In this document: in pieces, positions 1 to 51,914 of the stretch | Layout: every line of letters begins with the position of its first letter | How positions within the stretch are numbered: position 1 is the first letter of the stretch | Origin: a virus | Virus record (IMG/VR): IMGVR_UViG_3300045988_086792 | Strand: one strand, 5' to 3' | Length of the DNA: 51,914 bases | Translations under genes and position numbers: made by a program | The notes under the pieces: generated by a model | Database searches by the model: none | What the model was told of the DNA's origin: nothing | The model's input: the letters and a program-made list of their open reading frames with translations, nothing else

Positions 1-141
1 GACGGAATGCAATCTACTTTTTGCACAAAAACATGACGGAATGCTTGTGCAATTTTGCATGGCGGAATGCCGCTTGATTTGCTATAATATAATAAACGCG
101 CGCGAAAAGAGGTGATATGATGCCGATTTCGGAAAAAAAGA
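1..141. repeat. Terminal redundancy, left copy (identical to 51774-51914)
   Basis: Read base by base: 1-141 equals 51774-51914 (141/141). This implies a circularly closed contig with a unique length of 51,773 bp. Confidence 0.95.
80..88 (+). promoter_or_regulatory. Rightward extended -10 promoter TGCTATAAT (also at 51853-51861)
   Basis: TGnTATAAT motif about 30 nt upstream of the 117 start. Operator copy 4 lies where a -35 element would be. No good -35 is present. Confidence 0.5.
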
Positions 142-338
142 AAATCACAAATAGCCGGTATATCGCAAAATGCGATTCAATCCAAATCCGACCGCCGAAA
201 GATCGCGGCGGAGAAATCCGCGCCGCCGCCGCTGCTGCTGGGCAAAGTGTACAAGCGTATATCTTGCAGGCCTGCGCCGAAAGAATGGCCCGCGATGGAT
301 TCACCCCGGCGGAATCCGGGGAAGAAGGGGGACTATAG
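117..338 (+). CDS. Small ribbon-helix-helix (Arc/CopG-like) DNA-binding protein, candidate switch regulator
   Basis: 73 aa. IQIRPPKDRGGEIRAAAAAAGQSVQAYILQACAERMARDG fits a beta-strand plus two-helix RHH pattern. SD AGAGGTGA. The start may be 120. Confidence 0.5.
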   Translation: MMPISEKKKITNSRYIAKCDSIQIRPPKDRGGEIRAAAAAAGQSVQAYILQACAERMARDGFTPAESGEEGGL

Positions 339-339
339 G

Positions 340-1010
340 GGGTTACTGGGGCGGCATATATCCTAGTTCACCGTTACCTGTGGGGCGATATGCCGTTAGG
401 TGTAGAATCTGACCCCTCCGGCAGCGGCGAAAAGTACCGCCCCGCCGCCCCGCGAAAAGTACCCCGGCGGCATTCCGTGAAACGTGGGACCGTGGAGCAG
501 ATCGCCGCCAGCGCCGCCCACACTGGACGACCTCGCCGCCGCTGGGAAGAGAGAACAGCGGCAGACAGCACAACAGGCAGAGCAAGCCACACGGCCCGCC
601 CTGCCTGTTTTCTTTTTCTTCCGACTCCATCACAGCCCCGCCGCACAAGATGCCGCGCAGCCTGCGCCCTGCTGGATCACATCGCCGCGCTGCGGATCGG
701 TTCGCCATGGGAAGACCTCAGCGCCGCCCCGATGAGGACGCCGCCCACCAGATGAGCAGCAGACCGCGCCCCGCCGCCGCTCCCGATCTCCTGCCCTGAT
801 GCCCTGCACAGCAGCCAGCAGCAGCCCGCCGCCCTGCCCGCCCCGACCGGCGCGGCCCGCCCGATGAGCACTCCGCGCCCGCGCGAGGTACTGTGAGCGC
901 GCGCCCGCGTAATAGCGGGTCCAACAGCGCAAAAGTTTGCTAGTTTTTGAATCAAAAAATCCACTTCCGGCGGCTGGCCGGAAAAAAGGTGGGCGGGGGT
1001 CAAAAAATAT
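340..1010. other. GC-rich, C-skewed tract without a credible CDS
   Basis: Hand count for 721-900: 140/180 G+C, with 86 C versus 54 G. All six-frame ORFs here are Arg/Ala/Pro/Gly-rich and lack SD sites. The 12-mer GCGAAAAGTACC occurs twice (436-447, 461-472). Confidence 0.5.
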
Positions 1011-1048
1011 CACCAACATCTTATTATGGATGCTGGTGAATCTGCGAA

Positions 1049-1077
1049 TTGATTTCTATAAGAATCTATGCGACAAT
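1049..1077 (+). promoter_or_regulatory. Possible promoter of the lipoprotein gene
   Basis: TTGATT, 17 nt, GACAAT, about 40 nt upstream of the 1119 start. The -10 is weak. Confidence 0.3.
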
Positions 1078-1118
1078 AAAACTTACAAATTGCCATAGGC
1101 GAAAGGAGAAAAATTATC

Positions 1119-2171
1119 ATGAGAACGAAAATCTTCGGGGGGGGTAAACTCTCCCATGTGGCGGCGGTAGTTCTGTGCTGCGCGATGCTGGCAGGGTGTT
1201 CTAGTATCAAAAATCCCGCAAAGGCTCCATTCAGCGCGAAAGACTGCGCAGGCATGACGAGCGAAGAGGTTATGACCGATTTGCAGGATGCCGGGTTTAA
1301 GAACATCACCGTTACAGATGAAGAGACTACCACAAAGAAAGATGATGGAATTGTGGTGGAGGTTTCCATTGATGGTGAGACGGACTATAAGAAAAATGCC
1401 AAGTGGGAAGATACCGTACCCGTCGAGATCACAGCATATAAGCTAAAGCAGCTCGACGTGACGATGGAAGTCTCTGTGAGCGGAGAAGAGGGAAAGCCGG
1501 TATTCATTGTTCAAACAAATCTGCCGGATGGTCTGAAGCTGGACTTTACGTTGAGAAGTAGCGGCGGATACGCAAAGGCGCAGGATGCCAGAATTGAAAA
1601 CGGAAAGGCGGAGAGCCAACCGTTTACTGACAATGGGGCGGCGCTGAAAGGCGATTATACCTTGACAGTCACCATGACATTGACCGGGCAAGGGTTCCTT
1701 GCTCCGATGGGAGCCATTGGCAATGGTGATGTTCTGGCCGGGGATTTGATAAGCACTGACAAAGACGGACGACCGTGCGCATCTACAGAGTATGCTTACT
1801 CTTCCAACTTTGAACCTGCAATCTCGGAAGAGGATATGGAGGCTCTGCTGGAAATGGTGCTTGCCAACGATTCTGACATGTCCTATGAAGTAACGCCCTA
1901 TGACGATGGATTTATTGTAGATACATGGAGTGATGGCGTTGCCGATGGTGCAGCTTACGCGAAGCTGGGCATTTCGCCTTATGAAGAAATGTGGAAGCAG
2001 TTGACCCAGAATGCAAAAAGCTGTTCCAGTTCCCTGATGGCGTTGATGTCGGAGAACGGCTACGGAAACAAGCACCTGCTGTTCAACTTGATAAATGACC
2101 AAGACCCGGACAAAACGGACAATCTGCTCACGATCTTGGACGGCGTTGTAACGTACAACTATGCCTCCTAA
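1119..2171 (+). CDS. Lipoprotein (moron-like, possible surface or exclusion function)
   Basis: Signal peptide with lipobox: MRTKIFGGGKLSHVAAVVLCCAMLAGC|SS. SD AAAGGAGA. GC is lower than the flanking DNA. Confidence 0.75.
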   Translation: MRTKIFGGGKLSHVAAVVLCCAMLAGCSSIKNPAKAPFSAKDCAGMTSEEVMTDLQDAGFKNITVTDEETTTKKDDGIVVEVSIDGETDYKKNAKWEDTVPVEITAYKLKQLDVTMEVSVSGEEGKPVFIVQTNLPDGLKLDFTLRSSGGYAKAQDARIENGKAESQPFTDNGAALKGDYTLTVTMTLTGQGFLAPMGAIGNGDVLAGDLISTDKDGRPCASTEYAYSSNFEPAISEEDMEALLEMVLANDSDMSYEVTPYDDGFIVDTWSDGVADGAAYAKLGISPYEEMWKQLTQNAKSCSSSLMALMSENGYGNKHLLFNLINDQDPDKTDNLLTILDGVVTYNYAS

Positions 2172-2203
2172 ATAAAAGATGATACTCCATGATACTGATT
2201 TTG

Positions 2204-2212
2204 TGCTATAAT
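2204..2212 (+). promoter_or_regulatory. Late-operon promoter candidate, extended -10 TGCTATAAT
   Basis: Same 9-mer as the switch rightward promoter. It is preceded by the tandem 8-mer ATGATACT at 2179-86 and 2189-96. Confidence 0.45.
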
Positions 2213-2233
2213 TGATATAGTGGATTTTAGACG

Positions 2234-2267
2234 AAGCCCTGCGGCAGTGATGCCGTGGGGCTTTTTT
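2234..2267 (+). terminator. Intrinsic terminator 1 between the late promoter and the first late gene
   Basis: AAGCCCTGCGGCA-GTGA-TGCCGTGGGGCTT followed by TTTTTC. Confidence 0.7.
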
Positions 2268-2298
2268 CATCCCTGCGTGTCGGTAACGGCACAGAATA

Positions 2299-2335
2299 AA
2301 TGCTCTGTCGGGTTTACCCGGCAGGGCATTTTTTG
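2299..2335 (+). terminator. Intrinsic terminator 2 upstream of the first late gene
   Basis: AATGCTCTG-(14 nt)-CAGGGCATT followed by TTTTG. It ends 15 nt before the 2350 start. Confidence 0.6.
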
Positions 2336-2349
2336 TTGGAGGAAAAACA

Positions 2350-3102
2350 ATGCCAAGGCGGAGCGACAAAAGAGATGCCGCCCGCGAGGCGTATTTGAGC
2401 CGACGGCGGGACGGCAAGGAAGTAAACCTGCAAGAATTGGCGGAAGAGCTGGGGGTCAAGTACGATACCCTGCGCCGCTGGAAGTCTGCTGATAAGTGGG
2501 ATGAAGCGGAGCCACCGCATAAGCGGGCACGGGGTGGGCAGCCAAAGAATAAGAACGCTGTGGGCAACACCGGCGGCGCACCGCCCCGGAACCAGAACGC
2601 CCGGACGCACGGTGGATATGCCGCTATTTTCTTTGACCAGCTCACAGACGATGAACTGCTCATCATGGACAAAACCCCGAAGTTTGCCGTCAAGGCGCTG
2701 CGGGAAGAGCTTGGACTTCTGAAAGTTCAGGAGAAGCGGATACTTGACCAGATCATCGCGCTGGAAGATGCTGACCCGGATGAGCTGTATCTCAGCACTC
2801 TGCTGGATATGAGAGTCCCCGGTAAGGCCGGGACAGAAAAGAAAGACGGCGCACAGCAGAACATGGGAATGTACTCGAAAGAATCTGCTTTTACCCGCAA
2901 GATGCACCTGCAAGAAGCACTGAACAAAATCCAAGGCCGCATCGCAACCATCATCGGAAAGATTCAGCAGGCAGAGGAAAACGATGCCCGCATGAAACTG
3001 GAACGGGAAAAGCTGGAACTCCTGCGGCTGCGGGCAACCGGCAGGGTCGAGATCAAAGACGACGACAAGGAGGATGAGGACGATGACGCTTTACACGAGT
3101 AG
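2350..3102 (+). CDS. Terminase small-subunit-like HTH protein (YjcR/COG5484-like)
   Basis: N-terminal HTH (NLQELAEELGVKYDTLRRW), then GGQPKNKNAVGNTGGAPPRNQNARTHGGY repeats typical of this packaging-associated family. Confidence 0.55.
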   Translation: MPRRSDKRDAAREAYLSRRRDGKEVNLQELAEELGVKYDTLRRWKSADKWDEAEPPHKRARGGQPKNKNAVGNTGGAPPRNQNARTHGGYAAIFFDQLTDDELLIMDKTPKFAVKALREELGLLKVQEKRILDQIIALEDADPDELYLSTLLDMRVPGKAGTEKKDGAQQNMGMYSKESAFTRKMHLQEALNKIQGRIATIIGKIQQAEENDARMKLEREKLELLRLRATGRVEIKDDDKEDEDDDALHE

Positions 3103-3580
3103 GGTCGTGGCGCAGTACCTCAACCTCACTGAACGCCGAGTGCGTCAACTCCGGGACGAGGGCGTTATCAAGGAAAAGCGACCGGGACTGTATGACCTCA
3201 TCGACACCATGAGCCGGTACATCAAGTACATTGGCTCTGGCAGCAAAGCCGACCTGAACGAAGAACGCGCCAAGCTGACCAAAGCAAAGCGCAAAGCGGC
3301 AGAGATGGAAAACAAAGTGCGGAAAGCGGAACTGCTGGAAGTAGGCAGCGTGGAAAAAACCTACTCCACAGTGATAATGAACTTCCGCTCCCGCATCCTT
3401 GCCCTGCCGCAAAAGCTGGCTCCCGCCGTAGCGTCGATGGAGGGCGACCAGCAGCAGATACAAGACCTGATCCAAGCGGAACTTGAGGAAACTCTGGGCA
3501 CTCTGAGCCATGTCGAAGAAGCACTGGCCGAAGCGGAGGGTGAAACGGATGAAGAGGAAAAAGCGGCGGACACGGAATAA
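3083..3580 (+). CDS. Terminase small subunit, lambda Nu1-like
   Basis: Winged-HTH N-terminus (VVAQYLNLTERRVRQLRDEGV), then ERAKLTKAKRKAAEMENKVRKAELLEV. SD AAGGAGG 9 nt upstream of ATG 3083. It lies directly before the large terminase. Confidence 0.6.
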   Translation: MTLYTSRVVAQYLNLTERRVRQLRDEGVIKEKRPGLYDLIDTMSRYIKYIGSGSKADLNEERAKLTKAKRKAAEMENKVRKAELLEVGSVEKTYSTVIMNFRSRILALPQKLAPAVASMEGDQQQIQDLIQAELEETLGTLSHVEEALAEAEGETDEEEKAADTE

Positions 3581-3660
3581 AAATCCGTGCGCCGGTTGTC
3601 ATTGGGGCTACGTCCTGAACGAAGAGCAGGTCTATTGCCCTATGCCGAGGTGCGTCAAGG

Positions 3661-5514
3661 ATGAACGAGAAAAATCGAAAGATAATCGAAGTAGACCCGA
3701 ATGTGCTGGAACTGTTCACGCGGGTATTGCTGAAACTGAAACCGCCCCCGAAGCTGACGATCAGTGAGTGGGCAGACCAGTTTCGGCGGATGTCCCCGGA
3801 AGCCAGCGCACGTCCGGGACGGTGGCGCACGGACAGTGCCCCGTATCTGCGCGAGATTATGGATGCCATCAGCGACCCCCATGTTCATGAGGTGGTGCTC
3901 AAATCCTCTTCGCAGGTTGGCAAAACAGAAGTGATTCTGAATGTGCTGGGCTACAACATCGACTATAACCCGGCTCCGATTCTGGTATTGCAGCCGACGG
4001 TAGAGATGGGTCAGACCTTTTCCAAAGACCGGCTGGCTCCCATGATTCGGGATACCGTTGTGCTGCGAAAAAAGATGGACGCAAAGAGTCGCTTCTCCGG
4101 CAACACCATCATGCAGAAGACATTCCCCGGCGGTCATGTGACCATCGTTGGAGCAAACTCCCCGGCGGGCTTGGCAAGCCGCCCTATCAAAATCGTTCTG
4201 GCTGATGAGGTGGACCGTTACCCTAAAAGCGCCGGAACCGAGGGCGACCCGCTGAATCTGGCGCGGACCCGTCAGACGACATTCTGGGATAAGAAAACGG
4301 TGCTGGTGTCAACGCCTACCATCAAAGGCGACAGCCGCATTGAAGACGCTTGGCTGGAAAGCACGATGGAAGAGTGGACTGTGCCCTGCCCGGAATGCGG
4401 CGAGTATCAGCCGATGGTCTGGGCAAATGTGGTGTTCGACCGGGAACACTGGCCGAGAGGCGGTGTGCAGTACCGGTGTGAATCCTGCGGTTGCATCGCA
4501 GGTGAATACCGGTGGAAAGCACAGGGCAAGAAAGGCCGGTATGCCGCCCTGCACCCGGAACGGGAAATCCGGGGTTTCCACCTCAACGTGCTGGCTTCTT
4601 CTTTCTGCGCATGGTCCAACATCGTGACGGAATTTCTTTCTGCCAAAGAAGCGCTGGACCATGGCAACCCGGAGCTGATGAAAGTCTGGGTCAACACGAA
4701 ATTAGGTGAGACATGGGAAGAGCGCGGCGAAACGGCTGATGATATGGCTCTGCTGTCCCGCCGCGAGATGTATCCCGCAACCGTTCCGGCACAAGTGCTG
4801 GTGCTCACCTGCGGTATCGACGTGCAGGATGATCGCTTTGAGCTGGAACTTGTTGGCTGGGGAGTCGGAAAAGAGAGCTGGGGCATCCGGTATCAGAAGA
4901 TATACGGCGACCCGCTCAAGCCGCAGATTTGGGAGGACCTTGACCGATTCCTGCAAACGCGCTGGCGCAGGGAAGATGGCGTGGTGTTGGACATTCTGGC
5001 AGCGGCAATGGATACCGGCGGACATCATACGGACGCTGTGTATCGTTTCTGCCTTGACCGGTTTTATCGTCATGTTTACGCCATCAAGGGACGCGGCGGC
5101 ACAGAAACACCGTTCGTCTCGAAGCCGAGCACCGGCAACCGTGTTGGTGTTCCGCTGTACACCATTGGCGTTGACAATGGCAAGACGATGGTGTACCAGC
5201 GATTGAATGTGCAGGCTGAGGGGCCGAACTACTGCCACTTCCCACTGAACGAAGCGGCAGGATACGATGAGGTTTACTTTAAGGGGCTGACCGCAGAGAA
5301 GCAGGTCATCCGGTGGAAGAAAGGCCGGCCCTCTACGGCGTGGGAGCTGAAAGACCCGAACTATCATCGCAACGAACCGCTGGACTGTCGGGATTATGCG
5401 CTGGCCGCACTGGAAATTGCAAACCCCGTGTTGGAAAACCCGGAGGAAGAAACAGAAATGCAAACGCCCCAGCGCCAAGCTGGCCGCAGAATCGTATCGG
5501 GAGGTATCGGGTAA
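3661..5514 (+). CDS. terL: Terminase large subunit, lambda GpA family
   Basis: 617 aa. Walker-A-like KSSSQVGKTE. Zn-ribbon CPECGEY...CESCGC. Position and length fit GpA. Confidence 0.9.
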   Translation: MNEKNRKIIEVDPNVLELFTRVLLKLKPPPKLTISEWADQFRRMSPEASARPGRWRTDSAPYLREIMDAISDPHVHEVVLKSSSQVGKTEVILNVLGYNIDYNPAPILVLQPTVEMGQTFSKDRLAPMIRDTVVLRKKMDAKSRFSGNTIMQKTFPGGHVTIVGANSPAGLASRPIKIVLADEVDRYPKSAGTEGDPLNLARTRQTTFWDKKTVLVSTPTIKGDSRIEDAWLESTMEEWTVPCPECGEYQPMVWANVVFDREHWPRGGVQYRCESCGCIAGEYRWKAQGKKGRYAALHPEREIRGFHLNVLASSFCAWSNIVTEFLSAKEALDHGNPELMKVWVNTKLGETWEERGETADDMALLSRREMYPATVPAQVLVLTCGIDVQDDRFELELVGWGVGKESWGIRYQKIYGDPLKPQIWEDLDRFLQTRWRREDGVVLDILAAAMDTGGHHTDAVYRFCLDRFYRHVYAIKGRGGTETPFVSKPSTGNRVGVPLYTIGVDNGKTMVYQRLNVQAEGPNYCHFPLNEAAGYDEVYFKGLTAEKQVIRWKKGRPSTAWELKDPNYHRNEPLDCRDYALAALEIANPVLENPEEETEMQTPQRQAGRRIVSGGIG

Positions 5515-5748
5515 ATGGCAGGTATCACAAAAGAGCAGGCGGAAGCCAAGCTGCAAACATGGATGGAAGCCGAAGAGAAAATTGCCAGCGGACAAGGCTA
5601 CTCCATCGGCGACCGCCGCCTGACCCGCGCTGACCTCTATACGGTTCGCGGTGAAATCGAATACTGGAACAACAAGGTAAAAGAGCTGGAAGCGGCAGAA
5701 CAGAGCGGGCGCAACAGGATGTACCGCTTTGTGATACGCGACATCTGA
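5515..5748 (+). CDS. Head-tail joining protein, lambda gpW-like
   Basis: 77 aa, between terminase and portal as in lambda. AKLQTWMEAEEKIASGQGYSIGDRRLTRADL pattern. Confidence 0.6.
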   Translation: MAGITKEQAEAKLQTWMEAEEKIASGQGYSIGDRRLTRADLYTVRGEIEYWNNKVKELEAAEQSGRNRMYRFVIRDI

Positions 5749-5759
5749 CGGAGGGCGAC

Positions 5760-7379
5760 ATGGCAAAAATGAACCTCATAGACAGGGCGGTTGCTGTCGT
5801 CTCCCCGGAACGGGGCTTGCGCCGCGCGGCGGCAAGACAGAGTCTTGAATTTATCAATTCTGGCTACGGAAACTATGGCGCTTCCACAACCAAGAAATCT
5901 ATGCGCGGCTGGCAGTTTGCCGGTGGCGATGCAAAAAGCGACATCGAAGATAACCTCAAGACTCTGCGGGAGCGGAGTCGTGACGCTTACATGGGCGTTC
6001 CCATTGCGACCGGCGCACTGAAGACCATGCGGACAAACGTGGTGGCGGGCGGTCTGACCCCATCACCGCAGATCGACGCAGAGTTTCTGGGCATGACACC
6101 AGAGCAGGCAAATACCCTGCAAATGCAGATTCTCCGGGAATTTTCGCTGTGGGCGGACAGCCCGCTGTGTGACGCTGACCGGGTGGACAACTTCTATAAA
6201 CTCCAGCAGCTTGCGTTCCTTGCCTACATGATGAACGGAGACGCATTTGCGGTTTTGCCCATGCGGCACAACATCGGCCAGCCGTATGACTTGCGGGTGC
6301 AGCTCATCGAAGCCGACCGGGTGTGCAGCCCAGATCAGGATGACCGGCTGTTCCCGTGCGTTGTGGATGACCATGCGGTTTCCAGCATTGTGCAGGGCAT
6401 CGAAACGGATGACACGGGCATGGTGGTCGCTTACTGGATTTGCAACCAGCACCCGCTTTCGAGCATGGCAGCGATGCCGGAACCGATGAAGTGGCAGCGG
6501 GTGGAAGCCTACGGCGAAACGACAGGACGGCGGAACATTCTGCACATCATGAACCGGGAACGCTCCGGCCAGCGGCGCGGTGTTCCGATGCTTGCACCGG
6601 TGCTGGAAGCCCTCAAACAGTTGGGCAGATATACAGATGCAGAGATCACGGCAGCGGTCATCAGCGCGATGTTCACGGTTTTCATTTCCAAGAAAACGCC
6701 GTCCATTGGCCGTCCGCTGGGCGAAGTGATCCCGCCCAACCAGCAGATCGACGCACAGGACCGGGGAACCATTGAGCTGGCTGCCGGTGCGATCATCGAC
6801 CTTGACGAAAACGAGGAAGTGCAGTTCGCAGACCCGAAGCACCCCAATACCGGCTTTGATGCGTTCTCGACGGCCATCATCCGGCAGATTGCGGCGGCGC
6901 TGGAAATTCCGAGTGAGGTGCTCATGAAGCAGTTCACGGCCAGTTACAGTGCCGCGCGTGGTGCGCTGAATGAATTTTGGCGAACCTGTGACATGATGCG
7001 AAGCTGGTTCGTGGATGACTTCTGCCAGCCCATCTATGAAGAGTGGATGACGGAAGCAGTCGCTACCGGGCGCATCAATGCGCCGGGATTCCTCACAGAC
7101 CCGGCTGTTAAGAAAGCCTATACTTCCTGCACTTGGAATGGGCCAGCACGAACAAACCTAAACCCCGTGCAGGAAGTGGACGCTGCGGTGAAGCGCGTGG
7201 GCGCGGGATTCTCGACCGCAGATCAGGAAACCGCAACGATGAACGGCGGCAGCTATGCGATGAACATTCGCCAGCGGCTTATCGAGGCGAAGATGAAAAA
7301 GGAGGTGGACGACATTGCAAATGGCGAAACGGTACAGAATCGTAAATCAGACGGCGACCCTACCCAAAGTGAAAAATGA
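5760..7379 (+). CDS. Portal protein, lambda gpB family
   Basis: 539 aa. Assigned from synteny (terminase-W-portal-protease) and overall sequence character. Confidence 0.85.
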   Translation: MAKMNLIDRAVAVVSPERGLRRAAARQSLEFINSGYGNYGASTTKKSMRGWQFAGGDAKSDIEDNLKTLRERSRDAYMGVPIATGALKTMRTNVVAGGLTPSPQIDAEFLGMTPEQANTLQMQILREFSLWADSPLCDADRVDNFYKLQQLAFLAYMMNGDAFAVLPMRHNIGQPYDLRVQLIEADRVCSPDQDDRLFPCVVDDHAVSSIVQGIETDDTGMVVAYWICNQHPLSSMAAMPEPMKWQRVEAYGETTGRRNILHIMNRERSGQRRGVPMLAPVLEALKQLGRYTDAEITAAVISAMFTVFISKKTPSIGRPLGEVIPPNQQIDAQDRGTIELAAGAIIDLDENEEVQFADPKHPNTGFDAFSTAIIRQIAAALEIPSEVLMKQFTASYSAARGALNEFWRTCDMMRSWFVDDFCQPIYEEWMTEAVATGRINAPGFLTDPAVKKAYTSCTWNGPARTNLNPVQEVDAAVKRVGAGFSTADQETATMNGGSYAMNIRQRLIEAKMKKEVDDIANGETVQNRKSDGDPTQSEK

Positions 7380-8469
7380 ACCGTTCTGGAAGTTCCGTAA
7401 CTTGGCGGGTGATGACGAGAAAGCGGAACTGCTTCTCTATGGCGACATTGCAGAACGGAGCTGGTGGGACGATGCGGCAACTCCGAAAAAGTTCGCGGAG
7501 GACCTTGCGGCTCTGGGTGCTGTCAAAGAAATCACGGTTTATATCAACTCTGGTGGCGGCGATGTTTTTGCAGCGCAGGCCATCGGCAATATGCTGGAAC
7601 GCAACAGCGCAACGGTAATTGCACATATCGACGGCCTGTGCGCCAGTGCAGCAACCATTGTTGCCTGCCATGCCAATAAAGTTGTGGCGGCAGCAGATGC
7701 AAGTTACATGGTGCATCCGCCCAGCATGGGTGTGTGCGATTACCTTACCGCAGAGGATATGCGCAACTGTCTGAAAGCTCTGGACACCATCCGGGGCAAC
7801 ATCGTCGCTCTTTACGCCAAAAAGACCGGCAAGAGCGAGGACGAATGCGGAACATGGATGGACGAAACGAACTGGTGGACTGCCGCACAGGCCAAGGAGA
7901 ACGGCTTTGTGGATGAGGTGGACGATGAAGAGACGGACACCGTGGTGGAGAACCGGAACGGAATGCTGTTTGTGAACAGCATCGGTATGGGCCTGCCGTT
8001 CGATAAGGCTCCTGATTTTGTCAAAAGCCGCATGGGTGCAAAAACACCCGGCGGCTTTTCTAATGCCACAAATAATCCGGGACAGACCGGAACACAGGAG
8101 GAAGAAGCAATGGAAATCAAAAACAAAGATGACCTGATGAAAGCGTACCCGGATATGGTCAACGAGATCAGAAAGGATGCTGCCATCGACGCTATCAACC
8201 GGGAACGCGCCCGCATCAAGGACATTCAGGACATGACCCTGCCCGGTATGGAACAGGTGATGCAGGATGCCCTTTACGGTGAGCACCCGATGGATGCCAC
8301 CGCGTATGCAAAGGAAGTCGCCAAGGCCGCCAAGAAGCAGGCACAGAACCATGCCACGGCTCTGCACGATGACGCAAAGAACAGCGGTGCAAATGGTGTG
8401 CAGGGCGGCGGTGATGACCAGACCGACGTTTACATGGATGCCCTGCGCTCCATTGGCAAAAAGAAGTAA
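7315..8469 (+). CDS. Head maturation protease (ClpP/S49-type) with C-terminal scaffold-like region
   Basis: VYINSGGGDVFAAQAIGNMLE...IDGLCASAATIVAC is a ClpP-fold serine protease core. The C-terminal third is charged and helical. Confidence 0.8.
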   Translation: MQMAKRYRIVNQTATLPKVKNEPFWKFRNLAGDDEKAELLLYGDIAERSWWDDAATPKKFAEDLAALGAVKEITVYINSGGGDVFAAQAIGNMLERNSATVIAHIDGLCASAATIVACHANKVVAAADASYMVHPPSMGVCDYLTAEDMRNCLKALDTIRGNIVALYAKKTGKSEDECGTWMDETNWWTAAQAKENGFVDEVDDEETDTVVENRNGMLFVNSIGMGLPFDKAPDFVKSRMGAKTPGGFSNATNNPGQTGTQEEEAMEIKNKDDLMKAYPDMVNEIRKDAAIDAINRERARIKDIQDMTLPGMEQVMQDALYGEHPMDATAYAKEVAKAAKKQAQNHATALHDDAKNSGANGVQGGGDDQTDVYMDALRSIGKKK

Positions 8470-8481
8470 GGAGGAACCGTT

Positions 8482-8820
8482 ATGAGCATGAATCTTACGC
8501 CTGAAAAGTTTTCGTGTGAGCCGGAATACCTGCTGGCGGGCACGGACATTTGCGTTACTACTGCCGTCAAAAAGGCAGCCTCCGCTCTGAAAGCAGGTGC
8601 GCCGGTCAAGCTGGACAGTTCCGGCAAGGCGGCCCCCGTGGCAAAGGCGGATGGCACGACCGGTCTGTACGGCATCACCACCGAGGATTTCAAATCCGGT
8701 GAGGATGCCGTGATCTACCTGACCGGCGAGTTCTTTGCTGACCGGCTGGCGCTGGAAACCGGCGTGACCGCTGCTTCTCTGGAAGTGGCGTTCCGTAACA
8801 TTGGCATTTTCCTGAAGTAA
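8482..8820 (+). CDS. Head decoration protein, lambda gpD-like
   Basis: 112 aa, immediately upstream of the major capsid gene. Ends YLTGEFFADRLAL...IFLK. Confidence 0.6.
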   Translation: MSMNLTPEKFSCEPEYLLAGTDICVTTAVKKAASALKAGAPVKLDSSGKAAPVAKADGTTGLYGITTEDFKSGEDAVIYLTGEFFADRLALETGVTAASLEVAFRNIGIFLK

Positions 8821-8838
8821 GGAAAGGAGGATAACGAT

Positions 8839-9891
8839 ATGCCTAATGAAGTGAGCATTTATACCCCGCGATACCTTGCCGAAGTTGTGCGCATTGCACC
8901 TCCGGTGTATACCTTTTTCCGCGACACCTTTTTCACCAATGTCCATGTCTTCCCGACCAAGGCCATCGACTTTGATCTGGTGAAAGGCGACCGCCGCATG
9001 GCCGCTTTCGTTCATCCGCGCAAGGGCGCAAAAGTGCTGAGTTCTGCCGGTTACGAGACTCTGAGCTACAAGCCGCCCCTCATCAATCCCTATGACGTTA
9101 CCACCGCAGACCAGCTCATGAACCGTCTGCCCGGTGAAGAGATGTACAGTGGCTTGACTCCTGCACAGAGGGCGGCTCAGAAGCAGGTGGAAGAGTATAA
9201 CCGCCTGAATGATTCCGTGATCCGCCGTGAAGAGTGGATGTGTGCACAGGCCATCATGACTGGTCAGATTCCCATTGTTGGTGAGGGGGTCAACGAGATC
9301 GTGGACTTCGGCTTTACGAACAAGAAGAAGCTGACCGGTACGGCAGTCTGGGGCGGTGACAAAGCGGCCATTGCGGACAACCTGCGCGAATGGAAGCATG
9401 ATGTCGCTGTGAACGGTTTCTCCAATGTTGATATGTGCGTCATGGGCTGGAAAGCTCTGGGCCTGTTCCTCGCCGACCTCGACATCCGCAGCCGCCTTGA
9501 CACCAAGAACTATGGCTATGGTGCAATCAATGTCCAGCAGCTTCCGAACGGCCTGACCTACTACGGCCATCTGAACGATCCTGCGCTGGACATCTACTGC
9601 TATGATGAGCACTATCTGGATGACTGGACTGACCCGGAACACCCGGCTACCTATCCTCTCGTCGCAGACAACAAGGTGCTTCTCATCAACCATGCACCCA
9701 ACTACCTGCTGGGCTATGGCCTGTGTACTTACATCGACGATGCTTCTCAGCAGTGGGTCAGCGCTCAGACTGCCCGTCTGCTGCGCTCCTATGTTGAGCA
9801 TCATCCCGACCGCCGTATGCTGGAAGTTCAGTCTCATCCGCTGCCCATCCCCGACAAGGTGGATAGCTGGTTAGTGGCTGAAGTCTGCTAA
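8839..9891 (+). CDS. Major capsid protein, lambda gpE family
   Basis: 350 aa. N-terminus IYTPRYLAEVVRIAPPVYTFFRDTFF...IDFDLVKGDRRMAAFVHP matches the gpE-family pattern. Strong SD. Confidence 0.85.
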   Translation: MPNEVSIYTPRYLAEVVRIAPPVYTFFRDTFFTNVHVFPTKAIDFDLVKGDRRMAAFVHPRKGAKVLSSAGYETLSYKPPLINPYDVTTADQLMNRLPGEEMYSGLTPAQRAAQKQVEEYNRLNDSVIRREEWMCAQAIMTGQIPIVGEGVNEIVDFGFTNKKKLTGTAVWGGDKAAIADNLREWKHDVAVNGFSNVDMCVMGWKALGLFLADLDIRSRLDTKNYGYGAINVQQLPNGLTYYGHLNDPALDIYCYDEHYLDDWTDPEHPATYPLVADNKVLLINHAPNYLLGYGLCTYIDDASQQWVSAQTARLLRSYVEHHPDRRMLEVQSHPLPIPDKVDSWLVAEVC

Positions 9892-9898
9892 AGAGAAT

Positions 9899-9933
9899 GC
9901 TCCCTGCCGATACCCGGCGGGGAGCAGGTTTTT
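9899..9933 (+). terminator. Intrinsic terminator-like hairpin after the capsid gene
   Basis: GCTCCC-(14 nt)-GGGAGC followed by AGGTTTTT. Confidence 0.55.
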
Positions 9934-9944
9934 GAGGAAATCCA

Positions 9945-10286
9945 ATGTCAGATTTCAAAAAGCTACTCGAAGAAGACATTGATGCTGTGTTTCTTGATGC
10001 CGATATTTTTGCAGAGGAACACGCCATTGACGGGAAGCCGATGGTGGCGGTGATCTGCAATGACACGCTGAAAGAAGCGGGCGGTCATTGGGAGGGCGGC
10101 GTTCGCCAGAGCTACGGCACGGCGATTTACTCCACGAGTAAGAAACTGTATGTCAAGAAACAGGATTATGGGAGAATGCCGAAAATCGGGAATCCCATCC
10201 AAGTTGACGAGATGACGCTTTACATCCGGGATTTCGACGAGCAGCAGGGAATGTATGTGATGACCATAGACCGGAGACGACAATGA
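9945..10286 (+). CDS. Head-tail attachment protein, lambda gpFII-like
   Basis: 113 aa. Starts MSDFKKLLEEDID and ends DRRRQ, parallel to gpFII. Position after the capsid gene fits. Confidence 0.5.
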   Translation: MSDFKKLLEEDIDAVFLDADIFAEEHAIDGKPMVAVICNDTLKEAGGHWEGGVRQSYGTAIYSTSKKLYVKKQDYGRMPKIGNPIQVDEMTLYIRDFDEQQGMYVMTIDRRRQ

Positions 10287-11020
10287 GCTACACACGGTAC
10301 AATGCCGACAACCTCACGATAGAGCTTATCGGCGAGAAAGAAGTTGCGAAAGCGCTTGGAAACATTCCGCAGAAAGCCCCGCTGGTGATTCGGAATGCCG
10401 TCAATGAGACCGCAAAGGATGCCCGCAGGGTGATGATCCATGAGGCAAAAAAGCGGTACGCCCTGAACAGCAAGGGCCGCCAACATCTGAATGATTTGAA
10501 AATCAGACAGAGAGCGAAAGTGTCCGACCTTGGCGCGGAGCTGCATATCGGCGGTCCATCACAGAAGAAGCAGATGCGAAATGATCTTGGCTACTTCAAA
10601 ACGATTCCCAATAGGCCGTACATGGGCGTGGATGTGGCAAATGCGCCTGCCTATTTCAGAGGCAAAGTTCTGAAAAGTGGAAGCATGAAGCAACTGACCG
10701 GCCAAGGAAAACTGAGCAAAGGTTTTCTTGTGAAGTTCACGAATGGCACGACGGACGACAAGAACCATGTGGGTATGGTCCAGCGCATCGTTGGGTCGAG
10801 TGGCGGACCGGAAAAAACAAGAACAGGTGCACCGCGCTGGCGCAATGCACAGGGGAATGTAGAGAAAATCGTCACGATGGGCAGTCCGTCAGCGGCGGCA
10901 ATGCACCATGTCATATGGCAGCAGGTTGAGCCGCAGGTACAGGACACCTTGGAGAAAAAACTTGAAGCGTCGATTCAGAAAACGCTTGCACGAGCAGCAA
11001 AGAAAGGAGCCAGAAAATGA
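10283..11020 (+). CDS. Head-tail connector/neck protein (HK97 gp10-like)
   Basis: 245 aa. N-terminus LTIELIGEKEVAKALGNIPQKAPLVIRNAVNETAKDAR resembles gp10-family openings. Start and stop are coupled to the neighbouring genes. Confidence 0.4.
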   Translation: MSYTRYNADNLTIELIGEKEVAKALGNIPQKAPLVIRNAVNETAKDARRVMIHEAKKRYALNSKGRQHLNDLKIRQRAKVSDLGAELHIGGPSQKKQMRNDLGYFKTIPNRPYMGVDVANAPAYFRGKVLKSGSMKQLTGQGKLSKGFLVKFTNGTTDDKNHVGMVQRIVGSSGGPEKTRTGAPRWRNAQGNVEKIVTMGSPSAAAMHHVIWQQVEPQVQDTLEKKLEASIQKTLARAAKKGARK

Positions 11021-11526
11021 GTGAACAACTTGCCATGACTCCTTACATGATGCAGATTGCACTGAACAAAACGCTCAAGGAATACTTCAAAGGAAGGAAA
11101 TACTGCGGCCCCGGCGGAGAAAAAGAGCTGAATTTCTATGAACAAAATCTGCCCATAGATAACGGCTCCGACTACGAAGTAGACCTCCCGGCGGCGTGCT
11201 CTCCGTACATCATCACCGAGCTAGGGGATACCATATCTCCCGTGGGCGACAAGCCTATGACGGTCAAGGTAACGATGTATATTTGTGCATACGACGAGGG
11301 CCGGAACCGCCAAGGATACCGTGATGTCCTGAATATCGAGTATGCCATTATGCGCAGGTTTCGCGTGCGGCCGACGTTTGGACAGGCGTGTACCGTAGAT
11401 GGTGAGATCAAGGGGAAAATGTCAGAAGACGACTACCACCCCTATTATTTCGGAGCGGTGCAGATGACCTGCACTGCGCCGAATCCGACACCCGAAAGCG
11501 ACCCGGGAATAAAGGAAATGATATGA
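11017..11526 (+). CDS. Structural neck/tail-completion protein (unassigned)
   Basis: 169 aa, translationally coupled within the head-tail joining block. Confidence 0.45.
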   Translation: MSEQLAMTPYMMQIALNKTLKEYFKGRKYCGPGGEKELNFYEQNLPIDNGSDYEVDLPAACSPYIITELGDTISPVGDKPMTVKVTMYICAYDEGRNRQGYRDVLNIEYAIMRRFRVRPTFGQACTVDGEIKGKMSEDDYHPYYFGAVQMTCTAPNPTPESDPGIKEMI

Positions 11527-11786
11527 TGAAAGCAAAAGAAACGAATACCATGCGTGTGTACTGCGGCCCGTCCGTTCGCGGCGTTGCCAGACAGTATACG
11601 AGCTTCACCGGGGAGCTGCCCGAACCGATGAAAAAGCTGGTCGAACAGCACCCGGCGGTACAAAATCTGATCGTGCCATACGATAAGGTGGCGGAAACCC
11701 GTGAGCGGATGGAGCGCCCGGATGTTCCGGGGCAGCCCAAAACAACAGAGCGGGTCATTTATGAACTGCTCAAAGCGGAACTGTAA
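11523..11786 (+). CDS. Hypothetical structural-module protein
   Basis: 87 aa, overlaps the upstream stop (ATGA) and precedes the sheath gene. Confidence 0.45.
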   Translation: MMKAKETNTMRVYCGPSVRGVARQYTSFTGELPEPMKKLVEQHPAVQNLIVPYDKVAETRERMERPDVPGQPKTTERVIYELLKAEL

Positions 11787-11800
11787 TAGGAGGAACAACG

Positions 11801-13255
11801 ATGGCATATCGACATGGCGTATACATGAGCGAGATTCCGTCTACTGTCAAAGCTCCCATCGAAAGCGATGCAGGAGTCATCGTCGTGGTCGGCACGGCCC
11901 CGGTGAATATGGCGGATGATCCTTACCACGCAACGAATGTTCCTCTGCTGGTCCATACGATGGCAGAGGCGAAGAGCGCGGTGGGTTACAGCACTGACTT
12001 CAAAAACTACACGATCTGCGATGCGGTGTCTGCATCTTTTCGGGTCGTGAATGTGTCCCCGATGATTATTATTAACGTGCTGGACCCGTCCAAGACGGAG
12101 CATACCGCCGATGTGGTAGAGCGCTCTATGCAGGTCAATGACGGCTCGGTGAAGCTGGAAACCATTGGTCTGCTGTTGGACAAGCTGCTGGTCAAAGCGG
12201 ATGACGTGACGCTGAAAAATGGCACGGACTATACTGCTGCATTCAACGACGACGGCACGGTGACGCTGGTGATCCTGCCTACCGGTAAAGGCGCGGGCAA
12301 GGCACAGGTCACGGTTTCGGGCAAGCGCATTGCCCCGGAGAAGATCACCGGCGCGGATGTTGTCGGTGGCGTGTCCGCAGACGGCAAGGAAACTGGCATG
12401 GAGGTTCTGCGCCAGATTTTCCCGAAGCTCGGCATGGTTCCGGGCAACCTGATCGCACCTTGGTTCAGCAAGGATGCGGCCTGCGCAGCCATCATGCAGG
12501 CAAAGACCACGATGCTGAATGGCATCTGGCGGATGTTCTGCTGGGTCGATCTGGACAGCTCCGCCACCGGTGCGCAGAAGTACACCGATGTGCTCAAGCA
12601 GAAAACGAAGCAGGCACTCAATTCGCCGAACTGTGCGGCAGTTTGGGGCTGCCCGAAAGTTGGCGATGTAATGTACAGCCCCAGCGCGTTTGCGGCGGCG
12701 TACATTGCACGACAGGATGCAGAGAATGACGGCGTTCCCATGCCGCCCATGTCCAACATCGCCGTCAGCGCAACCGCCATCTGCACGGAGGACGGAAAAG
12801 AGATTTATCTCGATCTGGATCAGGCAAACTATGTCAACGGTGTTGGCATTGTGACGTTCCTGAATTTCAACGGGTTCAAACTGTGGGGCAACAATACTGT
12901 GGCCTACCCGTCGAATACGGACCCGAAAGACCGGTATATCTCTGCCCGCCGCTTCATGAGTTACGATGACAACAACTTCATTCTGTCCAATTTTGGCAAC
13001 GTGGATATGCGGGCAAATCCCCGCCTGCGCGAAGCCATCATTGAGCAGCAGAATGTCCTTGGCGCAAGTTATATTTCCAGCCAGATTTGCGCCCGGTACG
13101 AGATGATGTATCTCGACAGCGAGAATACGGAGCAAACGCTGGCGGACGGCAAGCTGTACTTCCACAAGTACGTCGCAATGTATCTCCCGGCGGAGGACAT
13201 TGAGGGCGTTGTGGAGTTTGACATCAGCGCCATTGCCGCCGCCATGTCTGCATAA
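11801..13255 (+). CDS. Contractile tail sheath protein
   Basis: 484 aa. MAYRHGVYMSEIPS...VVVGTAPV is a typical sheath N-terminus. The tube gene follows. Confidence 0.8.
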   Translation: MAYRHGVYMSEIPSTVKAPIESDAGVIVVVGTAPVNMADDPYHATNVPLLVHTMAEAKSAVGYSTDFKNYTICDAVSASFRVVNVSPMIIINVLDPSKTEHTADVVERSMQVNDGSVKLETIGLLLDKLLVKADDVTLKNGTDYTAAFNDDGTVTLVILPTGKGAGKAQVTVSGKRIAPEKITGADVVGGVSADGKETGMEVLRQIFPKLGMVPGNLIAPWFSKDAACAAIMQAKTTMLNGIWRMFCWVDLDSSATGAQKYTDVLKQKTKQALNSPNCAAVWGCPKVGDVMYSPSAFAAAYIARQDAENDGVPMPPMSNIAVSATAICTEDGKEIYLDLDQANYVNGVGIVTFLNFNGFKLWGNNTVAYPSNTDPKDRYISARRFMSYDDNNFILSNFGNVDMRANPRLREAIIEQQNVLGASYISSQICARYEMMYLDSENTEQTLADGKLYFHKYVAMYLPAEDIEGVVEFDISAIAAAMSA

Positions 13256-13269
13256 AGGAGGGCTGACGT

Positions 13270-13785
13270 ATGAATGCAGAAATCCCCGATAAGGTTGTAG
13301 GCTTTAACGTCTACACGCAGGGCACGCGGCTCGGAACCACCGGCAAAGTGGATACCCCTGAGTTCAAAATGAAGACCTCTACCATGTCTGGTGCGGGTAT
13401 CGGCGGCGACGTTGAAAGCCCGACTCCCGGCCAGTGGGAAGCAACGGAACACGAGATTCCGCTTACGCTGCTTGGCAAAGATCTGGCACTGCTGTTGCAG
13501 CAGGGTATGGACGTGCAGCTCATCTATCGCGGTGCAACGCAGGTCGCGTTGAAGTCCGGCGGTGCGGCGATGAAACAACTTCGCGTCGTTGAGGGTGGCA
13601 TGGTCAAGGGTTTCAAGGGCGGCTCTCTGGAAGCGGGCGGCCAGATGGAGGCAAGCGTCACCATCGAGACGGTCCGCTACAAGATGGAGTGTGCGGGCGA
13701 AGAGCTGATCGCCATCGACAAGTTCAACAATGTTTACCGCGTGAACGGCAAGGATATGCTGGCGGAACTTAACGCCATGACCTGA
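13270..13785 (+). CDS. Tail tube protein, P2 FII-like
   Basis: 171 aa. VVGFNVYTQGTRLGTTGKVDTPEFKMKTSTMSGAGIGGDVESP matches the FII-family pattern. Confidence 0.75.
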   Translation: MNAEIPDKVVGFNVYTQGTRLGTTGKVDTPEFKMKTSTMSGAGIGGDVESPTPGQWEATEHEIPLTLLGKDLALLLQQGMDVQLIYRGATQVALKSGGAAMKQLRVVEGGMVKGFKGGSLEAGGQMEASVTIETVRYKMECAGEELIAIDKFNNVYRVNGKDMLAELNAMT

Positions 13786-13789
13786 TAGA

Positions 13790-13824
13790 CAGCCACCTCG
13801 GAAGTCCGGGGTGGCTGATTTTTT
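13790..13824 (+). terminator. Intrinsic terminator-like hairpin after the tube gene
   Basis: CAGCCACC-(12 nt)-GGTGGCTG followed by ATTTTTT. Confidence 0.6.
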
Positions 13825-13844
13825 GGAAAGAAAGGAAAATCTCC

Positions 13845-14444
13845 ATGAACAAGGAACTCGTGATCGAACCGAAGAAGCCGTACCTCTTTGAAGATGAGGA
13901 ATACAAGACCATCGACCTGTCTGGTCTGGAAGAGCTGACCATGCAGGATGCCATTGAAGCGCAGAAGAATGTCGTCGGCTCTGGCGAGGATACGGTGGTC
14001 ATCTATGCGCCGGAAGCATCGCAGGCATTCATCGACGAAATTGCCGCGCTGGCGGCAAAGCAGCCGGTGGAATTTTTCAATGGCATGAACATCGGACTCA
14101 GTGGCAAGGTTCGTACTGCCGTGCAGAGCGTTTTCTCTGCTGACGGCGATAAGGACAAAAACCGCACGGTGGAATTTGATAAGCCCTACACCTACGGCGG
14201 TGAGACGGTAAGCGTGATGGACCTGTCCGGCGTGGAAGAGCTGACCAGTAAGGATGTGTCGGCGGCGGAAAATGAGGTGCTGAAAACCGGTGTCTACTCC
14301 GCGAACATGAAGAATTTCTTTGTGTACTCCTGCGCGCTGGCAGCCCGCGCCACTGGCAAGCCCATTGAGTTTTTCACCAAGATGCCGCTGAAAGATGCGG
14401 CCAAGGTACGCAGTACGGTGAACGCTGCATCTTTTTTCGAGTAA
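13845..14444 (+). CDS. Tail assembly chaperone (gpE/gpG-like), 0-frame product
   Basis: 199 aa, acidic, between the tube and tape measure genes. Confidence 0.7.
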   Translation: MNKELVIEPKKPYLFEDEEYKTIDLSGLEELTMQDAIEAQKNVVGSGEDTVVIYAPEASQAFIDEIAALAAKQPVEFFNGMNIGLSGKVRTAVQSVFSADGDKDKNRTVEFDKPYTYGGETVSVMDLSGVEELTSKDVSAAENEVLKTGVYSANMKNFFVYSCALAARATGKPIEFFTKMPLKDAAKVRSTVNAASFFE

Positions 14445-14602
14445 TTGGCGGAGCAAAAGACCTCCGCAAACTCGCCATTGCAGCGTCCAGTGCGACGCAT
14501 ACCGGTATAGATTTTTTCATGCAGATGCCAGTGATGGAGCTGCTTGATACCTGCAAGGATATACAGGAGATGCAAGAGCAATGGCGAAAAGCAATGCACT
14601 AG
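14432..14602 (+). other. Programmed -1 frameshift site and extension of the tail chaperone (E+E'-type product)
   Basis: Slippery heptamer T TTT TTC at 14432-14438 in the 0 frame. The -1 frame stays open to TAG 14600-14602 (RVIGGAKDLRKLAIAASSATHTGIDFFMQMPVMELLDTCKDIQEMQEQWRKAMH). Confidence 0.65.
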
Positions 14603-17196
14603 AACTCAGCATCAGGATCGCGGGCAAGGTGGATTCGTCTCTGTCGAAAGCCATCAAGACTGCACAGAACCAGACATCCGGGCTGGCGCGGGGCATGAGC
14701 ACCTTTGCGAAGACCTCTGCTGCCGCCATCGTCGGTGTGACGACTGCTGTTACCGGCGTGATGGGCTGCTGCGGAAAACAGGCCGCAGACCTCGAACAGG
14801 CGATGGCGCAGACCCGGACACTGCTGACCGGCACGACGGAGCAGACCGCAGCACGCACGGCGGAGCTGACGCAGGATGTCATGAACATCAGCCGCGTTAC
14901 CGGCAGAGCATCGACCGAAATCGCCGCAGGTTCCTATCAGGTTATTTCGGCATTTCAGGATACCGCCGACACGGCGAAAATTCTGGAAACGTCCGTAAAG
15001 GCTTCGATTGCCGGACAGGCGGAGACGGTGGACACCGTGAATGCGCTGGCCGCAGTTACGAAAGCATACGGCGATACTTCGGCCGGAGCGGTAGCCCATG
15101 TGTCGGACCTGTCTTTTGAGACCATCCGCCTTGGTCAGACTACCATGCCGGAACTGGCAAATGGTATCCAGAAAGCATCTGGTTCCGCCGCTGCCCTGAA
15201 AGTTTCGCAGGAAGAGTTGTATGCGGGCTTCGCTACGCTGACCGGCGTAATCGGCAACACCGATACTGTGGGCACGGCGCTGAATACCCTCTACACAAAA
15301 ATGCTGAAACCATCGGATGCGTTGGCTGCTGCCGTAGAAAATCTCGGATTTAAGTCAGCGTATGCAATGGTGCAGGCAAAAGGCCTTGGCGGGACCATCA
15401 AGGCGCTGGGCGAGTATACCGGCGGCGACGCAACAAAGTTTGCGGCATTATTCTCAATGCGCGATTTGAAAGCCGCACAAGGTATCCTGAACACGATGGA
15501 CGTGTATGAGGATAAACTTGCGCAGTTGCAGAATGTAGATGGAGCGACGGACCGCGCATTTGTTACTAGCATCAACAACTGGAATAGTTTGTTTGGAATT
15601 GCTGGGAACAAAGTTCAAGTTTTTGCGCAGCAGGTCGGCACGAAATTATTGCCATACGCAAAGAATTTCTTGGCTGACGTAATGCCAAAAGTGGACAGCC
15701 TTATGGATATTGCGTTGGCAGGCATCGACAAGTTCATGCCAAAAGTGGAGCAATTATTCAACTATTTGTCCAACAATGGCCCGCAGGTGGCTGGTACGGT
15801 TGGAGCAATCGGCTCTGTTTGGGCCGGCATGGTTGCCGCCCCGAAAATAGAGCAGGGCATGAAAGGAATTACGGGCTTGTTTTCCTCTGGCGGGAAGAAA
15901 GCCAAGAGCGGCGGCTCGAAGCTGTTTGGAAAAGTCAAGGGATTTGGCGGGTCGATGGTGAACAATATCAAAGACTTCCGTGCGAATCCGGGACTTATTC
16001 GGTCGCTTCCTATCTTTGGATGGGCGCAGAATGTGAAAAACATTCCGGCGAACGCCAAGGCATCAATGCTTCAGGAAATCAACAAGTCGGGCAGCCTTTT
16101 GAAAGTAGCGGGCGCTGGCTTAGGTTCGGTATTTGGAAAAGGTGGTCTGAATGTCGGAGGCATCGCAAAAGGTGCGGCTTCGCCATTTCTTGCAATGGGC
16201 AAAGTGTTCCTCGGAATGCTCAGCTCCACCGCACCGCTCATCCTTGCTATTGGTACGATCATTGCGCTGGTGAGTCTGCTGGGTGACAACCTTGACGATA
16301 TTCGCGGCATCATTCAGAATACGTTCGGCGAACAGGGCGTTGCCATCTTCGACGGATTTGCAGGTGTGGTGCAGAATGTGGCCGGGACGATCCAGAAAGC
16401 ATTCTCCCCGGAGGGATTGGCCGGAATCCAAGGCTTCATCACCGAAACCTTTGGTGCAGGAGCCGGACAGGCATTCGGCACATTTATTCCGCTGATCTCT
16501 ACGGTCGTCGGAATTTTTAACCAGTTGGTCGATCTTGGCGTGAACTACATCAAGCCACTGCTGGTGAGCGTGTTCGATTTTGCAATCAACAAAGGGCTTC
16601 CGGCTGTTATTCCGTTGCTCTCTGCGGTGGTCGGTCTGGTCGGAACAACGCTGGTGAATGCAATTAAGGTCGTGGTCGGTATCGTACAGACGCTCTTGCC
16701 CGTCGTGGAGCCTGTCATCATGGGCATCATCGGGCTTATCAAGGGCATCGTCTCGACGACGATCAGAGTAGTCAACGCAATCATCCGCGCGATGAACAAA
16801 TTCTCTGTCACAGTTCCAGATTGGGTTCCAAGCATCGGAGGTCAGACCTTTGGCTTTAACCTGACCGAAGTTGCGATGCCGAAGTTTGCGCAGGGCGGAT
16901 TCACCACAGGCCCGTCCATTGCGGGCGAAGCCGGAACGGAAGCAGTCATCAGCTTCCAGCAGGGTGTCCGCCAGCAGAATATCGACATCTGGAAGATGGC
17001 CGGTAAGATGCTGGGCGTAAGCAATAACGAGGATGGCGACGATATGCCGCAGATCGTGTTCTCTCCGAACATCACGTTTTCTAGTGATATGGACCCGGCG
17101 GAAGCTCGGCGTAAGGTGGAAGAACTGTACCGACTGTTTGAAGAGTTCATGGAACGCTGGTGGAAAAAGCACCGCAGGGTAGTCTACGGCGGATGA
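14581..17196 (+). CDS. Tape measure protein
   Basis: 871 aa, Ala/Gly-rich with hydrophobic central segments, in the canonical position. Confidence 0.9.
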   Translation: MAKSNALELSIRIAGKVDSSLSKAIKTAQNQTSGLARGMSTFAKTSAAAIVGVTTAVTGVMGCCGKQAADLEQAMAQTRTLLTGTTEQTAARTAELTQDVMNISRVTGRASTEIAAGSYQVISAFQDTADTAKILETSVKASIAGQAETVDTVNALAAVTKAYGDTSAGAVAHVSDLSFETIRLGQTTMPELANGIQKASGSAAALKVSQEELYAGFATLTGVIGNTDTVGTALNTLYTKMLKPSDALAAAVENLGFKSAYAMVQAKGLGGTIKALGEYTGGDATKFAALFSMRDLKAAQGILNTMDVYEDKLAQLQNVDGATDRAFVTSINNWNSLFGIAGNKVQVFAQQVGTKLLPYAKNFLADVMPKVDSLMDIALAGIDKFMPKVEQLFNYLSNNGPQVAGTVGAIGSVWAGMVAAPKIEQGMKGITGLFSSGGKKAKSGGSKLFGKVKGFGGSMVNNIKDFRANPGLIRSLPIFGWAQNVKNIPANAKASMLQEINKSGSLLKVAGAGLGSVFGKGGLNVGGIAKGAASPFLAMGKVFLGMLSSTAPLILAIGTIIALVSLLGDNLDDIRGIIQNTFGEQGVAIFDGFAGVVQNVAGTIQKAFSPEGLAGIQGFITETFGAGAGQAFGTFIPLISTVVGIFNQLVDLGVNYIKPLLVSVFDFAINKGLPAVIPLLSAVVGLVGTTLVNAIKVVVGIVQTLLPVVEPVIMGIIGLIKGIVSTTIRVVNAIIRAMNKFSVTVPDWVPSIGGQTFGFNLTEVAMPKFAQGGFTTGPSIAGEAGTEAVISFQQGVRQQNIDIWKMAGKMLGVSNNEDGDDMPQIVFSPNITFSSDMDPAEARRKVEELYRLFEEFMERWWKKHRRVVYGG

Positions 17197-17207
17197 GGTG
17201 ATGAACT

Positions 17208-17411
17208 ATGGCGTACACGACGGTCAGCGGCGATATGTGGGACACCATTGCCAAGAAAGTCTATGGGGATGAGTATTGCGCGGATGCCCTGATGCAAGCA
17301 AACCCGGAGCAGATCGGAGTATTCCGATTTGACTCCGGTATTGTTTTGCAAACGCCAGAACTTGAAACAGAAAAGAGCGGCAGCCAGCCGCCGTGGAAGG
17401 TGAGCGGATGA
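17208..17411 (+). CDS. Tail protein X (LysM-like), P2 gpX family
   Basis: 67 aa. YTTVSGDMWDTIAKKVYGDEYCADALMQANP is a gpX/LysM-type motif. Confidence 0.7.
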   Translation: MAYTTVSGDMWDTIAKKVYGDEYCADALMQANPEQIGVFRFDSGIVLQTPELETEKSGSQPPWKVSG

Positions 17412-18649
17412 AACCAAGAAGCGCGGGTGTAAAGCTGATCTACAACGGGAAGAACATCACGAACAACACGGACATTGCAGGAGACATCGAAAGTGTTTCC
17501 TATGAGGGAAATGCGGCTGACAACAGCAACAATGTAAGCGTGACCATCAACGCGATGAAAGATAAATGGCTGAACAACTGGATGCCGGAGAAAGGTACGA
17601 CGCTTGACCCGACAATTCTTGTCTACAACTGGCCGGAAGAGGGACAGGGCAGCGAGATGAACGGCGGCGTGATGATCGTCGATGACATCAGTTACAGTGA
17701 TGCTCCCTGCACAATGACCATGAGCGCAGCGTCTAAGCCGAACGACACCAGCTTTTCCGAAGAGGACCGGGAGTATATCTGGAAAAACACTTCTATCCAG
17801 ACCATCGCACAGACCATTGCAGGACGCTATGGGCTGACGCTGGGCTTTGAGGGAACGGACGCGGAAATTGTAAAGCGAGAGCAGCAGGCCACGGATAGCG
17901 CGTTTCTGGATGAGCTGTGCAAGGATTATGGTTTGATCCTGAAAGTTTACTCGAAGCGGCTATGGATATATGACCGGGAAGCGTTCAAGAAAAAGGCTGT
18001 TGCCGCGACGATTGACCGGACAGACATTGTACCGGGGTCCTTTAGCTTTAGTGATGGCTTCGATGGTGTGTATACACATGGTATCTGGGAGTATTCCAAC
18101 CAGACCAAGGGGGTGAAAATTCGGGCAGAAATCGGAAGCAGCGGCAGGACGAAGCGTATCCAGAAGTATGCCTCCAGCCAAGCGGATGCCGAGCGGCGCT
18201 TGCAAGCCGCGATGAACAACGCCAACCACAGCGCAACGCAGGTGAAGTTCACGCTGGCGCTGGCTCAAATTGAATTGAGCGAGTCGCAGACAATCCAACT
18301 TACCGGGTATGGAAAGCTGTCCGGTAAGTATTTTATCGACAAGGTTTCGCTGACGTACAGCCGGAACGGCCTTGAGATGCAGCTGGAATGCAGCAAGGTT
18401 CCTGATGCTGAGACGACGAAAGTGTCTGCCGCCGGTGCAAGTGTGACGCTGAACAATGCGCCGCTCTACTATACCAGTGTGGACAAGAAGCCCGTCCGCA
18501 AGGTCAGCGGCCATTATTTCCTTTACGATGGTATCAATGTGGCGGGACGATACAGAATTACGAATCTGAAATCCCGCTGCGGAAAAACACCGGTCGGAAA
18601 AAATGTGACCGGCTGGGTCAATGCGGCAGATGTCGGAGGTGTGACCTGA
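17408..18649 (+). CDS. Tail/baseplate hub protein, P2 gpD (late control D) family
   Basis: 413 aa from ATG 17408 (ATGA overlap with the gpX stop). Synteny X-D-V. Confidence 0.6.
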   Translation: MKPRSAGVKLIYNGKNITNNTDIAGDIESVSYEGNAADNSNNVSVTINAMKDKWLNNWMPEKGTTLDPTILVYNWPEEGQGSEMNGGVMIVDDISYSDAPCTMTMSAASKPNDTSFSEEDREYIWKNTSIQTIAQTIAGRYGLTLGFEGTDAEIVKREQQATDSAFLDELCKDYGLILKVYSKRLWIYDREAFKKKAVAATIDRTDIVPGSFSFSDGFDGVYTHGIWEYSNQTKGVKIRAEIGSSGRTKRIQKYASSQADAERRLQAAMNNANHSATQVKFTLALAQIELSESQTIQLTGYGKLSGKYFIDKVSLTYSRNGLEMQLECSKVPDAETTKVSAAGASVTLNNAPLYYTSVDKKPVRKVSGHYFLYDGINVAGRYRITNLKSRCGKTPVGKNVTGWVNAADVGGVT

Positions 18650-19323
18650 TGGAAGACACGATTCGCTTTGGCAAAGTTTCCAACATCGACTATGCCGCAG
18701 GAAAGATGGAAGTTGCATACGAAGACCGGGAAGACAGCGTAACAGATATGCTTGGTATGCTGTCGAACCGGGAATACCAGATGCCGAAAGTCGGTGACAT
18801 TGTTGCGGTGATCCACAATTCCAACGGCGCGGAAGAGGGTATCGTGCTGGGCACACACTGGTCGGACACGAACCCGCCGCCGGAGGGCGAAGAAAAGCTC
18901 TACCGGAAAGACTATGACGAAGAACCGGGGAAGTGCATGACCCGGTACGACGGCCAGAAAGAAGAATTTCTTTTCCATACCGATGGCGAAGTGATAACTG
19001 AGATCAAGAAAGACCGGACGGAGACGGTGGAGCAAAACCAGAAGAGCACCGTCAAAGGCGACGCAACGCTGGAAGTTAAAGGCAAGCTGACTGTGAAAGT
19101 CGGGAGCTGCACCGTGACCATCCAAGGCGGCACGGTGGAAATCAAAGGAGGAGCAAAACTCAGCATGAGCGCTCCGACGATTTCCATTGACGGCAGTACG
19201 GTAAATATTACCGGCGGTGGCGGCGATGCAAAGATCGCTGGAATCAGTCTGGTAAATCATACCCACAAATACACTGCGCCGCTGCATCAGTCTGGATTGG
19301 CCGAGACTATAAAACCGACATAA
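18649..19323 (+). CDS. Baseplate assembly protein V / central spike
   Basis: 224 aa. FGKVSNIDYAAGKMEVAYEDREDSVTDMLGML...GDIVAVIHNSNGAEEGIVLG is a gpV OB-fold pattern. Confidence 0.7.
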   Translation: MEDTIRFGKVSNIDYAAGKMEVAYEDREDSVTDMLGMLSNREYQMPKVGDIVAVIHNSNGAEEGIVLGTHWSDTNPPPEGEEKLYRKDYDEEPGKCMTRYDGQKEEFLFHTDGEVITEIKKDRTETVEQNQKSTVKGDATLEVKGKLTVKVGSCTVTIQGGTVEIKGGAKLSMSAPTISIDGSTVNITGGGGDAKIAGISLVNHTHKYTAPLHQSGLAETIKPT

Positions 19324-19344
19324 CCGGGCAGGAGGTGAAGCTAG

Positions 19345-19737
19345 ATGTGGATTGGCTGTTTCGGCGAGCTGGTCTTTTCCGTAAGCAGCCGCAGGATTTT
19401 TACACCTGATGGAATCAGCGGGAGTACGGGCAGCGAATGGGCAACGCATAACGTCATTGGCGGAAAGCCGAAAAGCGAGATGACCGGAGCAAAGCTCAAG
19501 AAATACAAATTCACGGTTACGCTCGACTCCAAACTTGGAGAGCCGCCGCGCATTATGCTGGCGCTGATCCACAAGATGGTTGAAGAGGGCAGGGTTGACT
19601 ACCTGATTATCGGAAGCGCTCCGGTTGGAATGTGCCAATACAAGATGACGGATGTTTCGGAAGAATGGGAATGCGTCGTGGCGGGCGGGAAGCTGGTACG
19701 CTGCAAAGTTGAGATCACCTTGGAGGAATATGTATGA
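19345..19737 (+). CDS. Tail protein, P2 gpU-like
   Basis: 130 aa. FSVSSRRIFTPDGISGSTGSEWATHNVIGGKPKSEMTGAKLKKYKFTVTL fits the GpU-family pattern. Confidence 0.6.
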   Translation: MWIGCFGELVFSVSSRRIFTPDGISGSTGSEWATHNVIGGKPKSEMTGAKLKKYKFTVTLDSKLGEPPRIMLALIHKMVEEGRVDYLIIGSAPVGMCQYKMTDVSEEWECVVAGGKLVRCKVEITLEEYV

Positions 19738-20039
19738 CGCTTGGAACTGCACAGATCGTCTTTGAATCTTCGACCATAGAAGAAGCGGAAGATGTCTGCG
19801 AATGCCTGAAAGTGCTGTATTCCACAAGGGCCGGAGAGCTGGGGCTTGACCGGGACTTCGGGATTTCCGTGGATGCAGTTGACCGTCCAATCGCTGTTGC
19901 AAAAGCGCTCATCTCTGCCGAAATCGTCCGAAAGACCAAAAAATATGAGACCCGCGTTGAAGTTGCCCGCATTGAGTGGGACGACTCAAAAGTTGGCGGG
20001 GGAATTTTGATCCCAAAGGTGGTGTTGCAGAGTGTCTGA
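19734..20039 (+). CDS. Baseplate wedge protein, gpW/gp25-like
   Basis: 101 aa. LKVLYSTRAGELGLDRDFGIS is a GPW_gp25-type motif. Confidence 0.65.
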   Translation: MTLGTAQIVFESSTIEEAEDVCECLKVLYSTRAGELGLDRDFGISVDAVDRPIAVAKALISAEIVRKTKKYETRVEVARIEWDDSKVGGGILIPKVVLQSV

Positions 20040-21183
20040 AATTGCCCAGCTTAAAAATCTGCCAGAGATCAGCTTTATTGACAATCTCACGATGAAAGAG
20101 GTTGAAGAAATTGCAAAAAGCGGATACAGCGAGTCGGTCAAAGCAGCGACTGGCAAAACGCCAACGCTCTATCCGGCCAGCGTTCCGGCGGTAATCCTGA
20201 AAGAAATGACGCTGCTCGCATACCAGATTTTGCAGTATGTTGATGCCGGCCCGAAGCAGACGCTTTTGAAATACTCTGCTCATGAGAATCTGGACAATCT
20301 GGCCGGAAACTATGGCCTGACCCGGCGGCAGGCAGAAAAGGCTACGGTGACGATCCGCTTCACACTGGCGGACGCAAAGCAGCCCGGTGCCGTTGGCATT
20401 CCTGCGAAAACCCGCGTGAGAACTGAAGACGGCATCTACTTTGAAACGATGGAGTATGCGGAAATCTCACCCGGTTCCCAAAGTGTCGATGTGGAAGCCG
20501 AAGCGCTGGAAGAGGGCGCAGGTTCGTCCGGCATCGAAGAGGGTCAGATCAACCAACTGGTTGACCCGATTCCGTATGTTGCATCGGCGGTCAACGTGAC
20601 GGCCAGCAGCGGGGGAACAGACATCGAAAGCGATGATTCGCTGACGGAGAGAACGTATCTGGTTCCCTCTACCTACGGATGCGCAGGAACGCCGGACTCG
20701 TATGAGTATTTTGCGAAAGCATGGCGCAACGATGTGAAAGATGTGTCCGTGGAAAGCCCGTCTCCCTGTGTGGTGGATATTTATTTCACCTTGGCAGATG
20801 GCACGATTCCGAGCAAGGCAGACTGCGAAGCTATGCAGGAGCATCTGCGGGATGATGCCCGCCGCCCGCTGACGGATTTGGTGAACTGCAAAGCTCCGAC
20901 CGAGATCGAGTACAACATCAATGTCACCTATACCATCGCACAGAGTAAATCCAAAATTGCGATTACCGTTCAGAATGCGGTCAATGCAGCAATCGAAGAA
21001 TTCAAAGTGTGGCAGAGGTCAATGGGCAGAGATATTGACCCGGCGGAACTGATCGCGCAAATCAAAAACGCGGGAGCAAAGCGGGTGAAAATCACAGCAC
21101 CGACAGATGTTGTGGTGGCGAACACGCAGATTCCGAAGCTGGCAAGCTGCAACGTGGTGTACGGAGGGCTGGAAGATGACTGA
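20032..21183 (+). CDS. Baseplate protein J-like
   Basis: 383 aa, between the W-like and I-like genes. Confidence 0.75.
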   Translation: MSEIAQLKNLPEISFIDNLTMKEVEEIAKSGYSESVKAATGKTPTLYPASVPAVILKEMTLLAYQILQYVDAGPKQTLLKYSAHENLDNLAGNYGLTRRQAEKATVTIRFTLADAKQPGAVGIPAKTRVRTEDGIYFETMEYAEISPGSQSVDVEAEALEEGAGSSGIEEGQINQLVDPIPYVASAVNVTASSGGTDIESDDSLTERTYLVPSTYGCAGTPDSYEYFAKAWRNDVKDVSVESPSPCVVDIYFTLADGTIPSKADCEAMQEHLRDDARRPLTDLVNCKAPTEIEYNINVTYTIAQSKSKIAITVQNAVNAAIEEFKVWQRSMGRDIDPAELIAQIKNAGAKRVKITAPTDVVVANTQIPKLASCNVVYGGLEDD

Positions 21184-21811
21184 TCTCCGAGACGCGAGGC
21201 TGACGGATGTGCTTCCGAAGGCAGTTGCAGACCAGCAGGAGGCCAAGTCTCTGTCCGACGCATGGCATGACCTTACGGTGCTGATCCTTGATTTTGCAGA
21301 CAATGCGAAAATCTACACCGCCATCGACAGGGCATCGGATGAGCTGCTGGATATTCTGGCAGTTCAGTTCCGTACTCCAAGATACCGGCAGGATTACGAC
21401 ATTGAAACCAAGCGGCGCATGGTAAAGTCGTCGCTTCCGTATTACATGACCGTCGGCACAAAAGCAGCCGTGGAAGATGTCATGCGGGAAATGTACGGCA
21501 AGGCGTATGCGAAAGAATGGTTTGAGTACAACGGAACACCCGGCTGCTTCAGAATCAAAATCGACGCAGAAAAGCCTATTGACATTGAAGAACTGCTGGA
21601 CATTCTGCATCACGTCAAAAGGACAAGCGCCCATCTGGATACGCTGGAACTCTCCACAGAAGAAGTGCATGACCTCTTTTTCGGTTTTGCTTCTGTGACC
21701 GTTGGCAAGTGGTTTGGCTCCACGGTGAGCGGAGAAGAAACATTTGACTGGCTCGTAGATGCGGATGGGAATGCGCTGATGGATGCTGACAAAAATATCC
21801 TGACAGAATAG
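21176..21811 (+). CDS. Tail protein, P2 gpI-like
   Basis: Start at ATG 21176 (MTDLRDARLTDVLPKAV...), overlapping the J stop. ELLDILAVQFRTPRY motif. Confidence 0.7.
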   Translation: MTDLRDARLTDVLPKAVADQQEAKSLSDAWHDLTVLILDFADNAKIYTAIDRASDELLDILAVQFRTPRYRQDYDIETKRRMVKSSLPYYMTVGTKAAVEDVMREMYGKAYAKEWFEYNGTPGCFRIKIDAEKPIDIEELLDILHHVKRTSAHLDTLELSTEEVHDLFFGFASVTVGKWFGSTVSGEETFDWLVDADGNALMDADKNILTE

Positions 21812-21819
21812 GAGGAACA

Positions 21820-23310
21820 ATGTTTTTTCCGAAACTGATCCTTACGGATGCGGGCAGGGCGCTGATCGTAAAAGCGCTGAACGGAACCGCAATCAATTTT
21901 ACGAAGTTTGCGCTGGGCGATGGCACGGCTCCGAAAGAGCCGCGAAAGCTGAAAGCGCTGGTCCATCTGGCAGCCAATATGCAGATCAACAGCATTGAGC
22001 TTTCCGCAAACTGCGCAGTGCTGGAATCGACCTATACCAACAGTGGCTTGAAGTCAAAGCTGGTTGCGCGGGAGCTTGGCATCTTTGCCACAGACCCGGA
22101 TGAGGGAGAAATCCTCTATGCGTATGCCAATGCTGGAAGTGAAGCATCGGTCGTGCCGCCCGAAAGCGGCGATATGACTGTGCAGGAAACATTCCACATG
22201 GTTGTGACCGTGGGAGATGCAACGACCGTCACGGCAACATTGGGCGAGTATTCTGGTTATGCCAGCAAGGCAGACCTACAAAGCCATATTGACGACAAGA
22301 ATAACCCGCACAATGTCACGGCAGAGCAAATCGGCCTTGGCAATGTCCCGAATGTGACCCCGGCAAACCAGCAGCCGGTGTTCTCAAATGACTACATTAT
22401 GAAGTCGGATGGCTCCTATGATGTGCAGAACATCGCTTCCGGCGAAAAGATGGGAAATATCCTGCGCAAAATCCGCACAGCGGTTGCGGCATTTGTCGCA
22501 CACCTTTCTGCAAAGAATCCGCACAACATCTCAGCGGCGGATATTTCGGCGGCGGCGGAAGACCATAAGCACAGCGCGAACGATGTGACGACTGGAATTT
22601 TCCCTGTTTCCCGTGGCGGCACAGGTGCGGCGACGGCTACCGAAGCGAGAGAAAAACTTGGCGTTGCTGCAAAGGATCACAAGCACAATGCAAGCGATAT
22701 TCAGGGCGGAATGATTCCGGTTGCGAACGGCGGCACGGGTGCAAACAATGCTGCGTCGGCGTGCAGTAATCTTGGTGCGATGCGTACAGCGGGCGGAACA
22801 TTCAGTGGAACCGTTTATTTCGGCAGCAGCACATATTACGTCAACGCTTCCGGTGTGGCAAATTTCGCCAAGGCATATGGCGCAATGTACAACGATTACG
22901 CGGAGTTTTTTCCACGCGGCGGAAAAACTTCCCCCGGTGACATCGTTGCACTGGACGTGAGCAGCCAGAAAGAAAGATATGTCCGGGCAGATGCGGAAAG
23001 CCGTATGGTCGTCGGCATCCATTCGGATGAGTACGCTATGCTGATTGGCGGCGAGTCCGCGTTGGATGGCGAGGATTATGTAGAAAAGAACATCAAAAAT
23101 TATATCCCTGTTGCGCTGGCAGGCCGCGTTATGACGCGCGTGACCGGGCCGGTTCGCACCGGGGATATTATTATTCCGTCTGAATTTCCGGGTGTTGGCC
23201 GCGCCGCGATTGACGGGGACGCGCTTTCTTATTGGAACATCGTCGGATATGCTGTTGAGGGTGACAACCGCACAGATGAACGCAAGCTGCGCGTTCGAGT
23301 CGGGAGGTGA
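21820..23310 (+). CDS. Tail fibre protein (P2 gpH-like N-terminus)
   Basis: 496 aa. N-terminus FPKLILTDAGRALIVKALNGTAINFTKFALGDG. Repeated HKH(S/N)A.D...GGTGA units. Confidence 0.8.
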   Translation: MFFPKLILTDAGRALIVKALNGTAINFTKFALGDGTAPKEPRKLKALVHLAANMQINSIELSANCAVLESTYTNSGLKSKLVARELGIFATDPDEGEILYAYANAGSEASVVPPESGDMTVQETFHMVVTVGDATTVTATLGEYSGYASKADLQSHIDDKNNPHNVTAEQIGLGNVPNVTPANQQPVFSNDYIMKSDGSYDVQNIASGEKMGNILRKIRTAVAAFVAHLSAKNPHNISAADISAAAEDHKHSANDVTTGIFPVSRGGTGAATATEAREKLGVAAKDHKHNASDIQGGMIPVANGGTGANNAASACSNLGAMRTAGGTFSGTVYFGSSTYYVNASGVANFAKAYGAMYNDYAEFFPRGGKTSPGDIVALDVSSQKERYVRADAESRMVVGIHSDEYAMLIGGESALDGEDYVEKNIKNYIPVALAGRVMTRVTGPVRTGDIIIPSEFPGVGRAAIDGDALSYWNIVGYAVEGDNRTDERKLRVRVGR

Positions 23311-23316
23311 TGGAGG

Positions 23317-24186
23317 ATGGCAGTAAGCAGAGAAAATCTTATTTCTCCGCAGGATTATATCACGCTGAAAGAGCTGGTCAAGAAAGAAATTCAGCGCAGG
23401 AGCAATGCGGCAAGCGTTGGTTCCATGTCGGCCTATGCCGGGTCGAACTACGACTATTCCGTAACGCCTGCATCGAGAACCCAGAAGATCACAGACGAGC
23501 ATATCCAGAAGATCACGAAGCCGCTGGATGCGGTGACGGGCGGAAGCCTGACCCCGGCAGTACACGGGATGGTACTGGCAGAAGCGCTGAACTCGGCAGC
23601 GACCATGGTTGCTAACCTGTCGAAGAAAAGTGAAACATCTTCCGACACGGGATGCAAGGCGCAATGTTCGGGTCTGTGCTTTAGCAGCTGCTTTTCATCC
23701 TGCTCCGGTTGCACTGGAACTTGTACGGGAAGCTGTACTTCAAACTGCAAGGACTCCTGCACGGTGGATTGCACGGGGAGCTGCACCGGAACGTGCACTG
23801 GAACTTGTACGGGTAGTTGCTCTGACAGTTGTTCCGGTTGCGGCGGGTCTTGTTCCAATGACTGCACAGGAAGCTGTAAAGGGAATTGTCTGAACGGATG
23901 CAGTACGACATGTAAAAATGGCTGTTCAGGAAGCTGCAAGGGAACCTGCGATAGTACCTGTTCGGGTTCCTGCTCTGGCGACTGTTCCGGCTGCGGTGGC
24001 TCCTGCTCGAACGACTGTTCTGGCAGTTGCTCCGGCGACTGCACAGACGACTGCGAAACTTGCTATGCGGGGTGCGCCCGTGGCTGTGCGACTGGATGTC
24101 GAGATACTTGCTCGGTACAGTGCGACGATGAGGCGGCGTGTCATGGAACTTGCTCAGGAAATTGCTCTGGCGGATTTATGTGGTAA
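23317..24186 (+). CDS. Cys-rich CXXX-repeat protein (putative radical-SAM substrate; possibly structural)
   Basis: 289 aa. After residue 112 I count 44 Cys, almost all with a 4-residue period (CTGSCTGTCTGTCTGSCSDSC...). SD GGGAGGTG. Confidence 0.8.
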   Translation: MAVSRENLISPQDYITLKELVKKEIQRRSNAASVGSMSAYAGSNYDYSVTPASRTQKITDEHIQKITKPLDAVTGGSLTPAVHGMVLAEALNSAATMVANLSKKSETSSDTGCKAQCSGLCFSSCFSSCSGCTGTCTGSCTSNCKDSCTVDCTGSCTGTCTGTCTGSCSDSCSGCGGSCSNDCTGSCKGNCLNGCSTTCKNGCSGSCKGTCDSTCSGSCSGDCSGCGGSCSNDCSGSCSGDCTDDCETCYAGCARGCATGCRDTCSVQCDDEAACHGTCSGNCSGGFMW

Positions 24187-24200
24187 GGGTGGAAAGCGAT

Positions 24201-24794
24201 ATGAAAGAAAAAATCGTTCCCAATATGGAGCCGTTGTTTCTCTCTTATGAACGGCATAAGTGCTTGTGCGGATTCCTGACGATGCAGCACTTCAGCTCGG
24301 AAGATTTCGCAAAGGAGCTTCGGTATCTGCCGGATGAGAACAAGTTCTATCACGGCCTGTGTTACCTTGGCCTTTATCAGAATATCGGCGTTGATGATTT
24401 TTCCGCATGGCTGGACAATGCCCGGTCGGCGATTTCTGCCTTGGCGGAAGCCTGCGGACTGGAATTTGAAAACAATGTGGAAAAGGAACTGTATGCGTGG
24501 GGGCTTGCGGCAAGGAGTTTTCCGTTCGACGAATGGCACTCGGCGTTCCCGGTAGACGAAGAGGTGCTGCATTCTTTTATGGAAATGCAGATCGACACGA
24601 AGGAAAAAGTCTGGGCATTTTACAATGTCGGGACGGCGGCGCTGGATAAGATGGAGTTCACGCGGGGAGAGCAGAGGGACGCGTCACTGTTCATTCAGCT
24701 CATGAAAAAGACGCTGGATGCCAAAACGGACTACGAAACCCTCAAGAAAATCCATTACGACATGGAGAAAGGCGGAATCGTCTATGGAGAATGA
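24201..24794 (+). CDS. Hypothetical protein of the CXXX/rSAM cassette
   Basis: 197 aa from ATG 24201, 15 nt after the CXXX gene stop. No recognisable motif. Confidence 0.55.
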   Translation: MKEKIVPNMEPLFLSYERHKCLCGFLTMQHFSSEDFAKELRYLPDENKFYHGLCYLGLYQNIGVDDFSAWLDNARSAISALAEACGLEFENNVEKELYAWGLAARSFPFDEWHSAFPVDEEVLHSFMEMQIDTKEKVWAFYNVGTAALDKMEFTRGEQRDASLFIQLMKKTLDAKTDYETLKKIHYDMEKGGIVYGE

Positions 24795-25083
24795 AAAAAC
24801 TTTCATGCTGGCTGAAAGAGAGAACCTTTTGGTCGAGCGGCTGAATTACATCTTTGAGAGCAACCGCGCCATGGTAGCCATCTTGGCGCGGGAACTGGCC
24901 GGTGCGGAGAACACAACAGCGAAAGAAATGTTGCTGGAAGAAAAAGAAAGCTGCAAGCGGGCATTTCTTGAACTGCGTGTGGCGCAGGATGCTGTGCTGG
25001 ATGCAAAATTTTCCGGTCATCGCCCGGATAATATCCAGTTCAAATTCGACTTTCCCAACCGGGAGGTGACGTGCCAGTGGTGA
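24784..25083 (+). CDS. Hypothetical helical protein of the CXXX/rSAM cassette
   Basis: 99 aa. Overlaps the upstream stop by 11 nt and the rSAM start. Confidence 0.5.
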   Translation: MENEKTFMLAERENLLVERLNYIFESNRAMVAILARELAGAENTTAKEMLLEEKESCKRAFLELRVAQDAVLDAKFSGHRPDNIQFKFDFPNREVTCQW

Positions 25084-26411
25084 AGAAAAGCAAGATGTTC
25101 CGTCGCGGGGAGGACTACACGAATTTTGTACAGCGAATGTACCCCAAAACGGAAAATGGCGGCGTGGCCTGCCGGAACATTACATTCCAGATCACCGATG
25201 ACTGCAACATGAGATGCTCGTACTGCTATGAGCACCACAAAGCCTGCGGTGCAATGAGCTTGAAAACGGGCAAGCAGGTGGTGGACTACCTGCTGAACCT
25301 GTATGAACAGAACGACTCCGATTTCATCAATCAGCATACGAAAGGCGTTGTGTTGGACTTCATCGGCGGAGAGCCGCTGCTGGAAGCGGCGTTGATCGAG
25401 AGAATCTGTGATTACTGGTTTGCAGAGTGCTGGCGGCGCAAAATCCCGCTGGGGCCGTACACCCGCATTTCCTTTGCGACAAACGGCCAGTTGTGGTTCT
25501 CCCCGGCGGCGCAGCACCTTTTCCACAAGTACCATGATCTCATGTCGGTCACGGTGAGCATCGACGGCATCAAGGAGCTGCACGACAAGTACCGGCTGGA
25601 TGTGAACGGTATCGGCAGCTTCGACAAAGCATGGGCGGCGTTTCAGGATGGCAAGAAGTACGGCTGGCTGAACAGCAAGATGACGTTTGTGCCAGACAGT
25701 TTCAGTTACATCTACCCCAGCATCAAGATGATGGCAGAGCAGGGCTGCAAGGAAATCCATTGCAACTATGCACATGAGCCGGAGTACACGGAGGCTGACG
25801 CGGCTGCACTGTACCGGGAGCTGAAACGTGTGGCGGATTACCTCATCGGCGAAGCACCAGATGTCTGGGTGAGCATTCTGGGAGAACAGATCGGCAACCC
25901 GCACCCGGAAGACAAGAACTGGTGCGGCGGTACGGGTGCGATGTTGTCTTTCGCACCGGACGGAAAGGCGTATCCGTGCATCCGGTACGCACCAATCTCC
26001 GTCGGCAAAGAACTGGCCGCGCCGATGTGCCTTGGCAACTGCCGGGACGGCCTTTATACCACGGAGCAGCAGCGGAAGACCAAAGAAATGCTGGACGCGA
26101 TCACACTCACCACGCAGTCCACACAGGAATGTATCGACTGCCCGGTGGCGACCGGCTGTTCTTGGTGTTCCGGCTTCAACTATGAGGTCTACGGAACGCC
26201 CAATAAGCGCGTAACAAGAATCTGCAAGGCGCACAAGGGCCGCGTGCTGGCATCGTGCTACTTCTACAACCTGCGCAGCATCAAGTTGAGCGATGCAGAG
26301 CCGAAGAAAATCAACCTGCCCCGCGAAGAGGTTGAGCGGCTGATCGGAAAGCCGGAAGCGGATGCGCTGTTTGCTCTTGAAAAGGAGGCGGCGGAGCAAT
26401 GGGAATGGTAA
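25077..26411 (+). CDS. Radical SAM enzyme with C-terminal SPASM domain (peptide/protein maturase, anSME-like)
   Basis: CNMRCSYC (CxxxCxxC, nt 25203-25226). GGEPLL. SPASM-type C-x12-G-x4-C and CIDCPVATGCSWC. The start could be 25071, 25077 or 25095. Confidence 0.85.
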   Translation: MVKKSKMFRRGEDYTNFVQRMYPKTENGGVACRNITFQITDDCNMRCSYCYEHHKACGAMSLKTGKQVVDYLLNLYEQNDSDFINQHTKGVVLDFIGGEPLLEAALIERICDYWFAECWRRKIPLGPYTRISFATNGQLWFSPAAQHLFHKYHDLMSVTVSIDGIKELHDKYRLDVNGIGSFDKAWAAFQDGKKYGWLNSKMTFVPDSFSYIYPSIKMMAEQGCKEIHCNYAHEPEYTEADAAALYRELKRVADYLIGEAPDVWVSILGEQIGNPHPEDKNWCGGTGAMLSFAPDGKAYPCIRYAPISVGKELAAPMCLGNCRDGLYTTEQQRKTKEMLDAITLTTQSTQECIDCPVATGCSWCSGFNYEVYGTPNKRVTRICKAHKGRVLASCYFYNLRSIKLSDAEPKKINLPREEVERLIGKPEADALFALEKEAAEQWEW

Positions 26412-26659
26412 AACTGCCCGAAAAGGAACTGGCAACGGCATTCGCGGCGGCAGACTACATTCTGATCGTGCAGAAACGCACTGACGGAAAGCTGGACATC
26501 CGCCGTGCTACGCCGGAGCAGGTGGCAAAGGTGGTCGGTGACACGCTGGAAATCCAGAAGATCAAGGAAAACCAGAACAATGTAAAGCTGACCGCTACCA
26601 CCGATGCGCAGGGCGTTGTGACGCTTTCGCTTGGAGGTAGGACCGCATGGAAAACGTGA
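26399..26659 (+). CDS. Hypothetical fibre-module protein
   Basis: 86 aa. SD AAAGGAGG. Overlaps the rSAM stop. Confidence 0.5.
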   Translation: MGMVKLPEKELATAFAAADYILIVQKRTDGKLDIRRATPEQVAKVVGDTLEIQKIKENQNNVKLTATTDAQGVVTLSLGGRTAWKT

Positions 26660-26889
26660 TTCGCACAAAGTATGTCCGGGTTGACGGCGTACTGTACCAG
26701 CTTGTTGATGGAGAAGTACCGGAATGGGCGAAAGAAGAAGTCCCGGATGCCACCTTACTGCAAGAGGGCAAGGCGGCGGATGCCAAGAAAACCGGACAGG
26801 AAATCCAAAAACTGAAAGACCGACCGCATTTTTTCTACGATGAAGAGGGATACCTTACTTTCGACGATGGACGGGAGGAAGAACAATGA
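26647..26889 (+). CDS. Hypothetical fibre-associated protein
   Basis: 80 aa. DATLLQEGKAADAKKTGQEIQKLKD resembles motifs seen in fibre proteins of Firmicutes phages. Confidence 0.5.
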   Translation: MENVIRTKYVRVDGVLYQLVDGEVPEWAKEEVPDATLLQEGKAADAKKTGQEIQKLKDRPHFFYDEEGYLTFDDGREEEQ

Positions 26890-28625
26890 ATACTCACATG
26901 GCATCGGATGAATCCTTGATTAAGATTTTCAACGCTGTGTCTGGCTCCGCGCTGTCTGCCGCCGGTGACGGCAGAACCGCCGTACTGGCAACGGGCAATG
27001 TGGATGCAATCGACGGCTTCTACAACATGATGGCGAAAAAGGCAACCACGCAGAAAGAGATGAACGCACTGTTCATCGACTGGTGGACGGCGAACTGGGA
27101 CCCGACTTTGAGCACCTACAACGGGATGCTGGAACGCTGGTTCGGCACAGTCCTGAATGACAACCGTGTGCATGGCGTGAAGTTCCCGCTGTTCAGCACG
27201 TCCAATACGGCAATCGGCGAGCTGACCGATGACAGCGTTGGTCTGGCCTGCTCTCCTTCTACGGCAACCACGGCCAGCGTGGACGATTTCGCCGCCCTGC
27301 CGCAGTTCTGGTGCGTCGAAGTTGCGGCAGAGAAGAACGCAGACGGCAGCCACACCATTTACGCCTGCCAGTACATCGACGATGACGATGTGGTGCGTGG
27401 CTCGAACCATCTGGTGTGGGTGCTTCAGAAGAACACCTTTACCCGTGAGCGCAACGAGAACGGCTACCGCATTTTCAAGATGCGCTGCAACCCCTCGGCG
27501 GGCTATGAACAGTGGCCGCAGGGTACGGACCGCACCGGAAAGGTCTATCCGTATATCGCCAACCCCAAATATTTTGCCGGTATGCAGGATGACGGCAAAA
27601 TCGGCGGACACACCGGCCTTGCCCCGGTCAACTATACATCGCACACCAAGGGCGTGCAGCTCTGGCGGCAGCGCGGTCCTCAGTATGCGGGCGCATCTGG
27701 CCGCACCCTGAAATGGCAGCTCCGCATGATCTGGCTGAAATATGCCCGTAAGGGTAACTCCGGTACGATTGAGGGTTGCACCTCTTACAACTATCAGTAC
27801 CGCGCAGCATTCAGCGCGGAGAGCGTGAACTACTTCCCGCTGACCGCTGCACAGGCGGCGAATCTGCTGGTTGGTTCGTGGGTCGCAATCGGCAGCCACA
27901 ACAAAGACACGACCGACCGAAACGATGCCAGTCTGCACGACATCCTGACCGAAGCGCAGATCACCCGCATTGAGGACATCGCAGTGGATGATGTGACCTA
28001 CAAGGCCATCTATGTGGACAGCGGTGACGCAACGTGGGATGTGGTGAAGGATCAGTCCATGATCTCCACCATGCCCTACGGCAGCGGCTACAACGATACC
28101 GTGCTGGGCAATGACGGCAGCCGCACCAACTACACCAACGGCAAGGAACCCGGCCTGATCCAGAAGACGGAGTTCCAGAACGGTGCATATCTGATCGTGG
28201 CGGACGAGCTGTGGAAGTGGGACAAAGACGGCGACGGCAACTATACGTTCGACGTTTACACCTGCCACGACCAGACGAAGATCACCACGGACGGCACTAT
28301 TTCGGCGGACTATACCAAGTGCGAAGACCTGACCCTGCGCTTTGCGGATGGTACGCCGAACGCATGGCAGTGTATCGAGGATACTGCCATCAGCGGTGAC
28401 CCGGCGGTGCTGTGGCCTGCTGCTGTTTCAAACCGCGCTGGCAGTGGTACGGGCGTTAAGGCTGGCTTCTACGTCCATCCGGCGGCGTCCGGTGTCCGCG
28501 CGGCTTGGCGGTGCTGCGCCTTGGCCGACGGCGGCTACGCGTCTTTGGCGGCGGCGCCCTCGGGCAGCTGGGTCGGTTACGCGAACTGGCACGGCGGGGT
28601 CGGTGTGCCTGATCTCGCTGGGTAA
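26886..28625 (+). CDS. DGR target (variable) protein, putative receptor-binding protein
   Basis: 579 aa. The last 55 codons contain the VR (GFYVHPAASGVRAAWRCCALADGGYASLAAAPSGSWVGYANWHGGVGV). Confidence 0.85.
   Translation: MNTHMASDESLIKIFNAVSGSALSAAGDGRTAVLATGNVDAIDGFYNMMAKKATTQKEMNALFIDWWTANWDPTLSTYNGMLERWFGTVLNDNRVHGVKFPLFSTSNTAIGELTDDSVGLACSPSTATTASVDDFAALPQFWCVEVAAEKNADGSHTIYACQYIDDDDVVRGSNHLVWVLQKNTFTRERNENGYRIFKMRCNPSAGYEQWPQGTDRTGKVYPYIANPKYFAGMQDDGKIGGHTGLAPVNYTSHTKGVQLWRQRGPQYAGASGRTLKWQLRMIWLKYARKGNSGTIEGCTSYNYQYRAAFSAESVNYFPLTAAQAANLLVGSWVAIGSHNKDTTDRNDASLHDILTEAQITRIEDIAVDDVTYKAIYVDSGDATWDVVKDQSMISTMPYGSGYNDTVLGNDGSRTNYTNGKEPGLIQKTEFQNGAYLIVADELWKWDKDGDGNYTFDVYTCHDQTKITTDGTISADYTKCEDLTLRFADGTPNAWQCIEDTAISGDPAVLWPAAVSNRAGSGTGVKAGFYVHPAASGVRAAWRCCALADGGYASLAAAPSGSWVGYANWHGGVGVPDLAG
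28459..28608 (+). repeat. DGR variable region (VR)
   Basis: 150-nt alignment to 28717-28866 at offset 258. There are 15 differences, every one at a TR adenine. Confidence 0.9.
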
Positions 28626-28640
28626 AGACGGGGTGAATTG

Positions 28641-28656
28641 CCCGGATACTTCCGGG
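28641..28656 (+). promoter_or_regulatory. Hairpin downstream of the VR (candidate DGR target-recognition stem-loop)
   Basis: CCCGGA-TACT-TCCGGG, a 6-bp stem with a 4-nt loop, 32 nt after the VR/TR homology ends. Confidence 0.45.
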
Positions 28657-28660
28657 CAAG

Positions 28661-28681
28661 AGGGGCAGTCAGCCCCTTTTT
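28661..28681 (+). terminator. Intrinsic terminator after the DGR target gene
   Basis: AGGGGC-AGTCA-GCCCCT followed by TTTTT. Confidence 0.65.
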
Positions 28682-28716
28682 GACGATATAGAGATTTTGG
28701 GATGTATGGTGTCCAC

Positions 28717-28866
28717 AGGCTGGCTTCTACGTCAATCCGGCAGCGTCCGGTGTCCGCGCGGCTTGGCGGTGCTGCAACTTGAACAACGGCGGCAACGCGT
28801 CTTTGGCGGCGGCGAACTCGAACAACTGGGTCGGTAACGCGAACTGGAACGGCGGGGTCGGTGTGC
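28717..28866 (+). repeat. DGR template repeat (TR)
   Basis: Non-coding copy of the VR with 25 adenines and 11 AAY codons in the VR frame. 125/125 non-A positions are identical to the VR. Confidence 0.9.
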
Positions 28867-29068
28867 AACTGGTTCAAAAAATCATCATTCATTGCATCAT
28901 ATATTCCACGCTTATGTGCGAAAATTTCTTGAAACCAGCATCACGGCGCTGCGTCCGCAGGAAAGGGCGGGTCCATCCGTGGCGGCAGGACAAGGAACCT
29001 GCTGGCGGCTAGTAGCATAGGCCGAAAGGCTGAACCCGAAAGCCGTTGAAGAACCAGATGATTTTTAT

Positions 29069-30304
29069 ATGAAAACTTATTGTAAACCGAAAGATGTTGA
29101 CATTGAGGATACCAATTTCAACATGGAAGCGGTGCATTGTGCATTCGGAAATGGAAAGCTCCGGCGGCGGGATTTCAGAACGGTTTTGACAAAGACCGGG
29201 AAAATCTCGGAACCGGAGCTGTTTTATGAGCGGAAAGAGCACAAGTGCCACAAGATCATTGATGCCATTGACGCGGTGGCTGAACAGGAAACGCAGAAGA
29301 TTCGGGACGAATGCCTGAACCTGAAACCGGTCCGGCAGTTCAAACGCATTGACGGAACCAAGATGAAAGAGCGAAATCTCTGTCAGGAGTCGCCGGAACA
29401 GCAGGTGCATGAATACATCCTCGTTCATGCACTTCAACCGCTGTTCCGCGCAAAGTTCCTGCCGGCCCAATTCGGGAGCATCCCGGGAAAAGGACAAGTG
29501 GCTGGAACCAGACTGATCGAGCGGATCATCCGAAAGAGAATCCTCGGAAAACTGGATGCGGTAAAAGGCGACGTGCATCATGCGTACCCATCCACCACGA
29601 CGCTCTGCGTCATAACGCTGCTGAAACGCGACGTCGGGAAAAACAAAAAGCTGATCTGGTATGCCGGGGCGGTGACAGAAAACTACCCGGACGGCGTTCT
29701 TCTGATTGGCGGATATTTCTCAACATGGGCGTTCAACTACATTATGAGCTACGTCCTGCGCTATCTGATGTCTCTGGTGCAGGTGCGCCGGGGCAGCGGG
29801 TCTAAGCTGGTGCGGGAAATCGTGTGCTATGCAGATGATTTTGTGCTTATCGGGCACGCTTCGCAGCTCATGAAAGCAATGAAGAAAGCAACGAGGTGGG
29901 CAAAGTCTGCGCTGGGGCTTGAGATCAAACGGGCATGGCAGGAAGTGCGGTTTGCATCTTTCGAGAAAGAAAAACAGGTGAAAGCCGCGCGGGCGGCGGG
30001 CAGCCATTACCGGACACCGGCGTTGGACATGATGGGATTTGCGGTACGCCGCACCTATACCATCGTCCGCAAAGGAGTATTCCGCAGAATCCGGCGGCAG
30101 CTGCTCCGCGCCGCTCGTGATCTTGCAACGCTTGGATTTGTTCCGCATTGGAGAGCATCCAAACTGACGGCTTACAATGGTTGGTTTACAAACAGCGACA
30201 GTACAAACCTTGAGGAAAAGTACGATGTCGAGAAAATCATGCGGGCGGCGCGATGGAGCGTTGCCCGCTGGTCTATGATCCAGAACAGGAGGAAAGCAGC
30301 ATGA
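29069..30304 (+). CDS. DGR reverse transcriptase
   Basis: 411 aa. YADDFVLIG (motif C). LLIGGYFSTWAFNY (IGxxxS-type motif). It starts 202 nt after the TR. Confidence 0.85.
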   Translation: MKTYCKPKDVDIEDTNFNMEAVHCAFGNGKLRRRDFRTVLTKTGKISEPELFYERKEHKCHKIIDAIDAVAEQETQKIRDECLNLKPVRQFKRIDGTKMKERNLCQESPEQQVHEYILVHALQPLFRAKFLPAQFGSIPGKGQVAGTRLIERIIRKRILGKLDAVKGDVHHAYPSTTTLCVITLLKRDVGKNKKLIWYAGAVTENYPDGVLLIGGYFSTWAFNYIMSYVLRYLMSLVQVRRGSGSKLVREIVCYADDFVLIGHASQLMKAMKKATRWAKSALGLEIKRAWQEVRFASFEKEKQVKAARAAGSHYRTPALDMMGFAVRRTYTIVRKGVFRRIRRQLLRAARDLATLGFVPHWRASKLTAYNGWFTNSDSTNLEEKYDVEKIMRAARWSVARWSMIQNRRKAA

Positions 30305-30687
30305 AAGAAATCTATTCGTTCCAGCCGGAAGCGGTCGAGGTGTTCCGCGTAGGTGACGATACCGACTTGATCCTGCGCAAGAACATCGAGAAGCAGCAGA
30401 TGACCGACGATGAGGGTAAGGCGTATACCGTTTACGCCTGCGATGAACGGCAGGTGCGCTACGCCGGGGTGCTGACCGCCGAAGAGGTCCAGAAGAACTT
30501 CGACAAGTGGTGGGACTATGCGCCGCCCACGCCCGTGCCCGTGCCGGAGAAAAAGAAGTTGGAAGACCGGGTGAAAGAGCTGGAAGCGCAGAGTACCACC
30601 ATGGCAGACCAGCTCACCAGTACCCAGATGGCACTTTGCGATGTGTACGAACAGGTGCTGAGCGCAACCAGCACCGCCACAGAATGA
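30301..30687 (+). CDS. Hypothetical protein (XkdW-position)
   Basis: 128 aa from ATG 30301 (ATGA overlap with the RT stop, SD CAGGAGGA). The C-terminus is coiled-coil. Confidence 0.55.
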   Translation: MKEIYSFQPEAVEVFRVGDDTDLILRKNIEKQQMTDDEGKAYTVYACDERQVRYAGVLTAEEVQKNFDKWWDYAPPTPVPVPEKKKLEDRVKELEAQSTTMADQLTSTQMALCDVYEQVLSATSTATE

Positions 30688-30704
30688 GCACGGAGGTATG
30701 AACT

Positions 30705-30830
30705 ATGAGCACTGACTACATGGCGACGGTCTATGCAGACCTGATCCGCAAGGGCAAGAAGACTCTGGCGCAGGTGCCGAAGAGCTTGCAGAAAAAGGTG
30801 AAAGCCCTGCTGGCGGAGGATAACAAGTGA
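30705..30830 (+). CDS. Small CD1375-like phage protein, copy 1
   Basis: 41 aa: MSTDYMATVYADLIRKGKKTLAQVPKSLQKKVKALLAEDNK. SD GGAGG 7 nt upstream. Below the ORF-track size cutoff. Confidence 0.55.
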   Translation: MSTDYMATVYADLIRKGKKTLAQVPKSLQKKVKALLAEDNK

Positions 30831-30883
30831 GTATCCTTCGCGAGCTGATGCTTAAAATCTTGCTGAGAAAGGAGGTGGACGTG

Positions 30884-31000
30884 ATGGCAGTTGTCTATGC
30901 TACCCTTATCATCAAGGGCAGGAAGACCATTGATCAGGTTCCGGCAATCATCCGGGATGAGGTCAAGCAGATTCTGAAGGACCTTGAGGTTGAGGTCTGA
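30884..31000 (+). CDS. Small CD1375-like phage protein, copy 2
   Basis: 38 aa: MAVVYATLIIKGRKTIDQVPAIIRDEVKQILKDLEVEV, a paralogue of copy 1. SD AAGGAGGTGG. Confidence 0.55.
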   Translation: MAVVYATLIIKGRKTIDQVPAIIRDEVKQILKDLEVEV

Positions 31001-31010
31001 GGAAAGAGGC

Positions 31011-31043
31011 GGGGTGCGGCGGGAGCTGCACCCCATTTTATTT
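31011..31043 (+). terminator. Intrinsic terminator before the lysis cassette
   Basis: GGGGTGC-(10 nt)-GCACCCC followed by ATTTTATTT. Confidence 0.65.
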
Positions 31044-31059
31044 GAAAGGACGTGATCGT

Positions 31060-31482
31060 ATGGCACTGAACGTATATTCCCTTGAACGGGACGGCGAAAA
31101 AAGCCTGTCTAAAAATTTCAAGGTGAGGGAGTTCCGCTGCAAGGATGGATCTGATCCGATCTTCATTGACAGCGAGTTGGTGGAAATTTTGCAGAAAGTC
31201 CGGGATCACTTCGGCTCGCCGGTGCACATCAACAGTGCATATCGGACTGCCGCTTACAATCTGAGCAAGAAGGTGGGCGGCGCAAAGTTCAGCCAGCACC
31301 AGTATGGCAAGGCAGCAGACATCTACATCCAAGGCATCCTCATCACGAAGCTGGCCGAGTATGTGGAGACGCTGATGCCCAACAAAGGCGGCATTGGTAT
31401 CTATCCCATCAAGCCCGGTGTGCGGGACTGTGCCTTTGTCCATGTGGATGTCAGGGCGGCCAAGAGCCGCTGGAGAGGCTAA
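31060..31482 (+). CDS. Endolysin, zinc peptidase M15-type (D-Ala-D-Ala carboxypeptidase-like)
   Basis: FKVREFRCKDG...INSAYRTAAYN...GGAKFSQHQYGKAADI...FVHVDV carries the H-x6-D...H metal ligands. ATG 31060 is preferred over TTG 31042. Confidence 0.75.
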   Translation: MALNVYSLERDGEKSLSKNFKVREFRCKDGSDPIFIDSELVEILQKVRDHFGSPVHINSAYRTAAYNLSKKVGGAKFSQHQYGKAADIYIQGILITKLAEYVETLMPNKGGIGIYPIKPGVRDCAFVHVDVRAAKSRWRG

Positions 31483-31506
31483 TATAAAAAGACAGGAGGA
31501 AGCAAC

Positions 31507-31902
31507 ATGACTGAGATTCTGAAATCCTTTTTGATGATCTTCCCTGAATGGCTTGCAGCCATTCTTGTGATGGTTGGCGTGGTCGTTGCCGCGCTGGGTC
31601 TGGTCCGTCTGGGCTACGGTCTTTTCGTGGCGAAGACGGTGTACAAGTGGATCGTCAACGCAGAGGAGAAGTTCGGCACGGGTGCAGGCGCGGAGAAGAA
31701 AGCACACGTTATTGCGGTGCTGCGCGGCTACACCCCGGACTGGCTGGACTGGGCAATCAACGAGAAAACGCTGGACTGGATCGTGCAGTTTGTTTTCAAC
31801 ATGACCAAGAAAAGACTCGAAGAGTACATGGCAAAGAAATCCAAAGAAACCGCAACTGTGGCCCATTTCGGTAAGGTGGGGGAGGACAAGTGGAATGACT
31901 AA
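31507..31902 (+). CDS. Putative holin (LL-H-like)
   Basis: 131 aa with an N-terminal hydrophobic segment (WLAAILVMVGVVVAALGLV), adjacent to the endolysin. Confidence 0.5.
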   Translation: MTEILKSFLMIFPEWLAAILVMVGVVVAALGLVRLGYGLFVAKTVYKWIVNAEEKFGTGAGAEKKAHVIAVLRGYTPDWLDWAINEKTLDWIVQFVFNMTKKRLEEYMAKKSKETATVAHFGKVGEDKWND

Positions 31903-32212
31903 TGAGGAGCTGGAACATCGCTTGACGGATGTTGAAAACAGAAGCAAGAGCAATACCCGCCGACTCGACGGCATGGAAAAGCTGACCGATGCGGTAAATG
32001 GCATGAACACCAACATCAAGCTGACAATCCAGCAACTCGAAACCACAAACAAGAACCTCGAAAATGTAACGGCTCAGAATAAAAAGCAGGACGACCGCCT
32101 GACCGCGTTAGAAAAAGCCCCCGGAGCTTTCGGAAACAAGCTCTGGTGGGCTGTCATTGCGGCCTTTATCTCTGGCTTCGTAGCCTATGAGCTGGCTGCA
32201 CTCCTGCACTGA
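31895..32212 (+). CDS. xhlA: XhlA-like lysis-associated membrane protein
   Basis: 105 aa. N-terminal coiled coil plus a C-terminal TM (LWWAVIAAFISGFVAYELAALL). Confidence 0.5.
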   Translation: MTNEELEHRLTDVENRSKSNTRRLDGMEKLTDAVNGMNTNIKLTIQQLETTNKNLENVTAQNKKQDDRLTALEKAPGAFGNKLWWAVIAAFISGFVAYELAALLH

Positions 32213-32219
32213 AACTGAA

Positions 32220-32265
32220 ATCCCCCGCTGGCAATCCGAAAGGAAAGCTGGCGGGGGATTTTTTG
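32220..32265 (+). terminator. Terminator at the end of the late operon
   Basis: ATCCCCCGCTGGC-(14 nt)-GCTGGCGGGGGAT followed by TTTTT. Confidence 0.75.
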
Positions 32266-32287
32266 CGTGTATGGGAAAGTTTCCACA

Positions 32288-33633
32288 AATTCAACGGTGA
32301 AAATGTTGAGAAGTTGCCTAATTGAAAATAGCTGGGAAGTGGGTTATTATTGAAATGCGAAGAAATGCGAAAGAATGCGACACGAAAGGAGGTAAAACAG
32401 TGTGAGAACATTCCGGCATTTGACGTGGATAGACCGACTTCGGATTGAAAAATGGCTGAGGCAGGGACTAAAACCAAAGGACATTGCAGGAAAACTGAGA
32501 GTGCATATCTCGACGGTGTACAATGAACTGCGCCGGGGAGCATATGAAAAGTTGGACAGTGACACATGGGAGCTGGTGCAGGCGTACAGCCCGGACATTG
32601 CAGAGCAGAAATATCAAGCGCATTTAAGGGAAAAAGGCCCGGACTTGAAAATTGGTAAAGACCATGAGCTTGCCAATTATATTGAAACCACAATCCTTGA
32701 TAAAGAATGTAGTCCGGCGGCGGTGCTTGGCTATGCAAAGCAGGAGGGCAGATGTTTTCAGACGAGCGTTTCCGTGCAAACGATATACCACTATATCCAG
32801 AAAGGCTTGTTTCTAAACCTGACTCAAAAAGAGCTGCCCCGGCACGGAAAGCGGAAACAGCCGTACAAAAAAGTCTGCAAAAAAGCGTCGGCCCGCGCAC
32901 CAGCAGGAGAAAGCGTTGAGCAGCGTCCGCCGGAAGTCAACGACCGGGAAGAGTTCGGACATTGGGAGGGCGATACGGTGTATAGCGGCAAGGGAAAGGT
33001 TAAAACTACCTGCGCACTGTTCACGATGACAGAACGCAAAACCCGAAACGAGATTATTATAGGTGTGCCGAACCGGAAAGCAGAAACCATTGTGCGGGCA
33101 GTCGATGCACTGGAACGGAAACTGGGAGCAAGAAAGTTCCGCGCGATTTTCAAGAGCATCACGTTTGATAATGGAACGGAGTTTGCAGCGGCGGAGAGCT
33201 TGGAACGGTCGTGTATCAACAAGACCATTCCCCGAACGAGAGTCTATTACTGCCACCCCTATTCATCGTGGGAACGCGGTAGCAATGAACACGTTAATGG
33301 AATGATCCGGCGCAGGCATCCGAAAGGAACGGATTTCTCTAAGGTGTCCAAGGAAGAAATCGCGGCGACCGAGAAGTGGATCAATGAGTACCCACGGCGG
33401 ATTTTTGGGTACAAGAGCAGCGCGATTATGTTCCAAGAGTGCTTAAACGAACTAGGCATCGCCATCTGAAAACAGGGCAGACCTGCACAAAAACGGGAGG
33501 CGGAGAGCGAAAATATGATGAATTGAATAGGCAAACGGGAAGCTGCAAGAAAAAATAACGTCTTGGCGGCTTATTTGCGATTATGCAAAATAAATAGAAT
33601 TTTTGCAAAAATTTTGGAGAATTTAACGGTTGA
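32288..33633 (+). mobile_element. IS30-family insertion sequence (boundaries approximate)
   Basis: Carries the transposase gene. Near-palindromic AATT(C/T)AACGGT boxes at 32288-32300 and 33619-33633 flank it. It is AT-richer than the phage backbone. Confidence 0.55.
32402..33469 (+). CDS. IS30-family DDE transposase
   Basis: 355 aa. N-terminal HTH. GHWEGD, FDNGTEF and ERGSNEHVNG catalytic-region motifs. Confidence 0.85.
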   Translation: MRTFRHLTWIDRLRIEKWLRQGLKPKDIAGKLRVHISTVYNELRRGAYEKLDSDTWELVQAYSPDIAEQKYQAHLREKGPDLKIGKDHELANYIETTILDKECSPAAVLGYAKQEGRCFQTSVSVQTIYHYIQKGLFLNLTQKELPRHGKRKQPYKKVCKKASARAPAGESVEQRPPEVNDREEFGHWEGDTVYSGKGKVKTTCALFTMTERKTRNEIIIGVPNRKAETIVRAVDALERKLGARKFRAIFKSITFDNGTEFAAAESLERSCINKTIPRTRVYYCHPYSSWERGSNEHVNGMIRRRHPKGTDFSKVSKEEIAATEKWINEYPRRIFGYKSSAIMFQECLNELGIAI

Positions 33634-33732
33634 TTTTTCAGTGCTGAATAGTTAAAATAAATGCGAAAGAAATCGAAAGGTTTCTTCCGCATTATTTTTT
33701 TGCGCAAAAATCGGGAAAGGGGGCCGAAAAGC

Positions 33733-33954
33733 ATGGGCGGAAGACGTTTGACGCTGGAAGACCGGAAGAAAATTGAAGATCGCTGGCTTGCCGGTGACAG
33801 CATTGCCGACATCGCGGCGTGTGTGGGCGCTCATTGTTCGACGATTTATCTTGAGATGAAGCGCGGCGACACGGGGAAGATGGACTGCAACGGTCGCGGA
33901 GGTTATAGTGCAGAGCTGGCACAGAAAGCAATCTTCACCCGGCGGCATCATTAA
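33733..33954 (+). CDS. IS30-like N-terminal HTH-only ORF (truncated paralogue or small regulator)
   Basis: 73 aa: LTLEDRKKIEDRWLAGDSIADIAACVGAHCSTIYLEMKRG, parallel to the transposase N-terminus. Its upstream AAATGCGAAAGAAAT box resembles 32353-32390. Confidence 0.45.
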   Translation: MGGRRLTLEDRKKIEDRWLAGDSIADIAACVGAHCSTIYLEMKRGDTGKMDCNGRGGYSAELAQKAIFTRRHH

Positions 33955-33974
33955 AAATAGTGGAGGTGAAGAAA

Positions 33975-34136
33975 ATGGGAGTGGTAGCGGTGGCAATCGT
34001 GGTTGTATGCGCCGCACTCTATACGGCGTTTGAACTCATCGAACGCCGAAAGCGGCGTAACTTTGAAGAGCAGCTACGCCAGTACATTAAAGAGCACAAA
34101 GGAGATTGGGACAATGCCAATGAAAACTTGCATTGA
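33975..34136 (+). CDS. Small membrane protein
   Basis: 53 aa: MGVVAVAIVVVCAALYTAFELIERRKRR... SD GGAGGTG. Below the ORF-track cutoff. Confidence 0.45.
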   Translation: MGVVAVAIVVVCAALYTAFELIERRKRRNFEEQLRQYIKEHKGDWDNANENLH

Positions 34137-34413
34137 CTGCGGCATGGTCTTCCCGGCGGAAAACTCTAGCGCGAAACGCTGCTGTCTCTGCGTTGCAAAA
34201 CATAGAGCAAAGGGAGCGTTGGTAAAGGCGTATCCGAAACCGGCAGTCGATGCCCTGACCAGAGATGTTCGGCTGGCGGATGCCGCCGGCAAGTCCTATG
34301 GAGTTTGGCGAAAGGATCAGATGCTTGCCGAACAAAAGGCGCGGGAAGAACTGGAAGCGGCGCTGGCCCGGAATGAGAAGCACCGCAAAAAGAAAGAGAG
34401 GCAGAGTGAATGA
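34114..34413 (+). CDS. Zinc-ribbon protein (hypothetical)
   Basis: 99 aa from ATG 34114 (SD AAAGGAG). CIDCG...CCLC. Confidence 0.5.
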   Translation: MPMKTCIDCGMVFPAENSSAKRCCLCVAKHRAKGALVKAYPKPAVDALTRDVRLADAAGKSYGVWRKDQMLAEQKAREELEAALARNEKHRKKKERQSE

Positions 34414-34667
34414 ATATCGGGAAGTGTAGTGGCTGCGGTCGGCCTATTATCTGGATCGTCACCACGAACGGAAAGAAAATGCCTTGCAATCCCGGTGCGC
34501 ACACGGCGTTCAAGGGGCCGACCGGCAACAAGGATAAAATCGTGACCGGAACGGGCATGGTTGTTTCCTGCGACTTGAGCCAGAGCGGCGGTGTTCTTGC
34601 TGGCGTTGGGTATATTCCACATTGGGCAACCTGTCCGGCAGTGAGTAAGTTCAAGAAAGGAAAATAG
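34410..34667 (+). CDS. Hypothetical Cys-containing protein
   Basis: 85 aa. CSGCG...C...HWATC. Coupled start and stop. Confidence 0.5.
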   Translation: MNIGKCSGCGRPIIWIVTTNGKKMPCNPGAHTAFKGPTGNKDKIVTGTGMVVSCDLSQSGGVLAGVGYIPHWATCPAVSKFKKGK

Positions 34668-34668
34668 C

Positions 34669-34860
34669 ATGAAAAGCGAAAAGAGCGTGGAAATCGTTGC
34701 AGGAATTTTGACTGCGGTGATAAGTGGCCTTATGACGTGGGCGGTCTTTTCCGGTGCATCTTGTGTAATCTGCTGGCTGGTAGGCTGGAAATTTAGCTTG
34801 AGAATTTCAACGGCGGTTTGGATAGGATGTTGCCTTGTCCGGTGGATGCTGAACGGCTGA
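34669..34860 (+). CDS. Small membrane protein
   Basis: 63 aa with two hydrophobic segments. Confidence 0.45.
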   Translation: MKSEKSVEIVAGILTAVISGLMTWAVFSGASCVICWLVGWKFSLRISTAVWIGCCLVRWMLNG

Positions 34861-35038
34861 CCGGAAAAAAGGTCTGGGTGAACCACAACACACCCACCGT
34901 GCGACCGGAAACGTGGGGACGCAGATGGTCGCCCCGGTCATCCGACAGCCGGGGGTCCTACCTACTGAGGACTGAAAGAATACATAGGGCGGCCCGCATG
35001 GGCAGAGGGCGGTGTCCTGTCAACATCGCCTTTTCTAT

Positions 35039-35102
35039 GGAGTATGCAGGCGCATCCGGGGGAGTAGCCCCGGAACTGGTTCGATTCCAGAGTGCTCCAC
35101 CA
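35039..35102 (+). ncRNA. tRNA-like minihelix B (acceptor stem, hairpin, T-arm, ACCA end)
   Basis: GGAGTAT pairs with GTGCTCC (two G-U pairs). Hairpin CCGGGG/CCCCGG. T-arm CTGG-TTCGATT-CCAG. Ends A-CCA. Preceded by hairpin 35008-35030 and TTTTCTAT. Not a canonical cloverleaf. Confidence 0.45.
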
Positions 35103-35140
35103 GATCGAATATTCACCCGAAAGTAGAAAGGATGCTCGAA

Positions 35141-35479
35141 ATGACCAAAGAAGAAGCTATCAAGATGTTCCTTGATGATGGAGCGGCTGAACTGTCCGTA
35201 AAAGCTGAACAGGGGGGGCACGTCACGACGGAACTTCGCGGAGAAGTTCATAAACTGGGCTGGATGGTAGCGAAAGCAGCCAACGGGATTTTCTCCGAAA
35301 TCAAAGATGCGCGTATCGTGGAAGCGCTGGACCTTGCGATTACGAAGACCATTCACGAGATGGCGGCGCACCGCATCGCGCAGATCAAGAAAACGGACAC
35401 GCCTTTTGACCTGACTGTGGAGATGAGTGCTGTTCCGTTCAACGTGAACGACATCATTAAAACGATTCTCGGAAAGTAA
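35141..35479 (+). CDS. Hypothetical protein
   Basis: 112 aa from ATG 35141 (35132 is also possible). SD AAAGGA. Confidence 0.5.
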   Translation: MTKEEAIKMFLDDGAAELSVKAEQGGHVTTELRGEVHKLGWMVAKAANGIFSEIKDARIVEALDLAITKTIHEMAAHRIAQIKKTDTPFDLTVEMSAVPFNVNDIIKTILGK

Positions 35480-35490
35480 GGAGAAGCAGT

Positions 35491-35748
35491 ATGGTAAAAG
35501 CGGTAATCCATGTGGAACTCACGGAAGAGAACGGGAAGCAAACCGTCAGCGTCAAGGCTGATGGCGACGGGCTGGACCTGCTGGACATGACGGCTCAGAT
35601 CGCGGCAGACATTATTGCGATGGGCGCGGATGACAAAGACCTCATTGAACGCAGGAAGCAATATTTCTTCTTGGCTACGGAGAACGACCTGAAAAATGAA
35701 AGCAATCTTGGTGACAGACCCGGACTGGTCGAGCCGGACAACAAGTGA
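35491..35748 (+). CDS. Hypothetical acidic protein
   Basis: 85 aa. SD AAGGAGAAG. Confidence 0.5.
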   Translation: MVKAVIHVELTEENGKQTVSVKADGDGLDLLDMTAQIAADIIAMGADDKDLIERRKQYFFLATENDLKNESNLGDRPGLVEPDNK

Positions 35749-36226
35749 TTGGAGCGACTGTGCTGACCGGAATATCTGGGATGACCTGTATGACATGATG
35801 TCTGCGATTCAAGAAAAGTGGAAAACACTTGAAGAGATGCTAAAAGAAATCGCGGAAATTACAGACTGTTCCAAAATCGAAAGTCTTGCCAGACTTTGGG
35901 AAGCGGAAGAAGTAAAGGAAGCAACGAAAAAATTCTTTGAGGAACATCCACTGCTTCTTCGCCGTTGCCGCAGATCGCGAGAAGTTCGGTGCAGGGTGCG
36001 GCTGAACACAACACCACTTGGTACAGCAACCTACTTATACAAAGCAAAAGAAATGAAGAACCTCGCAAGAAGCACTAAGACCAATACCGCCCGCAAGGGC
36101 AGTATAAAGAGTGAACAGTGCAAACACACGTTCGAGATAACCAAAGCGCACTGTGCGCCGTGCGCTGGTTATAACGCGAACTGCAAGGACTACGAAAAAC
36201 GAAATGCTGCTGATACAAAATTGTAG
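35696..36226 (+). CDS. Hypothetical protein (start uncertain)
   Basis: 176 aa ORF overlapping the upstream gene by 53 nt. ATG 35795 is an alternative start. C-terminal Cys cluster CKHT...CAPCAGYNANC. Confidence 0.45.
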   Translation: MKAILVTDPDWSSRTTSDWSDCADRNIWDDLYDMMSAIQEKWKTLEEMLKEIAEITDCSKIESLARLWEAEEVKEATKKFFEEHPLLLRRCRRSREVRCRVRLNTTPLGTATYLYKAKEMKNLARSTKTNTARKGSIKSEQCKHTFEITKAHCAPCAGYNANCKDYEKRNAADTKL

Positions 36227-36237
36227 TTCTTGAAGAA

Positions 36238-36299
36238 GCCGCCCGGTAGAAAATCGGCGGACAAGCGTTGTCTTGTGTTGTAACCGGGCGGTTTTATAT
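36238..36299 (+). terminator. Terminator-like long hairpin plus TTTTATAT
   Basis: CCGCCCGGT (36239-47) pairs with ACCGGGCGG (36283-91), followed by TTTTATAT. Confidence 0.5.
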
Positions 36300-36368
36300 G
36301 GCGCGGGGCGGATGGACTACTGGTAACGGTCCGCTCGCCGGAAGCGGGGTCAAACCCCGTCCGTGCCG
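36300..36368 (+). ncRNA. tRNA-like minihelix A
   Basis: GGCGCGG pairs with CCGTGCC (one G-U). T-arm-like GCGGG-GTCAAAC-CCCGT. Internal stem GCGGA/TCCGC. No D-arm or anticodon-arm geometry. Confidence 0.35.
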
Positions 36369-36622
36369 CTTGTTGCATGGGCATCATGGAAGCTGGTGCG
36401 GTTTTGCGTATATTTTACGCACCAACAGGGCGAAAGAGTGCCGTATGGCAGCGCTCCTCCTAACGCCGCAAGCCGGTGGAAAACCGTGCTGCTCCTAGCC
36501 AAGTCGCACCCAACATGACGGCAACGGAAGCCGAAAGGGTGCGCCGCCGCGTGAGCGAAGAAACGCCTTGTCCAACTCGCCCAAGACAAAGGCGAGAGGT
36601 CTGGTTTGGTAGACTGGACCGC

Positions 36623-36657
36623 CCGCCGCGTTACTCTCTGACGCGGCGGCTTTATAT
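36623..36657 (+). terminator. Terminator-like hairpin plus CTTTATAT
   Basis: CCGCCGCG-(11 nt)-CGCGGCGG followed by CTTTATAT. Confidence 0.5.
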
Positions 36658-36731
36658 GCGGGTGCATAAGGCTGTTGCCTGTCTATGATTCCCCATCAAC
36701 AGGCAAGCCGGTTCGATACCGGCCACCCGTG
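36658..36731 (+). ncRNA. tRNA-like minihelix C
   Basis: 73 nt plus a discriminator. GCGGGTG pairs with CACCCGT. Perfect T-arm GCCGG-TTCGATA-CCGGC. An 8-bp hairpin TTGCCTGT/ACAGGCAA replaces the anticodon arm. Confidence 0.45.
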
Positions 36732-36757
36732 CAAGAAAATAAAAAGGAGACGGAAAA

Positions 36758-37081
36758 ATGATTGCTCCGATGCCAGAAGAATTTCAGGAAAGAAATGACA
36801 TTGCCTTCATCGTCACCGCAGCAAAATACGCTCCCGTTGAATGCACATGGGGCTTTATAAGGGCACACCATGCGGAGCTTTCGAATGACTGTTTAGAGTC
36901 ACTTGCAGGAATATTTAACGGAAAGGCTGAAATGCCAGATGCAAAATATTACCCGCTGGCGGAGCAGGGTTCTTGGAAGTACGAAGAAACTCTGCGTCTT
37001 ATAGAAGAAAAGAAAAACTGGCTCTTCATGGCAAAGAACATAAGGGAACTCTTGGAAAAAAGACGAAAGGCTGGGAAATAA
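36758..37081 (+). CDS. Hypothetical protein
   Basis: 107 aa. SD AAAAGGAGA. Confidence 0.55.
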   Translation: MIAPMPEEFQERNDIAFIVTAAKYAPVECTWGFIRAHHAELSNDCLESLAGIFNGKAEMPDAKYYPLAEQGSWKYEETLRLIEEKKNWLFMAKNIRELLEKRRKAGK

Positions 37082-37083
37082 AT

Positions 37084-38711
37084 GTGATTCACCTTGGAGA
37101 TATTACGAAAATCTGCGGCGACCAGATAGAACCGGTGAATTGCATCACATTCGGAAGCCCTTGCCAAGACCTTTCCATTGCTGGCCGCAGAGCTGGTCTT
37201 GCAGGTGAACGGTCGGGACTTTTCATGGAAGCGATTCGGATCATAAAAGAAATGAGGGCAAAAACGAATGGAATGTATCCAACTTTCGCTATTTGGGAGA
37301 ATGTCCCCGGAGCTTTCAGCTCTAACAGCGGAGAAGATTTCCGCGCAGTGCTGGAAGAACTTGCCCGCGTGGAACAACCAGACGCTTCAATTCCTCGACT
37401 TGCGGGGGGGGGCAGCGTTGGAAACGAGCAGGGACAATCATCGGAGACGGATGGAGTTTGGCTTGGCGACAGATTGATGCTCAATATTGGGGAGTCCCCC
37501 AGCGCCGCAAAAGAATCGCTCTTGTCGTGGATTTTGCAGGTGGACGCGCCGGAGAAATATTATTTGAGCGCGAGAGCCTGCCGGGGCATCCTGACCAGAG
37601 CATCCCGACGTGGAAAGAAGCTGCCGAAACTGCTGGAAACTGCGTTGCTGGAAATGATCGAGTGGTGGGAGAACGAAGTTTCTGCATCAGCGGAAACACC
37701 GTTGACCGAACCACAAACCAAAATGGAACAGGCGTGAAAGAAAATGCTGCTTTTACGGTGAATACGGTTGACCGTCATGCGGTGGCCTACACGTTGAAAA
37801 TCCGTTCGGGGTGCGCCGGAGGCGGAAAGGGCGCATTGGTGCAGACAGAAAAAGTCGGGACGCTATCGACACTCCAAGATCAGACTCTTTTTCAACCGGT
37901 CGTTTTTGACGCACGGGGCAACGGAGATGGGAAGATAGCTCCGACCATTACCGGGGACCATGAAAGCAGAATCACGGATTACACCGCCGTTGCAGTTGAT
38001 TTGTATAACGGCGCTGTGACTGGCGACAAAACTGCATCCATTACTTGCAGGAGCATCGGGTCACATTCTGGGCCGCAGGTGGTGGAGCAAAAAACTTTTG
38101 CAGAACAATCATACAGCAGTTTCAAAATGGAAGAAACGAGCGGAACAATCAAAGGCTGCGGTGGAGGCACTGGATATAGTGGAGAATGCTTAATTGCAGA
38201 AAAGAATTGCCTGACTCCGTGGGATTCGCAAGGACGAAGAGTCTATGACGAAAACGGAAAATTTCCATCTCTTCAGGCACGAGAAAAAGCCGGGGGAAAT
38301 CAGCAAACAGTGTTGACAGAAATAGCGCCGATGGAGAAGATGATTCGATGGATCGTGCGCAGGTTGACCCCGACAGAATGTGAACGTCTGCAAGGATACC
38401 CGGATGGCTGGACGGACATCGGAGAATGGACGGACACCAAAGGGAAAAGGCATAAACCAGCAGACACTCCGCGCTATAAGGCGCTGGGCAACAGCATTGC
38501 GCTTCCGCAATGGTTCTGGATTGCCCAGAAAATGAAACAATATCTTCCAGCAGGTGCAACGCTGGGCAGTCTGTTTGACGGCATCGGCGGTTTTCCTCTA
38601 GTGTGGGAGACTACATACGGGAAAGGGACTGCCCGGTGGGCATCGGAAATCGAAGAATTTCCTATTGCCGTGACAAAGAAATGGTTTGCAGATGAGGAAT
38701 CGTTGAAATGA
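37084..38711 (+). CDS. DNA (cytosine-5) methyltransferase, circularly permuted motif order, out of frame at a G9 tract
   Basis: The first frame has GSPCQ (IV) and WENVPG (VI). After G9 the 37458 frame has AQYWGVPQRRKR (VIII), RRLTPTECERLQGYPDGW (IX), YKALGNS (X), then SLFDGIGGF (I) and WASEIEEF (II) at the C-terminus. One extra G gives a single frame of about 540 codons. The start is uncertain (GTG 37084 or ATG 36973). Confidence 0.75.
37404..37412 (+). repeat. Poly-G tract (G9) inside the C5-methyltransferase gene
   Basis: CTTGC-GGGGGGGGG-CAGC. The frame changes exactly here. G10 or G7 would be in frame. Confidence 0.9.
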
Positions 38712-39244
38712 GAAAAAATGTACTGCCGAAAGTATCAGTGACTTTGAGCTGCATTGCCCTTGGACTGGCGATTTTTAACGGAGCCGCCAAAGATACACGG
38801 ATTCAGCAGCTCGAACAGGACCGGGATATTTACAAGAGCCGATTCCAGAATTGGTCGGAACGTGCAATGCAGGACGAAGAAACGATAGAACGTCTCCAAG
38901 AAGAAGTTCTGCCGGAGGGGATGACTGCTGAGTATGCGGGAGAATTTCTCTGCACGTCGTATTGCACGGAGAAATATCCGCATATCTGCGGAACTGGAAC
39001 CGGAATTACAGCCAGCGGCGTTCCGGTAACGGCAGACCTGACGGTGGCGGCAGATCAAGGCGTGTTCCCGTTTGGAACGATTCTGTATATTGAGGGCATC
39101 GGCATTCGGGTGGTTCAAGACCGGGGCGCAGATATTCAAGGACGGCACCTTGACGTTGCAGTTGCCGGAACACATGAGGATGCACTGAACTGGGATGGTT
39201 ATGGAGAACATCGGGTGTGGATTGTTAAAGAGGAAAACAAATGA
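38708..39244 (+). CDS. Membrane-anchored 3D-domain protein (cell-wall hydrolase-like)
   Basis: N-terminal TM, a coiled coil, then TSYCTE...GTGTGITASGVPV...TVAADQGVFPFGTILYIEG...VQDRGADIQG..LDV is a 3D/MltA-like barrel pattern. Confidence 0.6.
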   Translation: MRKNVLPKVSVTLSCIALGLAIFNGAAKDTRIQQLEQDRDIYKSRFQNWSERAMQDEETIERLQEEVLPEGMTAEYAGEFLCTSYCTEKYPHICGTGTGITASGVPVTADLTVAADQGVFPFGTILYIEGIGIRVVQDRGADIQGRHLDVAVAGTHEDALNWDGYGEHRVWIVKEENK

Positions 39245-39543
39245 GCACTTTTGATAAAATGCTGGAAGATATTCTTGCCCAATACCGGCGCATAGGGTTT
39301 CAGACACAAGTTTGGAGACAAAAAGAGAATGAGGAAGTATTTGTAACGCTGAGACTGGGACGGGTTAAAGCCAGTATGATAATTTCCATGAATGAACAGG
39401 AAAATTTTCACAGGCTATGTGATTCGCAGAGTCAAAAAGAATGGTTGGAAAGTATGACAAAGCAGCTTGAATGCAAGATTACAGAGTATTATGCAAGTAG
39501 CGTGGAGATACGCTATGCGAGAATGCAGGAGGATGGAGAATGA
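39241..39543 (+). CDS. Hypothetical protein
   Basis: 100 aa with coupled start and stop. Confidence 0.5.
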   Translation: MSTFDKMLEDILAQYRRIGFQTQVWRQKENEEVFVTLRLGRVKASMIISMNEQENFHRLCDSQSQKEWLESMTKQLECKITEYYASSVEIRYARMQEDGE

Positions 39544-40104
39544 AATTGCCCGACAAGAAATATTCCGTGATCTACGCCGATCCACCGTGGAGCTACCGCC
39601 AGCATGGAACCGGGCCGAAAAGTCGGGGGAATGCGGCACAGCACTATCACACGATGACGACAGAAGACATCTGCGCGCTACCCATTCGCCAGCTTGCGGG
39701 GGGGGGGGCAAGGATGTGTGCTGTTCATGTGGGCGACATTTCCGCAAGTGGCCGATGCGCTCCGAGTTATGGAAGCGTGGGGCTTTACATACAAAACAGC
39801 GGCTTTCGTCTGGGTGAAGAAAAACCGGAAAAGCAACACTCCATTTTGGGGTATGGGCGCATATACCAGAGCAAACGCGGAAATCTGCTTACTTGGTGTG
39901 ACACCGGATTTCAGACCGGCAGCGCAGATCAAGAGCCATGCAGTGCATCAAATTATCGAAGCACCAATTATGGCTCATAGCGTAAAGCCAGATGAAACCC
40001 GCCGCAGGATTGTTCAGCTACTTGGAGATGTTCCCAGAATAGAGCTGTTTGCTCGTCAATGTGTGCCCGGATGGGATGCTTGGGGCGACGAGATAACAGA
40101 GTGA
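39540..40104 (+). CDS. N6-adenine DNA methyltransferase, MT-A70-like, out of frame at a G10 tract
   Basis: YSVIYADPPWSY (DPPW) lies before the tract. CVLFMWATFPQVADALRVMEAWGFTYKTAAFVWVK follows it in the +1 frame. Removing one G gives a single frame of about 187 codons. Confidence 0.75.
39698..39707 (+). repeat. Poly-G tract (G10) inside the MT-A70-like methyltransferase gene
   Basis: CTTGC-GGGGGGGGGG-CAAGG, the same flanks as the G9 tract. G9 would be in frame. Confidence 0.9.
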
Positions 40105-40116
40105 ATCTAGCAAAGA

Positions 40117-40145
40117 GCCGCCCGCGCGGCGGTTTCTTTTTATAT
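40117..40145 (+). terminator. Terminator after the MT-A70-like gene
   Basis: GCCGC-CCGC-GCGGC(GG) followed by TTTCTTTTTATAT. Confidence 0.55.
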
Positions 40146-40187
40146 GAGCATGGGGCAGGCCCCGCCCGGTTCAAGTCCGGAGATGCT
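40146..40187 (+). ncRNA. tRNA-like minihelix D (shortest copy)
   Basis: AGCAT pairs with ATGCT. Hairpin GGGG-CAGG-CCCC. T-arm CCGG-TTCAAGT-CCGG. Confidence 0.35.
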
Positions 40188-40219
40188 AAACGAAAAATAA
40201 AGGAAAGCGGTGAAATAAA

Positions 40220-40366
40220 ATGGAAGCTCAAATTGTAGAGACAATTATGATGTGGGTTGGTGCGGCGTATTTGATATGTGTCGCGGTGGCGCTGGTTATC
40301 CTTGTGTTCGGAATGGTAATCGGTGCTATTGCGGAAAGCGTGGAAAATCTTAGGAAGCAGTGGTGA
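40220..40366 (+). CDS. Small membrane protein
   Basis: 48 aa: MEAQIVETIMMWVGAAYLICVAVALVILVFGMVIGAIAESVENLRKQW. Its stop abuts the next start. Confidence 0.45.
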   Translation: MEAQIVETIMMWVGAAYLICVAVALVILVFGMVIGAIAESVENLRKQW

Positions 40367-40558
40367 ATGATGGACAAATACGACGTGACGCTCTATGGCG
40401 TGGACTCCTACACCGAGTATCCAGTAGCACTTACTTACAGACTTGAAGCAGAAAGCGTGGGAATAGCAGTTGATCTTGCGCGACTGGCTGCAACCGGAAG
40501 CTATCCGGAGTTTACGGAAGACTATGGCCTTTATAAAGAAAGGATGGGAGAAAAATGA
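40367..40558 (+). CDS. Hypothetical protein
   Basis: 63 aa, coupled to its neighbours. Confidence 0.45.
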   Translation: MMDKYDVTLYGVDSYTEYPVALTYRLEAESVGIAVDLARLAATGSYPEFTEDYGLYKERMGEK

Positions 40559-41136
40559 AACTTTCGGCGTTGGCAGCGCTCATCAAAGACTGTGGCCACT
40601 GCTGCCAGATTACGGCGGCAAATGGGCGGCGATTCATCAGCACCGGCTATGCTGTGTACAACATGGACGGATACCCCAAGGCGAAGAATAAGAATGAACT
40701 GGCCGCAATGCTGAGTATCCCGGAAAAGAAGATGGAGGACATCTACTTTGAAGAGAAAACAGCAGAAAACAATGTTGTCTACGGGGTTTCTCTGGCGGAT
40801 GATCCGGACAACGAAGAACCGGTGGACAAGCTGGGCACTCGAATTGTTGTCAACGGAGAAGAACACATTGCTCTGCGGCATCCCACAGGGACAATCGGTT
40901 TTATTCGCACGGCACAGCTCAAGCCGGTGGAAAGTGAACTGACGAAAGAGTATGCAGCAATCTGCGTGAGATGGGGCGACTGGCGAGACGGTACGCCTGT
41001 CTATGCAATAAAAGACGGGATGTATCTGCGGGCAATCATTCTTCCGGCAAAGCTGGGCAGCGCAACAGCGGATGATTTGAACGAAATTCTTGCCAATATG
41101 CTGGAAAACCAGCAGAAAACAGCAGATAAGGAGTAA
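40555..41136 (+). CDS. Hypothetical protein
   Basis: 193 aa with ordinary composition. Confidence 0.55.
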   Translation: MKLSALAALIKDCGHCCQITAANGRRFISTGYAVYNMDGYPKAKNKNELAAMLSIPEKKMEDIYFEEKTAENNVVYGVSLADDPDNEEPVDKLGTRIVVNGEEHIALRHPTGTIGFIRTAQLKPVESELTKEYAAICVRWGDWRDGTPVYAIKDGMYLRAIILPAKLGSATADDLNEILANMLENQQKTADKE

Positions 41137-41139
41137 ATC

Positions 41140-41478
41140 ATGGATGTTGTGATGAATGATGTTCGGCTGCTGGTCAAAAAAGAACTGGCAGCGGCGAACA
41201 AAAAGTTTCCGATGTTTGCCAGTGCCCACGAGGGCTGGGCGGTGATCCGGGAAGAGCTGCAAGAAGTGAAAGACGACCACTATATGCTGGAACAGTATCT
41301 CGAAAATCGTCTTTGGAATGAAGTTCGGTACAACAACGAAATTCCGAAAGAGGATTTGAAAGAAGCGCAGCATTGGGCTGTTCACATGGCGGTTGAAGCA
41401 ATCCAGACGGCGGCGATGATCTGCAAACTGGAACGGAGCCAGAGGCGTTGGAAAAGAAAGGCTGGAAAATCGGCATGA
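41140..41478 (+). CDS. Hypothetical helical protein (weak MazG-like NTP-pyrophosphohydrolase resemblance)
   Basis: 112 aa. FASAHEGWAVIREELQEVKDD resembles MazG-type helix motifs. The resemblance is weak. Confidence 0.4.
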   Translation: MDVVMNDVRLLVKKELAAANKKFPMFASAHEGWAVIREELQEVKDDHYMLEQYLENRLWNEVRYNNEIPKEDLKEAQHWAVHMAVEAIQTAAMICKLERSQRRWKRKAGKSA

Positions 41479-41858
41479 TTTTGGAAAAAGAAACCATCGA
41501 AAAGGCCGTCAACTGGTGGGCGGAAAAAGTGACTGCCAACCAGCCGCACAGTAATGGAGATAATAGTAATACGTCCATTGTGGTGCGCCTCTTCATAGAC
41601 TCGATGTCGAAGAAAATATCCGAGGAACAAGTTGAAGTCTTCAAAAAAGAACTGGCAATGAGGATTGAGGAAGAAGCAAAGGCGTGGACAAAAATCTCCG
41701 TTGGGTGCGATTACTGGCCGTGCATAATGCTGGAACAGGCTGCCCTTGAAGCGGGCATTCCGGCTGCAAATTTCCCATTCAAGACATGGATGTACATTTC
41801 AGAAAAAGACGGCATAGTGGTGCGCGACGGATACGGAGCGCCGCCTGTAAGAATTTGA
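41475..41858 (+). CDS. Hypothetical protein
   Basis: 127 aa from ATG 41475 (ATGA overlap). Confidence 0.5.
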   Translation: MILEKETIEKAVNWWAEKVTANQPHSNGDNSNTSIVVRLFIDSMSKKISEEQVEVFKKELAMRIEEEAKAWTKISVGCDYWPCIMLEQAALEAGIPAANFPFKTWMYISEKDGIVVRDGYGAPPVRI

Positions 41859-41867
41859 GGTGACAGC

Positions 41868-42347
41868 ATGAGCAAGAAAAAAGACACCCCGGCGGAAGTC
41901 GAAACCGTTACGGTAACGATGAGCCGCCCGGTGGCGGAAGCTGTGCAGGCTGCTTGCGAGATGTATTTACGCCTACACATGGGCCAGTTCAATGATCTGG
42001 CGGAAGACCTCTGTATGGCGAAGCACTATGCCGATATGGGTGCGAAGCGATTCAAAAATGCAGAGGCCCAAAAAGAGGATTTTTACCGGGCGTTGGAAAA
42101 TCGGAACATGATGCAGGATGATATGGATAGAGCCTATCAGATGTTTGCCTGTCACCCGCTCATCGAAGACGGTATGAGGGTTCCGTATCGCGCAGAAACG
42201 GTCTGGCTGGGCATCCGTCATGCGCTGGCGTGGCACGATAAGCCGGAGGGTGACTGGACAAATGTAAGGTTTGACCCGCCGCTCAATCGTTCCGACCAGC
42301 CGCAGCCGGTGGTGAAACTCTATGAAAAACAGGAGGAAAAGAAATGA
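41868..42347 (+). CDS. Hypothetical protein
   Basis: 159 aa. Confidence 0.55.
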   Translation: MSKKKDTPAEVETVTVTMSRPVAEAVQAACEMYLRLHMGQFNDLAEDLCMAKHYADMGAKRFKNAEAQKEDFYRALENRNMMQDDMDRAYQMFACHPLIEDGMRVPYRAETVWLGIRHALAWHDKPEGDWTNVRFDPPLNRSDQPQPVVKLYEKQEEKK

Positions 42348-42586
42348 GAAGAATTTTTATGGTGGGTGTATCTGCGGTGGCAAGCATTCTGCTGATGGCA
42401 GGATGCAACAAGCAGGTGATTGATCTGACCTACGAATATTCGCAGGCGCAAATCAAAATGCCGGATGGCACTGTCATTGAGGGAAAAGTGGACAGTTGGA
42501 ATGATTACGAGGGCGACCAGTTACAGGTCAAAATTAACGGAACAACATATCTGGTCCATTCGTCAAACGTGATCCTCTGGCACTGA
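42344..42586 (+). CDS. Small lipoprotein
   Basis: 80 aa. Lipobox ILLMAGC|NK. Confidence 0.55.
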   Translation: MRRIFMVGVSAVASILLMAGCNKQVIDLTYEYSQAQIKMPDGTVIEGKVDSWNDYEGDQLQVKINGTTYLVHSSNVILWH

Positions 42587-42623
42587 GCAAAAGCGGAGTC
42601 CGACGGAAAGGAGCATCCAGAGA

Positions 42624-42839
42624 ATGAGGAAGAACGGTGCAATGTTCATCTGTAACCGATGCAGGAAACAGACGTTTGCAGAACGATTTGACGACGGAGT
42701 GTTTGACAAAGACGCTTTGCAGGGCTGGGCGCTTGACCATGAAGACGTTTGGGATGTTGGTGATTTGTGCCCGGAATGTTTCAAAAAATATCGTGATGTA
42801 ATGGACGAGTTCTGGGAAAGGAAGAATTACTGTGGCTAA
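42624..42839 (+). CDS. Zinc-ribbon protein
   Basis: 71 aa. CNRC...CPEC. Confidence 0.5.
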   Translation: MRKNGAMFICNRCRKQTFAERFDDGVFDKDALQGWALDHEDVWDVGDLCPECFKKYRDVMDEFWERKNYCG

Positions 42840-42996
42840 AGAAATCTGCGAAAGGTGCGGTAAGGTCTTTGAAGCCGGCCCGAACTCCTACTACTGCAAA
42901 AAATGCAGGAGTGCAATTTTAAGCGCGGCGGCAAAGAAGAGAAATCTAAATGCGCTGGGATTGGCAGCCAGAAAGAAAAAGCAGCATGAAATCTGA
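42832..42996 (+). CDS. Small zinc-ribbon protein (GTG start)
   Basis: 54 aa: VAKEICERCGKVFEAGPNSYYCKKCRSAIL... Overlaps the upstream stop. Below the ORF-track cutoff. Confidence 0.4.
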   Translation: MAKEICERCGKVFEAGPNSYYCKKCRSAILSAAAKKRNLNALGLAARKKKQHEI

Positions 42997-43124
42997 AAAT
43001 GTCTGTTGCACCTGCTACTGGCATTTTAGCTTTTCATGGGCGTGCTTTAATAGACTGTCCCCAAAGCACACAGAAATCACGGACCCGGAAGATGGCTGCC
43101 GATTCTGGCAGAAAAGGAGCGAGT

Positions 43125-43334
43125 ATGACCACGAAACGTCTCAAAAAACTGCTGATGGCGATGGGGCTGTCCCGCAACCAAGTAAACAGGATGGTCAAGG
43201 AACAGCGCAGCGTCGGCTCCAAGAAAGTGAGCAACGCGCTTTACTACCATGTGTTCAAGCGGAACTTTAAGCTGTTCACATCTCCCTGCGGCGGCGAAGT
43301 GCTGCCGTATCTCAACAGTTTTGTTTTGCAGTGA
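43125..43334 (+). CDS. Small basic HTH-like protein
   Basis: 69 aa from ATG 43125 (SD AAAAGGAG): MTTKRLKKLLMAMGLSRNQVNRMVKEQRS. Confidence 0.45.
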   Translation: MTTKRLKKLLMAMGLSRNQVNRMVKEQRSVGSKKVSNALYYHVFKRNFKLFTSPCGGEVLPYLNSFVLQ

Positions 43335-43464
43335 CGGCAAAGTACCCCAATAACATGATGAGGTGAAAGTCCTCTCTTGGGGGCTTGTATACCCGTTATT
43401 TCTGTGACTGTGATGTTTTACAGAAAAGAAAATAACACAGGAAGTTGACCGAAACAGGATAGTG

Positions 43465-44346
43465 ATGGAGATGCGCAGAAACTATATCAGAGAAAAGAAA
43501 ATCCTCTGCGGTGACAGCTATATGGCTGTGTGTCTCTACGCCATCACTCCGCAGGAACGAAAAGCCAGAGGGAAAAAGCGGAAAGAATCCAGTACGGACC
43601 AGAAATCCAGAAATAAGATGTCCTCTCTGCGCAAAAAACAGAGAAAGGCCATTGCGAATTTCGACAAGTACGGATTTTTCCTCACCGGAACATTTGAGGA
43701 AGCGTTCCTGCCGGACAACATTCTGGCCTGCAAGCGGGAAGTTGTAAACTACAAGCGCCGGGTGATTGCGGCAGTGTGTAAGCGCTTTGGCATAAGCCGG
43801 GATAAAATCCGCATGATGCTCTGGGCGGTACGCAAAGGCGAAGCTGGCCGGTTACATATGCACGGCTTTGTGGAATGCGTGGGCATGGGGCAGAGCGACC
43901 GCCGCGAGTTTCGCGAAATGCTGGAAGACCTTTGGCGGCGGCGCATCCCCGGCACAAACGAATATGAACCGCTCGGAACAATGAATGCGGACAGAATCGA
44001 CATGAAGAAGCTGCTGGGCAATGACGGGACTACGCAGGGAAAGCATGGAACCATCGGCTATATCTACGGCCACAAAGAGCGCATCTGCGTGGAGAGCAAA
44101 AATCTGAAGTTGCCGGTGGAACAAGCACCGAACGACACCAAGTGGAGCAAAAAGCAGTTACGGACCGCTTGCGGCGATATGCAGAACGACGCTTACTGGT
44201 GGGGAACACATTTCCCCGGCTGGGCATTGGAAAAGTGCGTGGTCTATGATCCGGGAGAACTGCATCAATCCGACCAGCAGCGGGAAGACGGCTGGGAAGT
44301 CACAGAGCCGCAATGCTATGTGATTTTGAGCAGAAAGGGGCAATGA
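43465..44346 (+). CDS. Rolling-circle replication initiator (HUH endonuclease-like)
   Basis: FFLTGTF (motif 1-like), LHMHGFV (HUH), GTIGYIYGHK (Tyr motif). Confidence 0.5.
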   Translation: MEMRRNYIREKKILCGDSYMAVCLYAITPQERKARGKKRKESSTDQKSRNKMSSLRKKQRKAIANFDKYGFFLTGTFEEAFLPDNILACKREVVNYKRRVIAAVCKRFGISRDKIRMMLWAVRKGEAGRLHMHGFVECVGMGQSDRREFREMLEDLWRRRIPGTNEYEPLGTMNADRIDMKKLLGNDGTTQGKHGTIGYIYGHKERICVESKNLKLPVEQAPNDTKWSKKQLRTACGDMQNDAYWWGTHFPGWALEKCVVYDPGELHQSDQQREDGWEVTEPQCYVILSRKGQ

Positions 44347-44879
44347 TGAGCACCAGAATGGAACTGGAAGACCTGCCGCCGCGCTACCGGGCGCAGGCAG
44401 AAGCCCAGATTGCACGGCGCACAAGGGGAAAGTGTACCCCGGCGCAGCAGACGTTGGCGGATGCGGCAAAATCTGCCGGGAAAATCGGGAGAACTTTCGA
44501 GAGCCGGGGAGAGTACGAGTATTACATGTCCGTGGTGATACCGGGAATTGAATCGGGCAGGATCATCAAGGCAACGCCGCACGTTGCCTTTCCTCTGTTG
44601 CCGCAGAAGGAATATTGTGGGATTGTGCTGCCTGCTGCACGGTATACGGCGGACTATGTGCTGGTATATGCAGACGGCACGGTGGAAGTGGTGGAAATCA
44701 AGTCGAAATTCACCCGGCGGGCGCAGCGGGACTACATTTACCGCCGCAGGCTGTTTATTGACCTGATCGCAGAGCCAAAAGGTTACAAGTTTACAGAAAT
44801 CATCACGCCAGACAGCAAAAACGAAATCAAAGAGTGGAAACGCCTTGCAGAACAGGTGGGAAGGAGCGAAAAGCTGTGA
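44343..44879 (+). CDS. DUF1064-like PD-(D/E)xK nuclease
   Basis: FESRGEYEYYMSV...GRII...FPLLP...YTADYVLVYADGTVEVVEIKSKFT fits the DUF1064 pattern. Confidence 0.6.
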   Translation: MMSTRMELEDLPPRYRAQAEAQIARRTRGKCTPAQQTLADAAKSAGKIGRTFESRGEYEYYMSVVIPGIESGRIIKATPHVAFPLLPQKEYCGIVLPAARYTADYVLVYADGTVEVVEIKSKFTRRAQRDYIYRRRLFIDLIAEPKGYKFTEIITPDSKNEIKEWKRLAEQVGRSEKL

Positions 44880-45166
44880 CAGATGAAGAAAAGGCAAGGT
44901 TTGAGACAAACGCGGTGTTTCTTTGCCGTGAAATCAGCAAAGAAACCGGCCAGATCGCGGTCTATGAGCTGGATGTGCCGGTAGATGGTCACATGATCTT
45001 CTGCCTGCGCATTCGCCAGCAGTTCAACCCGGAACTGCGGTATTTTGTGGTCGGAGAAAAATTCTACACGGCACACAAGCGAGAAATCATTGCCAGCTTG
45101 AAAAAGCGCCGGGTGCTGAAAGATAAAATTGAAATCATGGGGCCTATTGTCGAACTGGGCCGCTGA
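44876..45166 (+). CDS. Hypothetical protein (GTG start)
   Basis: 96 aa. GTG 44876 overlaps the upstream TGA. SD GGAAGGAG. Confidence 0.45.
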   Translation: MTDEEKARFETNAVFLCREISKETGQIAVYELDVPVDGHMIFCLRIRQQFNPELRYFVVGEKFYTAHKREIIASLKKRRVLKDKIEIMGPIVELGR

Positions 45167-45179
45167 GAGGTGAGTAAAC

Positions 45180-45314
45180 ATGAGCAAATCACGAAGAAAA
45201 CCATTCCCGGAGTATTTTAAGAAATCTCTGGGACTGCAAGTAAAGCAGAAACAGGCGGCCCGCCGGAAAATGGCGCTGGAAGCAAAGAAAGCCGCCGAAA
45301 CAAAAAAACAGTAA
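45180..45314 (+). CDS. Small basic protein
   Basis: 44 aa: MSKSRRKPFPEYFKKSLGLQVKQKQAARRKMALEAKKAAETKKQ. SD GAGAGGTGAG. Confidence 0.4.
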   Translation: MSKSRRKPFPEYFKKSLGLQVKQKQAARRKMALEAKKAAETKKQ

Positions 45315-45341
45315 GCAGAATGTCGCAGGAGGGCACAGCGG

Positions 45342-45824
45342 ATGCGGGTTGATGAGGCAAGAACGATTTTGGAGTATGCAGCAGATATTCCGGCCAAGCT
45401 GCGCACCATTGCGGCAGAAAAAGCGGAGATCGAGGGAGAACTGAACTGTCTCCACGGTATTGAATACGGCGGGATGCCGCACGGCAGCGGCCACAGCGAC
45501 ACCACGGCGGACATTGCGGAGCGGGCGGATGCTCTGGGCTACCTTGACCGGCTGCGGATGCTGGAAGTACAGGAAACCATTTTACGCGGGGACCTTGCCC
45601 GGATCAAAGAACAAATCTGGACACTAAAGGATGTGTACACCACCGTCATATCGGAAATATGCCTTTGTGGCCACAGTTTTGAGGAAGCTGCCCCCAAAAT
45701 CGGATACAGCGTATCCCACACGAAGCGGATAAAGTCGGAAGCGATTTTGCGGCTTGCGGAAGCTCTGGACGGCATGATGCAGGCGGACGAGATTCGCGCC
45801 CGCGCATATAACGCGCGTAAATAG
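45342..45824 (+). CDS. Sigma-70 region-4-like transcriptional regulator (RinA/DUF1492-type late activator candidate)
   Basis: 160 aa. C-terminal HTH SFEEAAPKIGYSVSHTKRIKSEAILRLAEAL. Last gene of the rightward early block. Confidence 0.5.
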   Translation: MRVDEARTILEYAADIPAKLRTIAAEKAEIEGELNCLHGIEYGGMPHGSGHSDTTADIAERADALGYLDRLRMLEVQETILRGDLARIKEQIWTLKDVYTTVISEICLCGHSFEEAAPKIGYSVSHTKRIKSEAILRLAEALDGMMQADEIRARAYNARK

Positions 45825-45898
45825 AGCAACCAGCAAAATTCACCCGCCCCGGTAGGGGCAGGATGAAACGTGCAGGGGCTTGGTGCGGAAAATCGGCA

Positions 45899-45917
45899 GT
45901 CTCTATGATATAGAGAC
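45899..45917. repeat. Perfect 8-bp-arm palindrome GTCTCTAT-GAT-ATAGAGAC
   Basis: Read directly, in the convergent intergenic region between the early blocks. Confidence 0.8.
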
Positions 45918-46007
45918 AAATTCGGACGGGAAAGATTACGCAACTGTGAAGCATTTCCGAAAAGTCTGAAAATGCCGTGGGGAAACAACTCGAATACCCG
46001 GAACGAT

Positions 46008-46057
46008 GAAAAATGAGCAAAGAAATACCCGGCGGGCTGCGTGGCCTGCCGGGTATT
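46008..46057 (-). terminator. Terminator of the leftward island
   Basis: 10-bp stem AATACCCGGC/GCCGGGTATT. On the minus strand it is followed by TTCTTTGCTCATTTTT. Confidence 0.6.
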
Positions 46058-46062
46058 GTTCT

Positions 46063-46437
46063 CTATATGTCGTTCTCGCTGTTTGGTGCATGGCGCTTGA
46101 TGATGATTCTGGGGTTACCTGCATCGGTTGGTGTGCCCTCTTTGGCGATACGGTCAAGCAGACCGGTGGGAAAGCCTTGCTCATCCAGCGGGCCGGCATA
46201 TCCGTCGTAGTCAACGACCGTTACGACCGGTGGCTGCGGCAGGGCTTTATAGTATTGCCCATCTTCATAGTTTGCATCGGTAACACGATCCCACCATACA
46301 ATGTCGCCGTGCTGGGTCTGGGCGGCGCTCATCGCGTCTACGGCCTGCCGCTCGGTCAAACCGTCGAACGTCAGGCGGGAGCCGTCGGAAAATGCGCCAA
46401 CAATGCGCCAAGGGGCGAAAAACTCCGTTTCACTCAC
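46063..46437 (-). CDS. Hypothetical protein (island gene a)
   Basis: 124 aa, GTG start, SD AAATGAGGTG. It has its own upstream TGTTATACT extended -10 at about 46520. Confidence 0.55.
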   Translation of the reverse strand: MSETEFFAPWRIVGAFSDGSRLTFDGLTERQAVDAMSAAQTQHGDIVWWDRVTDANYEDGQYYKALPQPPVVTVVDYDGYAGPLDEQGFPTGLLDRIAKEGTPTDAGNPRIIIKRHAPNSENDI

Positions 46438-46580
46438 AAAAACACCTCATTTCTGAACGCTTAACCCGGATTTTGATACAAATATGCGCATTTTGAGAAC
46501 ATAAGCACCAGAAAAACGCATATTCAAGACAGCAATAGTATAACACAAGATGCCCCGGCGGGCTACCGGGGCAAGATGGC

Positions 46581-46850
46581 TTAGACCTGCTCGAAGTGCG
46601 AAATGATGCGCCGGGACAGCGCAAAGGCAATGGCGGGAACATCATCGTCCGTTTCGCTGACGGCTTTGATCGCTTCGGCGATTCGGGCCAGATCATCCAC
46701 TGTGATGCCGCCCGGTTTGCGGCTGGACGTGTCCGCGTCGGCCAGAATGCGGTCATATTCTTCACAATCGCAGCGGGTGCAGTAGTCGTTGGCAATGCAG
46801 GCGTAACGTGCGCCCTCAGCGTCAAGAATGCGGGTTTCCTTGAGTTTCAT
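46581..46850 (-). CDS. Hypothetical Cys-containing protein (island gene b)
   Basis: 89 aa. CIANDYCTRCDC. SD GGAGG. Confidence 0.55.
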   Translation of the reverse strand: MKLKETRILDAEGARYACIANDYCTRCDCEEYDRILADADTSSRKPGGITVDDLARIAEAIKAVSETDDDVPAIAFALSRRIISHFEQV

Positions 46851-47011
46851 GTAAATACCTCCAAAGTGATGTGCATTTGCTCGTCCCGGTAGGGATTCGA
46901 GTTTTTAGATTTGCCGGTCTGGGTATATAGATACCGGGGCTGGCGGCGGGTGTTGCCCTTGCGGGCTGGGATGGGGCTGCTTTACGGTGCAACCCCGTCA
47001 GAGTATCCGTT
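46851..47011 (-). repeat. Structured leader repeat R1
   Basis: Core at 46968-47010 (plus strand GGGATGGGGCTGC-TTTACGGT-GCAACCCCGT...AGTATCC), with compensatory changes relative to R2-R5. Shares the CCCGGTAGGG...GCCCTTGCGGGCTGGG block with R2. Confidence 0.65.
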
Positions 47012-47923
47012 TTACTGCTGGCCGTCCAGAACCTCCATGACGCGGTGAGCGGCATACTTACCATTGTCGTTGAGCTGGCGCTGCCAAGCTCCCTGCGACG
47101 GGGCCCATTTGAAACCGTTCCGCTTGAGAAGCGTTCTGGTTTCATCATCGGGCTTGCCGTCGAAAAGAAACTGGACACGCATTGCTTCTGTATTCTCCCG
47201 GTAGGTGTAGCCGTCGTGCTCATCTTCCACAGGCTGTGCAGCTTTGGCCGCTTCGAGCTGGGCAATGCGTTCCTTTACTCGCTTGATGGTCGCATTGCTG
47301 TTTTGCAGCTCATAGGACGGGAAAAGACAGCCGTAGACCGAAAGCGGGGAACCGCTGGCGAAAGCATGGCCGTTTTCAAGCCAGTTTCGGGTCTTTTCCG
47401 TGATGCCGGGGCAATCGTCAAGTGTTTTGTGCTTGCGGTAGTAGGCATTCGCGTCTTTCATGGTCTGGTGTGCGGTTTGGAGCTGGTCGAGCTTGGCGTG
47501 GAGATAATCCAGCACTTCGGGATCATCAGACTTGACCGCGAACGTGTGCGCCCGCTTGAGCATCTGCAAATAGTGGTCAGCCTTGCGGAAATTCTCCCGG
47601 TTCGCGTCCCACGCTGCTACCTGCTTCTCTTTCTTGTGAACAGGGAAGTTTGCAGGGCCGCAGATGAGCACAGACGGGCAGCGGGTCCCAATCTCGTTTT
47701 CGCGGTTGATTGCTTCGGCCAGAACGGCACAGTACCGGTTGTACAGCCATTCGGCCCGCTCCCGCTGGTCTGCGGTGGCGCACTTGGGCTTGACCTGCTC
47801 AAGAATTGCGGCAGCCTTGGCGCATTGGGCGTTGTAGCTGGCGGTGGCGCTGCCCTCCACATAGTCAGAGAAAGAAGAAAGTTCTTTCGCAATGCGGGCG
47901 GCGGATTCGTTGATAATAGCCAT
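47012..47923 (-). CDS. DUF3560-like protein (island gene c)
   Basis: 303 aa from ATG 47923. C-terminus RVQFLFDGKPDDETRTLLKRNGFKWAPSQGAWQRQL is typical of DUF3560 proteins of plasmids and ICEs. Confidence 0.6.
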   Translation of the reverse strand: MAIINESAARIAKELSSFSDYVEGSATASYNAQCAKAAAILEQVKPKCATADQRERAEWLYNRYCAVLAEAINRENEIGTRCPSVLICGPANFPVHKKEKQVAAWDANRENFRKADHYLQMLKRAHTFAVKSDDPEVLDYLHAKLDQLQTAHQTMKDANAYYRKHKTLDDCPGITEKTRNWLENGHAFASGSPLSVYGCLFPSYELQNSNATIKRVKERIAQLEAAKAAQPVEDEHDGYTYRENTEAMRVQFLFDGKPDDETRTLLKRNGFKWAPSQGAWQRQLNDNGKYAAHRVMEVLDGQQ

Positions 47924-48065
47924 GATAAAAGCCTCCAATATTCAGTTCTCAAAATGCGTTCCGCTTTCCCCGGTAGGGGTCCGCGTTTTCGTGCTGCCCT
48001 TGCGGGCTGGGGCGGGGTCGCTTTACGGTGCGGCCCTGCTGAGGTATCCGGGGCGGTTACTGCCG
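47924..48065 (-). repeat. Structured leader repeat R2
   Basis: Core at 48009-48052 (GCGGGGTCGC-TTTACGGT-GCGGCCCTGC, then TGAGGTATCCGG). Box TATTCAGTTCTCAAA at 47939-53 next to the SD. Confidence 0.8.
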
Positions 48066-48578
48066 CTAAAGAATGGAACTGATCCATGTAGAGGGGTCGG
48101 AGTAGTCAACCAACTTGGCGTAATGTTTGCATTGAACAAGGCTGTACGCATACTGCATGGTGTAGGAGCCGGTGTAAAATTCGCGGCTGCAAAACTCTTC
48201 GACGTTGTGACGGGTGTGCCATGCAAGCGGCGGCAGGACGTTCAAGGCGTCGTCGAACTGCTGTTCGGTGATCTCCTGCATGGGGTCGGAGAGCAGGCGC
48301 TCCCGCTGGGCGTTCAGAAAGTCGCCGTAGGTCATGGTGGAGAATGTGCGGGCCTTTGCTGCTTCAAGGCATTCCGTCCAATACTCTTTCCGGTCGTCAT
48401 ACCTGCCAGAGTTCAGAATATTTTCGTACCGGCGGACATCATCGGCGGCGCTGTCCTGAGCGGCTTTCAAGACCTCTTCCGGGGTGCGGGGGCCGCGCCA
48501 GCTCGACGCGGTGAAATCGTAGAGGGTGCAGGTGAATGTATCCACCACGACAAGCTCCATTTTCTCTTGTTCAGTCAT
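48066..48578 (-). CDS. Hypothetical protein (island gene d)
   Basis: 170 aa from ATG 48578 (SD AAAGGAG). The upstream in-frame extension is the type-2 repeat, not coding. Confidence 0.55.
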   Translation of the reverse strand: MTEQEKMELVVVDTFTCTLYDFTASSWRGPRTPEEVLKAAQDSAADDVRRYENILNSGRYDDRKEYWTECLEAAKARTFSTMTYGDFLNAQRERLLSDPMQEITEQQFDDALNVLPPLAWHTRHNVEEFCSREFYTGSYTMQYAYSLVQCKHYAKLVDYSDPSTWISSIL

Positions 48579-48606
48579 GTTGCAAAACTCCTTTCGTGGG
48601 CTGTAA

Positions 48607-48679
48607 CCCATGAGCGCCCGCCCCGGCGGGGGCGGCTGGGCTTGCACCAGCGGCGGCGGGATGCCGTCGGCCTTGCGGG
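48607..48679 (-). repeat. Type-2 intergenic repeat, copy 1
   Basis: About 73 nt, near-identical to 51416-51489 (one 1-2 nt indel in a hairpin loop and one substitution). Contains the hairpin CCGCCCC-loop-GGGGCGG. Confidence 0.85.
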
Positions 48680-49264
48680 TCATTCGGAAAACATCTTTTT
48701 GCAGAGCGCTTCTACCTCTTCAGTGGGCTTGATAGGGCACATGACCATTGAAATGGTCGGATCGCTGGCACAGACGGCGTACACCGGCGCATAGCCGGAC
48801 GCTTTGCCGTAGTAGATGAATTGTGCCGGGTTTACCATGCTGTCATAGATGACGTTCACCAAGATGGGCGCGGGGCCGACGTGAAAAAGCCTTGCAAGAC
48901 CGCTTTTCTTCTTGCCGGTGGGGATGTCCTGCAAAAACGGGGTGCGCTGTACAGTCTTTTCCTTGCAGGCGGCGCTTTTGAAGATGTCCACCAGATCGGG
49001 GGCGTGTTCGTCCACCTCAAAACCGTACTGGGCGGAAACGATGGTCACGCCGTCGGCGGGGCACTCGCGGAGCGTTACGGGCTGGATGATGTCAGGGTAG
49101 AGCATCGCAGGGAGCTTGAACGCGGTGTGCGGGGTCATGATGTAAACCAGATCGCCCCGGCGGGTGACGCGGATGCCGCGCTGATCCTTGGCCTGCTCCT
49201 TGAGGTGGGATTGAATCGCCTTGATGTTCAGGCCGAAAAGGGTAAAATCGTTAGAAAGTTTCAT
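48680..49264 (-). CDS. Hypothetical protein (island gene e)
   Basis: 194 aa. SD AGGAGG. Confidence 0.6.
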   Translation of the reverse strand: MKLSNDFTLFGLNIKAIQSHLKEQAKDQRGIRVTRRGDLVYIMTPHTAFKLPAMLYPDIIQPVTLRECPADGVTIVSAQYGFEVDEHAPDLVDIFKSAACKEKTVQRTPFLQDIPTGKKKSGLARLFHVGPAPILVNVIYDSMVNPAQFIYYGKASGYAPVYAVCASDPTISMVMCPIKPTEEVEALCKKMFSE

Positions 49265-49365
49265 GATATGGTCCTCCTGTTATTCAGTTTTCAAATGGTC
49301 CCGGCGGTGTGCCGGGTGTGGGGCGGGGCCGCTTTTCTGGGTGCGGCCCTGCTGGGGTATCCCAT
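49265..49365 (-). repeat. Structured leader repeat R3
   Basis: Core at 49320-49363. Hairpin CCCGGCGGTGTGCCGGG at 49300-16. Box TATTCAGTTTTCAAA at 49281-95. Confidence 0.8.
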
Positions 49366-50205
49366 TCAGCAGAAAGAAATCTGCTCACAGTATGCCGGGG
49401 CGCTGTCTGCGCTGGGCGCGGGGTCTGCTTTGGGCTGGGGCTTTGCTTCGGGTTCCGGCGCGGGAGCAGGTGCGGCGGCTTGTGGGGCTGTCTCTGCGGC
49501 TTTCCGGGTTTCGGTAGCCTTGCGCCACTTTGCCAGCGCTTTCGCTTGGGCGGGGCGGTCCTCTTCGGACACGGCCATAAATTCGTGCATCGCTTTCCGC
49601 TCTGCTCTCTTGAGATCGGCCGCGCTGGGCGCTGCTTTCTGCTTGGGGGCCGGGGCAGGCGGTTCGGCGGGTTTCGGCTCACTCTGGGGCTTGTCCTGCT
49701 GGGCGGCAGCCTTTGCGGCTTTGCGCTGGTCGGCCAGCATTTTGTTATAGGCCCGGATTTCGTCGAGACTCTGAAACCGTCCGGCGGGCTTGGGCTGCTG
49801 CTTCTCGACCTGCCCACGGTGGAACAGGTGAGCTTTTGCCAGATAGTAATAGCCTTTATCCTGTTCGGCGGCGGCTTTGGTCAGCTCGTCAGCATCCGGC
49901 GCGGGCTGCTTCTTCTTGTCGTTGAACTTCCACAGTTCGCAGGTGATCGCGGCTTTTTCGCCGCGCTTGACGGTCAAGCCGTCCCTGTGCCACTCTGCCC
50001 AAGTGTGAAATAGGCCAGCACACAACAGGGATTCAGCGCTTTCGATGGGGTCCGGGGTGTTGCCGTTGTCATCGGGAACAAGTTCCAGACCGGCGGCGAT
50101 GCCCTGCACCTGTTCGGCGGTATAGAACCGGCTCACCAGATCGTGACGCTGGGCGGAATCGTAGTTGCTGCAAACTTCGTTGAAGATGATTTGCTCGTTG
50201 GTCAT
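49366..50205 (-). CDS. Protein with weak ArdC-N-like (ssDNA-binding, antirestriction-type) N-terminus and Ala/Pro/Lys-rich tail (island gene f)
   Basis: 279 aa. FHTWAEWHRDGLTVKRGEKA resembles the W..G..V.KGEKG motif of ArdC N-domains. The C-terminal half is low-complexity. Confidence 0.35.
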   Translation of the reverse strand: MTNEQIIFNEVCSNYDSAQRHDLVSRFYTAEQVQGIAAGLELVPDDNGNTPDPIESAESLLCAGLFHTWAEWHRDGLTVKRGEKAAITCELWKFNDKKKQPAPDADELTKAAAEQDKGYYYLAKAHLFHRGQVEKQQPKPAGRFQSLDEIRAYNKMLADQRKAAKAAAQQDKPQSEPKPAEPPAPAPKQKAAPSAADLKRAERKAMHEFMAVSEEDRPAQAKALAKWRKATETRKAAETAPQAAAPAPAPEPEAKPQPKADPAPSADSAPAYCEQISFC

Positions 50206-50304
50206 GGTAAAACCTCCTGTATTCAGTTCTCAAATTGTCCCGGCGGTGTGCCGGGTGTGGGGCGGGGTCGCTTTATCCGGTGCGGCCCTGCTAAGGCATC
50301 CGGG
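50206..50304 (-). repeat. Structured leader repeat R4
   Basis: Core at 50259-50304. Hairpin CCCGGCGGTGTGCCGGG at 50239-55. Box TATTCAGTTCTCAAA at 50220-34. Confidence 0.8.
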
Positions 50305-50502
50305 TCAATGATATTTCTTCTTCAGCCGCTCGACCGCTGCGGACGCTTCGCGGTGGGTGTCACAGTGGCAGCTTTCGTAAACGATGAAAGCGGACATTGT
50401 TACACCGGGGCAGCCGGTCGGGTTTGGCTCTCCGCCTTTGTGGGCATACCCGGCGGAAACTGTGAAACCGCCGCGGCTGGAGGGGGTGATTTTGTACTCC
50501 AT
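50305..50502 (-). CDS. Small hypothetical protein (island gene g)
   Basis: 65 aa. SD AAAGGAG. Confidence 0.5.
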   Translation of the reverse strand: MEYKITPSSRGGFTVSAGYAHKGGEPNPTGCPGVTMSAFIVYESCHCDTHREASAAVERLKKKYH

Positions 50503-50520
50503 GCGGTGCGCTCCTTTCGG

Positions 50521-50892
50521 TCAGTCCTCTTCATCGGGGCAGCAGCTCCAAAGAACGTCGGCAAAATAGTCATCGTCGAAGTCGTCCGGCGTTCCGTTGC
50601 TGTTCATGATGAGGATGCAGCGTTGACCCACGGCGGGCAGGTCGTCGCGGCGGCTGATCTCTGCAAGTGCATCAGCGCAGATGATCCAGCGTTCCCCGTC
50701 GTCGTCGGTGATCCAGTAAACAAGATCGTCGTCAGCGGTAAAGACACGCTCAACCTCTGCCCCGGCGATGTACAGACCGAACGCGCCGGGGGTGCGGTTG
50801 ACATTGGCGGCGCTGGCTTTCGGGGTAGAACCTGCCAGCAGGGCGGCGGACAGCGCCAGCGCGGCGGCTGTGGTGGTGATTTTCTTCTTCAT
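50521..50892 (-). CDS. Secreted acidic protein (island gene h)
   Basis: 123 aa. Sec signal MKKKITTTAAALALSAALLAGSTPKASA|AN. SD AAAGGAGAAG. Confidence 0.6.
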   Translation of the reverse strand: MKKKITTTAAALALSAALLAGSTPKASAANVNRTPGAFGLYIAGAEVERVFTADDDLVYWITDDDGERWIICADALAEISRRDDLPAVGQRCILIMNSNGTPDDFDDDYFADVLWSCCPDEED

Positions 50893-51006
50893 GGCTGCTT
50901 CTCCTTTCGGGTTGTGGGTTTGCGTTCGGATGATCTCCCGGCTGTTGTCGGGGTAGTGGGACGGGGTCGCTTTACGGTGCGGCCCTGCTGAGGTGTCCGG
51001 CGGTGG
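50893..51006 (-). repeat. Structured leader repeat R5
   Basis: Core at 50958-51003 (ACGGGGTCGC-TTTACGGT-GCGGCCCTGC, then TGAGGTGTCCGG). Confidence 0.75.
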
Positions 51007-51192
51007 TCATTCAAGCGCCGCCAGTGCGGCGGTTAGACCTGCTTCAAAAAGTTTTTCGTTCTCTTCGTCGGTTTTGCTCAGATCGTTGGAGTAGTTGCAG
51101 GCGGGCCACAGCGGGCAGTTGCACGGCCCGCGCTGCGTCCAGTTCCGGCGGCAAAACTCTTGCTCAATCCGCTTTTCGGTTTCGGCTGTCAT
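51007..51192 (-). CDS. Small Cys-rich protein (island gene i)
   Basis: 61 aa. CRRNWTQRGPCNCPLWPAC. SD AAAGGAGA. Confidence 0.5.
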   Translation of the reverse strand: MTAETEKRIEQEFCRRNWTQRGPCNCPLWPACNYSNDLSKTDEENEKLFEAGLTAALAALE

Positions 51193-51415
51193 GTTCTGTG
51201 TCTCCTTTCGCTGCTTTGAATTTTCCCGGCGGTGTGCCGGGGGTGCTTGTTGAGCCGGATTTTAGCCGGTCCTTTCTGCCCCGTCAAGGCCCCGTTTTCC
51301 GTTCCCCTTGTCCCCCCTACGGGGGACAGGGGAAGAAAATTTGCACCAAAAAACGCTTGATGTTTTGGCGATTTTCACGGCGCGGGGGAGTATAGAGGGG
51401 GTATAGGAGTAAAAC
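51193..51415 (-). repeat. Leader region R6 (partial member of the repeat family plus a long hairpin)
   Basis: Hairpin CCCGGCGGTGTGCCGGG at 51224-40. A 12-bp-stem hairpin CCCCTTGTCCCCC/GGGGGACAGGGG at about 51305-35. It lacks the R1-R5 core. Confidence 0.5.
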
Positions 51416-51489
51416 CCCATGAGCGCCCGCCCCGGCTTGGGGCGGCTGGGCTTGCACCAGCGGCGGTGGGATGCCGTCGGCCTTGCGGG
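51416..51489 (-). repeat. Type-2 intergenic repeat, copy 2
   Basis: See 48607-48679. Confidence 0.85.
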
Positions 51490-51573
51490 GCGGGCTTGCT
51501 TTCACGTCCTTTCTGTGGTAAAATGGCTTACAAGATGGACCGTCGAAAATTCATCTTGCAGCCTGTCACCTGC

Positions 51574-51672
51574 TCAGCGGGTGGCGGGCTTTTTCTTTTG
51601 CCACTCTGCCAGCAGTGCGGCCCAAATGGCGCGCTTGGTGGATTCGGGAAGTTCAAAAAACTTTGCGCTCAT
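51574..51672 (-). CDS. First small ORF of the leftward operon (island gene j)
   Basis: 32 aa: MSAKFFELPESTKRAIWAALLAEWQKKKPATR. SD AAAGGAGAA 8 nt upstream. About 60 nt downstream of the leftward promoter. Confidence 0.4.
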   Translation of the reverse strand: MSAKFFELPESTKRAIWAALLAEWQKKKPATR

Positions 51673-51740
51673 GTGTGCTTTTCTCCTTTCGCAGACTCGC
51701 AACCGCTTCGGCTGTTTGCCGTGGCGCTTGCTGTGGCATT

Positions 51741-51769
51741 ATCTTAGCATGACGGAATGCCATTGTCAA
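51741..51769 (-). promoter_or_regulatory. Leftward early promoter (near-consensus sigma-70 type)
   Basis: The reverse complement reads TTGACA, 17 nt, TAAGAT. Operator copy 1 fills the spacer. It points into the minus-strand gene island. Confidence 0.65.
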
Positions 51770-51843
51770 GCATGACGGAATGCAATCTACTTTTTGCACA
51801 AAAACATGACGGAATGCTTGTGCAATTTTGCATGGCGGAATGC
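51748..51843 (+). promoter_or_regulatory. Operator/iteron array: four direct 13-bp repeats CATG(A/G)CGGAATGC
   Basis: Copies at 51748-60, 51771-83, 51805-17 and 51831-43. The last two recur at 32-44 and 58-70 in the overlap. They sit within or next to both divergent promoters. Confidence 0.8.
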
Positions 51844-51914
51844 CGCTTGATTTGCTATAATATAATAAACGCGCGCGAAAAGAGGTGATATGATGCCGAT
51901 TTCGGAAAAAAAGA
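51774..51914. repeat. Terminal redundancy, right copy (identical to 1-141)
   Basis: Same 141 nt as the window start. It re-includes the rightward promoter and the first codons of the 117..338 gene. Confidence 0.95.

Follow-up and report, generated by a model that had tools for sequence, protein, structure and literature searches.

RAGATH-5 (Rfam RF02685) is a catalogued RNA motif whose function is not assigned there. It reportedly came out of a comparative-genomics screen of 2015 that looked for RNAs in the neighbourhood of genes associated with twister and hammerhead ribozymes. Ribozymes in such contexts have been proposed to process polycistronic transcripts, and the other structures found by the same search strategy showed no in vitro cleavage and are of unknown function (review, PMC6765202).

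The window analysed here, the whole stretch of 51,914 nucleotides, is a Faecalibacterium-type tailed phage with genes for terminase gpA, a lambda-type portal, capsid E and a tail sheath, and FP_Toutatis and Lelie are its closest relatives. Five repeats between genes of its leftward operon, which the first-pass annotation had described as hairpin-containing leaders, are RAGATH-5. The Rfam model matched all five at essentially the positions first reported, with 52.7-66.2 bits (E 7e-6 to 9e-9, whole window), each exceeding the curated gathering score of 50 and each on the minus strand, which is the gene sense. No other Rfam family matched them even at E<=10. Moreover, a covariance model built from the five copies recovered exactly those five in the window. 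Since the repeats are catalogued RAGATH-5, the finding is a rediscovery. The copies are:

46960 to 47010, minus strand: copy R1, gene b/gene a junction (RF02685, 61.2 bits)
48001 to 48051, minus strand: copy R2, gene c/gene b junction (RF02685, 64.3 bits)
49312 to 49364, minus strand: copy R3, gene e/gene d junction (RF02685, 52.7 bits)
50251 to 50303, minus strand: copy R4, gene f/gene e junction (RF02685, 65.1 bits)
50950 to 51000, minus strand: copy R5, gene h/gene g junction (RF02685, 66.2 bits)

A candidate "sixth copy" (49415-49458, 61%) lies inside a gene and was set aside as a chance likeness.

The operon comprises the following features, and PHROG and Pfam matches for its eight cistrons were few:

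46551 to 46573, minus strand: terminator-like hairpin with a T-rich tail, operon end 3' of gene a
46581 to 51192, minus strand: cistrons a-h, eight in all (ORFs)
46581 to 46850, minus strand: gene a (ORF, 89 aa)
47012 to 47926, minus strand: gene b (ORF, 304 aa), with a phrog_19458 "primase" match and a weak DUF3560 match
48066 to 48581, minus strand: gene c (ORF)
48680 to 49264, minus strand: gene d (ORF)
49366 to 50205, minus strand: gene e (ORF), DUF1738-like, one relative being named DUF1738
50305 to 50502, minus strand: gene f (ORF)
50521 to 50892, minus strand: gene g (ORF)
51007 to 51192, minus strand: gene h (ORF)
51259 to 51287, minus strand: promoter-like site P2, TTGACG-17-TAAAAT, 5' of gene h
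51574 to 51702, minus strand: small ORF, first of the operon
51741 to 51769, minus strand: promoter-like site P1, TTGACA-17-TAAGAT with TG, head of the leftward operon

On the gene strand, a terminator scan from the promoters to 46573 found no terminator-like site at or between the RAGATH-5 elements, which are most likely transcribed within a single leftward polycistronic mRNA. RAGATH-5 occurs between cistrons only, and the operon ends have no core: the first leader carries hairpin P2 alone, and the last gene closes in the terminator. As the first-pass annotation had proposed, the elements adjoin the preceding stop codon (spacers of 1, 14, 1, 1 and 6 nt).

Model searches for RAGATH-5 gave 294 matches in 80 viral loci and the window and others in Oscillospiraceae genome loci and metagenome loci, with 1-8 copies per locus and a single strand within every locus. 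The distance from the end of the stop codon (UGA in 71%) to position 1 was 0-15 nt in 399 of 416 copies, with a whole range of 0-32 nt and 5-8 nt commonest, and position 43 lay at a median of 56 nt from the next start codon. Between the elements of related loci, the gene order is mosaic.

The same operon harbors two twister-sister ribozymes (gathering score for RF02681, 34):

48601 to 48683, minus strand: twister-sister ribozyme, gene d/gene c junction, overlapping the UGA stop of gene d (RF02681, 84.3 bits)
51410 to 51493, minus strand: another twister-sister ribozyme, between the small first ORF and the second promoter (78.7 bits)

In related loci, RAGATH-5 was always on the strand of the ribozymes (twister-sister or hammerhead II). 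Furthermore, one orthologous junction (gene clusters 16 and 6) had twister-sister in two loci and RAGATH-5 in three, either element beginning directly after the same TGA. Full interchange was seen at this one junction, in five loci, and the rest are half-junction counts of RAGATH-5 and twister-sister, respectively: 16 and 10 on the 3' side of gene cluster 5, 19 and 4 on the 5' side of cluster 6, and 36 and 3 on the 3' side of cluster 7.

Judging from covariation, the RAGATH-5 fold is most likely a compact H-type pseudoknot. A stem of 10 positions (13-22 paired with 33-42) would be combined with a pseudoknot helix between positions 1-4 and loop positions 24-27, and the pyrimidine-rich linker 5-12 would lie in the major groove, with base triples formed by position 9 on the 20-35 pair and by position 10 on the 19-36 pair. 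After the stem would come an invariant single-stranded C-C-C-A and then, usually, a second hairpin and an A-rich leader up to the next ribosome-binding site. Indeed, positions 9 and 10 vary with purines 35 and 36 in parallel register, a pattern that would be as expected of major-groove triples in an H-type pseudoknot. Among 159 distinct cores, 9/35 and 10/36 were C-G or U-A in 95.6%, against 50-51% in the shuffled control (0 of 2000 shuffles as high), a rate equal to that of the canonical pair 20/35. The antiparallel register failed for these positions, position 10 tracked purine 36 and not position 19, and neither 9 nor 10 had mutual information above 0.21 with any flank position. In the window, the triple class is U9 C10/A35 G36 in R1, C9 U10/G35 A36 in R2 and C9 C10/G35 G36 in R3. 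In the pseudoknot helix (UGGG with CCCA in R3, CCGG with CCGG in R4), pair 2/26 switches from C-G to G-C among copies, and pair 1/27 is Watson-Crick in 60% versus 31% after shuffling.

The stem is compensated in relatives (e.g., GGG/CCC to CCG/CGG), and the base changes first noted in the window are real: the pairs at 20/35 and 13/42 are U-A and A-U in R1, and pair 19/36 is C-G in R3. The "10-bp stem" of the first-pass annotation is fully paired only as read on the plus strand; in gene sense, it has mostly A.C and C.A at two of its ten positions. Counted in gene sense, A.C and C.A cells number 184 versus 50 for G.U, an excess that a functional sense RNA would not usually show unless its fold includes protonated A+.C and C+ triples. 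Nearest-neighbour energies were -11 to -23 kcal/mol for the gene-sense hairpin, where three of the five copies failed to surpass shuffled sequence, and -24 to -35 kcal/mol for the antisense hairpin; the greater stability of the plain hairpin on the antisense strand is left over by a sense-RNA reading. The RAGATH-5 identity, the two twister-sister ribozymes and the pseudoknot with base triples had all been missed in the first pass.

Downstream of the core, the leaders contain:

46955 to 46966, minus strand: hairpin P2 after R1, GCCC-GCAA-GGGC in RNA sense (sequence, repeat family D3)
47996 to 48007, minus strand: hairpin P2 after R2 (repeat family D3)
49300 to 49316, minus strand: hairpin P2 after R3, CCCGGC-ACACC-GCCGGG in RNA sense (repeat family D5)
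50239 to 50255, minus strand: hairpin P2 after R4 (repeat family D5)
51225 to 51241, minus strand: hairpin P2 in the gene h leader, which is promoter-proximal and has no RAGATH-5 core (repeat family D5)
47939 to 47953, minus strand: 15-nt leader box (UUUGAGAACUGAAUA), 5' of the gene b Shine-Dalgarno (repeat families D2, D12)
49281 to 49295 and 50220 to 50234, minus strand: other copies of the 15-nt leader box (repeat families D2, D12)

The box was thus correctly placed at the outset, and the second hairpin CCCGGC-GGTGT-GCCGGG is present at its three reported sites, but the third, just 3' of the promoter-like site 51287-51259, has no core element beside it. Of the related contexts, 82% have a hairpin after the core.

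Starting from the established family identity, architecture, strictly intercistronic position and positional interchange with ribozymes, we infer a role in RNA cleavage or stability. RAGATH-5 may be a cis-acting intercistronic "punctuation" of the mRNA, doing the job of twister-sister at equivalent junctions, a proposal in which our confidence is about evenly balanced. It would mark the cut site of a long transcript, or halt decay, and each cistron would obtain structured ends of its own. Cleavage could come from the RNA itself under untried conditions or from a factor acting in trans, RNase P for instance. Among the options raised in the first pass, the evidence favors this one, namely processing or stability elements that would uncouple the cassettes. 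Counting against the proposal are the weak gene-sense hairpin, its excess of A.C and C.A cells, the lack of self-cleavage among the non-ribozyme candidates of the screen, the restriction of full interchange to one junction, and a pseudoknot more elaborate than a nuclease roadblock requires.

It is unlikely, in our judgment, that RAGATH-5 represents a new class of self-cleaving ribozyme whose activity is confined to untried conditions (low pH, co-transcriptional folding, full intergenic context or another metal ion). Such a ribozyme would fit the junctions shared with twister-sister and the conserved tertiary fold with its many invariant unpaired nucleotides (A5, A23, A30-32, C43-A46). In addition, the 10/36/19 layer is C.G-C, C.G.U or U.A.C only, and U.A-U was absent (0 of 159, about 12 expected), so that this layer may always contain a protonatable C or A. 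The motifs of the screen outside its three new ribozyme classes showed no cleavage in experiments, although they may be ribozymes inactive under the conditions tried (PMC6765202). Furthermore, the sequence alone names no candidate scissile site.

Translational control of the downstream cistron through an operator that a phage or host RNA-binding protein recognizes, also an option of the first pass, seems quite improbable. Its model is the phage T4 gene 32 leader, where binding starts on a pseudoknot and extends along a leader that is A-rich and unstructured; here too, the distance to the start codon is fixed and an A-rich ACGAAA leader follows. A relative of the commonest neighbouring gene family is named DUF1738 in one source, which we take to be the N-terminal single-strand-DNA-binding domain of ArdC. 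However, hairpin P2 breaks up the leader in 82%, the leader of the promoter-proximal first cistron is the same but has no pseudoknot, and the ribozyme swap at the same junction is not predicted by an operator.

We judge equally improbable a function of the other strand or of the DNA, in which recombination sites at the cassette boundaries, or a hairpin formed by the antisense strand or by ssDNA, would shuffle gene cassettes; integron attC bottom strands and T4-type repeated promoter-stem-loop cassettes are the analogues. The much stabler antisense hairpin and the mosaic gene order would suit it, as would whole-cassette indels that end at elements (50305-50527 is missing from locus L064 and 50954-51223 from L060, and L109 lacks 47010-47990 by R1 x R2 recombination), but these indels call for nothing beyond ordinary homologous recombination between 60-100 nt repeats. 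Among the larger ORFs scanned at 30-45 kb and the array genes, neither a tyrosine recombinase nor an integron integrase was found, the sole integrase-type match being an IS30-like transposase 13 kb off. The sequence is far more conserved than attC, as first argued, the 9/35 and 10/36 code reads gene-sense 3'-strand purines and has no antisense counterpart, and RAGATH-5 swaps with a bona fide RNA ribozyme. This swap also speaks against the earlier suggestion of ssDNA promoters as in plasmid leading regions, as do the genome, that of a tailed phage, and the stem, which builds no promoter hexamers.

That the pseudoknot acts on the ribosome ending the upstream gene (readthrough, frameshifting or termination pausing) is very unlikely. 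An H-type pseudoknot with triples, commonly 5-8 nt past a stop that is UGA in 71%, recalls the recoding pseudoknots of viruses, but the spacer runs from 0 to 32 nt with inconsistent frame, read-through would add arbitrary lengths (0 to 576 codons), each downstream gene is served by a Shine-Dalgarno and start codon of its own, and twister-sister can substitute for the element. We see hardly any prospect for a small-ligand riboswitch aptamer (SAM-II- or guanidine-III-like fold) repeated before each gene. Several small aptamers do combine an H-type pseudoknot with a major-groove triplex, but here no expression platform is evident, there is no terminator, the Shine-Dalgarno is about 45 nt off behind a separate hairpin, 5-7 copies precede unrelated genes, unlike known riboswitches, and no riboswitch family matches even at E<=10. 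Despite being conserved hairpins in an early phage operon, nut/put-type antitermination signals (an option of the first-pass annotation) or intrinsic terminators (which it rightly rejected) are scarcely credible, as the elements begin at stop codons, number 5-7 per operon and not one per promoter, and have neither a U-tract after them nor a terminator-like site between the promoters and 46573 on the gene strand.

Among known systems, RNase III processing hairpins lie between the early genes of phage T7 and Bacillus phage SP82. RAGATH-5 is likewise a conserved structured repeat between cistrons of an early polycistronic transcript and would leave a structured end on each piece; however, those hairpins are long and double-stranded (about 20 bp or more), and RAGATH-5 would be a poor RNase III substrate because its 10-position stem is mismatched and joined by a pseudoknot. 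The tRNA-like structure of TYMV has an acceptor end with a pseudoknot, and a hairpin-plus-NCCA is a model substrate of RNase P. In RAGATH-5, a single nucleotide separates the helix, with G13-C42 as its closing pair, from an invariant single-stranded C-C-A, conservation ends exactly past the A, and the pseudoknot would be stacked on the helix; yet there is no T-loop, the stack has 14-15 layers versus 12, the CCA is internal and not 3'-terminal, and a tRNA search (ARAGORN) gave no match; the tRNA-like end is a resemblance only. H-type pseudoknots with major-groove triples are found in the SAM-II riboswitch, telomerase RNA and luteovirus frameshift pseudoknots, and RAGATH-5 would have their topology, in which loop 1 runs in parallel along the 3' strand of stem 2, as well as their A-rich loop 3 and a covariation of the U.A and C+.G Hoogsteen type, but it shows no sequence relation to them, no ligand platform and no recoding signature. 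With attC and T4-type cassettes it shares a structured repeat after each gene of a mosaic array and indels ending at repeats, but it differs in its high sequence conservation, in having no promoter in the repeat, and in a covariation indicative of an RNA fold on the sense strand.

Twister-sister and other small self-cleaving ribozymes of phage operons are alike in operon, strand and stop-to-leader position, although the twister-sister fold is unrelated, self-cleavage is known for twister-sister alone of the two, and its stems are 95% Watson-Crick, whereas RAGATH-5 retains two A.C positions. Finally, compared with RAGATH-5 as catalogued, the window copies are members with no difference in kind, alike in hairpin, conserved flanks, strand, and association with twister-sister or hammerhead ribozymes and phage genes. 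The pseudoknot between 5' flank and loop, the two major-groove triples, hairpin P2 and the NCCA-like tail may already stand in the original description; the useful additions to this known motif are the pseudoknot-triplex model and a test system, the cultured phage FP_Toutatis.

The five repeats that the first-pass annotation had placed as hairpin leaders in the gaps between the leftward genes coincide with five matches to RAGATH-5 (RF02685), so the observation is confirmed and its object is a catalogued motif, already known and of unknown function. A whole-window Rfam scan returned seven above-threshold matches, all on the minus strand, namely these five (52.7-66.2 bits, against a curated gathering score of 50 bits) and two twister-sister self-cleaving ribozymes (RF02681; 84 and 79 bits, against a curated threshold of 34 bits), which belong to the same operon and were absent from the earlier finding. 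All five RAGATH-5 copies matched the model over its full length (1-53 of 53), with about 27 columns invariant among them and many positions invariant over 147 distinct copies; no further Rfam family was found on the element at E<=10, a single isrB match being due to chance. We take RAGATH-5 to be an orphan motif from the same search that yielded the small self-cleaving ribozymes of phage operons. A literature search whose reach stopped short of the 2015 source paper gave nothing on RAGATH-5 or RF02685, the RAGATH papers found being on RAGATH-18 only.

RNA elements and transcription signals of the leftward operon (window coordinates, strand, feature)
51769-51741, minus (gene strand), promoter-like site from the promoter/terminator scan
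51410-51493, minus, twister-sister self-cleaving ribozyme
51287-51259, minus (gene strand), promoter-like site from the promoter/terminator scan
50950-51000, minus, RAGATH-5
50251-50303, minus, RAGATH-5
49312-49364, minus, RAGATH-5
48601-48683, minus, twister-sister self-cleaving ribozyme
48001-48051, minus, RAGATH-5
46960-47010, minus, RAGATH-5
46573-46551, minus, terminator-like hairpin closing the operon 3' of the last gene, from the promoter/terminator scan

The window belongs to a tailed phage or prophage and encodes a gpA-type large terminase, a lambda-type portal, a major capsid protein E, a tape-measure-like protein and, by a weak match, a tail sheath. Its closest sequenced relatives are the Faecalibacterium phages Lelie and FP_Toutatis, with about 67% nucleotide identity over the terminase-portal region, and a search for near-identical phages gave almost no match to the island itself. 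Elsewhere in the phage, a 411-aa ORF of the tail-fibre region (29069-30304, plus strand) has a weak RVT_1 (reverse-transcriptase) match and may be part of a putative diversity-generating retroelement, an IS30-like transposase (HTH_38 and rve) lies at 32402-33469, and a C5 cytosine methylase is divided between two overlapping ORFs in different frames at 36973-38711, a split that a sequencing error, a frameshift or pseudogene status could account for.

Within the island, the repeats occupy the gaps of eight co-oriented minus-strand genes (a to h), mostly uncharacterised, one of which matches the PHROG category 'primase' and, weakly, DUF3560, while another has a relative named DUF1738. All copies lie strictly between cistrons. 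Ahead of the first large cistron, the promoter-proximal leader has the hairpin of the other leaders (51225-51241) and lacks the RAGATH-5 core; the last gene is followed by the terminator. One of the twister-sister ribozymes (48601-48683) overlaps the UGA stop of a 194-aa gene, with the next start codon about 20 nt beyond its end. Four direct repeats of about 18 nt (AGCATGACGGAATGC..., 51746-51846) coincide in part with the leftward promoter-like site and lie opposite a rightward TATAAT-like site near 51850, an arrangement suggestive of operators in a divergent early control region. On the plus strand, a strong terminator-like hairpin with a T-run (51560-51590) is preceded by TGGTAAAAT, which is extended -10-like, and by a small hairpin; the region 51519-51600 may encode a short, roughly 75-nt RNA running antisense to where the small first ORF ends.

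Related copies were collected from viral contigs by a pattern scan and then a covariance model derived from the window's own five, giving 294 matches in 80 viral loci plus the window; a metagenome scan supplied further copies. Among genome assemblies, only loci of Faecalibacterium, Gemmiger, Oscillibacter and other Oscillospiraceae/Clostridiales passed the covariance model; most pattern matches in Streptomyces, Proteobacteria and similar genomes failed it, the pattern alone being too loose. Loci hold one to eight copies, never on both strands, and 399 of 416 copies follow an ORF of at least 50 codons that stops 0-15 nt before position 1 (mode 6-7 nt). The distance from the stem to the next start codon has a median of 56 nt (interquartile range 54-67). 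Beyond the conserved CCCCA tail, 82% of distinct contexts have a second hairpin (P2); among equal-length coding controls the figure is 43%. A subfamily from three Oscillibacter/Oscillospiraceae loci (L123, L131 and L238), with stem core CCG/CGG instead of GGG/CCC, lacks P2, and its element runs directly into an A/C-rich unstructured leader.

The cultured relatives carry the motif as well, with at least one matching stretch in phage Lelie and an array in FP_Toutatis.

RAGATH-5 copies in FP_Toutatis, a cultured F. prausnitzii phage (NC_047915, L360)
3266-7661, six RAGATH-5 copies above threshold
6594-6645, seventh, degenerate copy after gp41, kept below the Rfam threshold by a single-base deletion in its stem

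All seven copies lie in unannotated intergenic DNA; five of the six above threshold and the degenerate one begin 3-7 nt past an annotated CDS, and the remaining copy about 70 nt past one.

RAGATH-5 also keeps the company of true ribozymes. The two twister-sister elements within the RAGATH-5 operon of the window agree with the ribozyme neighbourhood characteristic of the family, and among 14 related loci scanned with Rfam, eight carry twister-sister or hammerhead II in the same orientation as RAGATH-5 (10 matches in one tally; nine full-length and one marginal twister-sister, and one hammerhead II, in another). When the ORFs flanking every element were called and clustered into families, the same junctions proved to hold either kind of RNA. 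Between clusters 16 and 6, twister-sister is found in two loci and RAGATH-5 in three, and either element begins directly after the same TGA of the orthologous upstream gene. Similarly, RAGATH-5 and twister-sister were counted 16 versus 10 times 3' of cluster 5, 19 versus 4 times 5' of cluster 6, 7 versus 18 times 3' of cluster 1, and 36 versus 3 times 3' of the small first ORF (cluster 7). This interchange is our main reason for believing that RAGATH-5 shares its purpose with the ribozymes.

The structure was addressed by parsing 147-159 distinct cores into Rfam model positions. Positions 13-22 pair with 33-42, with compensatory changes in support; by our pair counter, which leaves out G18-C37, 82.9% of stem cells are paired, compared with at most 38.6% when the partners are slid. 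The earlier proposal that the stem is maintained by covariation held, since both sides change at 20/35 (C-G to U-A), at 13/42 (G-C to A-U or C-G) and at 16-18/37-39, which switch from GGG/CCC to CCG/CGG across 159 cores. The strongest covariation of the motif lies outside the stem pairs. Position 10 varies with 36 (C-G 94, U-A 58) and position 9 with 35 (C-G 89, U-A 63), each combination being 95.6% complementary versus about 51% after shuffling, with none of 2000 shuffles as high, and position 10 tracks the purine at 36 regardless of the base at 19. Shared ancestry alone does not explain this signal, because the mutual information of 9 and 10 is 0.87 and 0.94 with 35 and 36 and at most 0.21 with any flank position. 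No other partner for 9 and 10 was found in the 20 nt upstream, the 70 nt downstream or the loop.

Positions 1-4 pair in turn with loop positions 24-27, where 3/25 and 4/24 are invariant G-C, 2/26 is C-G in 146 cores and G-C in 8 (a switch belonging to the UGGG...CCCA class), and 1/27 is Watson-Crick in 60% versus 31% after shuffling. From this covariation we infer that RAGATH-5 would fold as a classical H-type pseudoknot, with two interleaved helices and major-groove triples. In such a topology, loop 1 (5-12, pyrimidine-rich) has to lie in the long stem's major groove and run alongside the 3' strand of that stem in parallel orientation. The register of 9-10 with 35-36 is parallel (n to n+26), as this geometry leads one to expect, and antiparallel pairing was rejected at 52-53% complementarity. 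Moreover, the observed code is exactly what Hoogsteen triples, U.A and C+.G, would produce at 9.35-20 and 10.36-19, and three of the four triple classes are represented among the five copies of the window.

A weakness of reading the element as sense RNA is that its plain hairpin is far more stable on the other strand, owing to A.C and C.A mismatches in the gene sense. Of the distinct cores, about 61% have A.C at 15/40 and about 36% have C.A at 19/36, with 184 A.C and C.A cells in total versus 50 G.U; twister-sister stems, considered as a control for mutational bias toward A.C, offered too few non-Watson-Crick cells. Plain hairpin energies are -11 to -23 kcal/mol in sense and -24 to -35 kcal/mol in antisense, and three of the five sense copies fold no better than shuffles. 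The fully paired 10-bp stem originally described is in fact the antisense hairpin, the sense strand usually having two mismatched positions. The sense RNA is nevertheless favoured as the functional strand, because the triple code depends on purines of the sense strand and nothing on the opposite strand corresponds to it, because every copy is co-oriented with the genes and the true ribozymes, and because a ribozyme can replace the element. The sense mismatches may be protonated A+.C pairs. Over 159 distinct copies from all loci, the 19/36 layer is C.A with U10, C-G with C10 or U.G with C10; U-A, expected about 12 times, is never seen there (0 of 159). Should the triple model hold, a protonatable C or A may be present in this layer in every copy.

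The repeats also appear to be seams for the exchange, gain and loss of accessory gene cassettes. Related loci differ from positions 46400-51914 of the window by whole-gene insertions or deletions whose ends lie exactly at RAGATH-5 or P2, and the gene order between elements is mosaic.

Segments of the window lacking in related loci
50305-50527, gene f, lacking in L064, which is 98-99% identical to the window
47010-47990, gene b, lacking in L109 through recombination of the first RAGATH-5 copy with the second (R1 with R2)
50954-51223, gene h cassette, lacking in L060

Ordinary homologous recombination between repeats suffices for these differences, and we regard the shuffling as a consequence and not as the primary function.

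The first-pass interpretation is supported in part, RNA processing or stability being the best of the roles it offered. For ribozymes in such contexts, processing of polycistronic transcripts has been proposed, according to a review co-authored by the discoverer of the motif (PMC6765202). A protein operator at RAGATH-5, akin to the translational-regulator site also suggested, is possible; it would not predict replacement by a ribozyme. An RNase III processing site of the T7/SP82 type, which spans about two helical turns, was rejected, as the stem numbers only 10 positions and in sense RNA two of these are usually mismatched. The nut/put-like antitermination put forward earlier is disfavoured on anatomical grounds, since an operon has five to seven copies, all placed at stop codons, and the gene strand shows no terminator-like site at or between them. 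The ssDNA promoter of plasmid leading regions (Frpo type) fares no better, because the 10-position stem builds no hexamers, promoter-like sites lie elsewhere and the replicon is a tailed phage. Recoding was discarded on a stop-codon spacer of 0-32 nt, readthrough extensions of 0-576 codons without pattern, and a ribosome-binding site for each downstream gene, and a riboswitch on the lack of an expression platform. Two exclusions already made by the first-pass annotation were upheld. Integron attC sites are contradicted by conservation of the sequence (the roughly 27 invariant columns) and not of structure alone; among the array genes and ten other larger ORFs of 30-45 kb, Pfam detected no integron-type tyrosine recombinase, only the IS30-like rve transposase. 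Intrinsic terminators are likewise excluded, the scan having found no terminator-like site on the gene strand at or between the elements, whose CCCCAY tails lead into the hairpin and then an A-rich leader.

What makes small self-cleaving ribozymes cluster in phage operons is a standing question, as old as their discovery there. The intercistronic position, the exchange with twister-sister, and the predicted pseudoknot with its triples and NCCA-like tail give concrete predictions on structure and place of cleavage, and the arrays of the cultured F. prausnitzii phages FP_Toutatis and Lelie make the question directly testable; our positional, structural and comparative results sharpen what to test and do not fix the mechanism. 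Further structures from the same discovery strategy, among which RAGATH-5 is not named, 'did not cleave in experiments' and have unknown functions, some of them being possible ribozymes that the conditions used left inactive (PMC6765202). In a reading that we hold to be rather unlikely, RAGATH-5 would take the place of a self-cleaving ribozyme but be cleaved in trans, as a triple-braced pseudoknot whose invariant N-CCA imitates the acceptor end of a tRNA. The phage polycistronic mRNA would then be cut or trimmed at each RAGATH-5 by host RNase P or by some other enzyme acting on tRNA ends, which would explain its presence at ribozyme positions and yet without cleavage of its own in vitro. A close variant makes RAGATH-5 a new class of ribozyme that depends on protonated C+ or A+, hence on acidic conditions.

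The C-C-C-A tail, for example at 48006-48009 and 50256-50259 of the window, directly follows the closing pair G13-C42 (G-C in 134 of 159 cores) and is unpaired in folds. It is nearly invariant (C43 in 144, C44 in 147, C45 in 145 and A46 in 146 of 147 copies), whereas positions from 47 onward vary. ARAGORN found neither tRNA nor tmRNA in the window, and the RAGATH-5 loop lacks a T-loop sequence, so the tRNA-end mimic is only a lead. If true, trans-cleavage would be a bacterial-virus version of 'tRNA punctuation'. In sequence resemblance only, the RAGATH-5 helix with its single-stranded N-CCA is like the acceptor end of a tRNA with discriminator and CCA, and the helix with its CCCA tail resembles the pseudoknotted tRNA-like end of turnip yellow mosaic virus.
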